From Squalus acanthias (taxonomy: Eukaryota): a DNA stretch of 64,000 nt. The notes beneath the pieces are model-generated. The model was not told the DNA's origin, did not search any database, and saw only the letters and a list, made by a program, of their open reading frames with translations. The position numbers and the translations under genes were made by a program. Position 1 is the first letter of the stretch, and each line of letters begins with the position of its first letter. The stretch spans positions 92,072,001 to 92,136,000 of the forward strand of contig CM059432.1 in assembly GCA_030390025.1 (NCBI GenBank), written 5' to 3'. Positions 1 to 64,000 of this stretch are shown here, piece after piece.

Positions 1-972
1 AGTCCCAACCATCTTCAGCTGCTTCATCAATGACCTTCCCTCCAACATAAGGTCAGAAATGGGGCTGTTCGCTGATGACTGCACAGTGTTCAGTGCCATT
101 CGCAACTCCTCAGATAATGAAGCAGTCCATGCCCGCATGCAACAATACCTGGACAACATTTAGGCTTGGGCTGATAAGTGGCAGGTAACATTCGTGCCAC
201 AGAAGTGCCAGGCAATGACTATCTCCAACAAGCGAGAGTCTAACCATTGTTCCTTGACATTCAACGGCATTACCATCGCCAAATCCCCCACTATCAACAT
301 CCTGGGGGTCACCATTGACCAGAAACTTAACTGGACCAGCCACATAAATACTGTGGCAACAAGAGCAGGTCAAAGGCTAGGTATTCTGCGGCGAGTGTCT
401 CACCTCCTGACTTCCCCAAAGCCTTTCCACCATCTACAAGGCACAAGTCAGGAGTGTGATGGAATACTCTCCACTTGCCTGGATGAGTGCAGCTCCAACA
501 ACACTCAAGAAGCTTGACACCATGCAGGACAAAGCAGCTCGCTTGATTGGCACTCCATCCACCATCTTAAACATTCACTCCCTCCACCACCGGCGTACCG
601 TGGCTGCAGTGTGTACCATCTACAAGATGCACAGCAGCAACTTGCCAAGGCTTCTTCGGCAGCACCTCCCAAACCCGCAACCTCTACCACCTAGAAGGAC
701 AAGGGCAGCAGGCACATAGGAACACCACCACTTCCAAGTTCCCCTCCAAGTCACACACCATCCTGACTTGGAAGTATATCGCCGTTCCTTCATCGTTGCT
801 GGGTCAAAATCCTGGGACCCCCCCCCATCCCTAACTGCACTGTGGGAGTATCTTCACCACACAGACTGCAGCAGTTGAAGAAGGCGACTCACCACCAGCT
901 TCTCAAGGGCAATTAGGGATGGGCAATAAATGGTGACCTTGCCAGCGATGCCCACATCCCATGAATGAATAA
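1..972 (+). mobile_element. 3' part of CR1-group LINE ('family B'): RT C-terminus and 3' tail, frameshifted
   Basis: Reads PTIFSCFINDLPS...LFADDC at 1-80. ORFs 194-517 and 456-719 are nearly identical to ORF 45256-45951. Ends in GGGCAATTAGGGATGGGCAATAAATG...CCCATGAATGAATAA. Confidence 0.9.
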
Positions 973-984
973 GGTCTTCCAAAA

Positions 985-1672
985 GGCACTTTAAAAAATC
1001 CCTCATAAGTGACTATCAGCTAAAGTTGAAGCTCATGGAATTGAAGGCAAATTATTGACCTGGTTAGGTAATTAGCTGAGCAGCAAGAGACAGAGAATAG
1101 GGATAATGGGCAGGTACTGTAATTGGCCGGATGTAACTAATGGTGTCCCGCAAGGACCTGTGTTGGGGCCTCAACTATTCACAGTATTTATTCATGTCTT
1201 AGATGATGGGATAGAAAGCCACATATACAAGTTTGCCGACGACACAAAGATAGGCGGCATTGTAAACATGTAGATGGAAACATAAAATTACCAAGAGATA
1301 TTATTAGATTAAGCGAATGGGAAAAACTGTGGCAAATGGATCTCAATGTAGACAAATGTGAGGTTATCTACTTTGGTCCTAAAAAGGATAGAACAGGGTA
1401 CTTTCTAAATGGTGAAAAGCTAGAAAAAGTGGAGGTCCAAAGAGACTTAAGGTGATTGACAAATGAACCAGAGGCGACATGAGGAAAAACTTTTTTAAGC
1501 AACGAGAGATTAGGATTTGGAATGTATTGCCTGATAGGTGGTGGATACAGATTCAATGGTAGCTTTCAAAATACATGTAGAAGAAAAAATTGCATGGATA
1601 TGGGGAAAGAGCAGGGGAGTGGGACTAACTGGATTGCTCTTCGAAAGAGCCGGCGCAGACCTCATGGCCCAG
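985..1672 (+). mobile_element. Degraded CR1 LINE RT fragment ('family A')
   Basis: Decayed GVPQGxVLGPQLF, KFADDTK and VDKCEVI motifs matching the CR1 at 47378-49965. Its TTCTATGT-type tail probably resumes at ~2157-2172. Confidence 0.75.
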
Positions 1673-2015
1673 CATATTGGTGAGGACAAGGTCAAGTAGG
1701 TTTTTCCCCTCATGTTGGTTCTCTCACCACCTGTCACATATGTCCTTCAGATCTCAGCCAGCAGTGGTGCTACCAAGCCACTCTTGGACATTGAAATCAT
1801 TCTGTGCCCTTGCTACCCTCAGTGCTTCTTCCAAGTGGTGTTTAATATGGAGGAGTACTAATTCAGTCACTGGTTTCCTTGCCCATGCTTGACCATGCTC
1901 ATGGGGTCCAGAGACAATGTTGAGGACTCCCAGGGCCACTCCTGACTGTATACCACTGTACCACCACCCCTGGTGGGTTTGCCCTGCCGGTGGGACAGGA
2001 ATGGTGATGGAGGAG
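1673..2015 (-). mobile_element. Degraded LINE APE-endonuclease fragment (probably family B)
   Basis: ORF 1754-1939 (HHLEEALRVARAQNDFNVQEWLGSTT) has a DFN motif, with LDLVLTN-like sequence downstream. Confidence 0.6.
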
Positions 2016-2019
2016 TAAT

Positions 2020-2155
2020 TATTCCAGGTTTACTTAATTAACTGAATTTAAATTCCCCAGCTGCCATGGTGGGATTTGAACTCACATCTCTGGATCATTA
2101 GTCCAGGCCTCTAGGATTACTAGCCCAGTGACATTACCACTATGCTACCATTCCC
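2020..2155 (-). mobile_element. tRNA-derived SINE-like head
   Basis: Minus strand has an A-box-like TAGCATAGTGG and a B-box GAGTTCAAATCCC. Similar to the head of the SINE at 27131. Confidence 0.65.
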
Positions 2156-4989
2156 TTTTCTATGTTTCTATGCATTTAATCTTGTTGCTATAGATCCACA
2201 CCATGCAAAGAATGATAAATATCAAAAATAATTCCTTATCTTTCTCAGCATAACCAACCGAACACAAGTTATTGACAATTCATTCAATTTCTTTGCAATT
2301 ATGAAATGTAACTTTTACAAATAGCCAATTTACCTCATAAAACACTTTTTCAGCTTGCATGATTAATACCTATGTAATATCGTACAGTTGCTTTAATATT
2401 GACAGGCATACAATAGAAGCTAACAAATCTCTACTTAGTTAAGTAATAATGCTAAGAATTAGTTTGAAAACAGAAAGATATGTATACATAAAGAAAAACA
2501 ACATACTGATACGGAATTGTCATTGGAGAAAGCTGTTTGATGATAAAGATAAATCAGTTTTGATCAATCCTGCTGAATTGTTTGGCATTATCAGTGATGC
2601 AGAATTCAACAAAAACTTGTGAATTTGATTTTTCTTCCTTGCTTTTTGTTTATGTGATTTTGTTAGTAATACAAGCACACTTTCAATTGTAACTGTCAGA
2701 AATGTCCGCCAGAAACACTGAAGGGTTCCATTCTGTTTAATACACTGTCTAAGAGTGGTCCTTACCTAAAAACAAAAATCTTTCCAGGTATTAAGGCTTT
2801 TAAATTAATTTCTTCAAATGAGAAATTTGTCCTTAAAAACTCCTTAGTAAAATATTACCCAATTAATTTTTCATGGCAGTATGTTATTTGAAATTATTTG
2901 ATGCTGTATGGTCTTGTTTTTAATAATATATCATTCCAAGGAGATTAGATTTATTTTCTCCTAATCAATGATAAGGTTCAATATTTGCAATTTCATTTGC
3001 TGGAGTTTTTTTTCACTGCTCCCAAGAGAAACTATAAAGAATATGGTTTAATAATATTCTGAAAAGCTGTTCCATTTCACTACAGCAATGCATGCTTCTG
3101 AGAAATCTCAACAGAGCCCCAGTCTTCAATTGCTACGAAGAGAAAGAGCCTCCCTTAAACATATTTAATGTTGCTGGCCACATGAGCCTTCATTCACGCA
3201 CTGTGGCAGGCGCAACACCTGAGTATTGGCAATGCATTAATCATTGCTGCACATAAGAGACCTGCTCCATGAATGCTAATCAAGGCTTGCATACAATTAA
3301 TATCTTCTGCTGCACACAGACTGCAGGTATCAAAACCTATTGTTTGAAAGAGAGTAGATGAGGATTTAAAAAATAATAATTTTAATTTATTCAGAAGGCT
3401 TTTATGTTAATTTTTTTTTACTATTGCACTTACTTGTATTTATACAGATGCATAAACTGTGGTATTTTTATGTTCAGTTTGTTTGTATCTATCTTTAGCT
3501 GGCTAATTATTTACTCCACCCATTCAGTTAGCTTATCAAAGGAAATCTGTGGAGTAGCCAGTGTAGAAATATTAAGTGTTGGATACTATTTTAGTGTGCC
3601 GTTTTACACATTTTGAATTCTTTCTTGTTAAAATTCATTACAAAAGAGTTGTTTTGTTTCACTTCTAAAGATTGAGTGTCAAAGTTAGCAATGAAAGACT
3701 GGTTCCTGTAATGTCACATTATTAAGGCTAACGGAAGCCTATCTGCAAATGACATGTACAATATGATGAGACTGTAATTGATGAACTAAGTTCTCCAACA
3801 ATGTAATTTAACCCAGCTATCTCATTTCACACTAAATAATATTTCCAAAACATTGTGTCTCTCAGATGGCAATCTGCATCTAATAATGAAAGTTATCAGT
3901 AGACAGAATAGGAGTGGGTTGCATGTTGTCATTAATTATACTATATCTGTAGACATTCAGCTAATAGAAAATCTACCCTGGGATGTGTCCCTGTAATTTA
4001 ATTGTGAATTTAGGCCTATTATAAGGTAGATTCTGAGGTAATGCTAACTACACTGAATATATGTTTAAGCAGACAATTGCTTGACTTGTAAGAGGTAAAG
4101 TGCAATAGCAACTAAATCAGTTGTAAGGTAATAGATTCAACATACATACTTCCTATATTAGCATATAAATGCCTTAGCCTGAATACTCCGCACTTATCCA
4201 GTATTGGAGGGAGAAATTCAACATTTCCCTAAACAGGCACAAAGTTGGTAGAGCGATGGCTCTGTGCCACCCTAAGGCTTGAGCCAAATTCGACTTTGGG
4301 CCTCATTTAAATGCTGCTAGCGAGTTGTAGTTACTGAAAAGCGCCCTGCTGCTGTTTGGGAGAGTGGGATATCAGCTGGCTCCTTGCCTGAGCTGATGCA
4401 GGCTGGGAGGCTGGGGGAGAGTCACGAACAAGCCAACAGTAACCTGTTGTAGTTTCTGTGATCGCAGGAGGACTGAAAATGTCATGGGCCTTTTTTAGAT
4501 TGGCCGCCAATGGTCTAGTGATTGTTGCTTAGCCTGCTCAGTGCCTGGTGCAACTAGGCAGACCAGGCACAAACTCAACCCATTTGTACCTGAATTTCAC
4601 ATTCCCGGCCCAACAACCAGCATAGAACCCCAATTTGCATATTTAAGCAACTGAACACCTGTTTCAGGCAGGTGCCCTGGATGACAAAAAGTCACCCAAG
4701 CCAATATAGTGTCCTATGCACTTCTAGCACAGTTCACTGATCACAACGCAAAATTTAGAGGAAGTGGAAGGATTCACAGGCTGATAGGTTGCAACGTGAA
4801 TGCTCCTTCCATGGCAGTAACCATCTTTATACCAGCCAATAGGGTGGTTAGTCCTATATGGCAGGATGGTTTTATGGGCTTTCACAACCCATACGATGAG
4901 GGGGCAGGGGGCCACCCACACTCTACCAGATGTGAGTATCCCGCTGGATGCCAACCCAGAATTCAGAGCCGGAGCTTCAACTCCACTCG

Positions 4990-5070
4990 CCAGGACTGTC
5001 CAGAGTGGGGTTATGAACCCTGCACCTTCTGGCTCAGATGGAGGAATGCTACCACTGAGCCAAAGGCTTC
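4990..5070 (-). mobile_element. tRNA-derived SINE head fragment
   Basis: Minus strand TGGCTCAGTGGTAGCA...GGGTTCATAACCCCACTC matches the head of the SINE at 35907. Confidence 0.6.
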
Positions 5071-5074
5071 CTCT

Positions 5075-5450
5075 TGTGGTAGTGCTGGGATGTGGGAGAA
5101 GTAGGAATTGTGGAATTTAAGAGTAGTGGAGGTAGTTTTGTGATGTGGGACACTAGATAGGGGTTTATGAGATGTGATAGTACAGAGTATTGGGTATGGT
5201 GGGGTGTGTATGTAATGGGCAGGGCGAGCTGGTGCTGTATGCAAGTCAGAGGGCACTCGGAACAATATCTTGTTGTTTGGGTGCAGGGTATTGGATGTGA
5301 TTGGAGTAGGACGTGGATGCTGGAAGTTGGGATAAATGAGGACTGCCAGGGTATGGGAATGCTGGAGGAGTGGTGTAAGTGCACTGGGATGGCAGTGGTG
5401 GGATGTGAGAATAGTAGGACCTGGGTGTAGTCTATTATGGCACATCAGTG
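5075..5450. repeat. G/T-rich low-complexity tract
   Basis: Strongly G/T-skewed degenerate sequence; the overlapping ORFs look compositional. Confidence 0.55.
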
Positions 5451-6361
5451 CTGGGATGGAATTTCTGGCTTGAAGCTGGGCTGGGAGGGCGGTGCTGGAA
5501 TGTGATATCCGGATCAGGGAGTACTGAGGAGGGGGGTCCTCGGCTGTGGTGTTAGCAGGGAGGTCAGGGTCTGAGGGCAGAGATCATGGTCCCCACTGAA
5601 CACCCTGCAAACTTGGGTGGGTCCAGCTGCTTTAAAAAAAAATTAAAACTTCCCCATCCAGCCTTCAGGGGTCCAAGCTCCACCCACGGCCTGGACTCCC
5701 CAGGTGGGCTCACTTCCATTGGTTTTGGCATGATGAACCAGGTGAGACCATGTGTACCTACAGTAGATTCCATCTGAGGAGCAGGACCTCCCAACTGAAG
5801 GAGACCCCAACCGTTCCCTTATGTTCATTATATTGTAAGGGCTGTTGGAGGCTCTGCCCCACAAGGCCATCCCAGAAAATGCGACTGACAGCCGGGACCT
5901 GACTTATCTGGATTCCAGATAGGTCTTTCAGTATTCCAGCAGATTCCCAGCAGTAGTCTGCCAGAGTGGTTGCAGATTTTATGGGGAAATATTCTTTTAA
6001 AACACTCAAACTGCTTTAGAAACTAAAGCCGGTTCCTATCCACAACAAGTACTGACACGTACCAAAACCACCAAGAGGCCAAAATTGATTTGGCTTCAGG
6101 TTGGATGATGCTGCTTGGATTTGGGAGCTGCAAGCTAGGAGGACTGAGGAACACAGCATTATAGTGCCACCTACCTTGGAGTTGGGAGCTGGAAAGGCTC
6201 TATCAAAAGTAAGCCAATAGATATACTTCAAAATAACAGCCAGGCATGACAGCAGTAGTGTGATGGAAATGACATGACAGGAGGTAGTTAAGTGTTACTT
6301 CCTGGTAGTAAATCCGTGCTATACACAAGACTTTTAAAACATTATATAGATGAATAAATTT

Positions 6362-7124
6362 AGCCCAGATTTTTGCAGTCAGCGGCGAAGGGACGGCGCT
6401 TGCCGTCCACCTCGAAAAAAGCTGCCCACAAAGTTTTAGCAGGCTCTAGAGCACAGACTACCTCTTTTCCGATGTCCGTTTGAATTTGGCATCTTCTACA
6501 GGGGATTTGTGGCGTCCAGCAACAGGGCAGGTAGCAGGGAGATTGATCAACCAATCAGATTGAAGAATTCTCACAGACGGCAAAGCAGGAAGTAAAAAGC
6601 AGGAAATTATATTTATATTCATTGTACAGAAAGCAAAATAAAAATTGGGATATGCACATGGGATTAAGGGAATAATTTAAATAGCAAAACACAAACTTTA
6701 AAATATATGTATTTTAATTCTTCTATTTTTTTTAATCTGCAACATTTTAATTTTCTTCTGAGACAATGAGACTCCACACTTGTAAAACTAATTTTTCAGG
6801 GCCAGAGAGGTTTTTCAGCAGTAATTATGACTTAGTACACCGTTAAAACTCAGTTACTCCTAATTGAACAAGGCTTAAGTTTCTCATCGATCTTTACAGC
6901 GAGAATAGTGGGTAATTAGTTTAAGTTAACGCCAAATCAGTGATTTCTGTGTTGATTCCATTTGCAAAGACTGCAACAGCACACCCTGTGGAGGAGCAGG
7001 GTATCTCTGACAGCAACTTCTGGATCTCTACCTTTAACTGCGCATGTGTGGACGCCAGAAGTTGCTGTCAGATTTACCCTGTAATAACGGTGAGCGCTAT
7101 TATTACCACCACAAATTCTGACCC
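6362..7124 (-). mobile_element. Harbinger-type MITE, old copy (same family as 9478-10332, opposite orientation)
   Basis: Ends AGCCCAGATTTTTGC / CACAAATTCTGACCC. 7000-7124 is the reverse-complement homolog of 9478-9610, including a CTGACAGCAACTTC...GAAGTTGCTGTCAG inverted repeat. Confidence 0.7.
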
Positions 7125-7480
7125 AAGTTCAGTCCCCTATCTGTGCTGGGTTAGCTGATCCCTCTGGGGGAATGAGCTATTTTCTACACTTGAGTATAGT
7201 GTCCCTGAGCTGGTGAGGGGAAAATCAGTAGGGTTCCCTCTTCTAATTATGATCATTGATTCGTGCTGGAAATGCCCTTGCATGAATGTTGGTGAGGACA
7301 AAATTAGGCTTGGCTGTGACGCTCCCTGCAGAAAAATAGCCCACAACACGAACTGTCAAAAGACCTGGGAGGTACCAGAAAGCACCCAACATGCCGTGGA
7401 ACCATACCAGAACAAGGGGTCAATGGTTTCAGAAGAGGAGGACAGTAGAGAAAATCAGCTTCCACCTTGAGCGTCTGTGA
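7125..7480 (+). mobile_element. Old SINE-like repeat (related copy at 12445-12505 plus 13816-14110)
   Basis: B-box-like AGTTCAGTCCC then CTGTGCTGGGTTAGCTGATC...GAGGGGAAAAT, similar to 13816-13930. Confidence 0.45.
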
Positions 7481-9192
7481 AAGTTGGTATTGGAAAAACG
7501 TCTTGCCTTGTGCCCTCTTTTATTACCTGTTTATGTTCTGCTAAAGTCCTGCAAACGTTTCACTTCCAGTCCCATTGACTAAGCGGTCAATAATGGACTT
7601 TTGTTTAGGGCATTTAAAAACGAACTTATTGTGATGATTAAATAAAAAAATCTTCCTGCAAAAATACATATATTAAGAAAAAATTCAGAAAAATCAAAAG
7701 ATCACTAATGAAAACAAGGCATTAAACACCGCAACAGAAACATTCATAGTATGTTCACATTTAAAAGTCCCATTGAGCCCATTAAACATAGGTTTTGAAA
7801 GCAAATAGTGCAGGCCTGGCACAAAAGGAAATTACGGCAGCTATTCATTTAAATATTTTAGCATGAATTCTGGGTCTTAAAGAGGAAATGATACGAAATG
7901 TGTGCAACCACTGTAGCACGCAAAATGCACTTTCTGAAAATCATGGCCAGAAGGAATCAAGCGCGACACATGCTGACGATCTGCTCGTCAAATTTTCTGA
8001 CTCACTCCGTGCCCATTGCTGATCAGAAAATGTACCCTTATAGATGGGAAGAGGTGGTTAGAGTGTTTTTCTGATGCGACTATACAGGAAAATCCCTGAA
8101 ACATCAGATTTCATTTTGACACTGGACTTCACGAACACTGAACAGTCAGAATATATTGATTTTAGAAAGGGATAGTTGCTCCCGGATTTAAAATAAATCG
8201 CCATGTGACACGGACAAATTACGTCTTTTGTTGTGGGGATCTTTGGATTCAATAGGCGAGCTCCCACACACAGACGACAGCACTTCTGATCTATGTTGTG
8301 CAATTTCTGCAGGAAATAACATCTTTTATAACGGCAACACGCCTATCAAATGGCACTGGCAGCCTCATAAAACAGGGTGAGAAGTCCAGCATTAATCTTA
8401 TTTCCCTCAAAGGGGCTGAATGTTCTTTTAAGTTACGTGAAGCAACAATGAAGATTGCCAAAACCAGATGAAACCAGATTAAGTTGAAGGATTTCATTGT
8501 GTGTGTTGATGATTAAGGTGATTAATTGTTCAATACCATTCTGTTTAATTATCTTAACACCATGTCCAGTAGCAGTGTGCTCACTTTTGATTCTTTAATC
8601 TATTCTTATTTAAAGAATTGCACCCAATTTCTAATGCGTTTTCTATTTTAATTGAGTAGTTAAAAAGATAAACCGGAAATTGGTGTTTTTTGAATGACTA
8701 GTTCGAGTACGTATTATGGGCATATATATATAAAGATTGTCCATTCATTTACTGAATATAACAGACTACTGACAGCAGGACAATAACAAAAGCAAATTAA
8801 ATTCACCAAGATTCAATCTTCAGAATCTTGGTGATAACGGATTGAACTGGTCTACTGTATTCAGAAGACACATGGAGCTAAAATTGTATTGAAAAGTGGG
8901 AAGTATGACAATTTTTCAGTGAAATTAGTATTTGCTAAAGAAATCATGGGAATAGGTGAATGTGAAATTTACAATTTCTGAGAATGCAATTTTGCTGGTG
9001 GGATTGAAAAATAACAGTCAATCATGCCACAATAACAATAATCATCTTTTTATGTTTCTTAAACAACTAAAGTCAATTAACCTGTACAAATATAAAAAAG
9101 TTCATTATTGAGCAGCGGAGTGCACAACTGTGGAAGAGAATAATTCAGCCTTGGGTTAGAATTTCCTGGGAATCTCTGATCTCCTGCTGTAA

Positions 9193-9430
9193 AAGAAAGA
9201 AATAATTTACATTTATATAGCAACTTTCATGACCTCAGGACGTCCAAAAGCACTTTACAGCCAATGAAGTACTTTTTGAAGTGTAGTCACTGTTTTAATG
9301 TAGGAAACACGGCAGCCAAGGTCCCACTAACAACAATGAAACAGATGACCAGATAATCTCTTTTAGTGCTGTTGGTTGAGGGATATATGCTGACCAGGAC
9401 ACCGGGGAGAACTTCTCTGCTCTTCTTTGA
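9193..9430 (-). mobile_element. Deu-domain SINE, 3' half
   Basis: Reverse-complement homolog of ~36130-36350 (CTTTACAGCCAATGAAGTACTTTT...GACCAGATAATC). Confidence 0.8.
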
Positions 9431-9477
9431 CCTGCTGTGCATTTCCAGTATTTTTTGTTTTTGTTTCTAAAGGAAAT

Positions 9478-10332
9478 GGCCCAGAATTTGTGGTGGGTAA
9501 TAACAGCGAACGTACAGCGTTTGCTGTTATTACCCCTTTGAAACTGACCGCAACTTCAGGATGTAGCGCATGTGCATCCTAACGTGAAAATCCTGAAGTT
9601 GCAGTCAGTCATTCACTGCTCCGACACGGGCTGCATTGTGCCCCCTCCCCCCATAGCTGGCAATCAGTGTAATCAGGGAAATCAGTGAAACTGACAAAAA
9701 TTTTGGCTTTTCCACAGTAATATCGCTGTTAAATACCCCATTAAAAGTTAGACCCTTTGGATTGGGTGTAACTGGTGTTTTAACAGCGTATTGACTGCTA
9801 AACAAATATTATGGTCCTGAAAAACTAATTTTAATTTTGTGCAATGTCAAATTTAATTAAAAAATTACAATTTTTAAGAAACACTGAAAACATTTTTTTT
9901 TAAGTTTGTTCATCTTTATTTCAGGTTTACCTTTTCCCCATGTGCGAGCCCAATCTTTGCTTTGCTCTCTGTAACATTTTTAAAAAGTTAGAATCAAAGG
10001 AGCTTATTCACTCCTGATTCCCGATCTGTGAGAATTCTGCATTGTGATTGGCTGCTTAGACAGCTTGTTGACGTCACTGCAGTTCACGTTAGGAATTCCC
10101 TACTAACTTAAATAAAAACAGAAAATGCTGGAAATCCTCAGCAGGCCAGGCAGCATCTGTGGAGAGAGAAACAGAGTCAACGTTTCAGGTCGATGACCTT
10201 TCGTCAGAACTTAGACTGATCTCAACTCAGCGTCGGAAAAGCCGAACTTCTCGAGATTGCGAGATCTTTGTGGGAAGCTTCGGGGCCAGCGGTGAACACC
10301 TTTGCTTTGCCACTGACCGCAAATTACGGCCC
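9478..10332 (+). mobile_element. Harbinger-type MITE
   Basis: Imperfect TIRs GGCCCAGAATTTGTGG / CCGCAAATTACGGCCC, flanked by AAT and ATT. Homologous to 6362-7124. Confidence 0.7.
10110..10212 (-). mobile_element. Penelope-like terminal fragment with minimal hammerhead motif (10175-10211), inside the MITE
   Basis: Near-identical to 12520-12615. Minus strand reads AGTT-CTGACGA-AAGGTC-ATC-GACCT-GAAA-CGTT-GACT. Confidence 0.7.
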
Positions 10333-11059
10333 ATTAAGGTCCAGATGAGAAAATAAAGTGAACGGAACATTTAAATCTCAGAAATGAAAATTTGGAAACA
10401 AGAAACATAATTTTTAGACATGTGAAAATGTAGTATCTCTTACATTTTTTATTTATATATATTAGGCTTTGCTTAGTAAATATATATAAATATACGCCAG
10501 TGCAATAATTCTGTGGAATGTTGTACTGGAGCCACACGTTATAGGCAATTGTGACATTACTGTGGAATATTATGCTGAAGATAAAGGCAGACCAATAATC
10601 TGCCCCAGGTTGCAGTGCCTTAGGTTGGATTTCTGTCACTGCAGAGCAGCACATGATCCAGAATACTGGACATCTGCTACCACGCAACCTTAACATGGTT
10701 CTGAAGCAAAAATATCAGCAGGTTCTTTTAGGCTGTTGTCACACTGAGCCCGCCTGAGGACCCTGAAAAACCACAAGGCTGCTTTCTTTAGGTACCTCAA
10801 ATACATTCCAAAATGTTTCACTGTCAACATTTCTTTATATAAATTTCTGTTACACAATTGCTAGGGGTGGGCACACCTGCCTTTGTTGGAGTCAAATCCT
10901 GAAGCTCTAGTGCAAAAGGCTTTTCATTTCATGTTTTGTTAACAGGTCCTCATGGGCGACTCACTCATTTGCAAGTCCAAACTCTGCCATGATTCGCTAC
11001 TCTCTAACCCTAAACATATACATCCCAGTGTGCATCTGTGGTTCTGTTATGATCACTGT

Positions 11060-11460
11060 GTCTAAATGTCCCTCTATCTCTCTCTTTGCCTCTTACGCTC
11101 CTACTCTCTCTGTGTCTGTGCTTCTCTCTTCCATTATGCTTGAGTTTCTCTTTCTCTGATTATCTCTATCTCCTTGTGTGTATTAACTATTCTGTTCCCC
11201 CATTGGTCTGAACCTTTATCACTGTCTCCCTGTGTCTAAACTTCTCTCTCTCTCACTTTCCATGTGTCTGAGCTCTTCATTCCCTGTACTTCTGTCTTTT
11301 CATGTGCATCTGACCTTCTCTTCCCTTGTCTGAACATTTCTCTTGTCTTTCTCTCTGAATTTCTCTCTCTGTGAACTTCACTCTCTCCTTATCTGAAGTT
11401 TTCTCCTCTCTTCCCATATCTTAATTTGTTTCATCCAGCTGCTCTCTTTGCTTTAGAGTT
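11060..11460. repeat. CT-rich low-complexity tract
   Basis: Degenerate (TC)n/TCTG sequence. Confidence 0.6.
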
Positions 11461-12578
11461 GTATATTTCCTAACTCTTCAGTTCTAATTTGCTGCTGTTT
11501 TACTTTCAGCCAATCAATAAAGTGTGACAGCAAAAGTGTAGCGAAAAATGTGTGACAACAGGAAAGAAGTATAACAAACAGGAATTGTCTTCTACATGCA
11601 AGACTTTTAATATATCACAGATAGAAAAAACACACAAAAATAATTACATTATGTATAAAAGTAAACTGAGGATTGCAAGCCAAATATTAAAGAGAGTAGA
11701 AATGTTAAAAATAGACTAATATGGAGACCAAATAAAATACAAAAAGTAGGCGATAACGTAATAGATTATTTTTAGTGCCCTGCTTAATATTTATGTTTAT
11801 GTTTAATATTTTTTGCCCATCAACAATCCCGTGGGATATCAACCAGTAATTATAGAAATAGATTATGAATATATTAACTCGTAGTGCTTTCTGCACCAGT
11901 GTGAAATTGTACTGTGGTGTTATGTTTTATTTTGGTGCAGAAATACATTGCAATCCCCAAAGAGTTCACGCTTTAATCAGACAGGAATGTGTAACTGATA
12001 ACAGTTCTATCCACTAATGGGCTTATTTCTTGCTCCATTACTTTCTCTTTTCTTAAGTTAATTTACATATTCTCTGCTGGAGTGAGGGAAGTTCATCTGT
12101 TTTAGTTGAAAGATGTTCATTGAGTCAACTGACAGAAGAGTGTAACTGAATAAAGGGGTGTGTGGTTGTAGCATATTTACAGACATACAGCATTAATTAC
12201 TTAACAGTTGTCACTTGAATTCTTATACGACTGTAACAATTTTAAAATTATGACAAGCAATAGTGACACCAGCATGTTCTAATGAAGAATACCACATGAA
12301 TATTGTAACTAATGGGGACACAGACCAATATCATTCTATAGATTAACTTCAGAAAAGCACACTTGAAATGATAGGCAAGTGTGTTCTAAACAGTCTCCTA
12401 AATTTTGTTCCATGTTGCCAACTCTTCAGAAACAAAATTCAAGCTTCCCTGGTGGCTCAACAAGTTCACTTATTTAGTAGCTGACCGAGCCATACAAACC
12501 AATAGCATCACAGGTTTAAAAACAGAAAATGCTGGAAATACTCAGCAGGTCAGGCAGCATCTGTGAAGAGAGAAACAG

Positions 12579-12615
12579 AGTTAACGTTTCAGGTCGATGA
12601 CCTTTCGTCAGAACT
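12579..12615 (-). ncRNA. Minimal type I hammerhead ribozyme motif
   Basis: Reverse complement of 13661-13697. Confidence 0.65.
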
Positions 12616-12740
12616 GGAAAAAAGCAGGAAATGGAAAAGATTTTTAAGCAAGTGCAGGGGCTGGGAAAGGGAGGAGGGGATGAAAGAACAAAAGGGAAGG
12701 TCTGTGATAGGATAGAAGGCAGGAGAAGTTAAGAGACATT

Positions 12741-13503
12741 GGCCCAAAAATTCGACCCTTCCCAGGTGAGTACGCGCTCTGTACTCACCCGTAATGCGTC
12801 CTGAAGTGCCGGTTTCCTGCATGCACTGCGCATGCGCGGGAAACCGGAACTTCCAGTCTGGTGAAGGGGGTGGTTCCTAGGTGAACCACGTGCGCGGTAG
12901 AGGCTGCATGCACGCAGCGAACTTAGATTTTTTTTCAGGTTTCTACGGGAGGGTAAGTAGTGAAGAACCTACGCTAATAAAAAGGAGGCGCAGGAGCTGT
13001 TTTCAACAAGGTAAGTGGTTAATTTAGTATAATTAAAAAAAAATTCCACAGGTTTATCTTTTTTACATACTTTAAAGAAAGGTAAGTTTATTTTTATCAC
13101 TTTTAAAAAGTATTTTAATTTTTTCAAAAATTTTAATTTTTGTTTAAAGTGGTTAATTTATTTAACTATAGTTATTTTATAAATGTGATGGTTTTTTTAA
13201 AATTTATTTTAAGTTTAGCTGTTCTTTTGGGGCCGATTTCAATTCACAGATTTGACAGCTCTTCCTGTCAAATCTATGAATGAAAGATGGTCTGCTGCCA
13301 TTGGCTCTCCATGGCCCACGTGATCCCAGGGGATGCATCGCACTAACTACGTCCCTGGGACACGCAAGCACTGCGCGCCGGCAGTTGGGGCAGGACCAGG
13401 AGCTGAAGTTCCCATGGGCCCAAAACACAACGGCAGGCACGGTAGGTAAGTGTGCGCGCGATCCTTACCCCCGCGGCAAGCCGGAGAGGCGAATTTCTGG
13501 GCC
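12741..13503 (+). mobile_element. Harbinger-type MITE
   Basis: TIRs GGCCCAAAAATTCG / CGAATTTCTGGGCC. 3-bp TSD ATT at 12738-12740 and 13504-13506. Second copy at 23333-23965. Confidence 0.85.
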
Positions 13504-13660
13504 ATTAAGAGATATTCAAGGCAAAAGGAGATGGTAATGTCCCTTAACTTCTCCTGCCTTCTATCCTATCACAGACCTTCCCTTTTGTTCTTTCATCCCC
13601 TCCCCCCTTTCCCAGCCCCTGCACTTGCTTAAAAATCTGTTCCATTTCCTGCTTTTTTCT

Positions 13661-13697
13661 AGTTCTGACGAAAGGTCATCGACCTGAAACGTTAACT
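13661..13697 (+). ncRNA. Minimal type I hammerhead ribozyme motif
   Basis: Stem I AGTT/AACT, core CTGACGA, stem II AGGTC-atc-GACCT, GAAA, palindromic ACGT stem III, GUU cleavage triplet. Confidence 0.65.
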
Positions 13698-16600
13698 CTG
13701 TTTCTCTCTTCACAGATGCTGCCTGACCTGCTGAGTATCTCCAGCATTTTCTGTTTTTATTTCAGATTTCCAGCATCTGCAGTATTTTCTTTTTGTATTA
13801 ACATCACAGGTTTAATAGCTGATCTGTGCTCAATGAGCTGTGCTAGTCAGCTGGGATGGTGGTAGGGGAGCGACAGTTGGCCTTGGCACTTCTGCGTTAA
13901 GGAGGGGAAAATTGTCTCGGTTCTCGGCCTTCAATAGGGGGACAAAGAGAGGGGAAATACACAAGAACCTGTTACCAGAGAAACAAAGTTCAGAAGGGCT
14001 GTAGGGCTGGAGTAGGTAATAGAGAGAGGGAAGGGTAAGGCCACTCATGAAAATGGCCACTTGGGTGAAGTACTAGATGCTGACTAATGCTTGTTGAACC
14101 ATTAACTTCTGCGTGGAGTAAATAGGTGCCTGGCTTCTGGAAATTGGCAGTAATTGTCGATGATTACAAATCTGATCTGATGTCTTCTATTTCTACCGCA
14201 AAATGTTTCCGTCGTAAAAGTAACTAATTTTGTTCATAGATGGCAGGGAGATTTCTTTCCTTTACAATTGCCCTGACTTTCCTCACCAGCGCAGTTGTCA
14301 GTGAACATGGGGTGGGCAGCCTTTCTGCCTGTTCGAGGTAGTAAACAGTGACCAGACAAATGTTACATATTGCCATCTGCGATTGGCAGCTTGTCACTGG
14401 GGGAAGTGGGATATGGCTGATTACTGCAGAATTCCAACACCTGCAGCAGCTTAAAGGGCCAGGCAGCACCCCAAACTTAAATAATATTACTGCCTCCACT
14501 GAAGATGCAACGTCACTTTCAGCAGAAAATCCTCGAAGTGGCTGGAATTGTCAAGGAGCCAGTATAACGCCTCTCTAAGCATTTTTCTGCGTCCCGTCCA
14601 CCAAAACACCTCCCAAAATTGGGCAGTAACGCCTTGGAAAACCCTGGTTCCGGTGGATTCCACCTTGTCACACAAAGGCAGATTAACTTTTCTCAGTAAG
14701 CAGTAATTCTAAATTTTTAACAGCATTGGGACAAGGTAAAACTCTTGGTGCTAGACAGCCAACTGGGCCAGACTGCTCCAGCCAAATCTGAGTCCCAGCA
14801 GTCTGCAGCCGGGTCATCAATGGCCAGAGCTCCTCGGGGTTGCCCACCATGGCTATCTCGTGCCCTCAGCGGAAGATTAGCAGCTTTCCCCACCTGGGAA
14901 CCACCTCGTAGGAGCACTAGCATGGGTAAAACAGCACACAAGACAGGCGCTCAGGCTTTGTACAAGAGTGACTTATAGATAGGCCTCAATCACCCAACCA
15001 TTTGTGAAATCAAAAATGGAGTCTGTTGCAATTAAAAATGTTTTGTTTTGGTATATTGTGGTCTTCATACCCACATAATGCAAGGCCTTCTTGCCATTGC
15101 CTCCCCTGCCTTCTTCATGCAGCCTGTGCAGGTCTTTATTGCCTTCATTGCTGCTACTCCTCTTCCTGATTTGGAAGCCTCAATGGTAAGCTCAGCAGCA
15201 TTCCAATGTTCAGCAATTCTGAACAAGCAAATTTTATGTAACATCTCTTGCCCTCCACAAACTCACTCTGCAAAAGTATCAAAATGAGAAACACTTGCCA
15301 AAACAGCCAAAAACCTGACCCAAAAGTTCCCTAACAGCCTAAAACGACTAACGAGAGACTTACCTTGATGAAGGTGAGGACACCTTTAAACACCACTTGT
15401 GAAAGCTGCTTGACAATTGGTCGCACCATGATTTGCTGGGCGGGTTAAGGAAGTGACGTTTCAGGCATGCACGGACCCCAATTTAATGAAATTGTCCTGA
15501 TTCTGGTGCAGGCCCCTTATCATCATATTTAAATGGTGCCTGCGCTTGCTGCAAGCGGCCGCCGTGGATGCCTATTGAGCGCCTGGGCCAATATGGCATT
15601 GTGTGCGCTTCTGGCGGTCTTCCGGCAGGGAACATCACGCTGCTGTATTGGACTTCACACATCTGTCTCCCATAAAATCTAGTCCTTACACTCTTTAAAA
15701 ATAGTTCATCGCTATCTTAATTTGCAGCAGTTTAGCACAGACCAGATTGAAAGCATGTTATGAGGTTTTGTTGCAAAACAATGCGACTAGTCAAGTATGA
15801 AGCCCCAGTCAATTTAATTACTTAAATGAAATAAATGTCAACAGATGATTGTCTGAATTTAGAGCTCCATTTCATGGGACAACAGCCCTTTTCTTGACCT
15901 AAATGACTTCTTTTTACAAATCATCATGTTGCTATTATGATTATGCCACAACATTTTGAAGGAAAATTCTCTGAAGTTAGGTTTATGGAACCACTTTAAC
16001 AAGATCATCAATAAAGATAACTGCTTGTCACTGACTGAAGTGTTTTTATTGCTGTGGTGATCTAAGGGAAGATTTTGACTCCTTTAAAAACAATTTTCAC
16101 ATAATTGAGTAATACTGAGTTTCCATATGAAAACTACCTTTCATTTCACTATGAATTTTATAAGAATATCTTGTAACTTTCTAATAAACTGACAAGATGA
16201 TCTGCAAGCAATAGCTCGATTATTTTGGTTATACACTCAGCACCATGAGATATTTTAATATGAGATGTCTGCAGTGTTCAACTTGTTGCCATAGATGCCA
16301 ACAACCATATTTTGCACAGACAATTAGCGTTTCGGGACCACATTTGTGCTATTAAGTTGGCGATACAAACACTGGCCCCACAATACATCGTGTGTTACCT
16401 CTGTCAGATGCGTATCGTCTGCATTTGCATGTTAATTTACCCTTAATGGCAATTTAAGATGACAAATCAAGATACAATGCAATAATTGAATCAATTAGCT
16501 TAACACACCAGAAATTAGTTTCTTGATTCACATAAGTCAAGATCAACAATAATATCAACAGAAAAAGAATAAAGAAGCCTAGATCCACAAAAGACAATTA

Positions 16601-18988
16601 TATTTTATTGTGCAAGAGGATTACAGCCATTTTTGGCATAGGAGGTGGTTACTAAGTGAATGCAGCATTATTACTGAAATCAAAAGGACTTGGATGGATG
16701 TCTGTAAATTATTCAATAATAAACTCAGCCCAGGCATGCCTGCCAACTGTCTGTTTTCTGTGCAGACAGCGTCCCTTTGAGCCCCCATTCTCACTACTCA
16801 CATTTGTGGCTAGTAATGAGTGGAATTGGAACTCCTTGTCACTCCTTGTCCTGCACCTCCTGGGCCAAGTGCCTAATACAATGGATAAGCTGTGCTCCTC
16901 CTCTTCATGTGCTTCTAGCACTCATGCCAATTGTCACCTCTGTGTATTAGATCGGCAACTCTCTCAAGATTGTGAGCTCCCATGTCCAGTATACAGAGCC
17001 AATAATCTGCCATTAGCACTAGAAGTGGTGCAAAAAAGGAAGAGCAGGGTCTGTGCAACACATTAGTCACCAGAATCAGGTAGCAGCAGGCAGAGGACAG
17101 TAGATGGAGAGGGGAGAATGTATGGCAAGGGAAGGGGGCAAAGTGCACAACATGATGACAGGAGGGAGCAGAAAAGCTAGAAAGGGGGAATGAATGGGGA
17201 GCAGAGGGAAGGGAGAGTGAAGATTAATGAAAAGGGAGGAGTTTATTGCAGTGAAAGAGGTTTAGTGGATGGGCGCCAGTGTCTTTGTGAACTGGGTCTG
17301 GAGAGGTTATAGTGTCCTTATGAACTCGGGGCAATAGGGTCTGGATGCCTGAGAGTGACTGTTGAAAATATTTAAAAGTTTACTTGTTGTTTCCATCTCA
17401 TAGTGATGAGAAGAAAAGCGATATGAGATGACATGAGATTGATTTAAGCGAGGAAAATTTGTGCAGCGTTTGCCTCACTCTTTCTGCCCTCACATCTGAA
17501 TCCAGTGGCAAGGCAAAGTCGAGAGGTCTGGAGATGGGGTGGGCTGCAGTGGATGGCCTGCAGTATCTGATCCACCCATACCGAAGACCTTAGCTTTCCA
17601 AAAAGCCTTGCTACCATGCCTTCTTAGCCGGAGAAGTTAGCATATCTGCTCAGTCCAGCTAAATCACCACAGCAGCCCCATGACATAACTTATTTACTAA
17701 TTGTTATGTGGTTTTCCTCCTTAATTTAAAGTGCAATGCGATGTCTTGTTGCACTTGAGAAGTGCTATAGGAATACAAGTTCTTTACATCAATGTTGGTG
17801 TCTCTAGGCAGAATGGCAAAAAAAACTGCTTTAACAATAATTTTCTACCTGCAGAAACCTGAATTGAAAGATCCAGCTTTAGCCTCCTCTGTTTCAGGAA
17901 CTTCTTACCCCTACCTTGAACAGCTGATCCTGACAGCTGCCACATTGCACTAAATAGTGGTAAGTTACTCTGGTGCAGCAGTGATCCAACTTCAGGAAAC
18001 TTAGAGGTGCTTCTCCACTGACTCTCACTTTGACATATTGGGCCGGATCTTGCTAGAAATTTAATGGCGTGTTAACGACGCATGTCATTATTAATGTGCA
18101 AATCGGCCGGCAAATTCAGTCGATTAAGAGATACGGCGTGAGTTGTGAATCTTCAGAACTTGCTGGCCGATTTACTCCGCTCTGCCATTTGCTTCGTACA
18201 AACTGCATCTCGCCCTTAGCCTCCCTGTTAACTTGCTGGATTTGCACATTAATTGCCCAGTAAACTCACCACAGAATGTTAATTAATTAAGAGCGTGTAT
18301 ACCCTTTTAATGTGATAATTGTTAATGCAATGCCAATCAACCTCTCTGGCCCAGAATGGGAACAATTTAAAGCGTTCAATCTCATTCCTGCATGTAGGCA
18401 ATTGTTGATAGATTTAAAAAAATTAAATTTTAAATTTAATATTTTTTCTTATTTTTCTTTTCTGTCTCTTTGTTCTCTCACTCTTATTCCAATATATCTT
18501 TCCCTCACTTTGGCCTAGAAATTCGGGGGTTTAGCGCTGGCCATTAAGATCCGTTTTGATGAAAAAATGGCGGCCAACCTGCTTCTTCACACTTCCGGTG
18601 GGTCTCGCGACGGCTGCCATTTTGGCGCCTTTGCCAGTGCTCTTTCCAGATATTTAGATTAGGCAGATCATGACGTCAATGAGTGTACAACGCTGATTTG
18701 ATGCATGATCTGCCATTTTGGATATCGCCGCTTCTATAATGCCCTCTCCAAATCACGATCAACTGACCCAGCGTTCAGCAGCAGGAAGGAGCCCCCAGCA
18801 ACATTATTTAAACGGATCATCAACAACTTGCAGCTGACATACTTTTTCAGTTCTACTAAGTTTGTACAACTGTGTGGAGCTTTCTAAAGTTGTTTAAAGT
18901 TGCTGAGATCACAGGCAGTGTTGCTGCAAGTGGAGAACGCCTGGCTTTTCATTTAAAGGCTTCTGCTCACACCAATTGCTCCCAGTCA

Positions 18989-20110
18989 ACGGGGCTCTAC
19001 TTGCAGTGCCCCACGCGCTCGAGTATGACGGAGATGGAGCAGAGGCAGCGAAGAAGAAGACAAGATGCTCACAGAGGGAAGAGGTGCAGGGGCAGGAGGG
19101 CTCTCAGCAGGAGACCTCACCCACCTAGGGTCTTCCGAGAGCACCTCTCCTGCCTGCACTTCAGCCAGGAGCAGTGTATTAGGAGGCTACGCTTCACCAA
19201 GGAGGTGGTCACAGAACGCTGCCACCTCCTACAACCAAATCTGCAGCCTCAGAACAGGGTGACCATGGCTCTCTCAGTGACTCTCAAGGTCACTGTCACC
19301 CTCAATTTTTTCACCACCGGATCCTTCTAGTCTGCAGCAGCCGACATAGCTAACATCTCCCAGTTCGCCATCCATCGCTGCATCCGGGAGGTCACAGAGG
19401 CTCTCTACTCCAGGAGAAGGGACTTCATTGTCTTCTCTTGAAACAGAGAGAAGCAGGACAAGTGCACATGTGACTTTGCCAGGATAGCGGGCTTGCCCAT
19501 GGCGCAGGGCGCCATCGACTGCACACACGTGGCTTTGCGGGTACAGTATAACAATTCCGAGATGTTCCGTAGCCGCAAAGGCTACCACTCACTTAATGTA
19601 CAGTTGTTGTGCAACCACGCCCAGTGCATCATGATGGTGAATGCCCGCTATCCTGATGCCTTCATCCTGCGCCAGTTTGGTGTGCCATCAATCTTCCAGC
19701 CACCACGTCAAACCCAAGGGTGGCTGCTCGGAGTCATGGGCTATCTGCTCTGCACCTGGCTGATGACGCCCCTCCACAACCCCACCACTCGTGGCCAGCA
19801 ATCATATAATTACAGCTGTGCTGCCACGAAGAATGTCATCGAGCAGACGATCAGGGTGCTCAAGCAACTGTTCTGCTACCTTGAGAGCCCTCCAGTACTC
19901 ACCAGAGCGAGTGTCCCATTTCATGGTGGTCTGCTGCATGCTCCACAACTTGGCCATCATGAAGACGCAGCCCTTGCCACCAGGGGTTCCGGGGCCACCT
20001 CAGGAGGACAAGGAGGAGGAGGAGGAAGAAGAGGAAGAGGAGGAGGATGAGGAAGAGGAAGAGAAAGAGGAGGAGGAAGAGAGGAGGCAGGCAGCGAATC
20101 CCTCTGTCAC
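18989..20110 (+). pseudogene. Harbinger (HARBI1-like) transposase pseudogene
   Basis: Motifs RRLRFTKEVV, LNFFTTGSF, GAIDCTHV, KGYHSLNVQ, IEQTIRVLKQ, CCMLHN and a Glu-rich tail. In-frame TAG at 19328-19330, the GD motif changed to GV, and a frameshift near 19885. Confidence 0.9.
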
Positions 20111-20257
20111 GGAATATCACAGCGTTCTCCTCGGCACAAAGCTGAAATGACACATTCCAAACAAAATTCATAAATTTATCAAATTCAAATCAAAAGAACA
20201 AAATCAACTAATCATTCTTGTACATTCCCTTAGTGCCTGTCTTTCATGTGCCTCTTC

Positions 20258-22174
20258 CTATTCTAGTGCTCCTATGAAGTGCTCCCCCAGTGGCTGCAGC
20301 ATGGCTGGTGGAAGGCTGCTGACTTTCAGTGGGGGAGACTGCAGATGGCCTTGCAGGACAACCTCAAGCAGCTCTGGGCCTAGAAGGCCTGGCTGTAGAC
20401 TGCACAACCTCGGCATGGGTGGCAGCAGTCTGGGTTGGCTGACAGGCAGCAGCAAGAGCACTGACAGAGTGGCATTGGTGGAAGTATGAATGCAGTCATT
20501 CCTGAGAGATGACAGCAGGTTCTTGCTCCACGGAGCCACTGCCACGCCTCTGGGGCGGTGCCTCAACAATCCTAGTAATTTGTTGGATTGCTGGCCCGCT
20601 GCAACACCCTGCAAGCTCCTTTCGACACTCGTAAACTTGGCGACGATGGCAGCAGTCTGAGCTTCCTCTGCAGCAGTGAGACGTTGGGTCATTTCCGCCT
20701 ATGCTGCAATGGAAGCTGCGAGATCGCTCATCACACCTACAAGCAATATTCCCTTCAAGCTGCATGGCCGCGCAACACTCCGGGCTCCCACCAGCCGGTG
20801 AACCAGCTTTTAAATTCAAAACACGGCACATGCGCGGACTTTGAATGTGCCGTGCAGCCTGTTAAAGGGGCCATGGGCCCAAAAACAAATTACGGGGAAC
20901 ATTGCCCACCAGCATATTTGGGTCCACAAGGTCTCTCCTGGAGTTGCCCATCATTTCTATCCTGGAAATCATGGGCTCCAAACTCTGCGCAAAGACCCGT
21001 GCAAAGTTGGAGCCAGAATCCTGCATGCTCCTTGACACTGACAAGAGGCTCTCTGGCAGGCTTGCCATTGCACCAAGCATTTCCATGTGCATGCTCATCA
21101 CCCTTATTCTGAAGGCCGCCCCATCGAGCTCATCATCTGAGTCCTGTGGAGCAGAACATGTATGCGAACTCTCCCTCCGGAGAACTGGCACCTGAACTAC
21201 CCTTTCCCCCTAGCCTGGCTGCAGCCCACTTGTGCCTGGTAACTCACCACGTGGTGATTCTGCCTTTTTATAACCCTCTAAAGTATGCGCAGTGCCATTT
21301 TCTGAGCTGGTGTCTGCGAGTGTTAGATGCAGTGCCAGTGTCCCTTCTCCTCCATCAGTATCTTTCTTATGTTCAGTGATAGGCTAGGCAGCTTGGAAGT
21401 TCTTGGGTATCTGAAAGCAGAAAGGCACAAGGGTCGGGTTGTGGTGAGGGAAGGGGGGGAAAGCAAGAGATCCATGCCTACACCATCAACAGCTTGTAAG
21501 TGAGAAGAGATTGTGGGATGAGGGGGAAGTGGGATGTGAGAAGAAGGATTAGTTATGAGCATACTTTCATCATCAGCAATGCTTTCAACTTTTCCGCTCG
21601 CCACGAACTCTGTCACAACCCCTCCAATTATTTGCAACACTGATTTCTCCAGGTCAGTTAGTTTCTCAATCCTCGCTTGTTACCCACCTGTCTGCTGTTG
21701 CTCGTGGCGGTTGTGTGCCACCTTGTCCTGCAAGAGAAAGGGAAGTGTGTGAGTGAGTGTGGAGCAATGTGTTTGGGTGATGTGCCTTTCATGGTTGATT
21801 AGCTAGCAGTGTGTGCAAGGTGTGAGATGTGGGTGTGAGTATTGCAGCAGTGATAAGATTGTGAGGGTGAAGTATTGTTGGTAGATGAGTAATGGGGGTG
21901 TGGTGCATTGAGTAGTGTATGAGGCTTGTGGCACAGATGGTGGGATATGCCATTTGCTGAAGCCTTCACTCACCTGGATCCAGGTACTGGGGACAACACT
22001 CGTCGCTGTGACAGATTGTGCTATCTCCTCCCAGATCCTTCTGCTGATTACCTTTAATGGCATCTTGCCCCCATGTGGGTATAGGACATCCCATCGGTGT
22101 TGGACCCCCAGGACCAAGGGCTCCAATGCAGCATCTGAGAAACGTCTCACCCTTTCTCAAGGGTGTTGAGCCAT
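20258..22174 (-). pseudogene. Harbinger Myb/SANT-like gene, 3 exons (~22174-21972, ~21727-21566, ~21410-20258), disrupted
   Basis: RFSDAALEPLV...IWEEIAQSV in exon 1 and DKVAHNR..TGG in exon 2. GT/AG sites at positions equivalent to the intact gene at 29768. Contains stops and frameshifts; exon ends are approximate. Confidence 0.75.
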
Positions 22175-23332
22175 GGCTTCTTTTCACCTGACAGTGAGGT
22201 GATTCTGCAACAAAGCACCTCCCCTTTAAGTAGTAGAGAGAGCCGAGGCCAAACTTTATTGGCCAGTAGACTGCTCCAGATATTGGCCCCCCGTTGAGCG
22301 CTAAGCCAATCAGCAGCGCGTTTAGTGGTGAGATCAGTGCTGCAATCATGTTAATGAGCAGCCAGCATGAATTTTGCGTGCTGCCTGCACCACTTAGAAC
22401 AGGTGCAGGCAAATAGCGCTGGGCGGTGCCCCCGCCCATTTTCGGGTCTTATCCAATTTCTAGGCCTTTATTTCTCCTTCTGTACCTGATTTGACTCTAA
22501 TTCACCCTATTTCTTTCTCTATTGTTCTGCTGTTTCTTTCTCAATCCTTAAGTCTTATTGGTAAAGGAGATAGACTATTAGTCCCACCATTCACTAAGGT
22601 CCCAGATGCCCCGTTGCCTTCGCTATGTTGTTATCAGCTCGCACTTCCAGCAAGTTACAACGCAAAACAATTTTGAGCTGAAGAGTGCAGAAAAAAGTCT
22701 AACTAAAGGCACAAACCATGAGATGCCCCGCTCCAGCAAGATTCGACCTAATCAAATGGGGCCAGTGACGATTTGGCGGACAGATTGCGGGCGAGCTGCA
22801 GGAGCACAGAGAGACTTGCCGGGAAGATGTTTAAACATAGAAGTTGGGTGGAAGCAGCTTCCACTTGACCTTCCTTTCACTGAAAGGTTCCTGCGCTATT
22901 CCAGCATAGCAGGTGTACCTGAAACGGTGAATAAATTCACCCCCTTGATGCATTTTCGTACAGAAATGCAACCATCATTCCATCTGACGTGATTTTTTAT
23001 CGTCATCTGGAATTTATGTGGGGGTTTCTCCTGATTGTCCGCTGTAACTTTGGTAGAAGATTGGCAGAAGACCCAGAGAAACAGTGTAAATAGCCATTTA
23101 CGCCATTTCTCCGCGGTTTCCAACAAAATTACAGCTAGAGTTTGTGGAAACCCCCATGGCAATTCTACCTGACACCAGTGGAATTGTACTGGATTCCAAT
23201 TAAATTCAATCTATTAACAGTCTATGGGAAATCAAAGTGCTATTTGTGCAACTGAACTTCAGAGTTAAGAACATTTCTGACAATATTTACCGAGGAAAGT
23301 ATTTGAAATAATTTGTATTGGCTCAGAATAAT

Positions 23333-23965
23333 GGCCCAGAAATTCGGCTCCCTGGCTTCCCGCGGGTGCAAGGATCCCGCCCGCACCTACCTACCGCGCC
23401 TGCCGTTGACCTCTGGGCCCACGGGGACTTCAGCTCCTGGGCCTCCTGCAGCTGCCGGCGCGCAGTGCTTGTGTATCCCAGGGGCGTAGTTAGTGCGATG
23501 CGTCCCCTGGGATCACGTTGGCCATGGAGAGCCAATGGCAGCAGACCATCTTTCATTCATAGATTTGACAGGAAGACTTGTCAAATCTATGAATTGAAAT
23601 CGGCCCCAAAACAACACCTAAACTTCAAATACATTTTTTAAAAAACCATCAAATTTTTAAAATAACTATAAGTTAAATAAATTAACTACTTTAAACAAAA
23701 ATTTAAATTTTTGAAAAAATTAAAATACTTTTTAACAGTGCTAAAAATAAACTTACCTTTCTTTAAAGTATCTAAAAAAGATAAACCTGTTGAAAAAATT
23801 CTCCTCTCCTGCGCACGCAGTTCACCTCTAAACCCCTCCCTTCACGAGACCGGAAGTTCCGGTTTCCCGTGCATGCGCAGTGCATGCAGGAAACCGGCAC
23901 TTCAGGAGGCCTTACGGGTGAGTACACAGCGCGTACTCACCCGGCAAGTGCCGAATTTTTGGCCC
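23333..23965 (-). mobile_element. Harbinger-type MITE (copy of 12741-13503 with internal deletion)
   Basis: TIRs GGCCCAGAAATTCG / CGAATTTTTGGCCC. TSD AAT at 23330-23332 and 23966-23968. Highly similar to the reverse complement of 12741-13503. Confidence 0.85.
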
Positions 23966-26900
23966 AATGTTGATTTTTGTCAGTGCCAGAGCAATGGCCC
24001 TAAATAGTTCATAGCAGGGTACTGAAGAAGAGAAGAGAAGCAAAAGGCCATGAGATTGAATTAAGAAAATCCTAAAATTTGTCTATAAGGCTTTGGGTCA
24101 GTGTGGTTTGATTTTGTTTTGCTGAACCCTGCAGAATTCCATTCTAATTAAGTGTGAGAGCAGCAAATCCAGCAAGCACAACTCAATCAGCTCAGGTCCA
24201 CAACTTCCATGTGAAATTTAAAAGGGCTGATTCCTGATCGTAGGATAAATGGCTTGCATACTCTGTACTTTCTGCATGGTAGCCTGACCACATTGGATTC
24301 CACAAAGGTTGGATCATTTAACTAATTTAAATATTTTCCCGGAGTTGTTAATGTATGCAGAGAGCGCTGTAGCATCTGGTGAGGCGGAAATCCTGAGTGC
24401 AGCAGCTCTTAAAGGACTGCTGCACTTAAAGTGAGAAGGAATCTATTTTCCGGAGAGCTGATGGCTGGTAATGAAGATGGCTTCAGGAGCACCTTCACTG
24501 AAGTGAACGTGAAGATCCTGCTGAGGAAATAACGGTGGCAGCACTGATTGACATGAAAATCATGTTGGGGTCTTAACTGTATCATTTGACCCCCTACTTC
24601 AATATTTTAATTAGACCCCACCTCTTTCCAGTGGTTGCCTAAATCGAGGTCCGCCTGAAAATTGGAACCATCTCCAAATCAGAAAGAGTCACCTGCCTTA
24701 CTCAGATCTGTAGCGGGGGTCGCCACCTGATCTGTCCAGACAGCAGAATCTCTGAAGGTAATTTTAACCTAACCTACTCAGTGCGAAACTGACTGAATCA
24801 GATCGGCCTCCAGAATTCCTGCTCATGTGCTGATCATAAAACTGTTGTAAAAATTATATTTAAAAGAAATAAAAGGAAAACGTGATCTTCCACAGTGTAT
24901 GCTAGAAACACGGTTCAGGTGGTGGCCGACCTTGCCATATCACTGAAAGACACAGGTTCCTCTTTGTCCTCTTCCCCAATTAAATCATGGCTGTAATTCC
25001 TCACCTGAAACAAGAGTCTATAATATCTCAAATCGGTATGAATTCCTGGACTACATAAGATCCAAGCAGCCGTAAGTTGATCCACAAGCTTCATTGTCAC
25101 CCAGGTAAATATCGACACACGATGGTTCAAATATTGTTGGTCGAAGAATTGAAACTATAGAAACTACTTCTACCATCTTAATTTGACTATTATTAACCAT
25201 CCCTCTGCCAAAAGCAGGACACAACAATTGCTGTGATTGTTACATAGCGCTCTTTGTATGAACACTTTAAGTATTCTTGGTGATTGTTTTTGACTGGACC
25301 AGTGAGTAACTGCTACAATTAAAAAAGTGTGTTTTACTTTAGCTTACTCCATGCAATTACCTTCAGTAAGCTACTGTTTTTAGTCATTTGGATATGCAGT
25401 TTGTTTTCCATTAGTTGCTCATCAACATAATGCACAGTGGGATTTGTACTTTGGATGCATTGGTTGTGTTAATGGTCTATGGATGCAGCTATAGACTCAT
25501 TCAAATTCCACGCTCTATTTTCCACATGCTGTTTATTTCTAATAGCTGATTTATTCATTGTGCTTACTATCTTACTTTCCACCTCTTTCACTGGTTTGTT
25601 TTCCATATCCTTCATTTCTCACTTAGCTCTTTCGCTTTTCTGTTTTTTTTCTGTTCTACTCGCTGTTTATTACCCTTGTTGCTTTTTCACTGGCCTGTTT
25701 TTGCTTTTCACATTTTTCAGTGGAACTGCACCTTTTTTTTAATTACACCCCCTGAAGTGCTTTGGGATTTTTCTCCACGTTAAGATGCCTTAAAAATACA
25801 AGTTGTTGTTGTTATTGTTGTTGTTATAAGAACATAAGAAAGCATGGACTGAGAGAAAGTCATTTGGTCCTTCAGGCCTGTTCCTCTCACAGACCCCAAG
25901 TAGTATCACAGACTCAATTCAACCCGTTTCATTACTTTCAGGAAAAAAAATCTGCGGTCTCTGGACTGTTGGTGTAAAACTGCAGAACACCCGATCTAAC
26001 TTTCATCCAAGATATATGCTCTTGACCAATTGCCCCACCTTGGCAAAACAGTTTTAAATTTCTGACAGTTCAGCAACAAATACATTTAATCGTCCTCTTC
26101 ACTGTGCTTTGAATCTTTAAGCATTGCAGTCAATCTTACCACTTGCCACCCATTTGACATAATTCAACGTGTTTTCTGCAGTCCTGTGGCTTTCATTATT
26201 GAATAATTGTCAGAAGCGCTTTCATGGTCAAAAGTCGAAATATCACTCCCACATGCTGTGTTTCAAATGATCTAATTGGTAACTTTAATTTTTCATTGGT
26301 GGTTCCTCTGATTGAGGGGTAGTCCTGCTGTTGACTTTGTTCTCCTTCACCCGTGCTGAGCCTAAGATGTTGGATGGAAGCCCATGGTGCCATCTGTGTC
26401 TTTCTCTTCTGGCACAGTAATGGTGGGCACTTCACAAGATGTTTTCTGATGTGGAAGAATCAACTGTGTGAATATAAAAGAAAGCAATATCATTATATCA
26501 GTTAAACTACTTTGCATCATCTGTGGAGATTGCTAATGATATGTAACATCAAGCTGTGAACGAAACTGATCTTTGATAAACTGTGGGAAAACATTATTTA
26601 GGATTGATTCATTTTCCATTCCGCATGGCAGATGGTGCTTGACCAGAAAGGACAAACAGGGAACAATTAATTGGGCGGTGATACTTATCATCGGATCCTC
26701 ACCAGCCTTATGCAGCATGCCATCTTACAGTGGGCATCTGAGGCCTGCCTAAAATGCTCTCTCCCAAATTGTACAAGAGCCTCATTTAAATATCACATGC
26801 TAATACCAATATAATGAACACAAGTACAATTGCACAATTTTCATCATGAGGAATGCACACCCTCCCTCACCACAGGATGCTTAGCATACCATGCATTAAT

Positions 26901-27130
26901 GACCGTAAAATATATTGGTGTTCAGATAGCATCCTTCTTCTAATTACAAGCTCTGTGAGGTCTGAATCGCAGGGCTGTGCTGTGGGGGTAGGGCATGGAC
27001 TGGCCTTCTGGTCTCAGTAATGCTGCAAGTGTTTTGAGATGAAACTTTTTGTGCATGTATACTTTGTCCATCTACTTGATATAAGGAAAGACCAGTTAAC
27101 CTTATTTTAGCAGACTTCCTCAGGCTATTA

Positions 27131-27462
27131 CAGTAGCCTAGTGTTATAATACTGTACTAGAACCCCAGAGTTCAGAAGTTCAAATATCACTGTGGCAAGT
27201 TGAATTTGGATTCAATATATCTGTTAATTTGTGGGCTAGCACCAGAAAAGAACCATGACAGTTGCCCGATTGATGTATAAACCCAACTAGTTCACTAACG
27301 CCTTTCAGAGAAGGGAATCTGCCACCCCTACCTGGTCTGGCCCACAGGTGGTTCCAGTCCCACATTATAATGCTGACTCTTAATGCCCTCAGGGCAACTA
27401 GCAGTGTGCAATAAATACCGCATTATCAGTGTTGCCCACAATACTAATACGAATAAATAAAA
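27131..27462 (+). mobile_element. tRNA-derived SINE with a 3' tail shared with LINE family B
   Basis: Degenerate A/B boxes (TAGCCTAGTG; AGTTCAAATATC). 3' end GGGCAACTAG...GCAATAAATAC...GCCCACA...GAATAAATAAAAA resembles 907-972. Confidence 0.65.
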
Positions 27463-29135
27463 AGTTAAACATTTTCCTTATTTGGTCTCCTGTCCTTTGG
27501 GTGTTGGACACAGCATTAATACATTGGGCACTTCCTCCCAAGGTAAGTCCACATTTTTGTGGAAAGGCTGCCTTGCAGATCTTAGTAACCTGCCTTTTCT
27601 TTACACCTTGCCAAAGGCAGATGTTCTCCAGCCATCTCATTGTTCTTTTCTGCAACATAACATTCTGACCAGCAAATTCCTCAGTGGCCAACAGGCAATA
27701 CACAACCCTTTTAAGTTGCAGCTACCACCCTTTAATAGCTGCGGCTGCACCCAATCCCTATTAGAAATAGGTTAGTAGGCCCAATAAAGGGCAGGAGCAC
27801 CCTATGAATATGTAATTAGGCTGACTTTGAGAAATCACATGCAATTTTGACGAACACAAAGCTCACTGTGCTCCAGTCCTCCTGATGCTGGATAATATAC
27901 TGTTATATGTTCAAATTATTGTAGCAGAGTTGGCATGTTAATAGAGTTAACAAACATGTAAGTTTGAAGCGACACGTCCATTTATATTTAAATAAGGTTA
28001 AATAGCAATTTTAGGTGATTGACTAGATATTGTCTCCACCTCCGTTAGCATATTGTAGTGCTGAGCCACCTTCTTGTCTGCTGATTAGCCACCTGCCCAC
28101 TGGAAAATGACCTCCATCTATTGAGCCTCTTCTCGTGCTCTCCTCTTGCTGTTATAAATCAAGGTCTAGAGGTTGTAGGAACAGAGCCAACAGATAAAAA
28201 AAGGACAGAAAGAGTATGACAGCAGAGATGCTTGCAAAATACAGCAATATCACAATCTTTAAAAAAGGAAACTAGCATAATGAATATTACCTATTACTAT
28301 ACAAATTGATAGACATAAAATGTTGATGTAGACCTGGAATAAATATTATTCACAGAACTAGAAGTTCTCCAATTAGAAGCACAGATAATAGGTGAACTGC
28401 AAATTGCAGAACAGACAGACACTTCATAAGCAACAGTGATTAGACTCAAAATTCATTATATAAACCGTAAAAAGACATTTGTAACCCTCCCAAAAAAAGC
28501 CTAGACTGGAACAGTGGCACTGATACAGTCACAATAAATAAAAGGCAATTTGCCAGGGCCTTCAAGCATACAACATTATCATAATACAAACCAATCATGG
28601 CAACAGTCCAGATTCAAGCACGCAACAGATGATGACAGGAGATTTCTTTCTAAAAGTAGGAAATAAAAATACACCAAAATGAAACAGTGACATTTTGAAT
28701 TAACCCACTAGATCACTCTCCATATGTGAAACATAGTGGAACTCACCAACTACACAATATGCTGCAGTGTTTCATAATTTCTATTACAAAGTAAGATGGT
28801 TCTCAACTTGAACGATAATTACTAGCTGTGATAGATGCTTAAAACAGAGAAGGAGCAATGGAGAGAGTGAGAAGTGGTCGGGGGTGGGGTGAGAAGAAGA
28901 GGAAGCGGAAGGGGAGGAGGGGTGATTTGAATCCACCATGCTTCACAATGTTCTACTGAAGTTCTTTAAAGATTCAGTAGTTCAAATTTAAACATGTAAA
29001 ATGAAATAAAACCACCTGCAGGTTTCAGACTTCTCCCTAGTTGGTGACTTCAAAGACAGCCCATTCAGCTGCCTAACTCTATTTAAGTGAGAAGTCGCAC
29101 AACACCAGGTTATAGTCCAACAGTTTTATTTGAAA

Positions 29136-29173
29136 TCACAAGCTTTCGGAGCGGCTGCTCCTTCGTCAGGTGA
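29136..29173 (-). ncRNA. Minimal type I hammerhead ribozyme motif
   Basis: Reverse complement of 29356-29392 with loop II one base longer. Confidence 0.6.
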
Positions 29174-29355
29174 AGTAAAGGAATACAAATCGACAAAGCA
29201 TATATAGATAGAGAACAATGCATGTGTAGCGTACAATGGCAGATGACTACATTTAATCCTCCTGACTGCCTTTTGTCACACCTCGGCAGAGAAACAATCA
29301 GGTCAGCCAGGAAGGCACCACATCAATATGCTTTGTCGATTTGTATTCCTTTACT

Positions 29356-29392
29356 TCACCTGACGAAGGAGCAGCGCTCCGAAAGCTTGTGA
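29356..29392 (+). ncRNA. Minimal type I hammerhead ribozyme motif
   Basis: Stem I TCAC/GTGA, core CTGACGA, stem II GGAG-cagcg-CTCC, GAAA, palindromic AGCT stem III, CUU triplet. Confidence 0.65.
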
Positions 29393-29767
29393 TTTCAAAT
29401 AAAACTGTTGGGGGTAGAAATTAGGTCGCGCCCCATTTGGGGCGCAAATATCGTCCGCGCGCAAATATTAGCGCCTGGCGCTAATTATCGGCACTGACAG
29501 GAAACTTCACTTTTACCGCCCCGGGAGGTGAGTGGAGCGCTAAATTAGGCGCTGCACACCTCTCTTAAGGCGCAAAGGCCTAGGAGTGAGGCGCTACCTC
29601 AGCGCACGAGCGCAGCGCAGCTGCTGCCAGTTAGCGAGGGAACACAGACACACTGGCGCCGGACACTTCTTAAAGCAGGGGGGGCCACTTGCTCCCCAGC
29701 CACACCCTGCTCATTGCAGCCTTGAATCTCAGCCTGGAGAGACCTGTAATCCATTTTGCTGCCAAGC

Positions 29768-31677
29768 ATGGAGAGGGTGAGAGAACGCGCTCATCGCTTC
29801 ACCGAGCGGGCCTTGGATGCTCTGGTTGACGCAGTGGAGCGCAGACGATGCATGCTGTTCCCGGAGAGTGGCAGGAGGCCTTTGCCACGCGAGTTCAGAA
29901 GAGTGTGGAGGGAGGTGGCTCAGAGCGTCTCCTCCAGGAGCATGGTGCCCAGGACCCATGTCCAGTGCCGCAAAAAGTTCAACGACCTCACTCGGGTCGT
30001 CAGGGTGAGTGGCTTTTTCTCAATACCTCTCCATCCCTCCATCTCAACCTCACTCTATGGCCAGAGGGTCTTAAAACCCCAATGCACAACACTCATGCAA
30101 CACCTATGGCCCTTTCATCAAACACACACACACATTCCACACTTTGCATACAGTAAGGGCTATTCACCTATGGGAGGCACATCAGGCAAGACCATGGCTG
30201 CATATTGTAAGGGCTATTCACCTATGGGAGGCACATCAGGCAAGACCATGGCTGTATATTTACTCAGATGCTGTCCTTTTTCTTGCAGGCTAAGCTGGCT
30301 CATAATCGGAGACAGCAGCAACGGACGGGTGGAGGGCGGCTTCAGCTGCAACCCCTCAGCGATCTGGAGGAGCGCGTCCACAGGATTGTGGCAAGCCGGG
30401 TGATCGGTCCCGTCGCCACTGGGGACGCCGACCCCGTTGTGGACAGCAATGGTAAGGTCATCACCTTTTTGTCCTCTGTCCTTCCACTTGTCCCTCACAA
30501 TACCAGCCTTTGACACTTTCAATCCAACTTGCTAACTCGCTGCACTTATTCCTCCCTTACTGCCACCCTGTCCTCACGCTAAAGCCACTCTTGTACCTCC
30601 CTGCTTTCAGATGGTGATTCACCAGCTGAGGAGACGGGCCCTGAAGCTGCCACTGGGAGTGATGCTGCAGCTGAGGAGGAAGAGGAAGCCGGAGCATCAG
30701 TGCCACCCTCTCCCGAGGAAGCCCATGGCCACACTGGGAACACGCCTTCCCCGGAGGGGAGCAGGGGGGAAGGGGCTGATGATGGTGAAGTTCCAGGACC
30801 CAGCGGGCTGCAGCAACGCCATTGGGGGGGGAGGGAAGAACGGGGGAGCAGGGGGGAAGGGGCTGATGATGGTGAAGTTCCAGGACCCAGCGGGCTGCAG
30901 CAACGCCATGGGGGGGGGAGGGAAGAACGGGAGCCTTCTCCCCAGAGGGAGAGTATGCCAGACACTCCTAATGCAATGGACGCAGAGGAGGAGCGGCTGA
31001 TTGCAGAAATGAACAGCCAGGCGGTGGGCATGCACACTGAGCTCATGGGTGCAGTGGGAAGGGTGCCCGAATGCATTGAGGCACTGGCAAGGAGTGTGGA
31101 GCACTTCGCTGTAGCACAGGCGGATGCCACACTAAAGCTTACTGCTGCAATTCAGTCACTGGCTGCCAGGAACCCATCTGAGCCTGCTCTCATGCAGACT
31201 CAGATTGAGGCCACGCGAGCACTGACTGCTGCCATCCTCGATGGTTCGTGCACATGTCCCCGGGGCTGTCACCGCGCCGCAGCAGGCCAGCAATCTGTTC
31301 TCCGGCAAATTGCTCCGGATGCTGAAGTGCTGCCCCGTGGGAGTGCCAGTGTGTCGGGCGAGCAGGGAGTTGCTGTCCTCTCTCACGATGACAGCATTGC
31401 TGCTGCCAACACTGTCACTTCTCCACTGCACTTGCCACCGCCTGTAGGACAGACTGCTGCCGCCCATGCAGAGTTGGTGCAGTCTGCAGCCGGGCCCTCC
31501 AGGCCCAGAAGTGGTCGAGGCCGTCCTTCAGGGGCATCTGCAGTGTCAGGGTCTGACAAGCAGCAGCCTTCCACCAGCCTTGCTGCAGCCACTGAGGTCC
31601 CATTACGGAGGAGCAGTAGGGTTAGAAGGGGGGAAGTGCGCAAGGGAAGGAGATCACCCTCGAAGGGCAAAAAGTAG
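29768..31677 (+). CDS. Harbinger Myb/SANT-like DNA-binding protein; exons 29768-30004, 30289-30451, 30611-31677; 488 aa
   Basis: Trihelix motif RFTERALDALV...VWREVAQ...QCRKKFNDL. Canonical splice sites AGG|GTGAGT, TTGCAG|, G|GTAAGG, TTTCAG|. The joined 1467 nt stay in frame to TAG, with a basic C-terminal tail. Confidence 0.88.
30153..30260 (+). repeat. 54-bp tandem duplication in Myb intron 1
   Basis: GTAAGGGCTATTCACCTATGGGAGGCACATCAGGCAAGACCATGGCTG starts at 30153 and again at 30207. Single copy in the sister element. Confidence 0.9.
30757..30930 (+). repeat. 87-bp in-frame tandem duplication in Myb exon 3
   Basis: GSRGEGADDGEVPGPSGLQQRH(W/G)GGREER occurs twice. Single copy in the sister element. 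Confidence 0.9.
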
Positions 31678-31971
31678 GAGGTGTGCCAAAATGCTGGTCA
31701 TTTTTTTATTAAAGGCCGAGGTTCATGGCCCAACTTTTGTTTAGTGTTTTGGACATTATCTCCAGGTTGTGAGAACCAGTTATGTTATTGACTGTTTTTT
31801 TGTGTTTATTTCTATGAGTTTGTCATGAGGAATTGACACACACAGAGTTTGTACAATAAATAAGTTTCTGTATTCAAAATATACATGGCTGGTGGTTGGA
31901 ATTATTGGTGCCTTGGCCGGCTTAGGGGTTGCGTGCTGGGTTGATTCGTGTTTGTAGCACTGGCAGGGGCC

Positions 31972-33132
31972 CTAGAAGCGGCTTGCTATCAGCCGTTGAC
32001 GGACGGCCCTTGCAGTTTGACCATTGTGGGCCGCCCTCCTGCCTTGGTGCTGCTGCTGATCATCGTCCTCGGCCTGTTCCTCCTCTTCCTCCTCCTCCTC
32101 TTGTGGTGCTGCAAGGCCTGGTGGCATTGGCTGCGTCCTGAGGATTGCCATGTTGTGCAACATGCAGCACACCACTACGAATTTGGAAACTTGCTCAGGC
32201 AAGTACTGCAGGGCTCCTCCGGAATGGTCCAGACAGCGGAATCGTTGTTTGAGCACGCCGATTGTGCGCTCAATAATGTTCCTCGTTGCTTGTTGGCTTT
32301 CCTGGTACCGCAGCTCAGCAGGGGTGTTTGGCGCACGGAGCGGTGTCATCAGCCAGGTGCTCAATGCGTACCCCTTGTCCCCCAGAAGCCAACCAACTGG
32401 CTGATGCGGTGCCTCGAAAATTTCTGCCACAGTACTCTGGCGCAGGATGAAAGCATCGTGGCAGCTGCCCGGATAGTGGGCATTGACAGCGAGAATCACC
32501 TGTCTGTGGTCACAGACCAACTGCACATTCAAGGAATGGAACCCCTTTCTGTTCCGGAACTCCTCTGCATTCTCTCGCGGAGCACGCAAAGCCACATGCG
32601 TGCAGTCAATGGCGCCCTGCACCATGGGGAAGCCCGCTACCCTCGCAAAGCCCATAGCACGGTCATGCTGCTTGTCTGGGGTCATAGGGAAGGAGATGAA
32701 GTCTCGTCTCCTTGTGAAGAGGGCATTGGTGACCTGCCGGATGCAGCGATGCACCGCAAACTGGGAGATATTGGCGAGGTCCCCAACAGCAGCTTGGAAT
32801 GAGCCAGTGGCGTAGAAGTTCAAAGCCACTGTGACCTTCACTGCCACCGACAGAGACGTCCTGGACCTCAGCTGAGGCTGCAGATCTGGCTGCAGCAGGT
32901 GGCAGAGCTCAGTGACCACCTCCTTGCTGAATCGCAGCCTTCGCAAACACAGCTCCTCGGACATGTGGATGTAGGAGAGCTGTTCACGATATACCCTGGG
33001 AGGGTAAGCTCTCCTGTACATGCGCCTGATGGCCCTCCTCCGTCTGGCCATCATTGCCACTCTCTGTCTGCGTCTCACTCTCCTCCGATTGAGCTGGAGC
33101 AGGACGACGCCCCCAATCATTGCAGCCCCCAT
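31972..33132 (-). CDS. Harbinger DDE transposase (HARBI1-like), 386 aa, intact
   Basis: HTH region RRLRFSKEVV...ALNFYATGSFQ. Catalytic motifs GAIDCTH, LLGDKGY and IERTIGVLKQRFRCL, then CCMLHN and an acidic tail. Confidence 0.95.
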   Translation of the reverse strand: MGAAMIGGVVLLQLNRRRVRRRQRVAMMARRRRAIRRMYRRAYPPRVYREQLSYIHMSEELCLRRLRFSKEVVTELCHLLQPDLQPQLRSRTSLSVAVKVTVALNFYATGSFQAAVGDLANISQFAVHRCIRQVTNALFTRRRDFISFPMTPDKQHDRAMGFARVAGFPMVQGAIDCTHVALRAPRENAEEFRNRKGFHSLNVQLVCDHRQVILAVNAHYPGSCHDAFILRQSTVAEIFEAPHQPVGWLLGDKGYALSTWLMTPLRAPNTPAELRYQESQQATRNIIERTIGVLKQRFRCLDHSGGALQYLPEQVSKFVVVCCMLHNMAILRTQPMPPGLAAPQEEEEEEEEQAEDDDQQQHQGRRAAHNGQTARAVRQRLIASRF

Positions 33133-34658
33133 ATTCTCTTTGGCAGAAAAGTAATGAGGTACAGCAACGAAAGTAGCAGCAAAGTTAGGATGAACTAGGC
33201 CAAACTACCTCACAAAGCGTTGAGTCAATGTAGAAGTCTCTCTCTCTCTCTCTCCGAATCTCTCTCTCTCTCTCAGAACGAGTGGTGCATAAATGTCGAC
33301 CACAGAAAAAGACAGGAAGAGGCCCCCTTTAAATAGCGCCCCCCCCCCAGCCCCACACCGATTGATAACGTTCCAGTCTTCCGGTCGTTGGAAGCGCCAG
33401 GCGGTAAGGCAGGGGGCGCCACTCAATTTCCGCTCCGGGGCGCCCCAAGGGCGTTGCACCACGGAATTACGTCACAATCTGCGCGCGCAGGTGGTCGCAG
33501 CGGTAAGTTTTAGCGCCGCCGCACAATCTCAAGTTAAGTTCTCGAGCGGCGCAAACAGCGCTGCGCCCGGGCGTTAGCGCCTTAACGCCCCATTAGCGCC
33601 CATTTAAGGCGCTAACGGGAGGCGCAACCAACTGAATTTTTACCCCTTGGACTATAACCTGGTGTTGTGCGACTTCTCACTTTTGTCCACCCCAGTCCAA
33701 CACCGGCATCTCCGCATCATAACTCTATTTAGTAATGAAGAATAAACATAAGCAAGCAGAAATCAGAGTCAAATTTCTCAGCAGGTGAGAGCAGATGATG
33801 ACAACAACAGGCTGCAGTGTGGCCTTAAGACAGGCCTCCGATTTAAGAAATAAGGGATAAAAATCAACAGGACGAATATCTCAGTGCCAGGATGTGCGTA
33901 CTTGTGACTTCTGGTGCTGAGCCAGCCGACGTATGCGAGGTCAGATGGAGGTCACCTAATTCTAATATTCTGGGTGCGCTTGCACCACTAGGGCGCATCT
34001 CGGGTGCCTGCCTCCCTGCCTGAGGAGGTTAGAGTTTCTGGCATAGGGTGCCGGCTCTTGGGGCCTCCCCCAGAAAGATGTTCAAAGTGCCCATCAGAAC
34101 CCCACTATAAGGGGACTGAAAAGTAATCTTAACGTCGAATGGCTGCTATCGCTCAGCATACTGGCCCACTGCTGTTTGCCAGGACAGGGTCAAGGAAACT
34201 CCAGTTTGGGAACCTGCACCCCTGGCAACGCCCCCTCTGATGTGGGTGACCTTGTTTGGGGCTGACGGAGGCTCAGCCCCAAAAACAAGGACCTGAGAAT
34301 TTCCACTTCCAAGTATAATTCACTGCCCTTCCACCACCCTCTTGGCAGTTTTATGGTGAGCGTGCACCAGAAGGGCGGGGGACCTTCAGCCTCTAAATAC
34401 ATATCACAATTGGCCACAGCGCAGCTGAGGACAGGCCTCCAATCTAAAGAATGGATATATAATAGTTTCCGAGTTGGCCCAAGAGCTTGTGGATGGGAGA
34501 GGCAGAAGGAACCAATAGTCAGGTCAAACAACGGGGTGAGAGGCAGAGCAGGCCCAAGTAGAAGAGCAATTCGCAATAAAAATGAGAGGAAAACCTAAAG
34601 GCAATGAATATAATTATCAATATTTAATATTTTAAAAATCTGAACTTTAAAATGATAC

Positions 34659-34790
34659 GGGTAAAATTTCCACAGGGTTCCCCGATCTTCCGCTGTAAAT
34701 TCAGCAGAACATCGAGGGAAGCGGGTATCCGCTGATTGTCTGCCAAATTTACACCGGGCGATTGGGAGAACCCCCGTGGAAATTCCTGAC
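34659..34790. repeat. Short fold-back MITE-like element
   Basis: AATTTCCACAGGGTTCCCCGATC ... GATTGGGAGAACCCCCGTGGAAATT inverted repeat. Similar sequence at ~23005-23170 and 9153-9192. Confidence 0.5.
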
Positions 34791-35422
34791 GTTAAATTTA
34801 AACCGCGCTGCAAGGAATAATCACTTGCAAAAGAAAACTCAAGATGGTGTCAAAGTTGTGAGAAACAGTTCAAGATTTGGTTCACAGAATCACCCAGTGA
34901 TGAAATTGTGTAAACTATGACAAGTTTACTTTGGAAAAATCATATCAGTGTGGACATAGAAATATATAATGGAAAAAATTGACACATAAGTGTGACAAAA
35001 ACGCAATAACAGGAATTAAGGTTCTGTAAGCAGGAAGTGAATACAAGAATAAGGGCCCCCAAAATTCCACAGGGCCCCTTGCTCCGGTGATGCTCTGCAA
35101 GGATAAGGCTTTAACTTACTCCAGCATTGAGCCCACCATAGAACTTGGAGTCAGTTCATTTGCGTACCCACTGGTGTTGGCTGAATGCAACTGCCATGCA
35201 ACGTGGGATATTGTGCCGGGGTCAGGTATTGGAAATTTCAGATACAATGGCTTAAGATTTCAGCAACAGGCTGAGGGAGCAACAGGTAAGCAATGAATCT
35301 CAGTTGATTGACAGGTAGCTGTATTGGATGGTTCATGTGAGATTTTATGATACTTTTAAAGAATGTCTTCAAGTGGAAGAGCAGGCAGAGCCACCCAAAG
35401 AAGGGATATGGACATTGGAAAA

Positions 35423-35632
35423 ATGAAGAGAAAACATTTTAATGAGGCTGACATTCAGACACTCTTGGATGATGTGCAGCAGGAATAGAAAGACTGCTGA
35501 GTGCCAAGAAAAGAAATGTCCTGCATTCCATGTGGAGGGAAGTGGCAGAGGCACTGAGTGCCACATCTCTCACCTCCAGAACTACAGGACAGTGCCGGAA
35601 AAAGATTAATGATCGTCAAGGACAGGCAAGGT
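35423..35632 (+). pseudogene. Isolated Harbinger Myb/SANT exon-1 remnant from another family
   Basis: MKRKHFNEADIQTLLDDVQ and, after a frameshift, WREVAEALSATSLTSRTTGQCRKKIND, followed by an AG|GTAA donor. Confidence 0.65.
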
Positions 35633-35906
35633 AACCGATTGGCAAATGTCCCTTTATTTTCTTGGGCACCATGGACATCACAACATTGTTTACCCTCTGA
35701 AATTAGTAGCTGCAAAAGTCATCCTTTGCACTGCATTGTTGTTCAGAAGTTCACTTACTCGGTATCCTCCTCTAATTGGAATTACTAGCTCGCAGAATCA
35801 TAAAATCCTTTCCTTCACTGCAATGCTGTGCAACAGCAGATCTCTCACATCAGTTGTCTGATGCCACCTAGGAGACATCCCTCAAAATCTAGCCATAACC
35901 TTGTTC

Positions 35907-36352
35907 AGCTGTGGCTCAGTGGGTAGCACTCTCGCCTCTAAGTCAGAATGGTGTGGGTTCAAGTCCCACTCCAGGGACTTGAGCACAAAAATCTAGGCTG
36001 ACACTCCAGTGCAGTGCTAAGGGAGTGCTGCACTGTCGGAGATGCCGTCTTTCGGATGAGACGTTAAACCAAGGCCCTGTCTGCTCTCTCAGGTGGACGT
36101 AAAAGATTCCATGGCACTATTTCAAAGATGAGCACGGGAGTTATCCCCGGTGTCCTGGCCAATATTTATCCCTGAACCAACATAACAAGAACAGATTATC
36201 TGATCATTATCACATTGCTACTTGTGGAGCTTGCTGTGCGTTTCCTACATTACAACAGTGACTACATTCCAAAAGTACTTCATTGGCTGTAAAACACTTT
36301 GATACGTCCTGGTGGTTGTGAAAGGCGCTATATAAATGCAAGTCTTTCTTTC
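35907..36352 (+). mobile_element. Full-length tRNA-derived Deu-domain SINE (SacSINE1/AmnSINE-like)
   Basis: A box TGGCTCAGTGG, B box GGTTCAAGTCCC, central GCCGTCTTTCGGATGAGACGTTAAACC...GTCCTGGCCAATATTTATCC, and L2-like tail AAAGGCGCTATATAAATGCAAGTCTTTCTTTC. Confidence 0.85.
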
Positions 36353-38443
36353 ACTCAATCGTGTTAGAGGTTATACTTGAAAAGGAGAAAAATGCAGGGC
36401 TATGGGTAAAGTGCAGGGCCTGGGACCAACCACCACCTGCCCTACCCAAAACAAATGCAATGGCAGTGTGGCCTTCATCACCTTGGTCTTTACTCCTACT
36501 CTCTGGTTCCTTCAAGCACCTCCCTCTGTTTCACTCCTCTCACCTCACCTTTAAAATCCTCATTGTTTATTTTTCCCCAAACCCTACCCTGAATTTCTTC
36601 TTGAAATATCCTCTCTTCTTTCTTCCCTCAGGTTCTATACTGAGTGTCTCCCCATCTTGGATGCTTTCAATGTGCATCACAACTCCCCTTGTCCTTTCTC
36701 CTCTGAAATTCCCTCCTTCCTATCCTTCATGTAAACTCTCTTAAATCTCTTCCTCCCTATAAACTCTCCTACCAATATTCAAAGCTATCCCCTTGACCTC
36801 GCCATGGTTTCTCCACTCTAGCAGTCTGCTGGACCCCAACAAGGCCATCTCCAACCACTTCCTTGTATTCTTCTCCAGGCGCATACCCTTAACATTCTTC
36901 AACCCCACTTCCTTCTATAACCACCCCTGGAAAAAAACTCTTCCCAGGTTGCTTATGACTGAGTTCTCGAACTTTCTAAGTACTATTCCTTTCCTTTACA
37001 AGGTCCTTGAACATGTTGTCAGCTACTAGATCCTTGTCTATCTCACCTAAAACTCCCTAATTTAAGAACATAAGAAATAGGAGCAGGAGTAGGCCATACT
37101 CGAGCTTGCTCCACCATTCAATAAGATCATGGCTGACCTTCGACCTCAACTCCACTTTCCCGCCCAATCCCCATATCCCTTGATTCCCTTAGAGTCCAAA
37201 AATCTATCAATCTCAGCCTTGACTATACTCAACAACTGAGCATCCTCAACCCTCTGGGGTAGAGAATTCCAAAGATTCACGACCCTCTGAGTGAAGAAAT
37301 TTCTCCTCATCTCAGTCCTATCCTGAGACTACGCCCCCTAGTTCTAGACACTCCACTCACGGGAAACAACCTCTCAGCATCTACCCTGTCAATCCCCCTC
37401 AGAATCTTATATGTTTCAATGAGATCACCTCTCATTCTTCTAAACTCCAGAGAGTATAGGCGCAATCTACTCAATCTCTCCTCATAGGACAACCCTCTCA
37501 TCCCAGGAATCAATCTAGTGAACCTTCGTTGCACTGCCTCCAAGGCAAGTATATCCTTGCTTAGGTATGGAGAACAAAACTGCACACAGTACTCCAGGTG
37601 TGGTCTCACCTAAGCCCTGTACAATTGCAAGACTTCCTTACTCTTGTACTCCAACCCCCTTGCAATAAAAGCCACCATACCATTTGCCTTCCTAATTGCT
37701 TGCTGTACCTGCATGCTAACTTTCTGTGTTTCGTGTACAAGGACACCCAAATCCCTCTGAATACCAACATTTAATAGTTTCTCACCATTTAAAAAAAATA
37801 CTGTTTTCTATTCTTCCTACTAAAGTGAATAACCTCACATTTCCCCACATTATACTCCATCTGCCACCTTCTTGCCCACTCACTTAACCTGTCTATATCC
37901 CTTTGCAGGCTCTTTGGGGGGGATTTTTACAGCGAAGAGTGAGTGGTTAAAAGCACTGAAATTGACAGTGCGTCGGGAAGCTGGCTCCAACCCGCTGACT
38001 TCCGCACTTAACTGGAGCGCGTTTGGCTGCGTGCGAGAATCGCCCTCGGGAGAGGTGGGTTGCTAATTTAAATATGTTAAGAGGTAGTTAAGAGGTAATT
38101 AACAGCTTTTTTAACAGGAGTTTTCAACTTTAACTGTGTGTACACGGGATTCCTGAGCTTCCTGGACCTCACCAGTGAAAGCAAGCTGAGAGCACAGCAG
38201 CAATTGAGGGAGCTGAACAAATGGGAGGCAAAAAATCCGGTAAGTACAGAGACCTCACACCTGCTTCTTGCCGAAGTGAAAGCCTTTTGCTCACAGCACT
38301 TGTTCTGAGAGTTTGCTTTCAGTACTTTGCAGGGGATTTCTACTGCTTTGGAGGTGATTTGCACTACTTTGAAGGTCAGTCTCACTACATTGGAGGATTG
38401 TGCATCTGATCTCCACTTTCCATCTGTCATATATCAGATCAGC

Positions 38444-41400
38444 ATGGGTGTCGCTTATGCTGTTTCACCTTGGACCTCAGATGAGGACCAAGATGAGCAG
38501 CAGCAGCAACACCAGTAGGATCTGCAGCAGTCGTCTCCTCACTGACCTGCCGCTCCACAGGAGAGAGGATGAGCGCAAAGGTGCAGATCGCAGGAAGCCA
38601 TACCCGCAACACAGGGTACATAGGCAGAGGATCAGCTTCCCGGATATGTCTGAACAGCAGTGCCTCAGGAGGCTCAGGGTATCATGTCAGGTGGTGGCAG
38701 ACATTTGCAGCCTGCTGGAACAAGACCTGCTGCCAAGCGGACCTGGTGGCCACGCTTTACCAAAGTGGCCACTGCCCTCAACTTCCTCACCTCAGGCTCC
38801 TTCCAGGGATCTGCAGGAGACATTTACAGGATTTCGCAGTCGGCCGTTTACAAATGCATCACCCAGGTGACCGATGCCATGTTTGCCAGGGCAGGCGATT
38901 ATGTACACTTTACCACCGATGAAGTCAGTCAGAATGAGCAGGCGCTCAGGTTTGCAGCTCTGGCTGGCTTCCCACAGGTGCAAGGCATCATCGACTGCAC
39001 ACACGTGGCAATCAAGACACCCCCAGATCACCTAGGAGTGTTCGTGAACCGTAAGGGCTTCCACTCCATCAATGTGCAGCTTGTCTGCAACCACAAAAAG
39101 ATCATCATTCAGGTTGTGTGCCAGATTCCCAGGGAGCTGCCATGATGCATTCATCCTGCGGCAGTCCACCCTCCCTGAGCTCTTAGCGCCTCCAAACAGA
39201 CTTACTAGCTGGCTGCTTGGAGTCAAGGGCTACCCACTTAAAACGTGGCTGATGACACCAGTGAGGAACTCAAGCAGTGGGGCCCAAAAGCGCTACAATC
39301 AAAGCCACATGACGACGAGTCGCGTCATTGAGCAAACCATCGGGATGCTGAAGATACACTTTAGGTGCCTCAACAGATCTGGAGACACCCTTCAATACGC
39401 ACCACCCAGGGTCTCCAGAATGATAGAAACATAGAAACATAGAAGATAGGAGCAGGAGTAGGTCATTCGGCCCCTCGAGCCTGTTCTGCCATTTAATGAG
39501 ATCATGGCTGATCATCCAAATTCAGTACCCTGTCCCTGCTTTCTCCCCATATCCCTTGATCCCTTTAGCCTTAAGAAATATATCTAACTCCTTCTTGAAT
39601 ATATTTAATGAATTGGCCTCAACTGCCTTCTGTGGTAGAGAATTCCACAGGTTCACCACTCTCTGGGTGAAGAAATTCCTCCTCATCTCAGTCCTAAATG
39701 GCTTACCCCTTATCCTTAGACTGTGACCTCTGGTTCTGGACTCCCCCACCATCAGGAACATCCTTCCTGCATCTAGTCTGTCTAGTCCTGTTAGAATTTT
39801 ATAAGTTTCAATGAGATCCCCTCTCATTCTTCTAAACTCTAGCGAATATAAGCCTAATCGACCCAATCTCTCTTCATACGTAATTCCTGCCATCCCAGGT
39901 ATCAGTCTGGTGAATCTTCGCTGTACTCCCTCCATGGTAAGAATATCCTTCCTCAGATAAGGCGACCAAAACTGCACACAATACTCAAGGTGTGGTCTCA
40001 CCAAGGCCCTGTACAACTGCAGCAAGACATCCTTGCTCCTATACTCGAATCCTCTCGCTAGGAAGGCCAACTATTTGTCTTCTTAACCGCCTACTGCACC
40101 TGTATGCTTACCTTCAGCGACTGGTGCACAAGGACACCCAGGTCTCGTTGCACTTCCCCTTTTCCCAATCTATTGCCGTTCAGATAATAATCTGCCTTCC
40201 TGTTTTTGCCACCAAAGTGGATAACCTCGCATTTATCCACATTATACTGCATTTGCCATGCATCTGTCCAATCACCCAACCTGTCCAAATCATACTGGAG
40301 TTTCTCTGCATCCTCCTCACAGCCCACACGCCCACCCAGCTTTGTGTCATCTGCAAACTTGGAGATATTACATCTAGTTCCCTCATCTAGATCATTAATA
40401 TATATTGTGAATAGCTGGGGTCCTAGCACCGATCCCTGCGGTACCCCACTAGTCACTGCCTGCCACTCGGAAAAAGACTCGTTTATTCCAACTCTTTGCT
40501 TCCTGTCTGCCAACTAGTTCTCTATCCAAGTCAGTACCTTACCCCCAATCCCATGTGCTTTAACTTTGCACGCTAATCTCTTATGCGTGACCTTATCGAA
40601 AGCCTTCTGAAAGACCAAATACACCACATCTACTGGTTCTCCCTTATCTATTCTACCAGTTACATCCTCAAAAAATTCCAGTAGATTAGTCAAGCATGAT
40701 TTAACTTTTGTAAATCCATGTTGACTTTGTCCGATGCTGTCACTGTTTTCCAAGTGCTCTGCTATTACATCTTCTATAATGGACTCTAGCATTTTCCCCA
40801 CTACTGATGTCAAGCTTACCGGTCTATAATTCCCCGTTTTCTCTCTACCACCTTTTTTAAATAGTGGGGTTACATTAGCTACCCTCCAATCCATGGGAAC
40901 TGTTCCAGAGTCTATAGAATTTTGGAAGATAACCAGCAATGCATCTATTATTTCTGGGGCCACTTCCTTAAGTACCCTAGGATGTAGATTATCAGGCCCT
41001 GGGGATTTATCGGCCTTCAATCCTGTCAATTTCCCTAACACCATTTCCCTACAAATACTGATTTCATTCAGTTCCTCCCTCTCATTAGATCCTATGTTCC
41101 CCGACATCTCTGGGAGGTTATTTGTGTCCTCCTTTGTGAAGACAGAACCAAAGTATGTATTTAATTGGTCAGCCATTTCTTTGTTCCCCATTATAAATTC
41201 CCCTGATTCTGACTGCAAGGGACCTACACTTGACTTCACCAATCTTTTTCTCTTCACGTATCTATAGAAGCTTTTACAGTCAGTTTTTATGTTCCCTGCA
41301 AGTTTACTCTCATGCTCTATTTTCCCCCTCTTAATTAATCCCTTTGTCCTCCTTTGCTGAATCCTAAGCTGCTCCCAATCCTCAGGTTTGCTGCTTTTTC

Positions 41401-41996
41401 TGGCCAATTTATATGTGCTCTCCTTGGATCTTATGCTATCCCTAATTTCCCTTGTTAGCCACGGTTGAGTCAACTTTTTTGTTTTATTTTTATGCCAAAC
41501 AGGGATGAACAAATTCTGTAGTTCATCCATGCGATCTTTAAATGTTTGCCATTGCCTATCCACCATCAACCCTTTAAGTAACATTCCCCAATCCATCCTA
41601 GCCAACCAATCCATCCTAGCCAACTCGCGCCTCATACCATCATAGTTTCCTTTATTTAAATTCAGGACCCTAGTCTCTGAGTCAACTACTTCACTCTCCA
41701 TCTTAATGAAGAATTCTATCATATTATGATCGCTCCTCCCCAAGGGGCCTCACACAACAAGATTGCTAATTAATCCTTTCTCATTAAATAATACCGTGAT
41801 GTACTGCGCTCTACACAACATAGCACAGCAGCGAGGATTGGAGCGACAGGAGGAGCAAGGTGTAGAGCGCAGTGCCTCTTCAGAGGGGAACCAGGAGGAG
41901 GAACAGGAGGAGGAGGAGGAACATCATGTGGCCATGGCACCAGCAGGTGTGCATATTGCTGCCCAGGATGGACTTATAATGGCAAGATTTAGTTAG
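38444..41996 (+). pseudogene. Harbinger transposase pseudogene (38444-39421 and ~41796-41996)
   Basis: [57 protein letters not shown]; after the CR1 insertion, VMYCALHN and an acidic tail. Frameshifted. Confidence 0.9.
39422..41795 (-). mobile_element. 5'-truncated CR1 LINE with few disruptions
   Basis: ORFs 40514-41743, 40091-40513 and 39522-40070 give EN end (SDHN), RT (FADDTK) and C-terminus. (TTCTATGT)n tail at 39422-39445. Confidence 0.92.
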
Positions 41997-42297
41997 GTTT
42001 CTCACTGCACCATCTGGCAGCCACATGCTGAACCCACTGCCAATCACCCCCCCCCCCCAACCCCCACCCCCACTTCCCCAGCAGAAAGCAGTCCTGCAAT
42101 CAACAAAGCATTCCTTTCACAGACACCCATTGCTCGGACTTAAGTCTTGTCTTACCATTCACAACTGAGAAGGCCACTTGCCTGGCTGCAGGCAAAAATG
42201 GGCAAGACGGGAAAGTGGTGCAATTAAATAATTTTTATGTGGCTCAAAATTTAAACAGAACATTGTGTAACACACCAATGGCCATATCCTTGTGCAA

Positions 42298-44094
42298 CTA
42301 CAAATCTTTCATCTTCCTTTTTCTACTACTCCTACATTGTACAATCCCTGTGGCTTCAGCAGAGGTAGAGGCAGGCTGCTCACACCCTGCTCTGATTGCT
42401 GAGATGCACTTAGCCGACGTCCTCTGGGTTTTGGAGCCCGTGAGGGCCCCTGCCAAATACTGCTCCACCTGCACCTGTGCAGAGGCAAACTCAGCCATTG
42501 GGACAGGAGGCAGCATGTGGGGCTCTGACTGGGGGGCGGTGCAACGAGTGACAAGTGGAAGCACTTTGAGCAGACTCCCCACTTCCATGTCCCCTTTCTC
42601 CATCTTCCCTCTCAATGCCCTGCTAGCAATGAGCTGGAGAGCACTTTGCTGCACATCAGTGGGGCGCTGAACGGCCAAGTCTAAGTTTTGATCAATCCTA
42701 TTTAAAGTGCCATTTATAGTGTGCAAGCCATTGGTGATGGCCAGCATGCAGTCGTTTGAGTGCTGTGTTTGATGGTCACTCTTTCCATGGACGAAGACAT
42801 CATAGCAAAGGCCTGCGACATCATGCCACTCATGCTTGAGACAACTCCTCCATTCTCTCTGCAAATGTGCACAGTGCGGCTGGAAATCCTGCAAAAACCT
42901 CGCACATTTTTTGCTGCTGCTCCTGAATCCTCTTCATCAACAGCCCCCAAGGTTCAGCATCTGTGTCCAGCTGAACAGAGCTTGGGAAGAAAGAAAGCCC
43001 TCCGACGCGGACTCTCCACTGCTGTCCCTGTCTCCACCATCTGCTCTTGCTCACATGTGATGCGTGAGACACCAGCTGACAACACAACTGTCTGTCTTAC
43101 TGGTTCCACCGACGTGTGTGTATCTAAGCTGGTGCATGGTCGGCATGAGTCCTGTGACTGTGCACCCTCAGAGTGAGTGACCTCTTCTGAGGAGTTGTTG
43201 TCGTCCTCTGGCACCACCTCCTGCGGGACACCTTGATGGGCTTGTGGGAGACTAAAGACAGTAATTGGAACTGTCACAGTAAGGATGTTGTAAGTGAATA
43301 TTATGCACATGTCATATTTCACTGGCTGCTGACATCAAGTCAACATGAGAGACTGTTGTATGCCATGTGGCTGTGTGATATTTAATTCTGTCACCAGGCA
43401 GCTGGGAGGCCCCAATCTCTCCATCTCCGATCGCCAGGCCGCCGACACTCGGCTTATCTCCAGCACATCCTCCTCTACAGCTGTCAGTGTGGTGATGACT
43501 GGAGGGCCACCTCCTGTTCTCTGTCTCTCCCAGGTGTTCTGTGCTCTCTTCTCCTGCAAGGAGGGAATCAAGAGACCTTTGAGTGAGAGTCATGGAATGT
43601 GTGGAAGGGATGGATGGGCAACATCTGTTGAGGGTGACTATGAGGGAGAGGCGTGGCACTGCATTAAGATGAGGGTGAGTGTCAGAGGTGGATGGTCAGA
43701 TGGGGATGTGAGGAAGTGCATAGACAGAGAGGGATGGGTGCACCTGCAAGGTACGTTGGTGTGGGGAGTGATGTGCAGGGGTAGGCTCGGGAAGGCTGAG
43801 TGAGGGGGCTGGGGTGGCACACACATCAGGATGTAGTTGAATGTGGCATTGTACTCACCTTTCCAGCCCTCATGAGGTCATTAAACTGCTTCCAGCACTA
43901 TATCCAGGAGCATGGCACCACACTCCTGCTGATCTCCTCAGCGATCTCCAGCCGTACCTTCTTGGTCTTTGAAGCAGGCTCCTTCCTCCCATCAGCTGGA
44001 ATAGTATTTCCCTGTGAGCCCTTATGCACCGCAGCATCAGTTCTATGGAGGCATCATTGAATGGAGGCGTAGCCTTAGCACGTTGCAAGTCCAT
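42298..44094 (-). pseudogene. Harbinger Myb/SANT-like gene, 3 exons (~44094-43859, 43553-43395, ~43243-42298), frameshifted
   Basis: PPFNDASIEL, WLEIAEEIS...CWKQFNDLMR, then EKRAQN...TGGGPP. Splice sites are equivalent to the intact gene. Confidence 0.75.
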
Positions 44095-45193
44095 TCTTGC
44101 TTCCTCTGTTTCCCCCACCTCCACAATCCTTCAACTGTCATCATTGCAGTATTCTGTAAATACTTCAGCTGAAATAGATCCAAACAAGTCGTCATCACGC
44201 CTGCTCGCGTTAATTGGACTAGAAACCCGGAATTCAGATGCAAATACACTCGCTGGGTCAAAAAGCCACTGATAGACGTGCTGCAGTTACTTCCGGGTTT
44301 CCCCCACGCTCCCAGCACCCCCACTCCCAGTGGGTCTCCAGGTAAAAATTCCGGCCTTTGTGTCCTCCTCACAGCTTACTTCCCCACCTAGCTTTGTATC
44401 GTCAGCAAACTTGGATACATTACTCTTGGTCCCTTCATCTAAGTCATTAATATAGATTGTAAATAGCTGAGGTCCAAGCACTGATCCTTGCGGCACCCCA
44501 CCAGTTACAGCCTGCCAACCTGAAAATGACCCATTTATTCCACTCTCTGCTTTCTGTCCTTTAACCAATCATCTATCCATGCTAATGTATTAACCCCAAT
44601 CCCATGAGATCTTATCTTGTGTAATAACCTTTCGTGTGGCATCTTATTGAATGCCTTTTGAAAATCAAAATAGACTACATCCAATGGTTCCACTTTATCT
44701 ACCCTGCTCGTTACATTCTCAAAAAACTCTAATACATTTGTCAACATGATTTCCCTTGCATAAAACCACATTGACTCCATCTAATCATATCATGGATTCC
44801 AGCATTTTCCTGAGGGCTGATGTCAGGCTAACTGGCCTGTAGTTCCCTGTTTTCTCTCTCCCTCCTTTCTTGAATAGTAGGATTACATTAGCTACCTTCC
44901 AATCCACTGGGACTGTTCCAGAATCTAGGGAATTTTAGAAGATCACAACCAATGCATCCACTATCTCTGCAGCCACCTCTTTTAGTACCCTAGGATGAAG
45001 GCCATCAGGCCCAGGGGATTTGTTGGCTTTACATCCCATTAATTTCTCCAGCACTTTTTCTCTACTGATAATAGTTACCTTAAGTTCCTCATTTTCATTA
45101 GATCCTTGGTTCCCCACTATTTCTGGTATGTTTTTTATGTCTTCTACTGTGAAGACAAATAAAAATATTTGTTTAACATCGCTACGATTTCCT

Positions 45194-47085
45194 TTTTTTT
45201 AATTCGTTTATGGGATCTGGGCGTCGCTGGCAATGCCAGCATTTATTGCCCATCCCTAGTTGCCCTTGAGAAGGTGGTGGTGAGCCGCCTTCTTGAACCG
45301 CTGCAGACCATGTGGTGATGGTACTCCCACAGTGCTGTTAGGTAGGGAGTTCCAGGATTTTGACCCAGCGACGATGAAGGATCGGCGATATACTTCTAAG
45401 TCAGGATGGTGTGTGACTTGGAGGGGAACTTGGAGGTAGTGGTGTTCCCATGCGCCTGCTGCTCTTGTCTTTCTAGGTGGAAGAGGTCGCGGGTTTGAGA
45501 GGTGCTGCCGAAGAAGTCTTGGCGAGTTGCTGCTGTGCATCTTGTAGATGGTACACACTGCAGCCACGGTACGCCGGTGGTGGAGGGAGTGAATGTTTAA
45601 GGTGGTGGATGGGGTGCCAATCAAGCGGGCTGCTTTGTCCTGGATGGTGTCGAGCTTCTTGAGTGTTGATGGAGCTGCACTCATCCAGGCAAGTGGAGAG
45701 TATTCCATCACACTCCTTACTTGTGCCTTGTAGATGGTGAAAAGGCTTTGGGAAGTCAGGAGGTGAGACACTCGCCACAGAATACCCAGCCTCTGACCTG
45801 GTCTTGTTACCACAGTATTTATGTGGCTGGTCCAGTTAAGTTTCTGGTTAATGGTGACCCCTAGGATGTTGATAGTGGGGGATTCGGCGATGGTACTGCC
45901 ATTGAATGTCAAGGGGAGGTGGTTAGACTCTCGCTTGTAGGAGATAGTCATTGCCTGGCACTTGTGTGGCGCGAATGTTACCTGCCACTTATCAGCCCAA
46001 GCCTGAACGTCGTCCAGGTCTTATTGCATGCGGGCATGGACTGCTTCATTATCTGTGGAGTTGCGAATGGCGCTGAACTCTGTGCAGTCATCAGCGAACA
46101 GCCGCATTTCTGACCTTATGTTGGAGGGAAGGTCATTGATGAAGCAGCTGAAGATGGTTGGGCCTAGGACACTGCCCTGAGGAACTCCTGCAGCGATGTC
46201 CTGGGTCTGTGATGATTTACCTTCAACCACCACAACCATCTTCCTTTGTGCTAGGTATGACTCCAGCCAGTGGAGCGTTTTCCCCCTGATTCCCATTGAC
46301 TTCAGTTTTACTAGGGCTCCTTGATGCCAGACTCGGTCAAATGCTGCCTTGATGTCAAGGGCAGTCACTCTCACCTCACCTCTGGAATTCAGCTCCTTTG
46401 TCCATGTTTGGACCAAGGCTGTAATGAGGTCAGGAGCCGAGTGGTCTTGGTGGAAGCCAAACTGGGCATCAGTGAGCAGGTTATTGCTGAGTAAGTGCCG
46501 CTTGATAGCACTGTCGATGACACCTTCCATCACTTTGCTGATGATTGAGAGTAGACTGATGGGGTGGTAACTGGCCGGTTTAGATTTGTCCTGCTTTTTG
46601 TGGACAAGACATACCTGGGCAGTTTTCCACATTGTCGGATAGATGCCAGTGTTGTAGCTGTACTGGAACAGCTTGGCTAGAGGCGCGGCTAGTTCTGGAA
46701 CACAAGTCTTCAGCACGGTAGCCGGGATGTTGTCGGGGCCCATAGCCTTTGCTGTATCCAGTGCGCTCAGCCGTTTCTTGATATCACGTGGAGTGAATCG
46801 AATTGGTTGAAGAATGACTTCTGTGATGGTGGGGACCTTGGGAGTAGGTCGATATGGATCATCCACTCGGCACTTCTGGCTGAAGTTGGTTGCAAACGCT
46901 TCAGCCTTGTCTTTTGCACTCACGTGCTGGGCTCCACCATCGTTGTGGATGGGGATATTCTTCGAGCCACCTCCTCCCGTTAGTTGTTTAATGGTCCACT
47001 ACCATTCACGACTGGATGTGGCAGGACTGCAGAGCTTTGATCTGATCCGTTGATTGTGAGATCGCTTAGCCCTGTCTATAGACTT
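45194..47085 (-). mobile_element. 5'-truncated CR1-group LINE family B
   Basis: ORF 46021-46923 has RT motifs ([24 protein letters not shown]); ORF 45256-45951 is the C-terminus. Same tail as 1-972. Confidence 0.92.
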
Positions 47086-47231
47086 ATTCCCTTATACCCC
47101 ATTATAATTTCTCCTGTCCCAACCTCTAAGGGACCAATGTTTACTTTTGCTACCCTCTTCCTTTTTACATACTTGTGGAAGCTCTTATAATCTGTTTTTA
47201 TTTATCTCACTAGTTTACACTTATCTCACTA

Positions 47232-50200
47232 GCAAAAAATAACAAAAAGATTGATTAAGAAAGGGAAGATAGATTATGAAAGTAAATAAGCAAAAAATAT
47301 AAAAACAGATAGTAAGAGTTTTTATAGTTATATAAAAAGAAAAAGGGTGGCTAAAGTAAATGTTGGTCCCTTAGAGGATGAGACCAGGGAAATTAATGGT
47401 GCGAAATATGGAGATGGCAAATACACTGAATGAATATTTTGTATCAGTCTTTACAGTAGAGGACACTGAGAATATCCCAACACTGGACAAACAGGGGGCT
47501 ATAGGGAGGGAGGAGCTAAACACGATCAAAATCACTAAGGAAGTGGTACTCGGTAAAATAATGGGACTCAAGGCGGATAAATCACCTGGACCTGATGGCT
47601 TACATCCTAGGGTCTTGAGGGAAGTGGCGGTAGGGATTGTGGATGCATTGGTAATAATTTTCCAAAACTTCCTGGACTCAGCAAAGATCCCAGCAGACTG
47701 GAAAACTGCTAATGTAACACCCTTATTTAAAAAGGGCAGTAGACAGAAGGCTGGAAACTATAGACCGGTTAGCCTAACATCTGTGGTAGGTAAAATTTTG
47801 GAGTCCATTATTAAGGAGACAGTAACGGGACATTTGGATGATCATAATTTAATAGGACAAAGTCAGCATGGTTTTATGAAGGGGAAGTCATGTTTGACAA
47901 ATTTGCTGGAGTTCTTTGAGGAAGTAACACACAGGGTGGATAAAGGGGAACCAGTGGATGTGGTGTATTTAGACTTCCAAAAGGCATTTGACAAGGTGCC
48001 ACACAAAAGATTATTGCTTAAGATAAAAAATCACGGGATTGGGGGTAATATTCTGGCATGGATAGAGGATTGGCTATCTAACAGAAGGCAGAGAGTTGGG
48101 ATAAATGGTTCATTCTCAGACTGGCAATCAGTAACTAGTGGTGTTCCGCAGGAGTCAGTGCTGGGTCCCCAACTCTTTACAATCTATATTAACGATTTGG
48201 AGGAGGGGACCGAGTGTAACATATCAAAGTTTGCAGATGATACTAAGATGGGAGGGAAAGTAGTGAGTGAGGAGGACATAAAAAATCTGCAAGGGGACAT
48301 AGACAGGCTAAGTAAGTGGGCAGAGATTTGGCAGATGGAATACAATACTGGAAAGTGTGAGGTTATGCACTTTGGCAGGAAAAATAGTAGAGCAAGTTAT
48401 TATCTTAATGGCAAGAAACTGGAAAGTACTGAAGTACAAAGGGATCTGGGGGTCCTGGTGCACGAAACTCAAAAGGTTAGTATGCAGGTGCAGCAAGTGA
48501 TTAAGAAGGCCAATGGAATGTTGGCTTTCATTGCTAGGGGGATAGAATATAAAAATAGGGAGGTATTGCTTCAGTTGTACAAGGTATTGGTGAGACCGCA
48601 CCTGGAATACTGCATACAGTTTTGGTGTCCATACTTAAGAAAAGACATACTTGCTCTCGAGTCAGTACAAAGAAGGTTCACTCGGTTAATTCCGGGGATG
48701 AGGGGATGGACATATGAGGAGAGGTTGGATAGATTGGGACTCTACTCATTGGAGTTCAGAAGAATGAGAGGCGATCCTATTGAAACATATAGGGGGAAAA
48801 ATTCAGGTGGTTGCGCCTCCCGTTAGCGCCTTAAGAGGGCGCTAATGGGGCGCAAAGCATCTAGCGCCCAGGCACGGCGAAGTTTGCGCCGCTCGCGAAA
48901 TTAACTAGACATTTTGCGGCAGCGCTAAACACTACCGCCACGATCTCCTGCGCCGGCAGATCGTGACGTCACTCGAGTGCACAACGCCCCGGTATCGCCC
49001 CGGAGCGGATATTGAGTGGCGCCCCCTGCCTTACCGCCTGATGCTAGCAACGACAGGTTGAGGGGAGCGTTCTGCAGTCATGAAGGGAAAGGGGGAGCGC
49101 TATTTAAAGGTGTCCGCTTCCTGCCTTTTATTGTTGGTGCCATTTTTGAACTACGCATTCTGAGAGAGAGAGGGAGAGACTTCTGGAGAGATTCAACGTT
49201 GTGTGAAGGAGTTTTGGGTACTGAGCAGCACTTTGCAGGTTCATTTTGATTTGCCATTCCTTGTATCGATTTAGCAGAGACTGTGGGGGCTGCACTCTGA
49301 GCTCTTTGCCTGGTACTCTCCATTGTTCTTTCCAGCACATTTGATGTGCAGGTCTCTCCAGGCCGAGATTCAAGGCTGCAATGAGCAGGATGTGGATGGA
49401 AAGCAAGATTAACCATCCCCTTTAAGAACTGGCCCATGCCATTGTGTGTGTGTTCCATTGCTGACTGACATTACATGAGCTTCGCCAGCGCTCTGAGGTA
49501 GCGCCTCGCTCCTCGGCATTTGCGCCTTAAGACAGGTGTGAAGCACCTGATATAGCGCTGCAATCACCTCCAGGGGCGATAAAAGTCAAGTTTGCAGTCA
49601 GTGGCGATAATTAGCGCCAGGCGCTAATCTTTGCGCCCGGCCGATAATTGCGCCCCAAATGGGGCGATACTGAATTTCTCCCCCATAAGATTGTGAAGGG
49701 GTTGGATCGGGTGGATGCGGGGAGGATGTTCCCGATGATGGGTGAAACTAGAACTAGGGGGCATAGTCTTAGAATAAGGGGCTGCTCTTTCAAAACTGAG
49801 ATGAGAAGGAACTACTTCACTCAGAGGGTGGTAGGTCCATGGAATATGCTGCCCCAAAAAGCTGTAGAAGCTACATCATTACATAAATTTAAAACAGAAA
49901 TAGACAGTTTCCTAGAAGTAAAGGGAATTAAGGGTTACGGGGAGCAGGCAGGAATTTGGACATGAGTCTAGGTTCGGATCGGTCATGGCCCTGTGGGTAG
50001 CGTAGCGGCCCCAGGGGCCGTGTAGCCTGATCCTGCTCCTATTTCGTGTGTCCAATTATGTTAGGTTCAGGAGATGGTTCTGTGATAGTAGATTGGCGGT
50101 TAGGATCAGATCAGCCATGATCTTATTGAATGGCGGAGCAGGCTCGAGGGGCCAATTGGCCTACTCCTGCTCCTATTTCTTATGTTCTTATGTTCTTATG
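47232..50200 (+). mobile_element. Young 5'-truncated CR1 LINE with an open RT ORF, interrupted by a MITE
   Basis: ORF from 47378 (YLDFQKAFD, FADDTK) rejoins 49688-49965 in frame (ETY|KIVKG) once the MITE and one TSD copy are removed. (TTCTTATG)n tail. Confidence 0.93.
48792..49684 (-). mobile_element. Non-autonomous Harbinger (893 bp), deletion derivative of the 29411/62137 family
   Basis: TIRs GGGGGAAAAATTCAG / CTGAATTTCTCCCCC. TSD ATA at 48789-48791 and 49685-49687. Both ends align to the termini of 29411-33646; the 49684 end also aligns to the left end at 62137. Confidence 0.92.
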
Positions 50201-50398
50201 TACTCTCATATTCTATTTTCTCCCTCTTTATCAATTTTTTGGTCATCCTTTGCGGGTTTTTAAAACTCTCCCAATCCTCAGGCACTTCTTGGCAACATTA
50301 TAAGCCTCTTCTTTTAATCTACTACTGTCCTTAACCTTTTTAATTAGCCACAGATGCATCACTTTTCCCGTGGAGCTTTTATTTCTCAATGGAATAAA

Positions 50399-51403
50399 TG
50401 CTGGACATCGCTGCAGGAGTTCCTCAGGGTAGTGCCCTAGGCCCGATCATCTTCAGCTGCTTCATCAATGACCTTCCCTCCATCATAAGGCCAGAAGTAA
50501 GGATGTTCGCTGATGATTGCACAGAGTTCAGTTCCATTTACAACTCCTCAAATAATGAAGCAGTCCGTGCCCGCACGCACCAAGACCTGGCCAACATTCA
50601 GGCTTGGGTTGATAAGTAGCAATTAACATTCACACCACAAAAGTGTTAGGCAATGATCATCTCCAACAAGAGAAAGTCCAACCACCTCCCCTTGGCATTC
50701 AATGGCATTACCATCATCGAATCCCCCACTATCTACATCCTGGGGGTTACCATTGACCAGAAACTTAACTGGACCAGCCACATAAATACAATGGCTACAA
50801 GAACAGGTCAGAGGCTGGATATTCTGTGGCGAGTGACTCACTTCCTGACTCCCCAAAGCCTTTCCACCATCTACAACGCACAAGTCAAGAGTGTGATGGA
50901 ATACTCTCCACTTGCCTGGATGAGTGCAGCTCCAACAACATTCAAGAAGCTCAACACCATCCAGGCCAAAGCAGTTCACTTGATTGGCACCCAATCCACC
51001 ACCTTTAACATTCACTTCCTCCACCAGTGGTGCACCAAGTCTGCAGTGTATACTATCTACAAGATGCACTGCAGCAACTCGCCAAGGCTCCTTTGACAGC
51101 ACCTCCCAAACCTATGACCTCTACCACATAGAAGGACAAGGACAGCAGACACATGGGAACACCACCACCTCCAAGTTCCCCTTCAATTCACACACCATCC
51201 TGACTTGGAAATATATCACCATCGTCGCTAGGTCAAAATCCTGGCACTCCCTACCTAACAGCACTGTGGGAGTACCTTCACCACATGGACTGCAGCGTTT
51301 CAAGAAGGTGGCACACCACCACCTTCTCAAGGGCAATTAGTGATGGGCAATAAATGCTGGATTTGCCAGTGATGCCCACATTCCATGAATGAACTAGAAA
51401 AAA
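50399..51403 (+). mobile_element. 5'-truncated CR1-group LINE family B, older copy
   Basis: GVPQGSALGPIIFSCFINDLP, MFADDC, ORF 50653-51096, and the family B tail. Confidence 0.9.
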
Positions 51404-52272
51404 TTAGTTGAGAATTATGAAATATTTCTTCAAATGTTCACCATTGATTATCTACCATCATACCTTTTAATCTAATTTCCCAATCTACATTAGTCAAATC
51501 ACCCCTCATACCTATGTAATTGGCTTTATTTAAGTTTAAGACTCCAGTGTCATATTTAAGTGCGTCGCTCTCGAACTCAACATGAAATTCTATTATATTA
51601 TGATCACTCTTCCCTAGGAGATCACTAATTAACCCTGTCTCATTACACAAGAAAAGATCTAAAATAACTTGTTCCCTGCTCAGTTCCACGACGTATTGTT
51701 CTAGGAAACTGCCTCGAATGCATTCCATGAACTCGTCCTCCAAACTACTTTTGCCAATTTGATTTGTGCAGTCTATATGAAGATTAAAGTCTCCCATGAT
51801 TATTGCTTTACCTTTGTTACAAGCTCCTCTTATTTCTTGATTAAGACTTTGTCCAAAAGTATCGCTACTTTTAGGGGGCCTATAAACTAATCCCACCAGT
51901 TTTTTCTGCCCTTTGTTATTTCTTATCTCCACCCATACTGATTCTACTTCCTGATATTCTGAGCCAAGATCCTTTCTCACTACTGTCCTTATGTCATCCT
52001 TTATTACCAGGACTACCCCCTCCTTTTCCATTTTGTCTGACTTTTCAAAACATCTAGTACCCTGGAATATTTAGTTCCCAACCTTGGTCACCATGCAACT
52101 ACATCTTTGTAATAGCTATTAGATCAAACCTATTTATCTCTATTTGTGCCATGAATTCATCTATCTTGTTACAAATGTTTCATGCATTCAGATAAAATGC
52201 CATTAATTTTAACTTTTTACCATTTTTCCCTGATTTGACCTTATTCACTGATGCACGATTACTGTTAAACTC

Positions 52273-52999
52273 GAGGACTAGAAATTCGATGCATTTGCGC
52301 CTCTCATTAGTGTCCCTGGGGGACGCTAACAGGGCGCAAATGACTTTTCGCCCAGGCGCGGCGCCGCTAATGACTCCTGCTAAATTCAGCGGGAGCTTAG
52401 CGGCGGCAGGTAACTGGTAGCGTCCTGCTCTGCTGCGCAAGCTATGATGACATCATCACCGTGCGCAGCGCCCCGTTTTCGCCCCGCCTGCAAAATTGGC
52501 CGCGCGCCCCCTGATTCGGCACTGGGTAATGACAGCGACTGATTCAGGGGGCGGGAACGGAGCAGCAGGAGGCTCGCGGGGCCATATGTAAAGGGGAGGT
52601 GGCGGGCGGGGAATAAAAATCGGCCGACTTACTTGTCGGGACCCGTTGACTCGTTGAACGCGGAGTCCATGCCGCATTCTGGCAGCCCGGCACTCCTCTT
52701 GTGTGCCGGGCTGCTGGCATATCACCCCTCTCCCCGATGGTCCAGATAGGGCCCCGCAGAGTTGTGGGCTTGGGCCCCCCCCTTTAATGAGGGGAAGAGC
52801 TCTTCCATGCGGCAGCGCCACATGGCCCAGTGCGTAGCGCTGCAGAACGCACCGCCCCGATATTCGAGGTTAGCGCTTTAAGAAGAAAGTGGAGCACTTG
52901 AATTAGCGCTCCACCTCCCTCTTGGGGCGCTAAAACTGAATATACCGATCACCAGGTGATGTTAGCGACCCAAAATGGTCGCTAGCGAATGTTTCCCCC
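52273..52999. mobile_element. GC-rich Harbinger-type MITE inserted between ORF1 and ORF2 of the outer CR1
   Basis: Degenerate termini GGACTAGAAATTCG / CGAATGTTTCCCCC with GCGCC/GGCGC-rich subtermini. TSD not resolved. Confidence 0.6.
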
Positions 53000-53119
53000 T
53001 CTGTCTCTTCCTGTCACATTCTGCTTATCTTTACCCAAATAGTTACACTGCTCTATGGTCTTGACTTTTCTCTTTAGATTTATACATTTTCTCTCACCTG
53101 AACCCTCCTCTCCCCCTTT

Positions 53120-54058
53120 TTAGTTTAAAGCCCTATCTACAGTCCTAGTTGTTCGATTTGCCAGGACACTGGTCCCAGCCCGGTTTAAGTGGAGTCCGTC
53201 CCAACGGAACAGCTCCCTCTTTCCCCAGTACTAGTACTAGTGCCCATGAATTGAAACCTCTGTCTCCCACACCACTCCTTGAACCACACATTCAACTCTC
53301 TGATCTGCTTTGACCCTATGCCAATTTGCGCATGGCTCAGGTAGTAATCCAGAGATTATTACCTTTGAGGTTCTGCTTATTAATTTGGACCCTCGCTCCT
53401 CAAACTCCCTCAGCAGAACCTCATTCCTAGTTCTACCTATGTTGTTGATTCCTACGTGGACCACAACAACTGGATCCTCCCCCTCTCACTCCAAGTTCTT
53501 CTCCAGCTGCGAGGAGATATCCTTAACCCTGGCAGGCAACACAGCCTTTGGGACTCTCGGTCGCAGCTGCAGAGAACAGTATCTATCCCCCTGACTATAC
53601 TGTCCCCTACCACTACCGCATTCCTTTTTACTCCCCCTACTTGAATGGCCTCCTGTCCCACAGTGCCCATCCTCCCTCTAGTCTTTGTTTTCATTCATAC
53701 AGGTAGAAAGTGTCTCATACCTGTTGGACAAGGTCAGAGGCTGAAGCTCCTCCATCACTTCATCCTGGGTCCCCATACCTGCCTGACTCGCAGTCACATC
53801 CTCCTGTCTCTGACCACTGACCAAATCTAAACTACCACCTAACCTAAGGGGTGTGACTGCCTCCTGGATCAAAGTGTCCAGATAACTCTCCCCCTCCCTG
53901 ATGCATCGCAATGTCTGCAGCTCAGACTCCAGGTCAACAACTCTGAGCTGAAGTTCCTCGAGCTGCAGACTCTTACTGCAGATGTGGTTGCTCGGGATCT
54001 CACTGGTCTCCACTAACTCCCATATGCTGCAGTTACAACACACCATCTGCCCTGCCAT
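53120..54058 (-). pseudogene. CR1 ORF1 (Cys zinc-finger/coiled coil plus SGNH esterase-like domain), frameshifted
   Basis: MVCCNC...HICSK.LQLEELQLRV, VVVGDSIVRG, VHVGINNIG, VIISGLLP. Confidence 0.8.
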
Positions 54059-54746
54059 CCCTATCTAAACTTGTTTTATATATTTAATTTCTTAAGGTTT
54101 TTATTCACTCGATATTTTTAGTTTTATTAACTAATTATTTTATCTAGCTTAAGTTATTGATTTAACAAAGTAATAGTTATAGTTTCCCAAATCTTAATTT
54201 AAATCACTGCCCTAGCTTAAAGAGCAAAAAAACGGTAATAATCACCAACCGATCACCTACCTGCTGTCCTGTGTCGTAACTCCTTGATTATTTTTTGCTC
54301 TCTTTCTCTCCGCTGCTCCTTTTATCTCCGCCAGTCCCGGTTGCTGGTCCCGCTCTTGCTGCGCTCTCGGGCTTCTGCTCTCGCTCCTTTTATCCCCACT
54401 ACACTCGGTCACTGGTCCCGCTCTCGCTATGCTCTCTCCAATCAGGTTTCTGCCCCTCCCCAGCACCAAATTGATCCTAACCAAATGACATTCTCTGTGA
54501 TTGTGACTGTGACAGTGGTGCATTACCCCCTTAATCCTCCTTGACTTTTGTGCAGCCTTTGATTCCATCCTACTCCAATGCCTCTCCCCCGTTGTTGTGC
54601 TCTAGGGGTCTGCCCCTGCTCTGTCCAATCTTACCTATCCAATCATAGCCAGAGCATCTCCAATAGTGGCTCGACTCAACCCCCTCCAAAGTCACTTCCA
54701 GTGTCCCCAGAATCCATTCTTGGTCCCCTCTTCTTCGTCATCATTA

Positions 54747-54960
54747 CAGAAAGAGAGAAGAACTTGCATTTATAAAGTGCTTTCACATCTCAAAGCATTT
54801 TACAGCCAATGATGTACTTTTGAAGTTCAGTAACTGTTGTAACATAGGAAAAACAGCAGCTAATTTGTACACAGCAAGATCCCAGAAACTGTACTGAGAT
54901 AATGACCAGATAATCTATTTTAGTGATATTGGTTAAGGAATAAATATTGGACTGCTCTTC
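54747..54960 (-). mobile_element. Deu-domain SINE, 3' fragment
   Basis: Reverse-complement homolog of 36160-36350. Confidence 0.75.
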
Positions 54961-54980
54961 TTATTTTATTTTATTTTATT

Positions 54981-55795
54981 AGGGAATTTTAACCCTAAAA
55001 AACAGGTGGGTTGAGGTCGGGTGGGAGGTTAAAGTAATAAAAATGTGAATCTCAACCCCAACCCACCTCCAACCTGCACACTTCTGGGTTTAATGGAGGC
55101 GAGACGAGGGCGGGCAGCCAACCCGCTCCCAGGAGGCGGGATGGCACTTTAAATACTATAAAGAGGCTGGAAGCTTCTGATTTAACTTGCTGTGCAGGTT
55201 TAACTATGGCCGGCCGGTGATCCCAGGCGCGATTTCCCGTCAGTGCAGCAAGACAGGAACAGTCTCGGGGAGCAATCCCCAAGCTCCCCCACCATTAGCC
55301 CTCCCTATACAACTACCCCCCAGGGTCGGATTCGGATTCCCCGGGGGATCGGAAACCCCCCCCGGGTCAGGGAACAAAGCCCCCCGCGCCCCCCCCACCA
55401 AGGACTGGACCACCACTGGGGTAGGGGATCGGACCCCCTCCCCGGGATTGGACCCCCTGGGATCAGACGCCACTTCCGGGGTTGAGGAACAGACCCCCCT
55501 CCCCCAAGTTTTGAACCACCGCTGGGCTAGGGGATCAGAACCCCTCCCCGGGATTGGAGCCCCCGGGATCGGACGCCCCCTCCGGGATCGAGGCTCGCAC
55601 CTACCTGTGCTTGCGGCTTCCTGTCCAGTGTTTCCTGCTTGGCGGGAAGCCAGCCTGTCAATCAGGCTGACTTCCAGCAGGAATCTGTCCTTGACATCAC
55701 ACGCACGCTGTGTGCAGAAAAACATGGACTTCCGGGTTTCCCGTGCTCTACCAGACCCCCCGCCCTGGGCAGGTGAAAATCTTAAAATTCCAGCC
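54981..55795. mobile_element. GC-rich Harbinger-type MITE with internal GGGATCGGACCCC-like repeats
   Basis: Termini GGAATTTTAA / TTAAAATTCCAGCC. Degenerate GGGATCGG(A)CCCC units at 55345-55590. The L2 fossil resumes immediately after it. Confidence 0.55.
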
Positions 55796-55999
55796 ATGGT
55801 CCGTTTCCACGTGTATGCCGATAATACCTAGCTCTCCCTCTCCACCAACTCGCTTGAGAACTCCTCTGTGTTGTAAGACTGCTTATCCGACGTCTTGGAT
55901 GAGCCGCATCTTCCTCCAGATAAACATTGGGAAAACTGAAGTCATTGTCTTTGGACCCTGCCACCTCACCTTTAATCATCGCCCCCGAAGCGGCCGAAG

Positions 56000-56310
56000 T
56001 CTAGAACGAGGGGGCATAGACTCAGGATAAGGGGTCGGCCATTTAAGACTGAGATGAGGAGGAATTTCTTCACTCAGAGTGTTGTGAATCTTTGGAATTC
56101 TCTGCCCCAAAGGGCTGTGGATGCTCAGTCATTGAGTATATTCAAGGCTGAGATAGATAAGATTTTTGGACTCTAGAGGAATCAAGGGATATGGAGATAA
56201 GGCAGGAAATTGAAGTTGAGGTCGACGATTAGGTGTGATCTTATCGAATGGTGGAGCAGGCTCGAGGAGCCATATGGCCTACTCCTGCTCCTAATTCTTA
56301 TGTTCTTATG
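56000..56310 (+). mobile_element. CR1 3' fragment
   Basis: RTRGHRLRIRGRPFKTEMRRNFFTQ...WNSLPQ followed by the TTCTTATG tail. Confidence 0.85.
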
Positions 56311-57456
56311 AACCAGACTGTTTGCATCCTTGGCATTGTGTTCAACCCTGAGCTGGGCTTCCAAGCCTATATAGTTTCCAACACAAAGATCACCTAATTC
56401 CAACTCCATAAAGTCCATAATATCACCCACCCAAGTGCCTTCATCAGCCCATTCACTACTGAAACCCACATACATACTTTTATCACCTCCCGACTCAATT
56501 ACTCCAATGCTCCTCTGGTCAGCCTTCCATCAGCCAACCTTCCATCCACCACCCTCTCTGTAATTATAGCTCATCCAAAAATCTGTCGCTCATATCCTAT
56601 CTGGTAATTTTGACACGTGACCAGCAGAAGCCCAAGGGTATTGCCATAAATGCCTTAAAACGGCCACCTATGCTCACCCAGAGAATCCTGCAGAATTTCA
56701 CAATGCATGCTTAGAAAAGAATCAACAGCACAGAATAGGGCCAATTGGCCCATTGTGCCTGTTCCATCTCTTTGAAAGAGCTATCCAATGAATCCTATTT
56801 GCCAGCTCCTTCCCCATAGACCTGCCACAAACCGTTGCTAATTGTTTGGAAAAGGGGAATATTTAAAGATATGAGGAATGAGAAGAAGAGTGGGATTAGA
56901 GTAGGAAAATATTCTAACCCAAACCAAGCACAATATAAGCCTCAATCCACTGAAATAAACAATCAATAGTATTGAAATCCATGTTGACCATTGCGCAGTT
57001 AATGCATAACAAAAGGCTAACCATTCAATCAGAAAGCATTTTATTCAATAATTAATTGACAATTAAATGAAGCTAACTCAAATTATGAAAGTATCAGCAG
57101 CAAGTATCTACAGTATCAAAAACAACAGTGAATGCTTAGCCTGTATCATTTATATATGGCAACATATTCACCCTAATCTTTTCACTACAGAAATAACAAC
57201 AGTAGGATAATGCAAGCCAAATGGAAAACCCAGGATTAAAAGTGACATCCTCTTCAACAATTCACACATTGCAGAAGACATAAGTGCCAAAGCGTGCCCT
57301 CAGATATTAAACACACCAGTCAGAAAAGAAACAAAGAGCGCTCCACCTGATCAGTGCCGGCGAAAATTACAGCTGCAACATTAAAAATTCCATGTTTCAA
57401 GCTATAATGCATTTTTGTTTAAATTTGTGAAGATACATTTTGAAGATAAAATTGAT

Positions 57457-57675
57457 GATAGAAACATAGAAACATAGAAACATAGAAGCTAGGAGCAGGA
57501 GTAGGCCATTCGGCCCGTCGAGCCTGCTCCACCATTCAATACGATCATGGCTGATCATCCAAATCCAGTACCCTGTCCCTGCTTTCTCACACAGAATCCC
57601 CATCGAGCCTGCACCGACACATATCCCACCCTATCCCCGTAACCCCACGTATTTAATTCCCCCTAACATATCCCA
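57457..57675 (-). mobile_element. CR1 3' tail fragment plus an adjacent SINE-like fragment
   Basis: (ATAGAAAC)n and 3'UTR nearly identical to 39422-39545. 57595-57670 resembles a V-SINE 3' region. Confidence 0.7.
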
Positions 57676-59296
57676 TGATATCTCCTGGAAGTTGCAATAT
57701 TCAACGTTTTCAAGTTATATTACTTCTGAACATTGTAACCAGTTGCAATTATTATTTGAAAAAACTATACAAACTTGATTGCTATTTGATACTGTGCCAT
57801 AGTCTGCATTCCAGTCAAGGTAATTCCACAGTAAACTCCCCACCTGCCATGTCACTTCACTACAATACACAAGTATGTGATGCAGCATCCACAGTCTTCC
57901 TGTGACATTTCATTGAAATTTCTCATTAGTTTTGCTAATGCTACTGCTTATTGCAAATGGAAACTGAAATTTTAAAATAATAAAATTAAGGCAATGTCTT
58001 GTACTTGGCATAATACTGCTGATCAGCTTAACAGTTTAATTCCCCAAGAGATCAGAATATAAATTATCTTCAATTTTATTTCGAACCAATGGATTAGCAA
58101 ACAGAATATTAGATATTCTTAAGTAGGGCTTTAAGACACCTTAGGGGCAGCAACTAATGTCTGCATTCCATTTATATGACTGAACAATGAAAAGCTGAGA
58201 GATTGCTGTCATAATACACCAGCCTGTGTTTGTAATTCAAGGGACAGAAGCACATAAAAATTAATGGCTGGAAGAAAATGGACAACTGTAAATCCAGAGT
58301 TTACTGATTAGAATGGAGACAGAACACAGCTCCAATGTTGCACTGCACAACTTTACACAGGTCGCTTACCCAGGCCATGTTAGTCTAACATTGTTTGCCC
58401 TGTTGTTAGCAACACCACAACCTTGAGTATAAATGGTATTATTGTGCAAAGATATTTGTGTTCCCAGCAATAACCTATACGTAACTCTTGGTTCAAATAA
58501 CAGAAATTACCACCATAGTTTCAAATATTTGCACTTGATTGTTGAATTTGACTCCCATTTATTGTAAGCATCAGGCTTTTTCATTGCATTTCCCACTATT
58601 ACTAAATAACTAAAATTTAGACAAACAGCATGCACTCTTCTGAAGCACATCATTGTTTTTATATATACATCTAAGGCATGGGACGGGGGAAGAAGAGCAG
58701 TTCACATAAAAGCTAGACATTCTTAGTTCTCAGCGCACCGTGAGTGTGAACTGGAAAATTTCCGTCAGCACAGCTGCGATTTTCCAATCTGCACACTCGG
58801 GCAGGTGTTAGTTTTATAAAATGCCTGCCAAACTATCTATAAACAAAGAAAACACAGTTTAATCAACTGTGGGTGTGTTTTCAAGGGATGTCCCTGGACC
58901 ACATCCTCCAAAGGCATCTTCAAGGTTTTACGAAGGGCAGAAATCTTAAAATACAAATTTACAAGATTGAAACTAATTGCAGAAGCATATTTCAGAGCTA
59001 ATATTTTACTGTCAAAGTTAAAGTTACCTTCTCTTTTAAATGGATTAGACCTAATGTGAAGTGAAATAGTGCTGAGCTATTTACATTTATATTTATATTG
59101 TGTAATTTGAGACAACAGCAGGAAATGCAGTCTGTCAATACACTGCCAACAAGCACTAAAGCCCAGGTTTTAACTTCCAGTGGGAGTCATGCGGGTGGGG
59201 GCTGAGGTGGATGGGAAAATGCACGACTCTCCGCAGCATGAGGCTCAGGAGATTTTAACTCCCAGGCCTTATCTGCATGGGCCCTGTCCAATGGGC

Positions 59297-59656
59297 GGGT
59301 TGCCAACTCTGGTTGGACGTATTCCAGGATGTCTCATCATTTGACCTCTCATCTCCAACCACCCTGCATCCACAGGCCTGCCATTGGTTGCCTGATACGT
59401 CCATCCTCTCAGCGCACCGCCTTCCCACACCAATTGGAAAATGAACAAACTCCTCGTTACCCAATCGGCTGAATCTTGACTGTTAGTCAAACAGTCGTTT
59501 TTCACATCTCTAATATTTTTAGAACTCATAAACAAACTTGTTCAAAGAAAATGAAAAAAACCCACATTTTCTTCAATGCCCCTATGATTTTTCTCCTGGG
59601 TTCCTCGCAGCAGTGTCCTGAAGATTAATTTTTAATTCCTAGAGGATTGGCAACCC
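59297..59656. mobile_element. Non-autonomous DNA element with GGGTTGCCAA termini
   Basis: Perfect 10-bp inverted termini GGGTTGCCAA / TTGGCAACCC, flanked by an imperfect direct repeat. Confidence 0.6.
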
Positions 59657-60721
59657 TGTCCGATGAGCGGGAGCGGGATTTTGGGTGGTAGAAAGGAGGC
59701 ATCATTGTCGGATCTGGGGGAGAGAGACCTGAGACAGGGGAGGCCCAAGGTTTTCTAGTTGGGCCCATGGGAGCACTCCTCTTTGGTTAGGTGGTCAAAA
59801 GGTTTTCTGTTGGTCTGTACAAATTATACAGATTTGAATCAAATTAGAAACCATTGCCCACCTCAAACCTAATTATTGCAGAAAAATAAATTTATTCTTT
59901 GCAACAGATACATTTTTCAACCCAAAAAGCTTACTTTGACTGAAATTGCTTCAAAGGAATATGCTGAAAGGATTTTGTTTTCCAATATTGTTACTTGATC
60001 CCAAAATTATTGACATATGGAATTAAATTGCTGTAACAGAATATTTCTCGGGGTGTATTGATTTTTAGTGCAGGGAGACCATAAATACTATGCATATTTC
60101 TTCATAATTCCTCCTTTACACTTCTGCACTCACTAATTGATACTCTGACACAGTAACCACATGTGGGATGTGTTTCAATACTCTCAGTTTGGTCACTAAT
60201 AAAGAACAAAGACACCTGAATAGTAAGGACTTGAATTGTGCTTCAGTCCCTCTGTTTTCCTCGCTGGAAGTTTCTGGAGATAGAAAAGAGGTAAAAGAAT
60301 AGGACAGAAGTGATAGAAACAGTGATGTAGTAAACAACTATCAAAAAATTAATTGCATATTTTCCTTGATTTTCCTTGACATCGGAAGTGGAGCAGGGCA
60401 GTGCTTGTGGTTACTGATCCATGCCCTCTAGATCCCATCCCATTTTCCTCAGGCAGGATTAATTATGCATTCAGGGTAAGCTCCCGCTTTAATTGTGCTC
60501 CTAATTGGGAGTCTGCCTCTGAGGGAAATCCAAGTGCTGCTGCAGAGCTTAATTTGCTACAACTGTTCACAGGAGTAGGCCAATAATGGGGCAAAATTGA
60601 ACAGTCTCCCTTGGTGCTGCAAAAAATCATGGTACACAGGGGCAGAAAGCAGAAGAAGAGCCCAGGCAAAAATGACTTTTTAAAAGTCTTTCACGATGCC
60701 TGGCTCCCACTCGGAGACTAT

Positions 60722-61567
60722 GGGCTGGATTTTGAAACTGGGGTCGGGAATCCCACATTTTGGCTTGTAAACCCGCCTCCATCGAGATGTGGCCAACCCA
60801 CTGTATTTTCCCTTGATTGACCTTGTTGAGCCCGCCCAGTGGGCTCAGCAGGCCAATTAAGGGCCACCTGGCAACAGGTGACGTCACAGATTGACATTTC
60901 ATCTGTCAAGAGCTTTTGACAGATGAAATATCAGCGTTTGACAGCTCTGTGAAGCTGTCAAACACTCACAATATGATTTCTAACTTCAGTCCTTCCTCTC
61001 AGGCTGAGTTAGAAATCATTCCACCACAGAAAACAGAAGGCTGCAGTTTTTGACAGAACCACGGCTTTCCTGCTTTCTGTGCCGGTGAGATTTCTAACTC
61101 CCGAGAACTGAAGGGCTGACACCTGCAGGAGGAAGTTAAGGTAAGTAAAACTTTTTCCAACACTTAGCACTTACCTTACACACTTACCTCTGCACACATG
61201 CACCCATCACTCACCTGCCCACTGGACATATCGACCCCTCCAACCCCTGCAGACCCACGGCCCGCCCCGATAACTTGGCGTGGTTGCCACCTGTCGGGAA
61301 GCCCACACTTTTCTTTTTAAAATAGGGATTTTGCAAAAATCTGCCTGTTAACTACCTGTTAACAGGCAGTTAATTGTCACTAATCCCTTCCCGCCTCGGG
61401 GAGTCGGGATCTCAGCACAGGTTGGGTACCCGTCACCAGAGAAACTGGCATGGAGGCGGGTTGGAGGCGGGATGAGGTCAGGACCCCCGAATCTGCAACT
61501 TTAACCCCCCCCCCGCCTCCAAACCCGACTCCAAACCCGACTCCACGGGTCATTGAAAATCCAGCCC
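60722..61567. mobile_element. Harbinger-type MITE with internal hairpins
   Basis: TIRs GGGCTGGATTTT / AAAATCCAGCCC. TSD TAT at 60719-60721 and 61568-61570. Confidence 0.85.
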
Positions 61568-62136
61568 TATGAGCGCATCTTTGTCCTCCCCATGAAGGTG
61601 TGGAGAACATTCAGGTGGCCATCTTGAGTGGCGGAGAGTCATTGGGAGTGCTCCCTGCCCCATTTTCTTCTATTATTCACTCCGGTACCACCAGAAAACA
61701 AGCAATGTTCAGGAGCATAGTCCAGGCCTAAAACTGCTGTGGTGAGCATGCGATGGTCTTTAAATGTCTCACATTTTCTAATTAGCTCATATAACCTGTG
61801 ATTTAGTCAAATATAGACAGATAGAAAAAGCTCATTGCTGCCATATTGCTTTCTTATCCTACCCTACTATATACCCCTACAAATAACATTTGTAATAAAT
61901 AAATACAAAATTCAATAATTCTGTAAAACAACTACAAAACTTGCCAATAAAGTTTCTCATTGCATCTGGCAGGCACCCAAGGTGAGTCCATAGTAATGTG
62001 GGGGACCTGTCCGAATGATTAAAATTAGAGAACCATGGATACTCCAACAGAGTCAATGTCAAAGGTCCCTGCATGCCAATGGTGGCACTTACGATGAGAT
62101 CAAAGGCCCCGCAGATTTTTGATCTTAAGAGACTGA

Positions 62137-64000
62137 GGGGGAGAAATTCAGTATCGCCCCGTTTGGGGCGCAATTATCGGCCGGGTACAAAGTTTAGCGC
62201 CTGGCGCTACTTATCGCCTCCGACTGCAAACTTGGCTTTTATCGCCCCTGGAGGTGATTGGAGCGCTAAATCAGGTGCTACACACCTCTTTTAAGGCGCG
62301 AAGGCCGAGGAGCGAGGCGCTACCTCAGAGCACGGGCGCAGCGCAGGTGATGTCAGTTAGCAATGGAACACAGACACACTGGCGCTGGCCAGTTCTTAAA
62401 GGGGAGGGTCGATCTTGCTCTTCAGCCACACCCTGCTCATTGCAGGCTTGAATCTCGTCGTGGACAGACCTGTGCCTAAAATTTCCAGCCAAGGACTATG
62501 GAGAGAGTCAGGGAGCGAGCTCAGCGCTTCAGCGACCGGGCCTTGGAGGCTCTGGTTGGCGCGGTGGAGTGCAGAAGATCTATACTGTACCCTGAGAGTG
62601 GCAGGAGGCCATTGCCGCACGACTACAGAAGAGTGTGGAGGGAGGTGGCTCAGCACGTCTCCTCCAGGAGCATGGTGACCAGGACCCATATACAATGTCG
62701 CAAAAAGTTCAACGACCTCACTCGGGTCGTCAGGGTGAGTGACTGTTTTTCAATACCTCTCCATCCCTCCATCTCAACCTCACTCTATGGCCAGAGGGTC
62801 TTAAAACCCCAATGCCCAACACTCATCCAAGACCTATGGCCATTTCATAAAACACACACGCACATTCCACACCTTACATACATTAAGGGCTATTCAACTA
62901 TGGGAGGCACATCAGGCAAGACCATGGCTACATATTTACTCAGACGCCGTCCTTTTTCTTGCAGGCCAAGCTATCTCATAACAGGAGACAGCAGCAACAG
63001 ACGGGTGGAGGGCCACCTCAGCTGCAACCCCTCAGCGATCTTGAGGTGCACGTCCACAGGATTGTGGCAAGCCAGGTGATCGGTCCCGTCGCCCCTGGTG
63101 AGGTCGACCCCGTTCAGGACAGCAATGGTAAGGTCATCAGCTTTCTCTCCTCTCTCATTCCCTTTGTCCCTCACAACACCAGCCTTTTACACTTTCAATC
63201 CAACTTACTAAATCGCTCCACTCCTTCCTCCCTTACTGCCCCCCTGTCCTCACGCTAAAGCCACTCTTGTACCTCCCTGCTTTCAGATGGTGATTCACCA
63301 GCTGAGGAGACGGGCCCTCAAGCTGCCAGTGGGAGCGAAGCCGCAGGCGAGGAGGAAGAGGAAGCCGGAGCCTCAGCGCCACCCTCTCCCGAGGAAGCCT
63401 ATGCCCACACTGGGACCACGTCTTCCCTGGAGGGGAGCAGGGGGGAAGGGTCTGATGAGGGTGAAGCTCCGGGACCCAGCAAGCTGCAGCAACGCGATGG
63501 GGGTAGGGAAGCTCGGGGGCCTTCTCCCCGGAGGGAGAGTAGGCCAGCGAGTCCTGCTGCACTGGACGCAGAGGAGGAGCGGCTCATCGCTGAAATAAAC
63601 ACCCAGGCAGTGGACATGCACACTCAGCTCATGGGTGCAGTGGGAAGGGTGCCCGAAAGCATTGATGGACTGGCAAGGAGTGTGGAGCACTCCGCTGCAG
63701 CACAGGTGGACGCCACACAAATGCTTAATGCTGCAATTCAATCCTGGCTGCCGTGATCCAATCTCAGACTGCTCTCATGCAGACTCAGATTGAGGCCACG
63801 CAAGCACTGACTGCTGCCATCGTTGCTGGTTCGGACACATTTCCCCGGGGCTCTCATGGCGCCGCAGCAGGCCAGCAATCTGTGCTCCAGCAGATTGCTC
63901 CGGATGCTGAGGTGCTGCCCCGTGGGAGTGCCTGTGTGTCGGTCGAGCAGGGAGGTGCTGTCCTCTCTCAAGATGACAGCATTCCTGCTGCCACCACTGT
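62137..64000 (+). mobile_element. Left part of a sister copy of the 29411 Harbinger (runs off the window)
   Basis: TIR GGGGGAGAAATTCAGT. Colinear with 29411-31420. Confidence 0.92.
62498..64000 (+). pseudogene. Harbinger Myb/SANT gene, exons 62498-62734, 62965-63127, 63287 onward; 1-nt deletion near 63743 gives TGA at 63754
   Basis: MERVRERAQRFSDRALEALV...QCRKKFNDL with the same splice sites as 29768-31677. CAATCCTGG here versus CAGTCACTGG in the intact copy. Confidence 0.8.

Follow-up and report, generated by a model that had tools for sequence, protein, structure and literature searches.

Positions 29411–33646 of the window (the whole 64,000-nt stretch of DNA that was analyzed) hold a 4,236-bp Harbinger-type element, which is very probably full-length and of the autonomous type: a copy from an abundant Harbinger (PHIS) DNA transposon family of low divergence in an elasmobranch-like genome, inserted in a small Penelope-like pseudo-LTR insertion with both reading frames kept. 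Its ends, target-site duplication (TSD) and empty site, the two convergent open genes, the catalytic triad and the abundance of the family can be read directly from the sequence. When decay is roughly 1% or below, open frames are to be expected, and they are no proof of activity.

The Harbinger element interrupts an arm of a Penelope-like repeat

The left TIR (29411–29422, + strand) begins with GGGG and pairs with the right TIR (33635–33646, − strand): the first 12 nt, compared with the final 12 in reverse complement, agree at 11/12 positions, and the similarity decays further in. The element is flanked by TTG at 29408–29410 and 33647–33649 (both +). A 3-bp TSD match has by itself a 1-in-64 chance of occurring, but here the opposite arm of the host repeat serves as a built-in empty site, which gives proof of the TSD and constrains how old the insertion can be. 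When the element and one TTG were deleted in silico, the interrupted arm matched the opposite arm (29085–29203) at 118/119 positions with a single TTG, so the host arms differ at 1/119 positions (95% CI 0.02–4.6%). The TIRs and 3-bp TSD described by the first-pass annotation are confirmed. In sequencing run X19, six contigs follow the element up to 33646 and then continue into mixed flanks. The nesting of a Harbinger element in one Penelope-like arm, with its internal empty site, is new in the present analysis and makes this empty site unusually clean.

The host repeat is bounded by an identical 12-bp TSD of the retro-insertion at 29074–29085 and 33720–33731 (both +), and loose contig ends lie at 33720 in three sequencing runs. 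It comprises the inverted arm (29085–29203, −) used as the empty-site reference, a direct copy 5′ of Harbinger (29204–29410, +), in which 29326–29410 mirrors the inverted arm, and a remainder (33650–33719, +), in which 33650–33682 completes the arm and 33683–33719 forms a one-sided tail of ~37 bp. A minimal type-I hammerhead motif at 29356–29392 (+), consisting of a 4-bp helix I, CUGANGA, a 5-bp helix II, GAAA and a palindromic helix III, matched a descriptor (after PMC4209133) that also matched the inverted arm at 29173 (−); the descriptor gave four matches in the 64 kb versus none in 30 shuffles. An Rfam search returned 0 matches, hammerhead included, and single-strand folding of the host arm was no better than that of shuffles (z=0.04), as is expected for a minimal hammerhead. 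The predicted cut falls after 29388, ~20 nt 5′ of Harbinger. Insertion at the hammerhead cleavage triplet was ruled out, as the insertion lies ~20 nt downstream.

According to excerpted accounts of Penelope-like pseudo-LTRs (PMC8557442; PMC4209133), these likewise have an inverted truncated copy adjoining a direct copy, a 30–40-bp tail at one end, a feature described for Penelope-like elements (PMC8557442), and a minimal hammerhead, which is present in both arms here. Unlike Penelope-like elements, the ~400-bp host insertion carries no reverse-transcriptase or GIY-YIG ORF, and no full-length Penelope-like copy was found in the 64-kb window. Its structure and motif suggest that the host repeat is Penelope-like.

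Two convergent genes retain open reading frames

The transposase gene (31972–33132, −) contains a 386-aa ORF free of stops (33132 to 31975), which matches Pfam PF13359 (DDE_Tnp_4; E=4.2e-37) and carries the triad D176 (codon at 32607), D252 (32379) and E288 (32271) with a D..E spacing of 35. The best structural matches of its AlphaFold2 model (pLDDT 87) are DDE transposases (Z 8.6–9.3). In the model, the first D is placed among strands, the second between strand and helix and the E in a helix, an arrangement that resembles the one given for PHIS groups in the excerpted text of PMC4482050. A PDB sequence search for a solved relative gave 0 matches, and Foldseek returned nothing at E≤0.001.

The Myb-like gene on the + strand is predicted to have three exons. 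Exon 1 (29768–30004; 79 aa) encodes a Myb/SANT domain (Pfam PF13873, Myb_DNA-bind_5; E=1.3e-9), exon 2 spans 30289–30451, and exon 3 (30611–31677) encodes an acidic linker, a helical middle and a basic tail with no Pfam match. Predicted introns 1 (30005–30288, 284 nt) and 2 (30452–30610, 159 nt) are both of the GT..AG type and contain polypyrimidine tracts. Joined in silico, the exons give 1,467 nt, equivalent to 488 aa plus a stop. Thus, two further claims of the first-pass annotation held: an open transposase with the D/D/E motifs, and a Myb/SANT partner that joins through canonical, though predicted, splice sites into an uninterrupted protein. The 3′ region common to both genes (31678–31971) has AATAAA-type signals at 31855 (+) and at 31705 and 31805 (−), which the convergent genes probably use.

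A sister element at 62137+ (84–88% identical) has the ATG and all four splice sites at homologous places, and a third element near 21730, more distantly related, again has the intron-1 acceptor in phase. Compared with the sister copy, dN/dS was 0.30 for exon 1 and 0.38 for exons 1 and 2 together (Fisher p=0.002), indicating purifying selection, of which exon 3 gave no sign (dN/dS 1.1–1.2). Among the best-supported 40 of 153 variant rows, 18 of the 20 in exon 3 were non-synonymous, an excess that is not significant (p=0.09), and the three in the transposase were all synonymous. The introns differed from the sister copy at 8.0% of positions versus ~11% for the exons (p=0.07; versus four-fold sites p=0.047). 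A hidden intron function was rejected for the sister pair because this conservation effect fades once CpG sites are removed (p=0.24, 0.41).

Subterminal repeats, target site and a proposed mechanism

The left (29423–29660) and right (33397–33634) subterminal regions are rich in repeats like GGCGCTAA, which itself occurs twice in the left end region and four times in the right. GGCGC reaches 36–44 per kb in both end regions, against 1.9 inside the element and 0.6 in the left flank. At the 15-bp insertion site, 8/12 flanking positions match the Harbinger3_DR target consensus around a central TTG, a score reached by 323 of 63,985 window positions. The only two complete sites available for scoring against this consensus gave 8/12 (top 0.5%) and 7/12 (top 2.7%).

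We propose that the element entered the pseudo-LTR by cut-and-paste insertion, at a position similar to the target known for vertebrate Harbingers, and that too few changes have probably followed to destroy either reading frame. Harbinger3_DR and Ping/Pong need both proteins for transposition, as the excerpted text of PMC2836001 states. By analogy with these systems, the spliced Myb/SANT protein would bind the subterminal repeats, which are thus candidate Myb-binding sites, and would also bind the transposase and bring about its nuclear import; the DDE transposase would excise the element and reinsert it with a 3-nt stagger, generating the TSD. A complex prediction for transposase residues 30–345 with Myb residues 250–345 scored 0.01 and was weighed neither for nor against.

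The family is abundant and related to known Harbinger systems

The Harbinger family is very abundant and of low divergence. In the DNA run X1, the depth of the element interior relative to the single-copy flank was 8,247x in the lowest bin and 21,012x in the median, ratios that represent summed contig depth and not true copy number. At least 99% identity was found for 9,517 of 34,773 aligned X1 contigs (host-repeat contigs counted in), and the window itself holds five further related elements, full-length, deleted and decayed. The best-scoring named homologues belong to sharks and rays and are at most 66% identical; it is from such homologues alone that the genome is judged elasmobranch-like. 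A search with Myb exon 1 among longer proteins gave one match, from a ray, at 50% identity. Neither of the two proteins was present in the protein collection by exact look-up, metagenome scans for relatives found nothing, and none of the contigs of the four runs compared spans the whole locus.

The element belongs to the PHIS/Harbinger superfamily in the broad sense, since it combines a DDE_Tnp_4 transposase with an intact triad, a second gene with a Myb/SANT domain, short G-starting TIRs and a 3-bp TSD confirmed by the empty site. The excerpted text of PMC4482050 describes NuwaI, NuwaII and PIF/Harbinger elements as likewise having GG(G)-starting TIRs, lengths of 4.1–4.7 kb and two ORFs; TIRs beginning with GGG, two ORFs and a size of about 4.4 kb are features of NuwaI that the present element shares. 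In contrast, the TTG TSD fits none of TWA, CWG and C|TNA|G, given there for PHIS groups. The TWA of PIF/Harbinger sensu stricto (Han et al., 2015) is replaced by TTG/CAA at this one insertion, and the CWG of NuwaI by TTG here and by ATA at 48789–48791/49685–49687, the TSD of a related element in the window. Han et al. list two intact ORFs for 88 families of PIF/Harbinger, 11 of NuwaI and 22 of NuwaII, in hosts that span the eukaryotes and include fish (PMC4482050, in part), and the families in the supplementary lists might include a relative.

Compared by excerpted descriptions (PMC3016246; PMC2836001; PMC9710019), zebrafish Harbinger3_DR likewise pairs a DDE transposase with a Myb-like gene and has short TIRs, a 3-bp TSD and repeated subterminal motifs. 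However, its central triplet is CWG instead of TTG, and it is a reconstructed consensus, whereas the present element is a natural copy known from sequence alone. Harbinger-Snek of sea kraits, as far as the excerpted account goes (PMC8437027), is also mass-amplified; some of its natural copies keep two intact ORFs, and deletions have given rise to non-autonomous derivatives. Laticauda colubrina harbors 269 fully intact copies, and RNA-seq covers both ORFs of the single intact copy in L. laticaudata. In contrast to Harbinger-Snek, with its documented horizontal transfer and its RNA over both ORFs, homologues of the present element are spread through sharks and rays. Coelacanth Harbingers are reported to be still accumulating (Smith et al., 2012, as cited in an excerpt of PMC5381603), and PMC4255032 makes no mention of Harbinger.

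The first-pass annotation had suggested that the element may be naturally intact and recently mobile. Of this, the complete two-component structure with open ORFs and the high-copy, low-divergence family are supported, recent mobility of this copy stays a conjecture, and rarity was overstated, as naturally intact vertebrate Harbingers have already been published (PMC8437027, in part) and the present one is not the first. In the literature searched, the reconstructed zebrafish element was the only vertebrate Harbinger tested in cells, and a natural copy with two open frames therefore offers a ready substrate for testing the two-protein mechanism and target choice. Its putative use as a gene-transfer tool is a reasonable candidate application. 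A young DNA transposon of such abundance also differs from what the elephant shark suggested, a picture dominated by LINEs (PMC5381603). This value is tempered by the published intact vertebrate copies and by cgSpy, a relative within the wider superfamily that is active in its native form and already serves as a tool (PMC11304231), and the worth of the element hinges on an activity assay.

Age, activity and alternative explanations

At the epaulette shark mutation rate of 7e-10 per bp per generation (PMC10587355), a divergence of 0.4–1.4% equals 6–21 million generations, and on such a slow clock a low divergence could thus mean millions of generations. The host insertion is also present in X1, where the flank differs at 4/702 nt, and is therefore older than the haplotype split. 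In a model that assumes indels at 0.1 per substitution, the probability that both ORFs stay open is 0.31 at 0.4% decay and 0.015 at 1.44%; as both are open, very little probably separates the copy from its parent.

It is a real possibility, if a somewhat doubtful one, that the copy is open but dead because post-insertion substitutions or internal duplications cripple one protein. Q277 and Q280 of the transposase stand in place of N and H, which 103/115 and 94/115 homologues have, respectively, and in the model both residues sit in the helix of E288. However, codons 277 and 280 have no variant row among the best-supported 40 of 153, in which a private change should rank high, and the two glutamines may be family-wide; moreover, the transposase model folds confidently. 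Tandem duplications of 87 nt (29 aa) in exon 3 (30756–30929) and of 54 nt in intron 1 (30145–30252), on which the first-pass annotation was silent, are both missing from the sister copy, but the former is in frame and within a low-complexity linker. Residue 397 of the Myb protein differs from 99% of X1 depth.

That the family is transposing now, with the present copy as a functional source element, would refine the preferred reading of a full-length, low-divergence copy without excluding it, and we regard this as unlikely, though conceivable. Both ORFs, the splice sites, the TIRs and the TSD are intact, and the odds of ORF survival place the copy near its parent. Among the best-supported 40 of 153 variant rows, the four places with another letter at ≥96% of X1 depth all lie outside the TIRs, splice sites and transposase, and two transposase pieces from run X17 (120 and 139 nt) matched without a single difference. 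On the other hand, the divergence corresponds to millions of generations, the host insertion predates the X1 haplotype split, and the sister copy at 62137+ carries a frameshift. No spliced Myb-gene joint was among the 15 of 126 joints listed, and three contigs run unspliced across donor 1 (X17, X19) and acceptor 2 (X19), in runs that are only putatively RNA, the RNA status of four sequencing runs being a guess. The bolder proposal of an undescribed, germ-line active elasmobranch family, whose native proteins work unreconstructed and whose flank-guided targeting with a relaxed central triplet leads to repeated landings in Penelope pseudo-LTRs, seems improbable; if true, this family would be a vertebrate Harbinger that is active in its native form, could be used for gene transfer and has a narrow range of predictable targets.

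A recent horizontal transfer of the family is very improbable. Marine Harbingers are known to transfer, according to the excerpted text of PMC8437027; the stretch is present in 20 runs from 11 studies, and runs labelled with seven organisms contain 36–88% of the sampled words. Pieces from run X10 (organism D) are 98.0% identical over all eight pieces listed (51 differences in 2,577 nt; 33 in 2,287 nt for the six deeper pieces). However, X10 also contains the host Penelope-like repeat, and the repeat, ends and interior all occur at ~0.5–1.1e-4 of X1 depth, a pattern that traces of DNA from this host or a relative of it would explain better than a transfer. Slow elasmobranch evolution likewise yields high identity among relatives, and the contigs compared came from 4 of 24 runs.

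Finally, domestication as a HARBI1/MSANTD-like host gene pair, which is recurrent for Harbinger in vertebrates (PMC9392472, in part) and is echoed by the database label 'putative nuclease HARBI1' of the homologues, is as good as refuted, given the empty site and the very high copy depth, together with the insertion within a young repeat and the TIRs and TSD, the absence of which is the test of domestication in the excerpted text of PMC9710019.

Structure of the focal element and its host repeat

A complete Harbinger-type DNA transposon with two genes occupies 29411-33646; its terminal inverted repeats, target site duplication (TSD), both reading frames and all splice sites are intact. Its outermost 12 nt match as inverted repeats at 11 positions, TTG is present at both borders as a 3-bp TSD, and the two genes are convergent. 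The ends, TSD, ORFs and introns were rechecked, and every coordinate in the first-pass annotation was correct. GGCGCTAA-like motifs are enriched in both end regions, where GGCGC reaches 36-44 per kb compared with 1.9 per kb in the interior. Tandem duplications of 54 nt in intron 1 and 87 nt, in frame, in exon 3 are absent from the sister element, a related Harbinger.

The first-pass annotation had overlooked that the transposon is nested in a host repeat, lying inside one arm of an inverted repeat. After removal of the element and one TTG, this arm and its counterpart at 29085-29203 are identical at 118 of 119 positions. The counterpart is an internal empty site and proves both the element's boundaries and its TSD. 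Without the transposon, the host unit (29085-33719) is ~400 bp long; it is flanked by a perfect 12-bp TSD (29074-29085 and 33720-33731) and has a tail of ~37 bp at one end only. Both arms contain a minimal hammerhead motif; the descriptor had four matches in the window and none in 30 mononucleotide shuffles, and an Rfam search for the host ribozyme gave no match. Judged by motif and context, the arms carry putative ribozymes. This layout agrees with published Penelope-like insertions (PMC8557442) and the motifs with the minimal hammerheads of Penelope-like elements (PMC4209133).

The focal element was inserted ~20 nt 3′ of the predicted hammerhead cleavage site. Its 15-bp insertion site agrees at 8 of 12 flanking positions with the consensus of Harbinger3_DR, the reconstructed two-protein Harbinger of zebrafish (PMC3016246). 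Of the 63,985 positions in the window, 323 reach this score, which is also the joint best within the host copy, so the nesting could result from ordinary target preference. Elsewhere in the window, a second repeat family with the minimal-hammerhead motif occurs in opposite orientations within 12517-13765 (13661, + and 12615, -), with a relative at 10107-10211; it is probably another Penelope-like family.

Transposase and Myb/SANT genes

The transposase ORF (33132 to 31975, -) encodes 386 aa with a Pfam DDE_Tnp_4 match (E=4.2e-37). The catalytic triad D176, D252 and E288 is present, and these residues are shared by 98/120, 93/119 and 76/117 aligned homologues, respectively. In an AlphaFold2 model built on a 32-sequence alignment (mean pLDDT 87), D176 is predicted within a strand, D252 directly past a strand and E288 within a helix. 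The closest structures are the piggyBac, Tn5, ISCth4 and Tn4430 transposases, with only moderate Z scores of 8.6-9.3 (rmsd 4.2-5.7, 205-243 aligned). Q277 and Q280 (32293-32304, -), in the helix bearing the catalytic E, occupy positions held by N in 103/115 and H in 94/115 homologues; since they are missing from the best 40 of 153 variant rows, they may be a family trait.

The predicted Myb gene (+) contains GT..AG introns at 30005-30288 and 30452-30610, and its exons joined in silico encode 488 aa, with the Myb/SANT domain in exon 1. Comparison with relatives supports this predicted splicing: the ATG and all four splice sites are conserved in the sister element, and the intron-1 acceptor recurs in the same phase in a more distant element near 21730. 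Relative to the sister, dN/dS is 0.38 for exons 1 and 2 (Fisher p=0.002) and 1.1-1.2 for exon 3. The observed/expected CpG ratio is 0.0 in intron 1 (30005-30288), 0.74-1.04 in exon 1 and both ends, and ~0.4 in the flanks; much of the apparent intron conservation is attributable to this complete lack of CpG.

No spliced joint was found among the 15 joints listed out of 126. Unspliced contigs cross exon-intron borders in X17 (29929-30174) and X19 (29719-30096 and 30578-30816), two sequencing runs that are only presumed to be RNA; these contigs fit read-through, intronic copies or DNA.

Relatives and abundance

Sharks and rays supply the best-scoring of the homologues listed (120 of 361), with identities of at most 66%; the host organism is thus probably an elasmobranch. 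The sister element (62137-64000, +) is 84-88% identical and runs past the window end; the loss of 1 bp near focal position 31157 frameshifts its Myb gene, leading to a stop at Myb codon 290. An 893-bp non-autonomous deletion derivative (48792-49684, -) retains both ends and an ATA duplication, and its left end shares 86.5% identity with the sister, against 82.4% with the focal copy. A decayed two-gene Harbinger of another family, which has the same intron-1 acceptor, lies at ~19076-22290, with a broken transposase that is 61% identical and contains stops. Decayed transposase and Myb fragments are found at 38592-39425 (a related element, 35%), 35530-35613 and 43868-44002, and a further related element at 52870-52940.

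Four of 24 runs (X1, X10, X17 and X19) were compared with the window. In the DNA run X1, which includes the unique flanks, the summed contig depth of the element interior was 8,247 (minimum) to >21,000 (median) times that of the flank, a ratio that is not a copy number, being distorted by contig overlap, by relatives with identities as low as 92% and by the 55% of the run that was read; a copy number in the thousands is a safe interpretation. In X19, six contigs exit the element exactly at 33646 into mixed flanks. X10 differs from the focal copy at 51/2,577 nt over all 8 pieces and at 33/2,287 nt over the six deeper ones. The host repeat is also found in X10, where it and the element show a similar ~1e-4 scaling; this pattern hints at traces of host DNA more than at horizontal transfer. 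We regard it as very probable that the focal element is a full-length autonomous-type copy of an abundant, low-divergence Harbinger family that entered a Penelope-like host repeat by cut-and-paste insertion.

Comparison with known systems

The focal element belongs within the broad Harbinger/PHIS superfamily. Its TTG differs from both the TWA of PIF/Harbinger and the CWG of NuwaI, as defined in PMC4482050, and it is therefore placed in neither. Natural intactness, which the first-pass annotation had proposed, is not unusual among vertebrates: Laticauda colubrina has 269 natural intact copies, and L. laticaudata has a single one, for which RNA covers both ORFs (PMC8437027). Coelacanth Harbingers are described as accumulating (PMC5381603). 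A limited search of titles and abstract openings, with subscription journals and Repbase mostly outside its scope, found neither this shark family nor a cell-assayed native vertebrate Harbinger.

By analogy, the element may work like Harbinger3_DR. In that system and in Ping/Pong, according to PMC2836001 and PMC9710019, the Myb protein binds subterminal motifs, contacts the transposase and is required for its nuclear entry, and excision requires both proteins and is mostly precise. The Myb protein of the focal element would likewise bind its subterminal motifs and contact the transposase, whose nuclear entry would depend on it; excision would require both proteins and usually be precise. Deletion derivatives such as 48792-49684 could be mobilised in trans.

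Age and activity

The first-pass annotation had proposed that the element was perhaps recently mobile. Under a neutral decay model assuming 0.1 indels per substitution, the probability that both ORFs remain open falls from 0.31 at 0.4% decay to 0.054 at 1% and 0.015 at 1.44%, so the focal copy and its parent probably differ by no more than ~1%. A further limit on the age of the copy comes from the host arms, which differ at 1/119 positions (95% CI 0.02-4.6%), subject to the caveat that inverted arms can undergo homogenisation. Among the best 40 of 153 variant rows, another letter accounts for at least 96% of X1 depth at 29546, 29677, 31399 (Myb residue 397) and 33558, and the transposase variants are synonymous in 3/3 rows. 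The X1 flank contig begins within the host tail and differs at 4/702 nt; therefore, the host insertion itself is common to a diverged haplotype. At 7e-10 per bp per generation, a rate taken from another species, the epaulette shark (PMC10587355), 0.4-1.4% divergence corresponds to 6-21 million generations, values that are halved if the upper confidence bound is used; CpG sites mutate faster. We consider it unlikely that the focal copy is a currently active source element. Less likely still is a still-transposing elasmobranch family with functional native proteins and flank-guided targeting with a relaxed central triplet.

Other features of the window

Long ORFs and repeats at 37063-41749, 44357-48823, 50403-52070 and 1-1430 resemble pieces of LINE-type retrotransposons, presumably CR1/L2-like. 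ORFs of ~210 codons overlap on both strands at 42032-42933.
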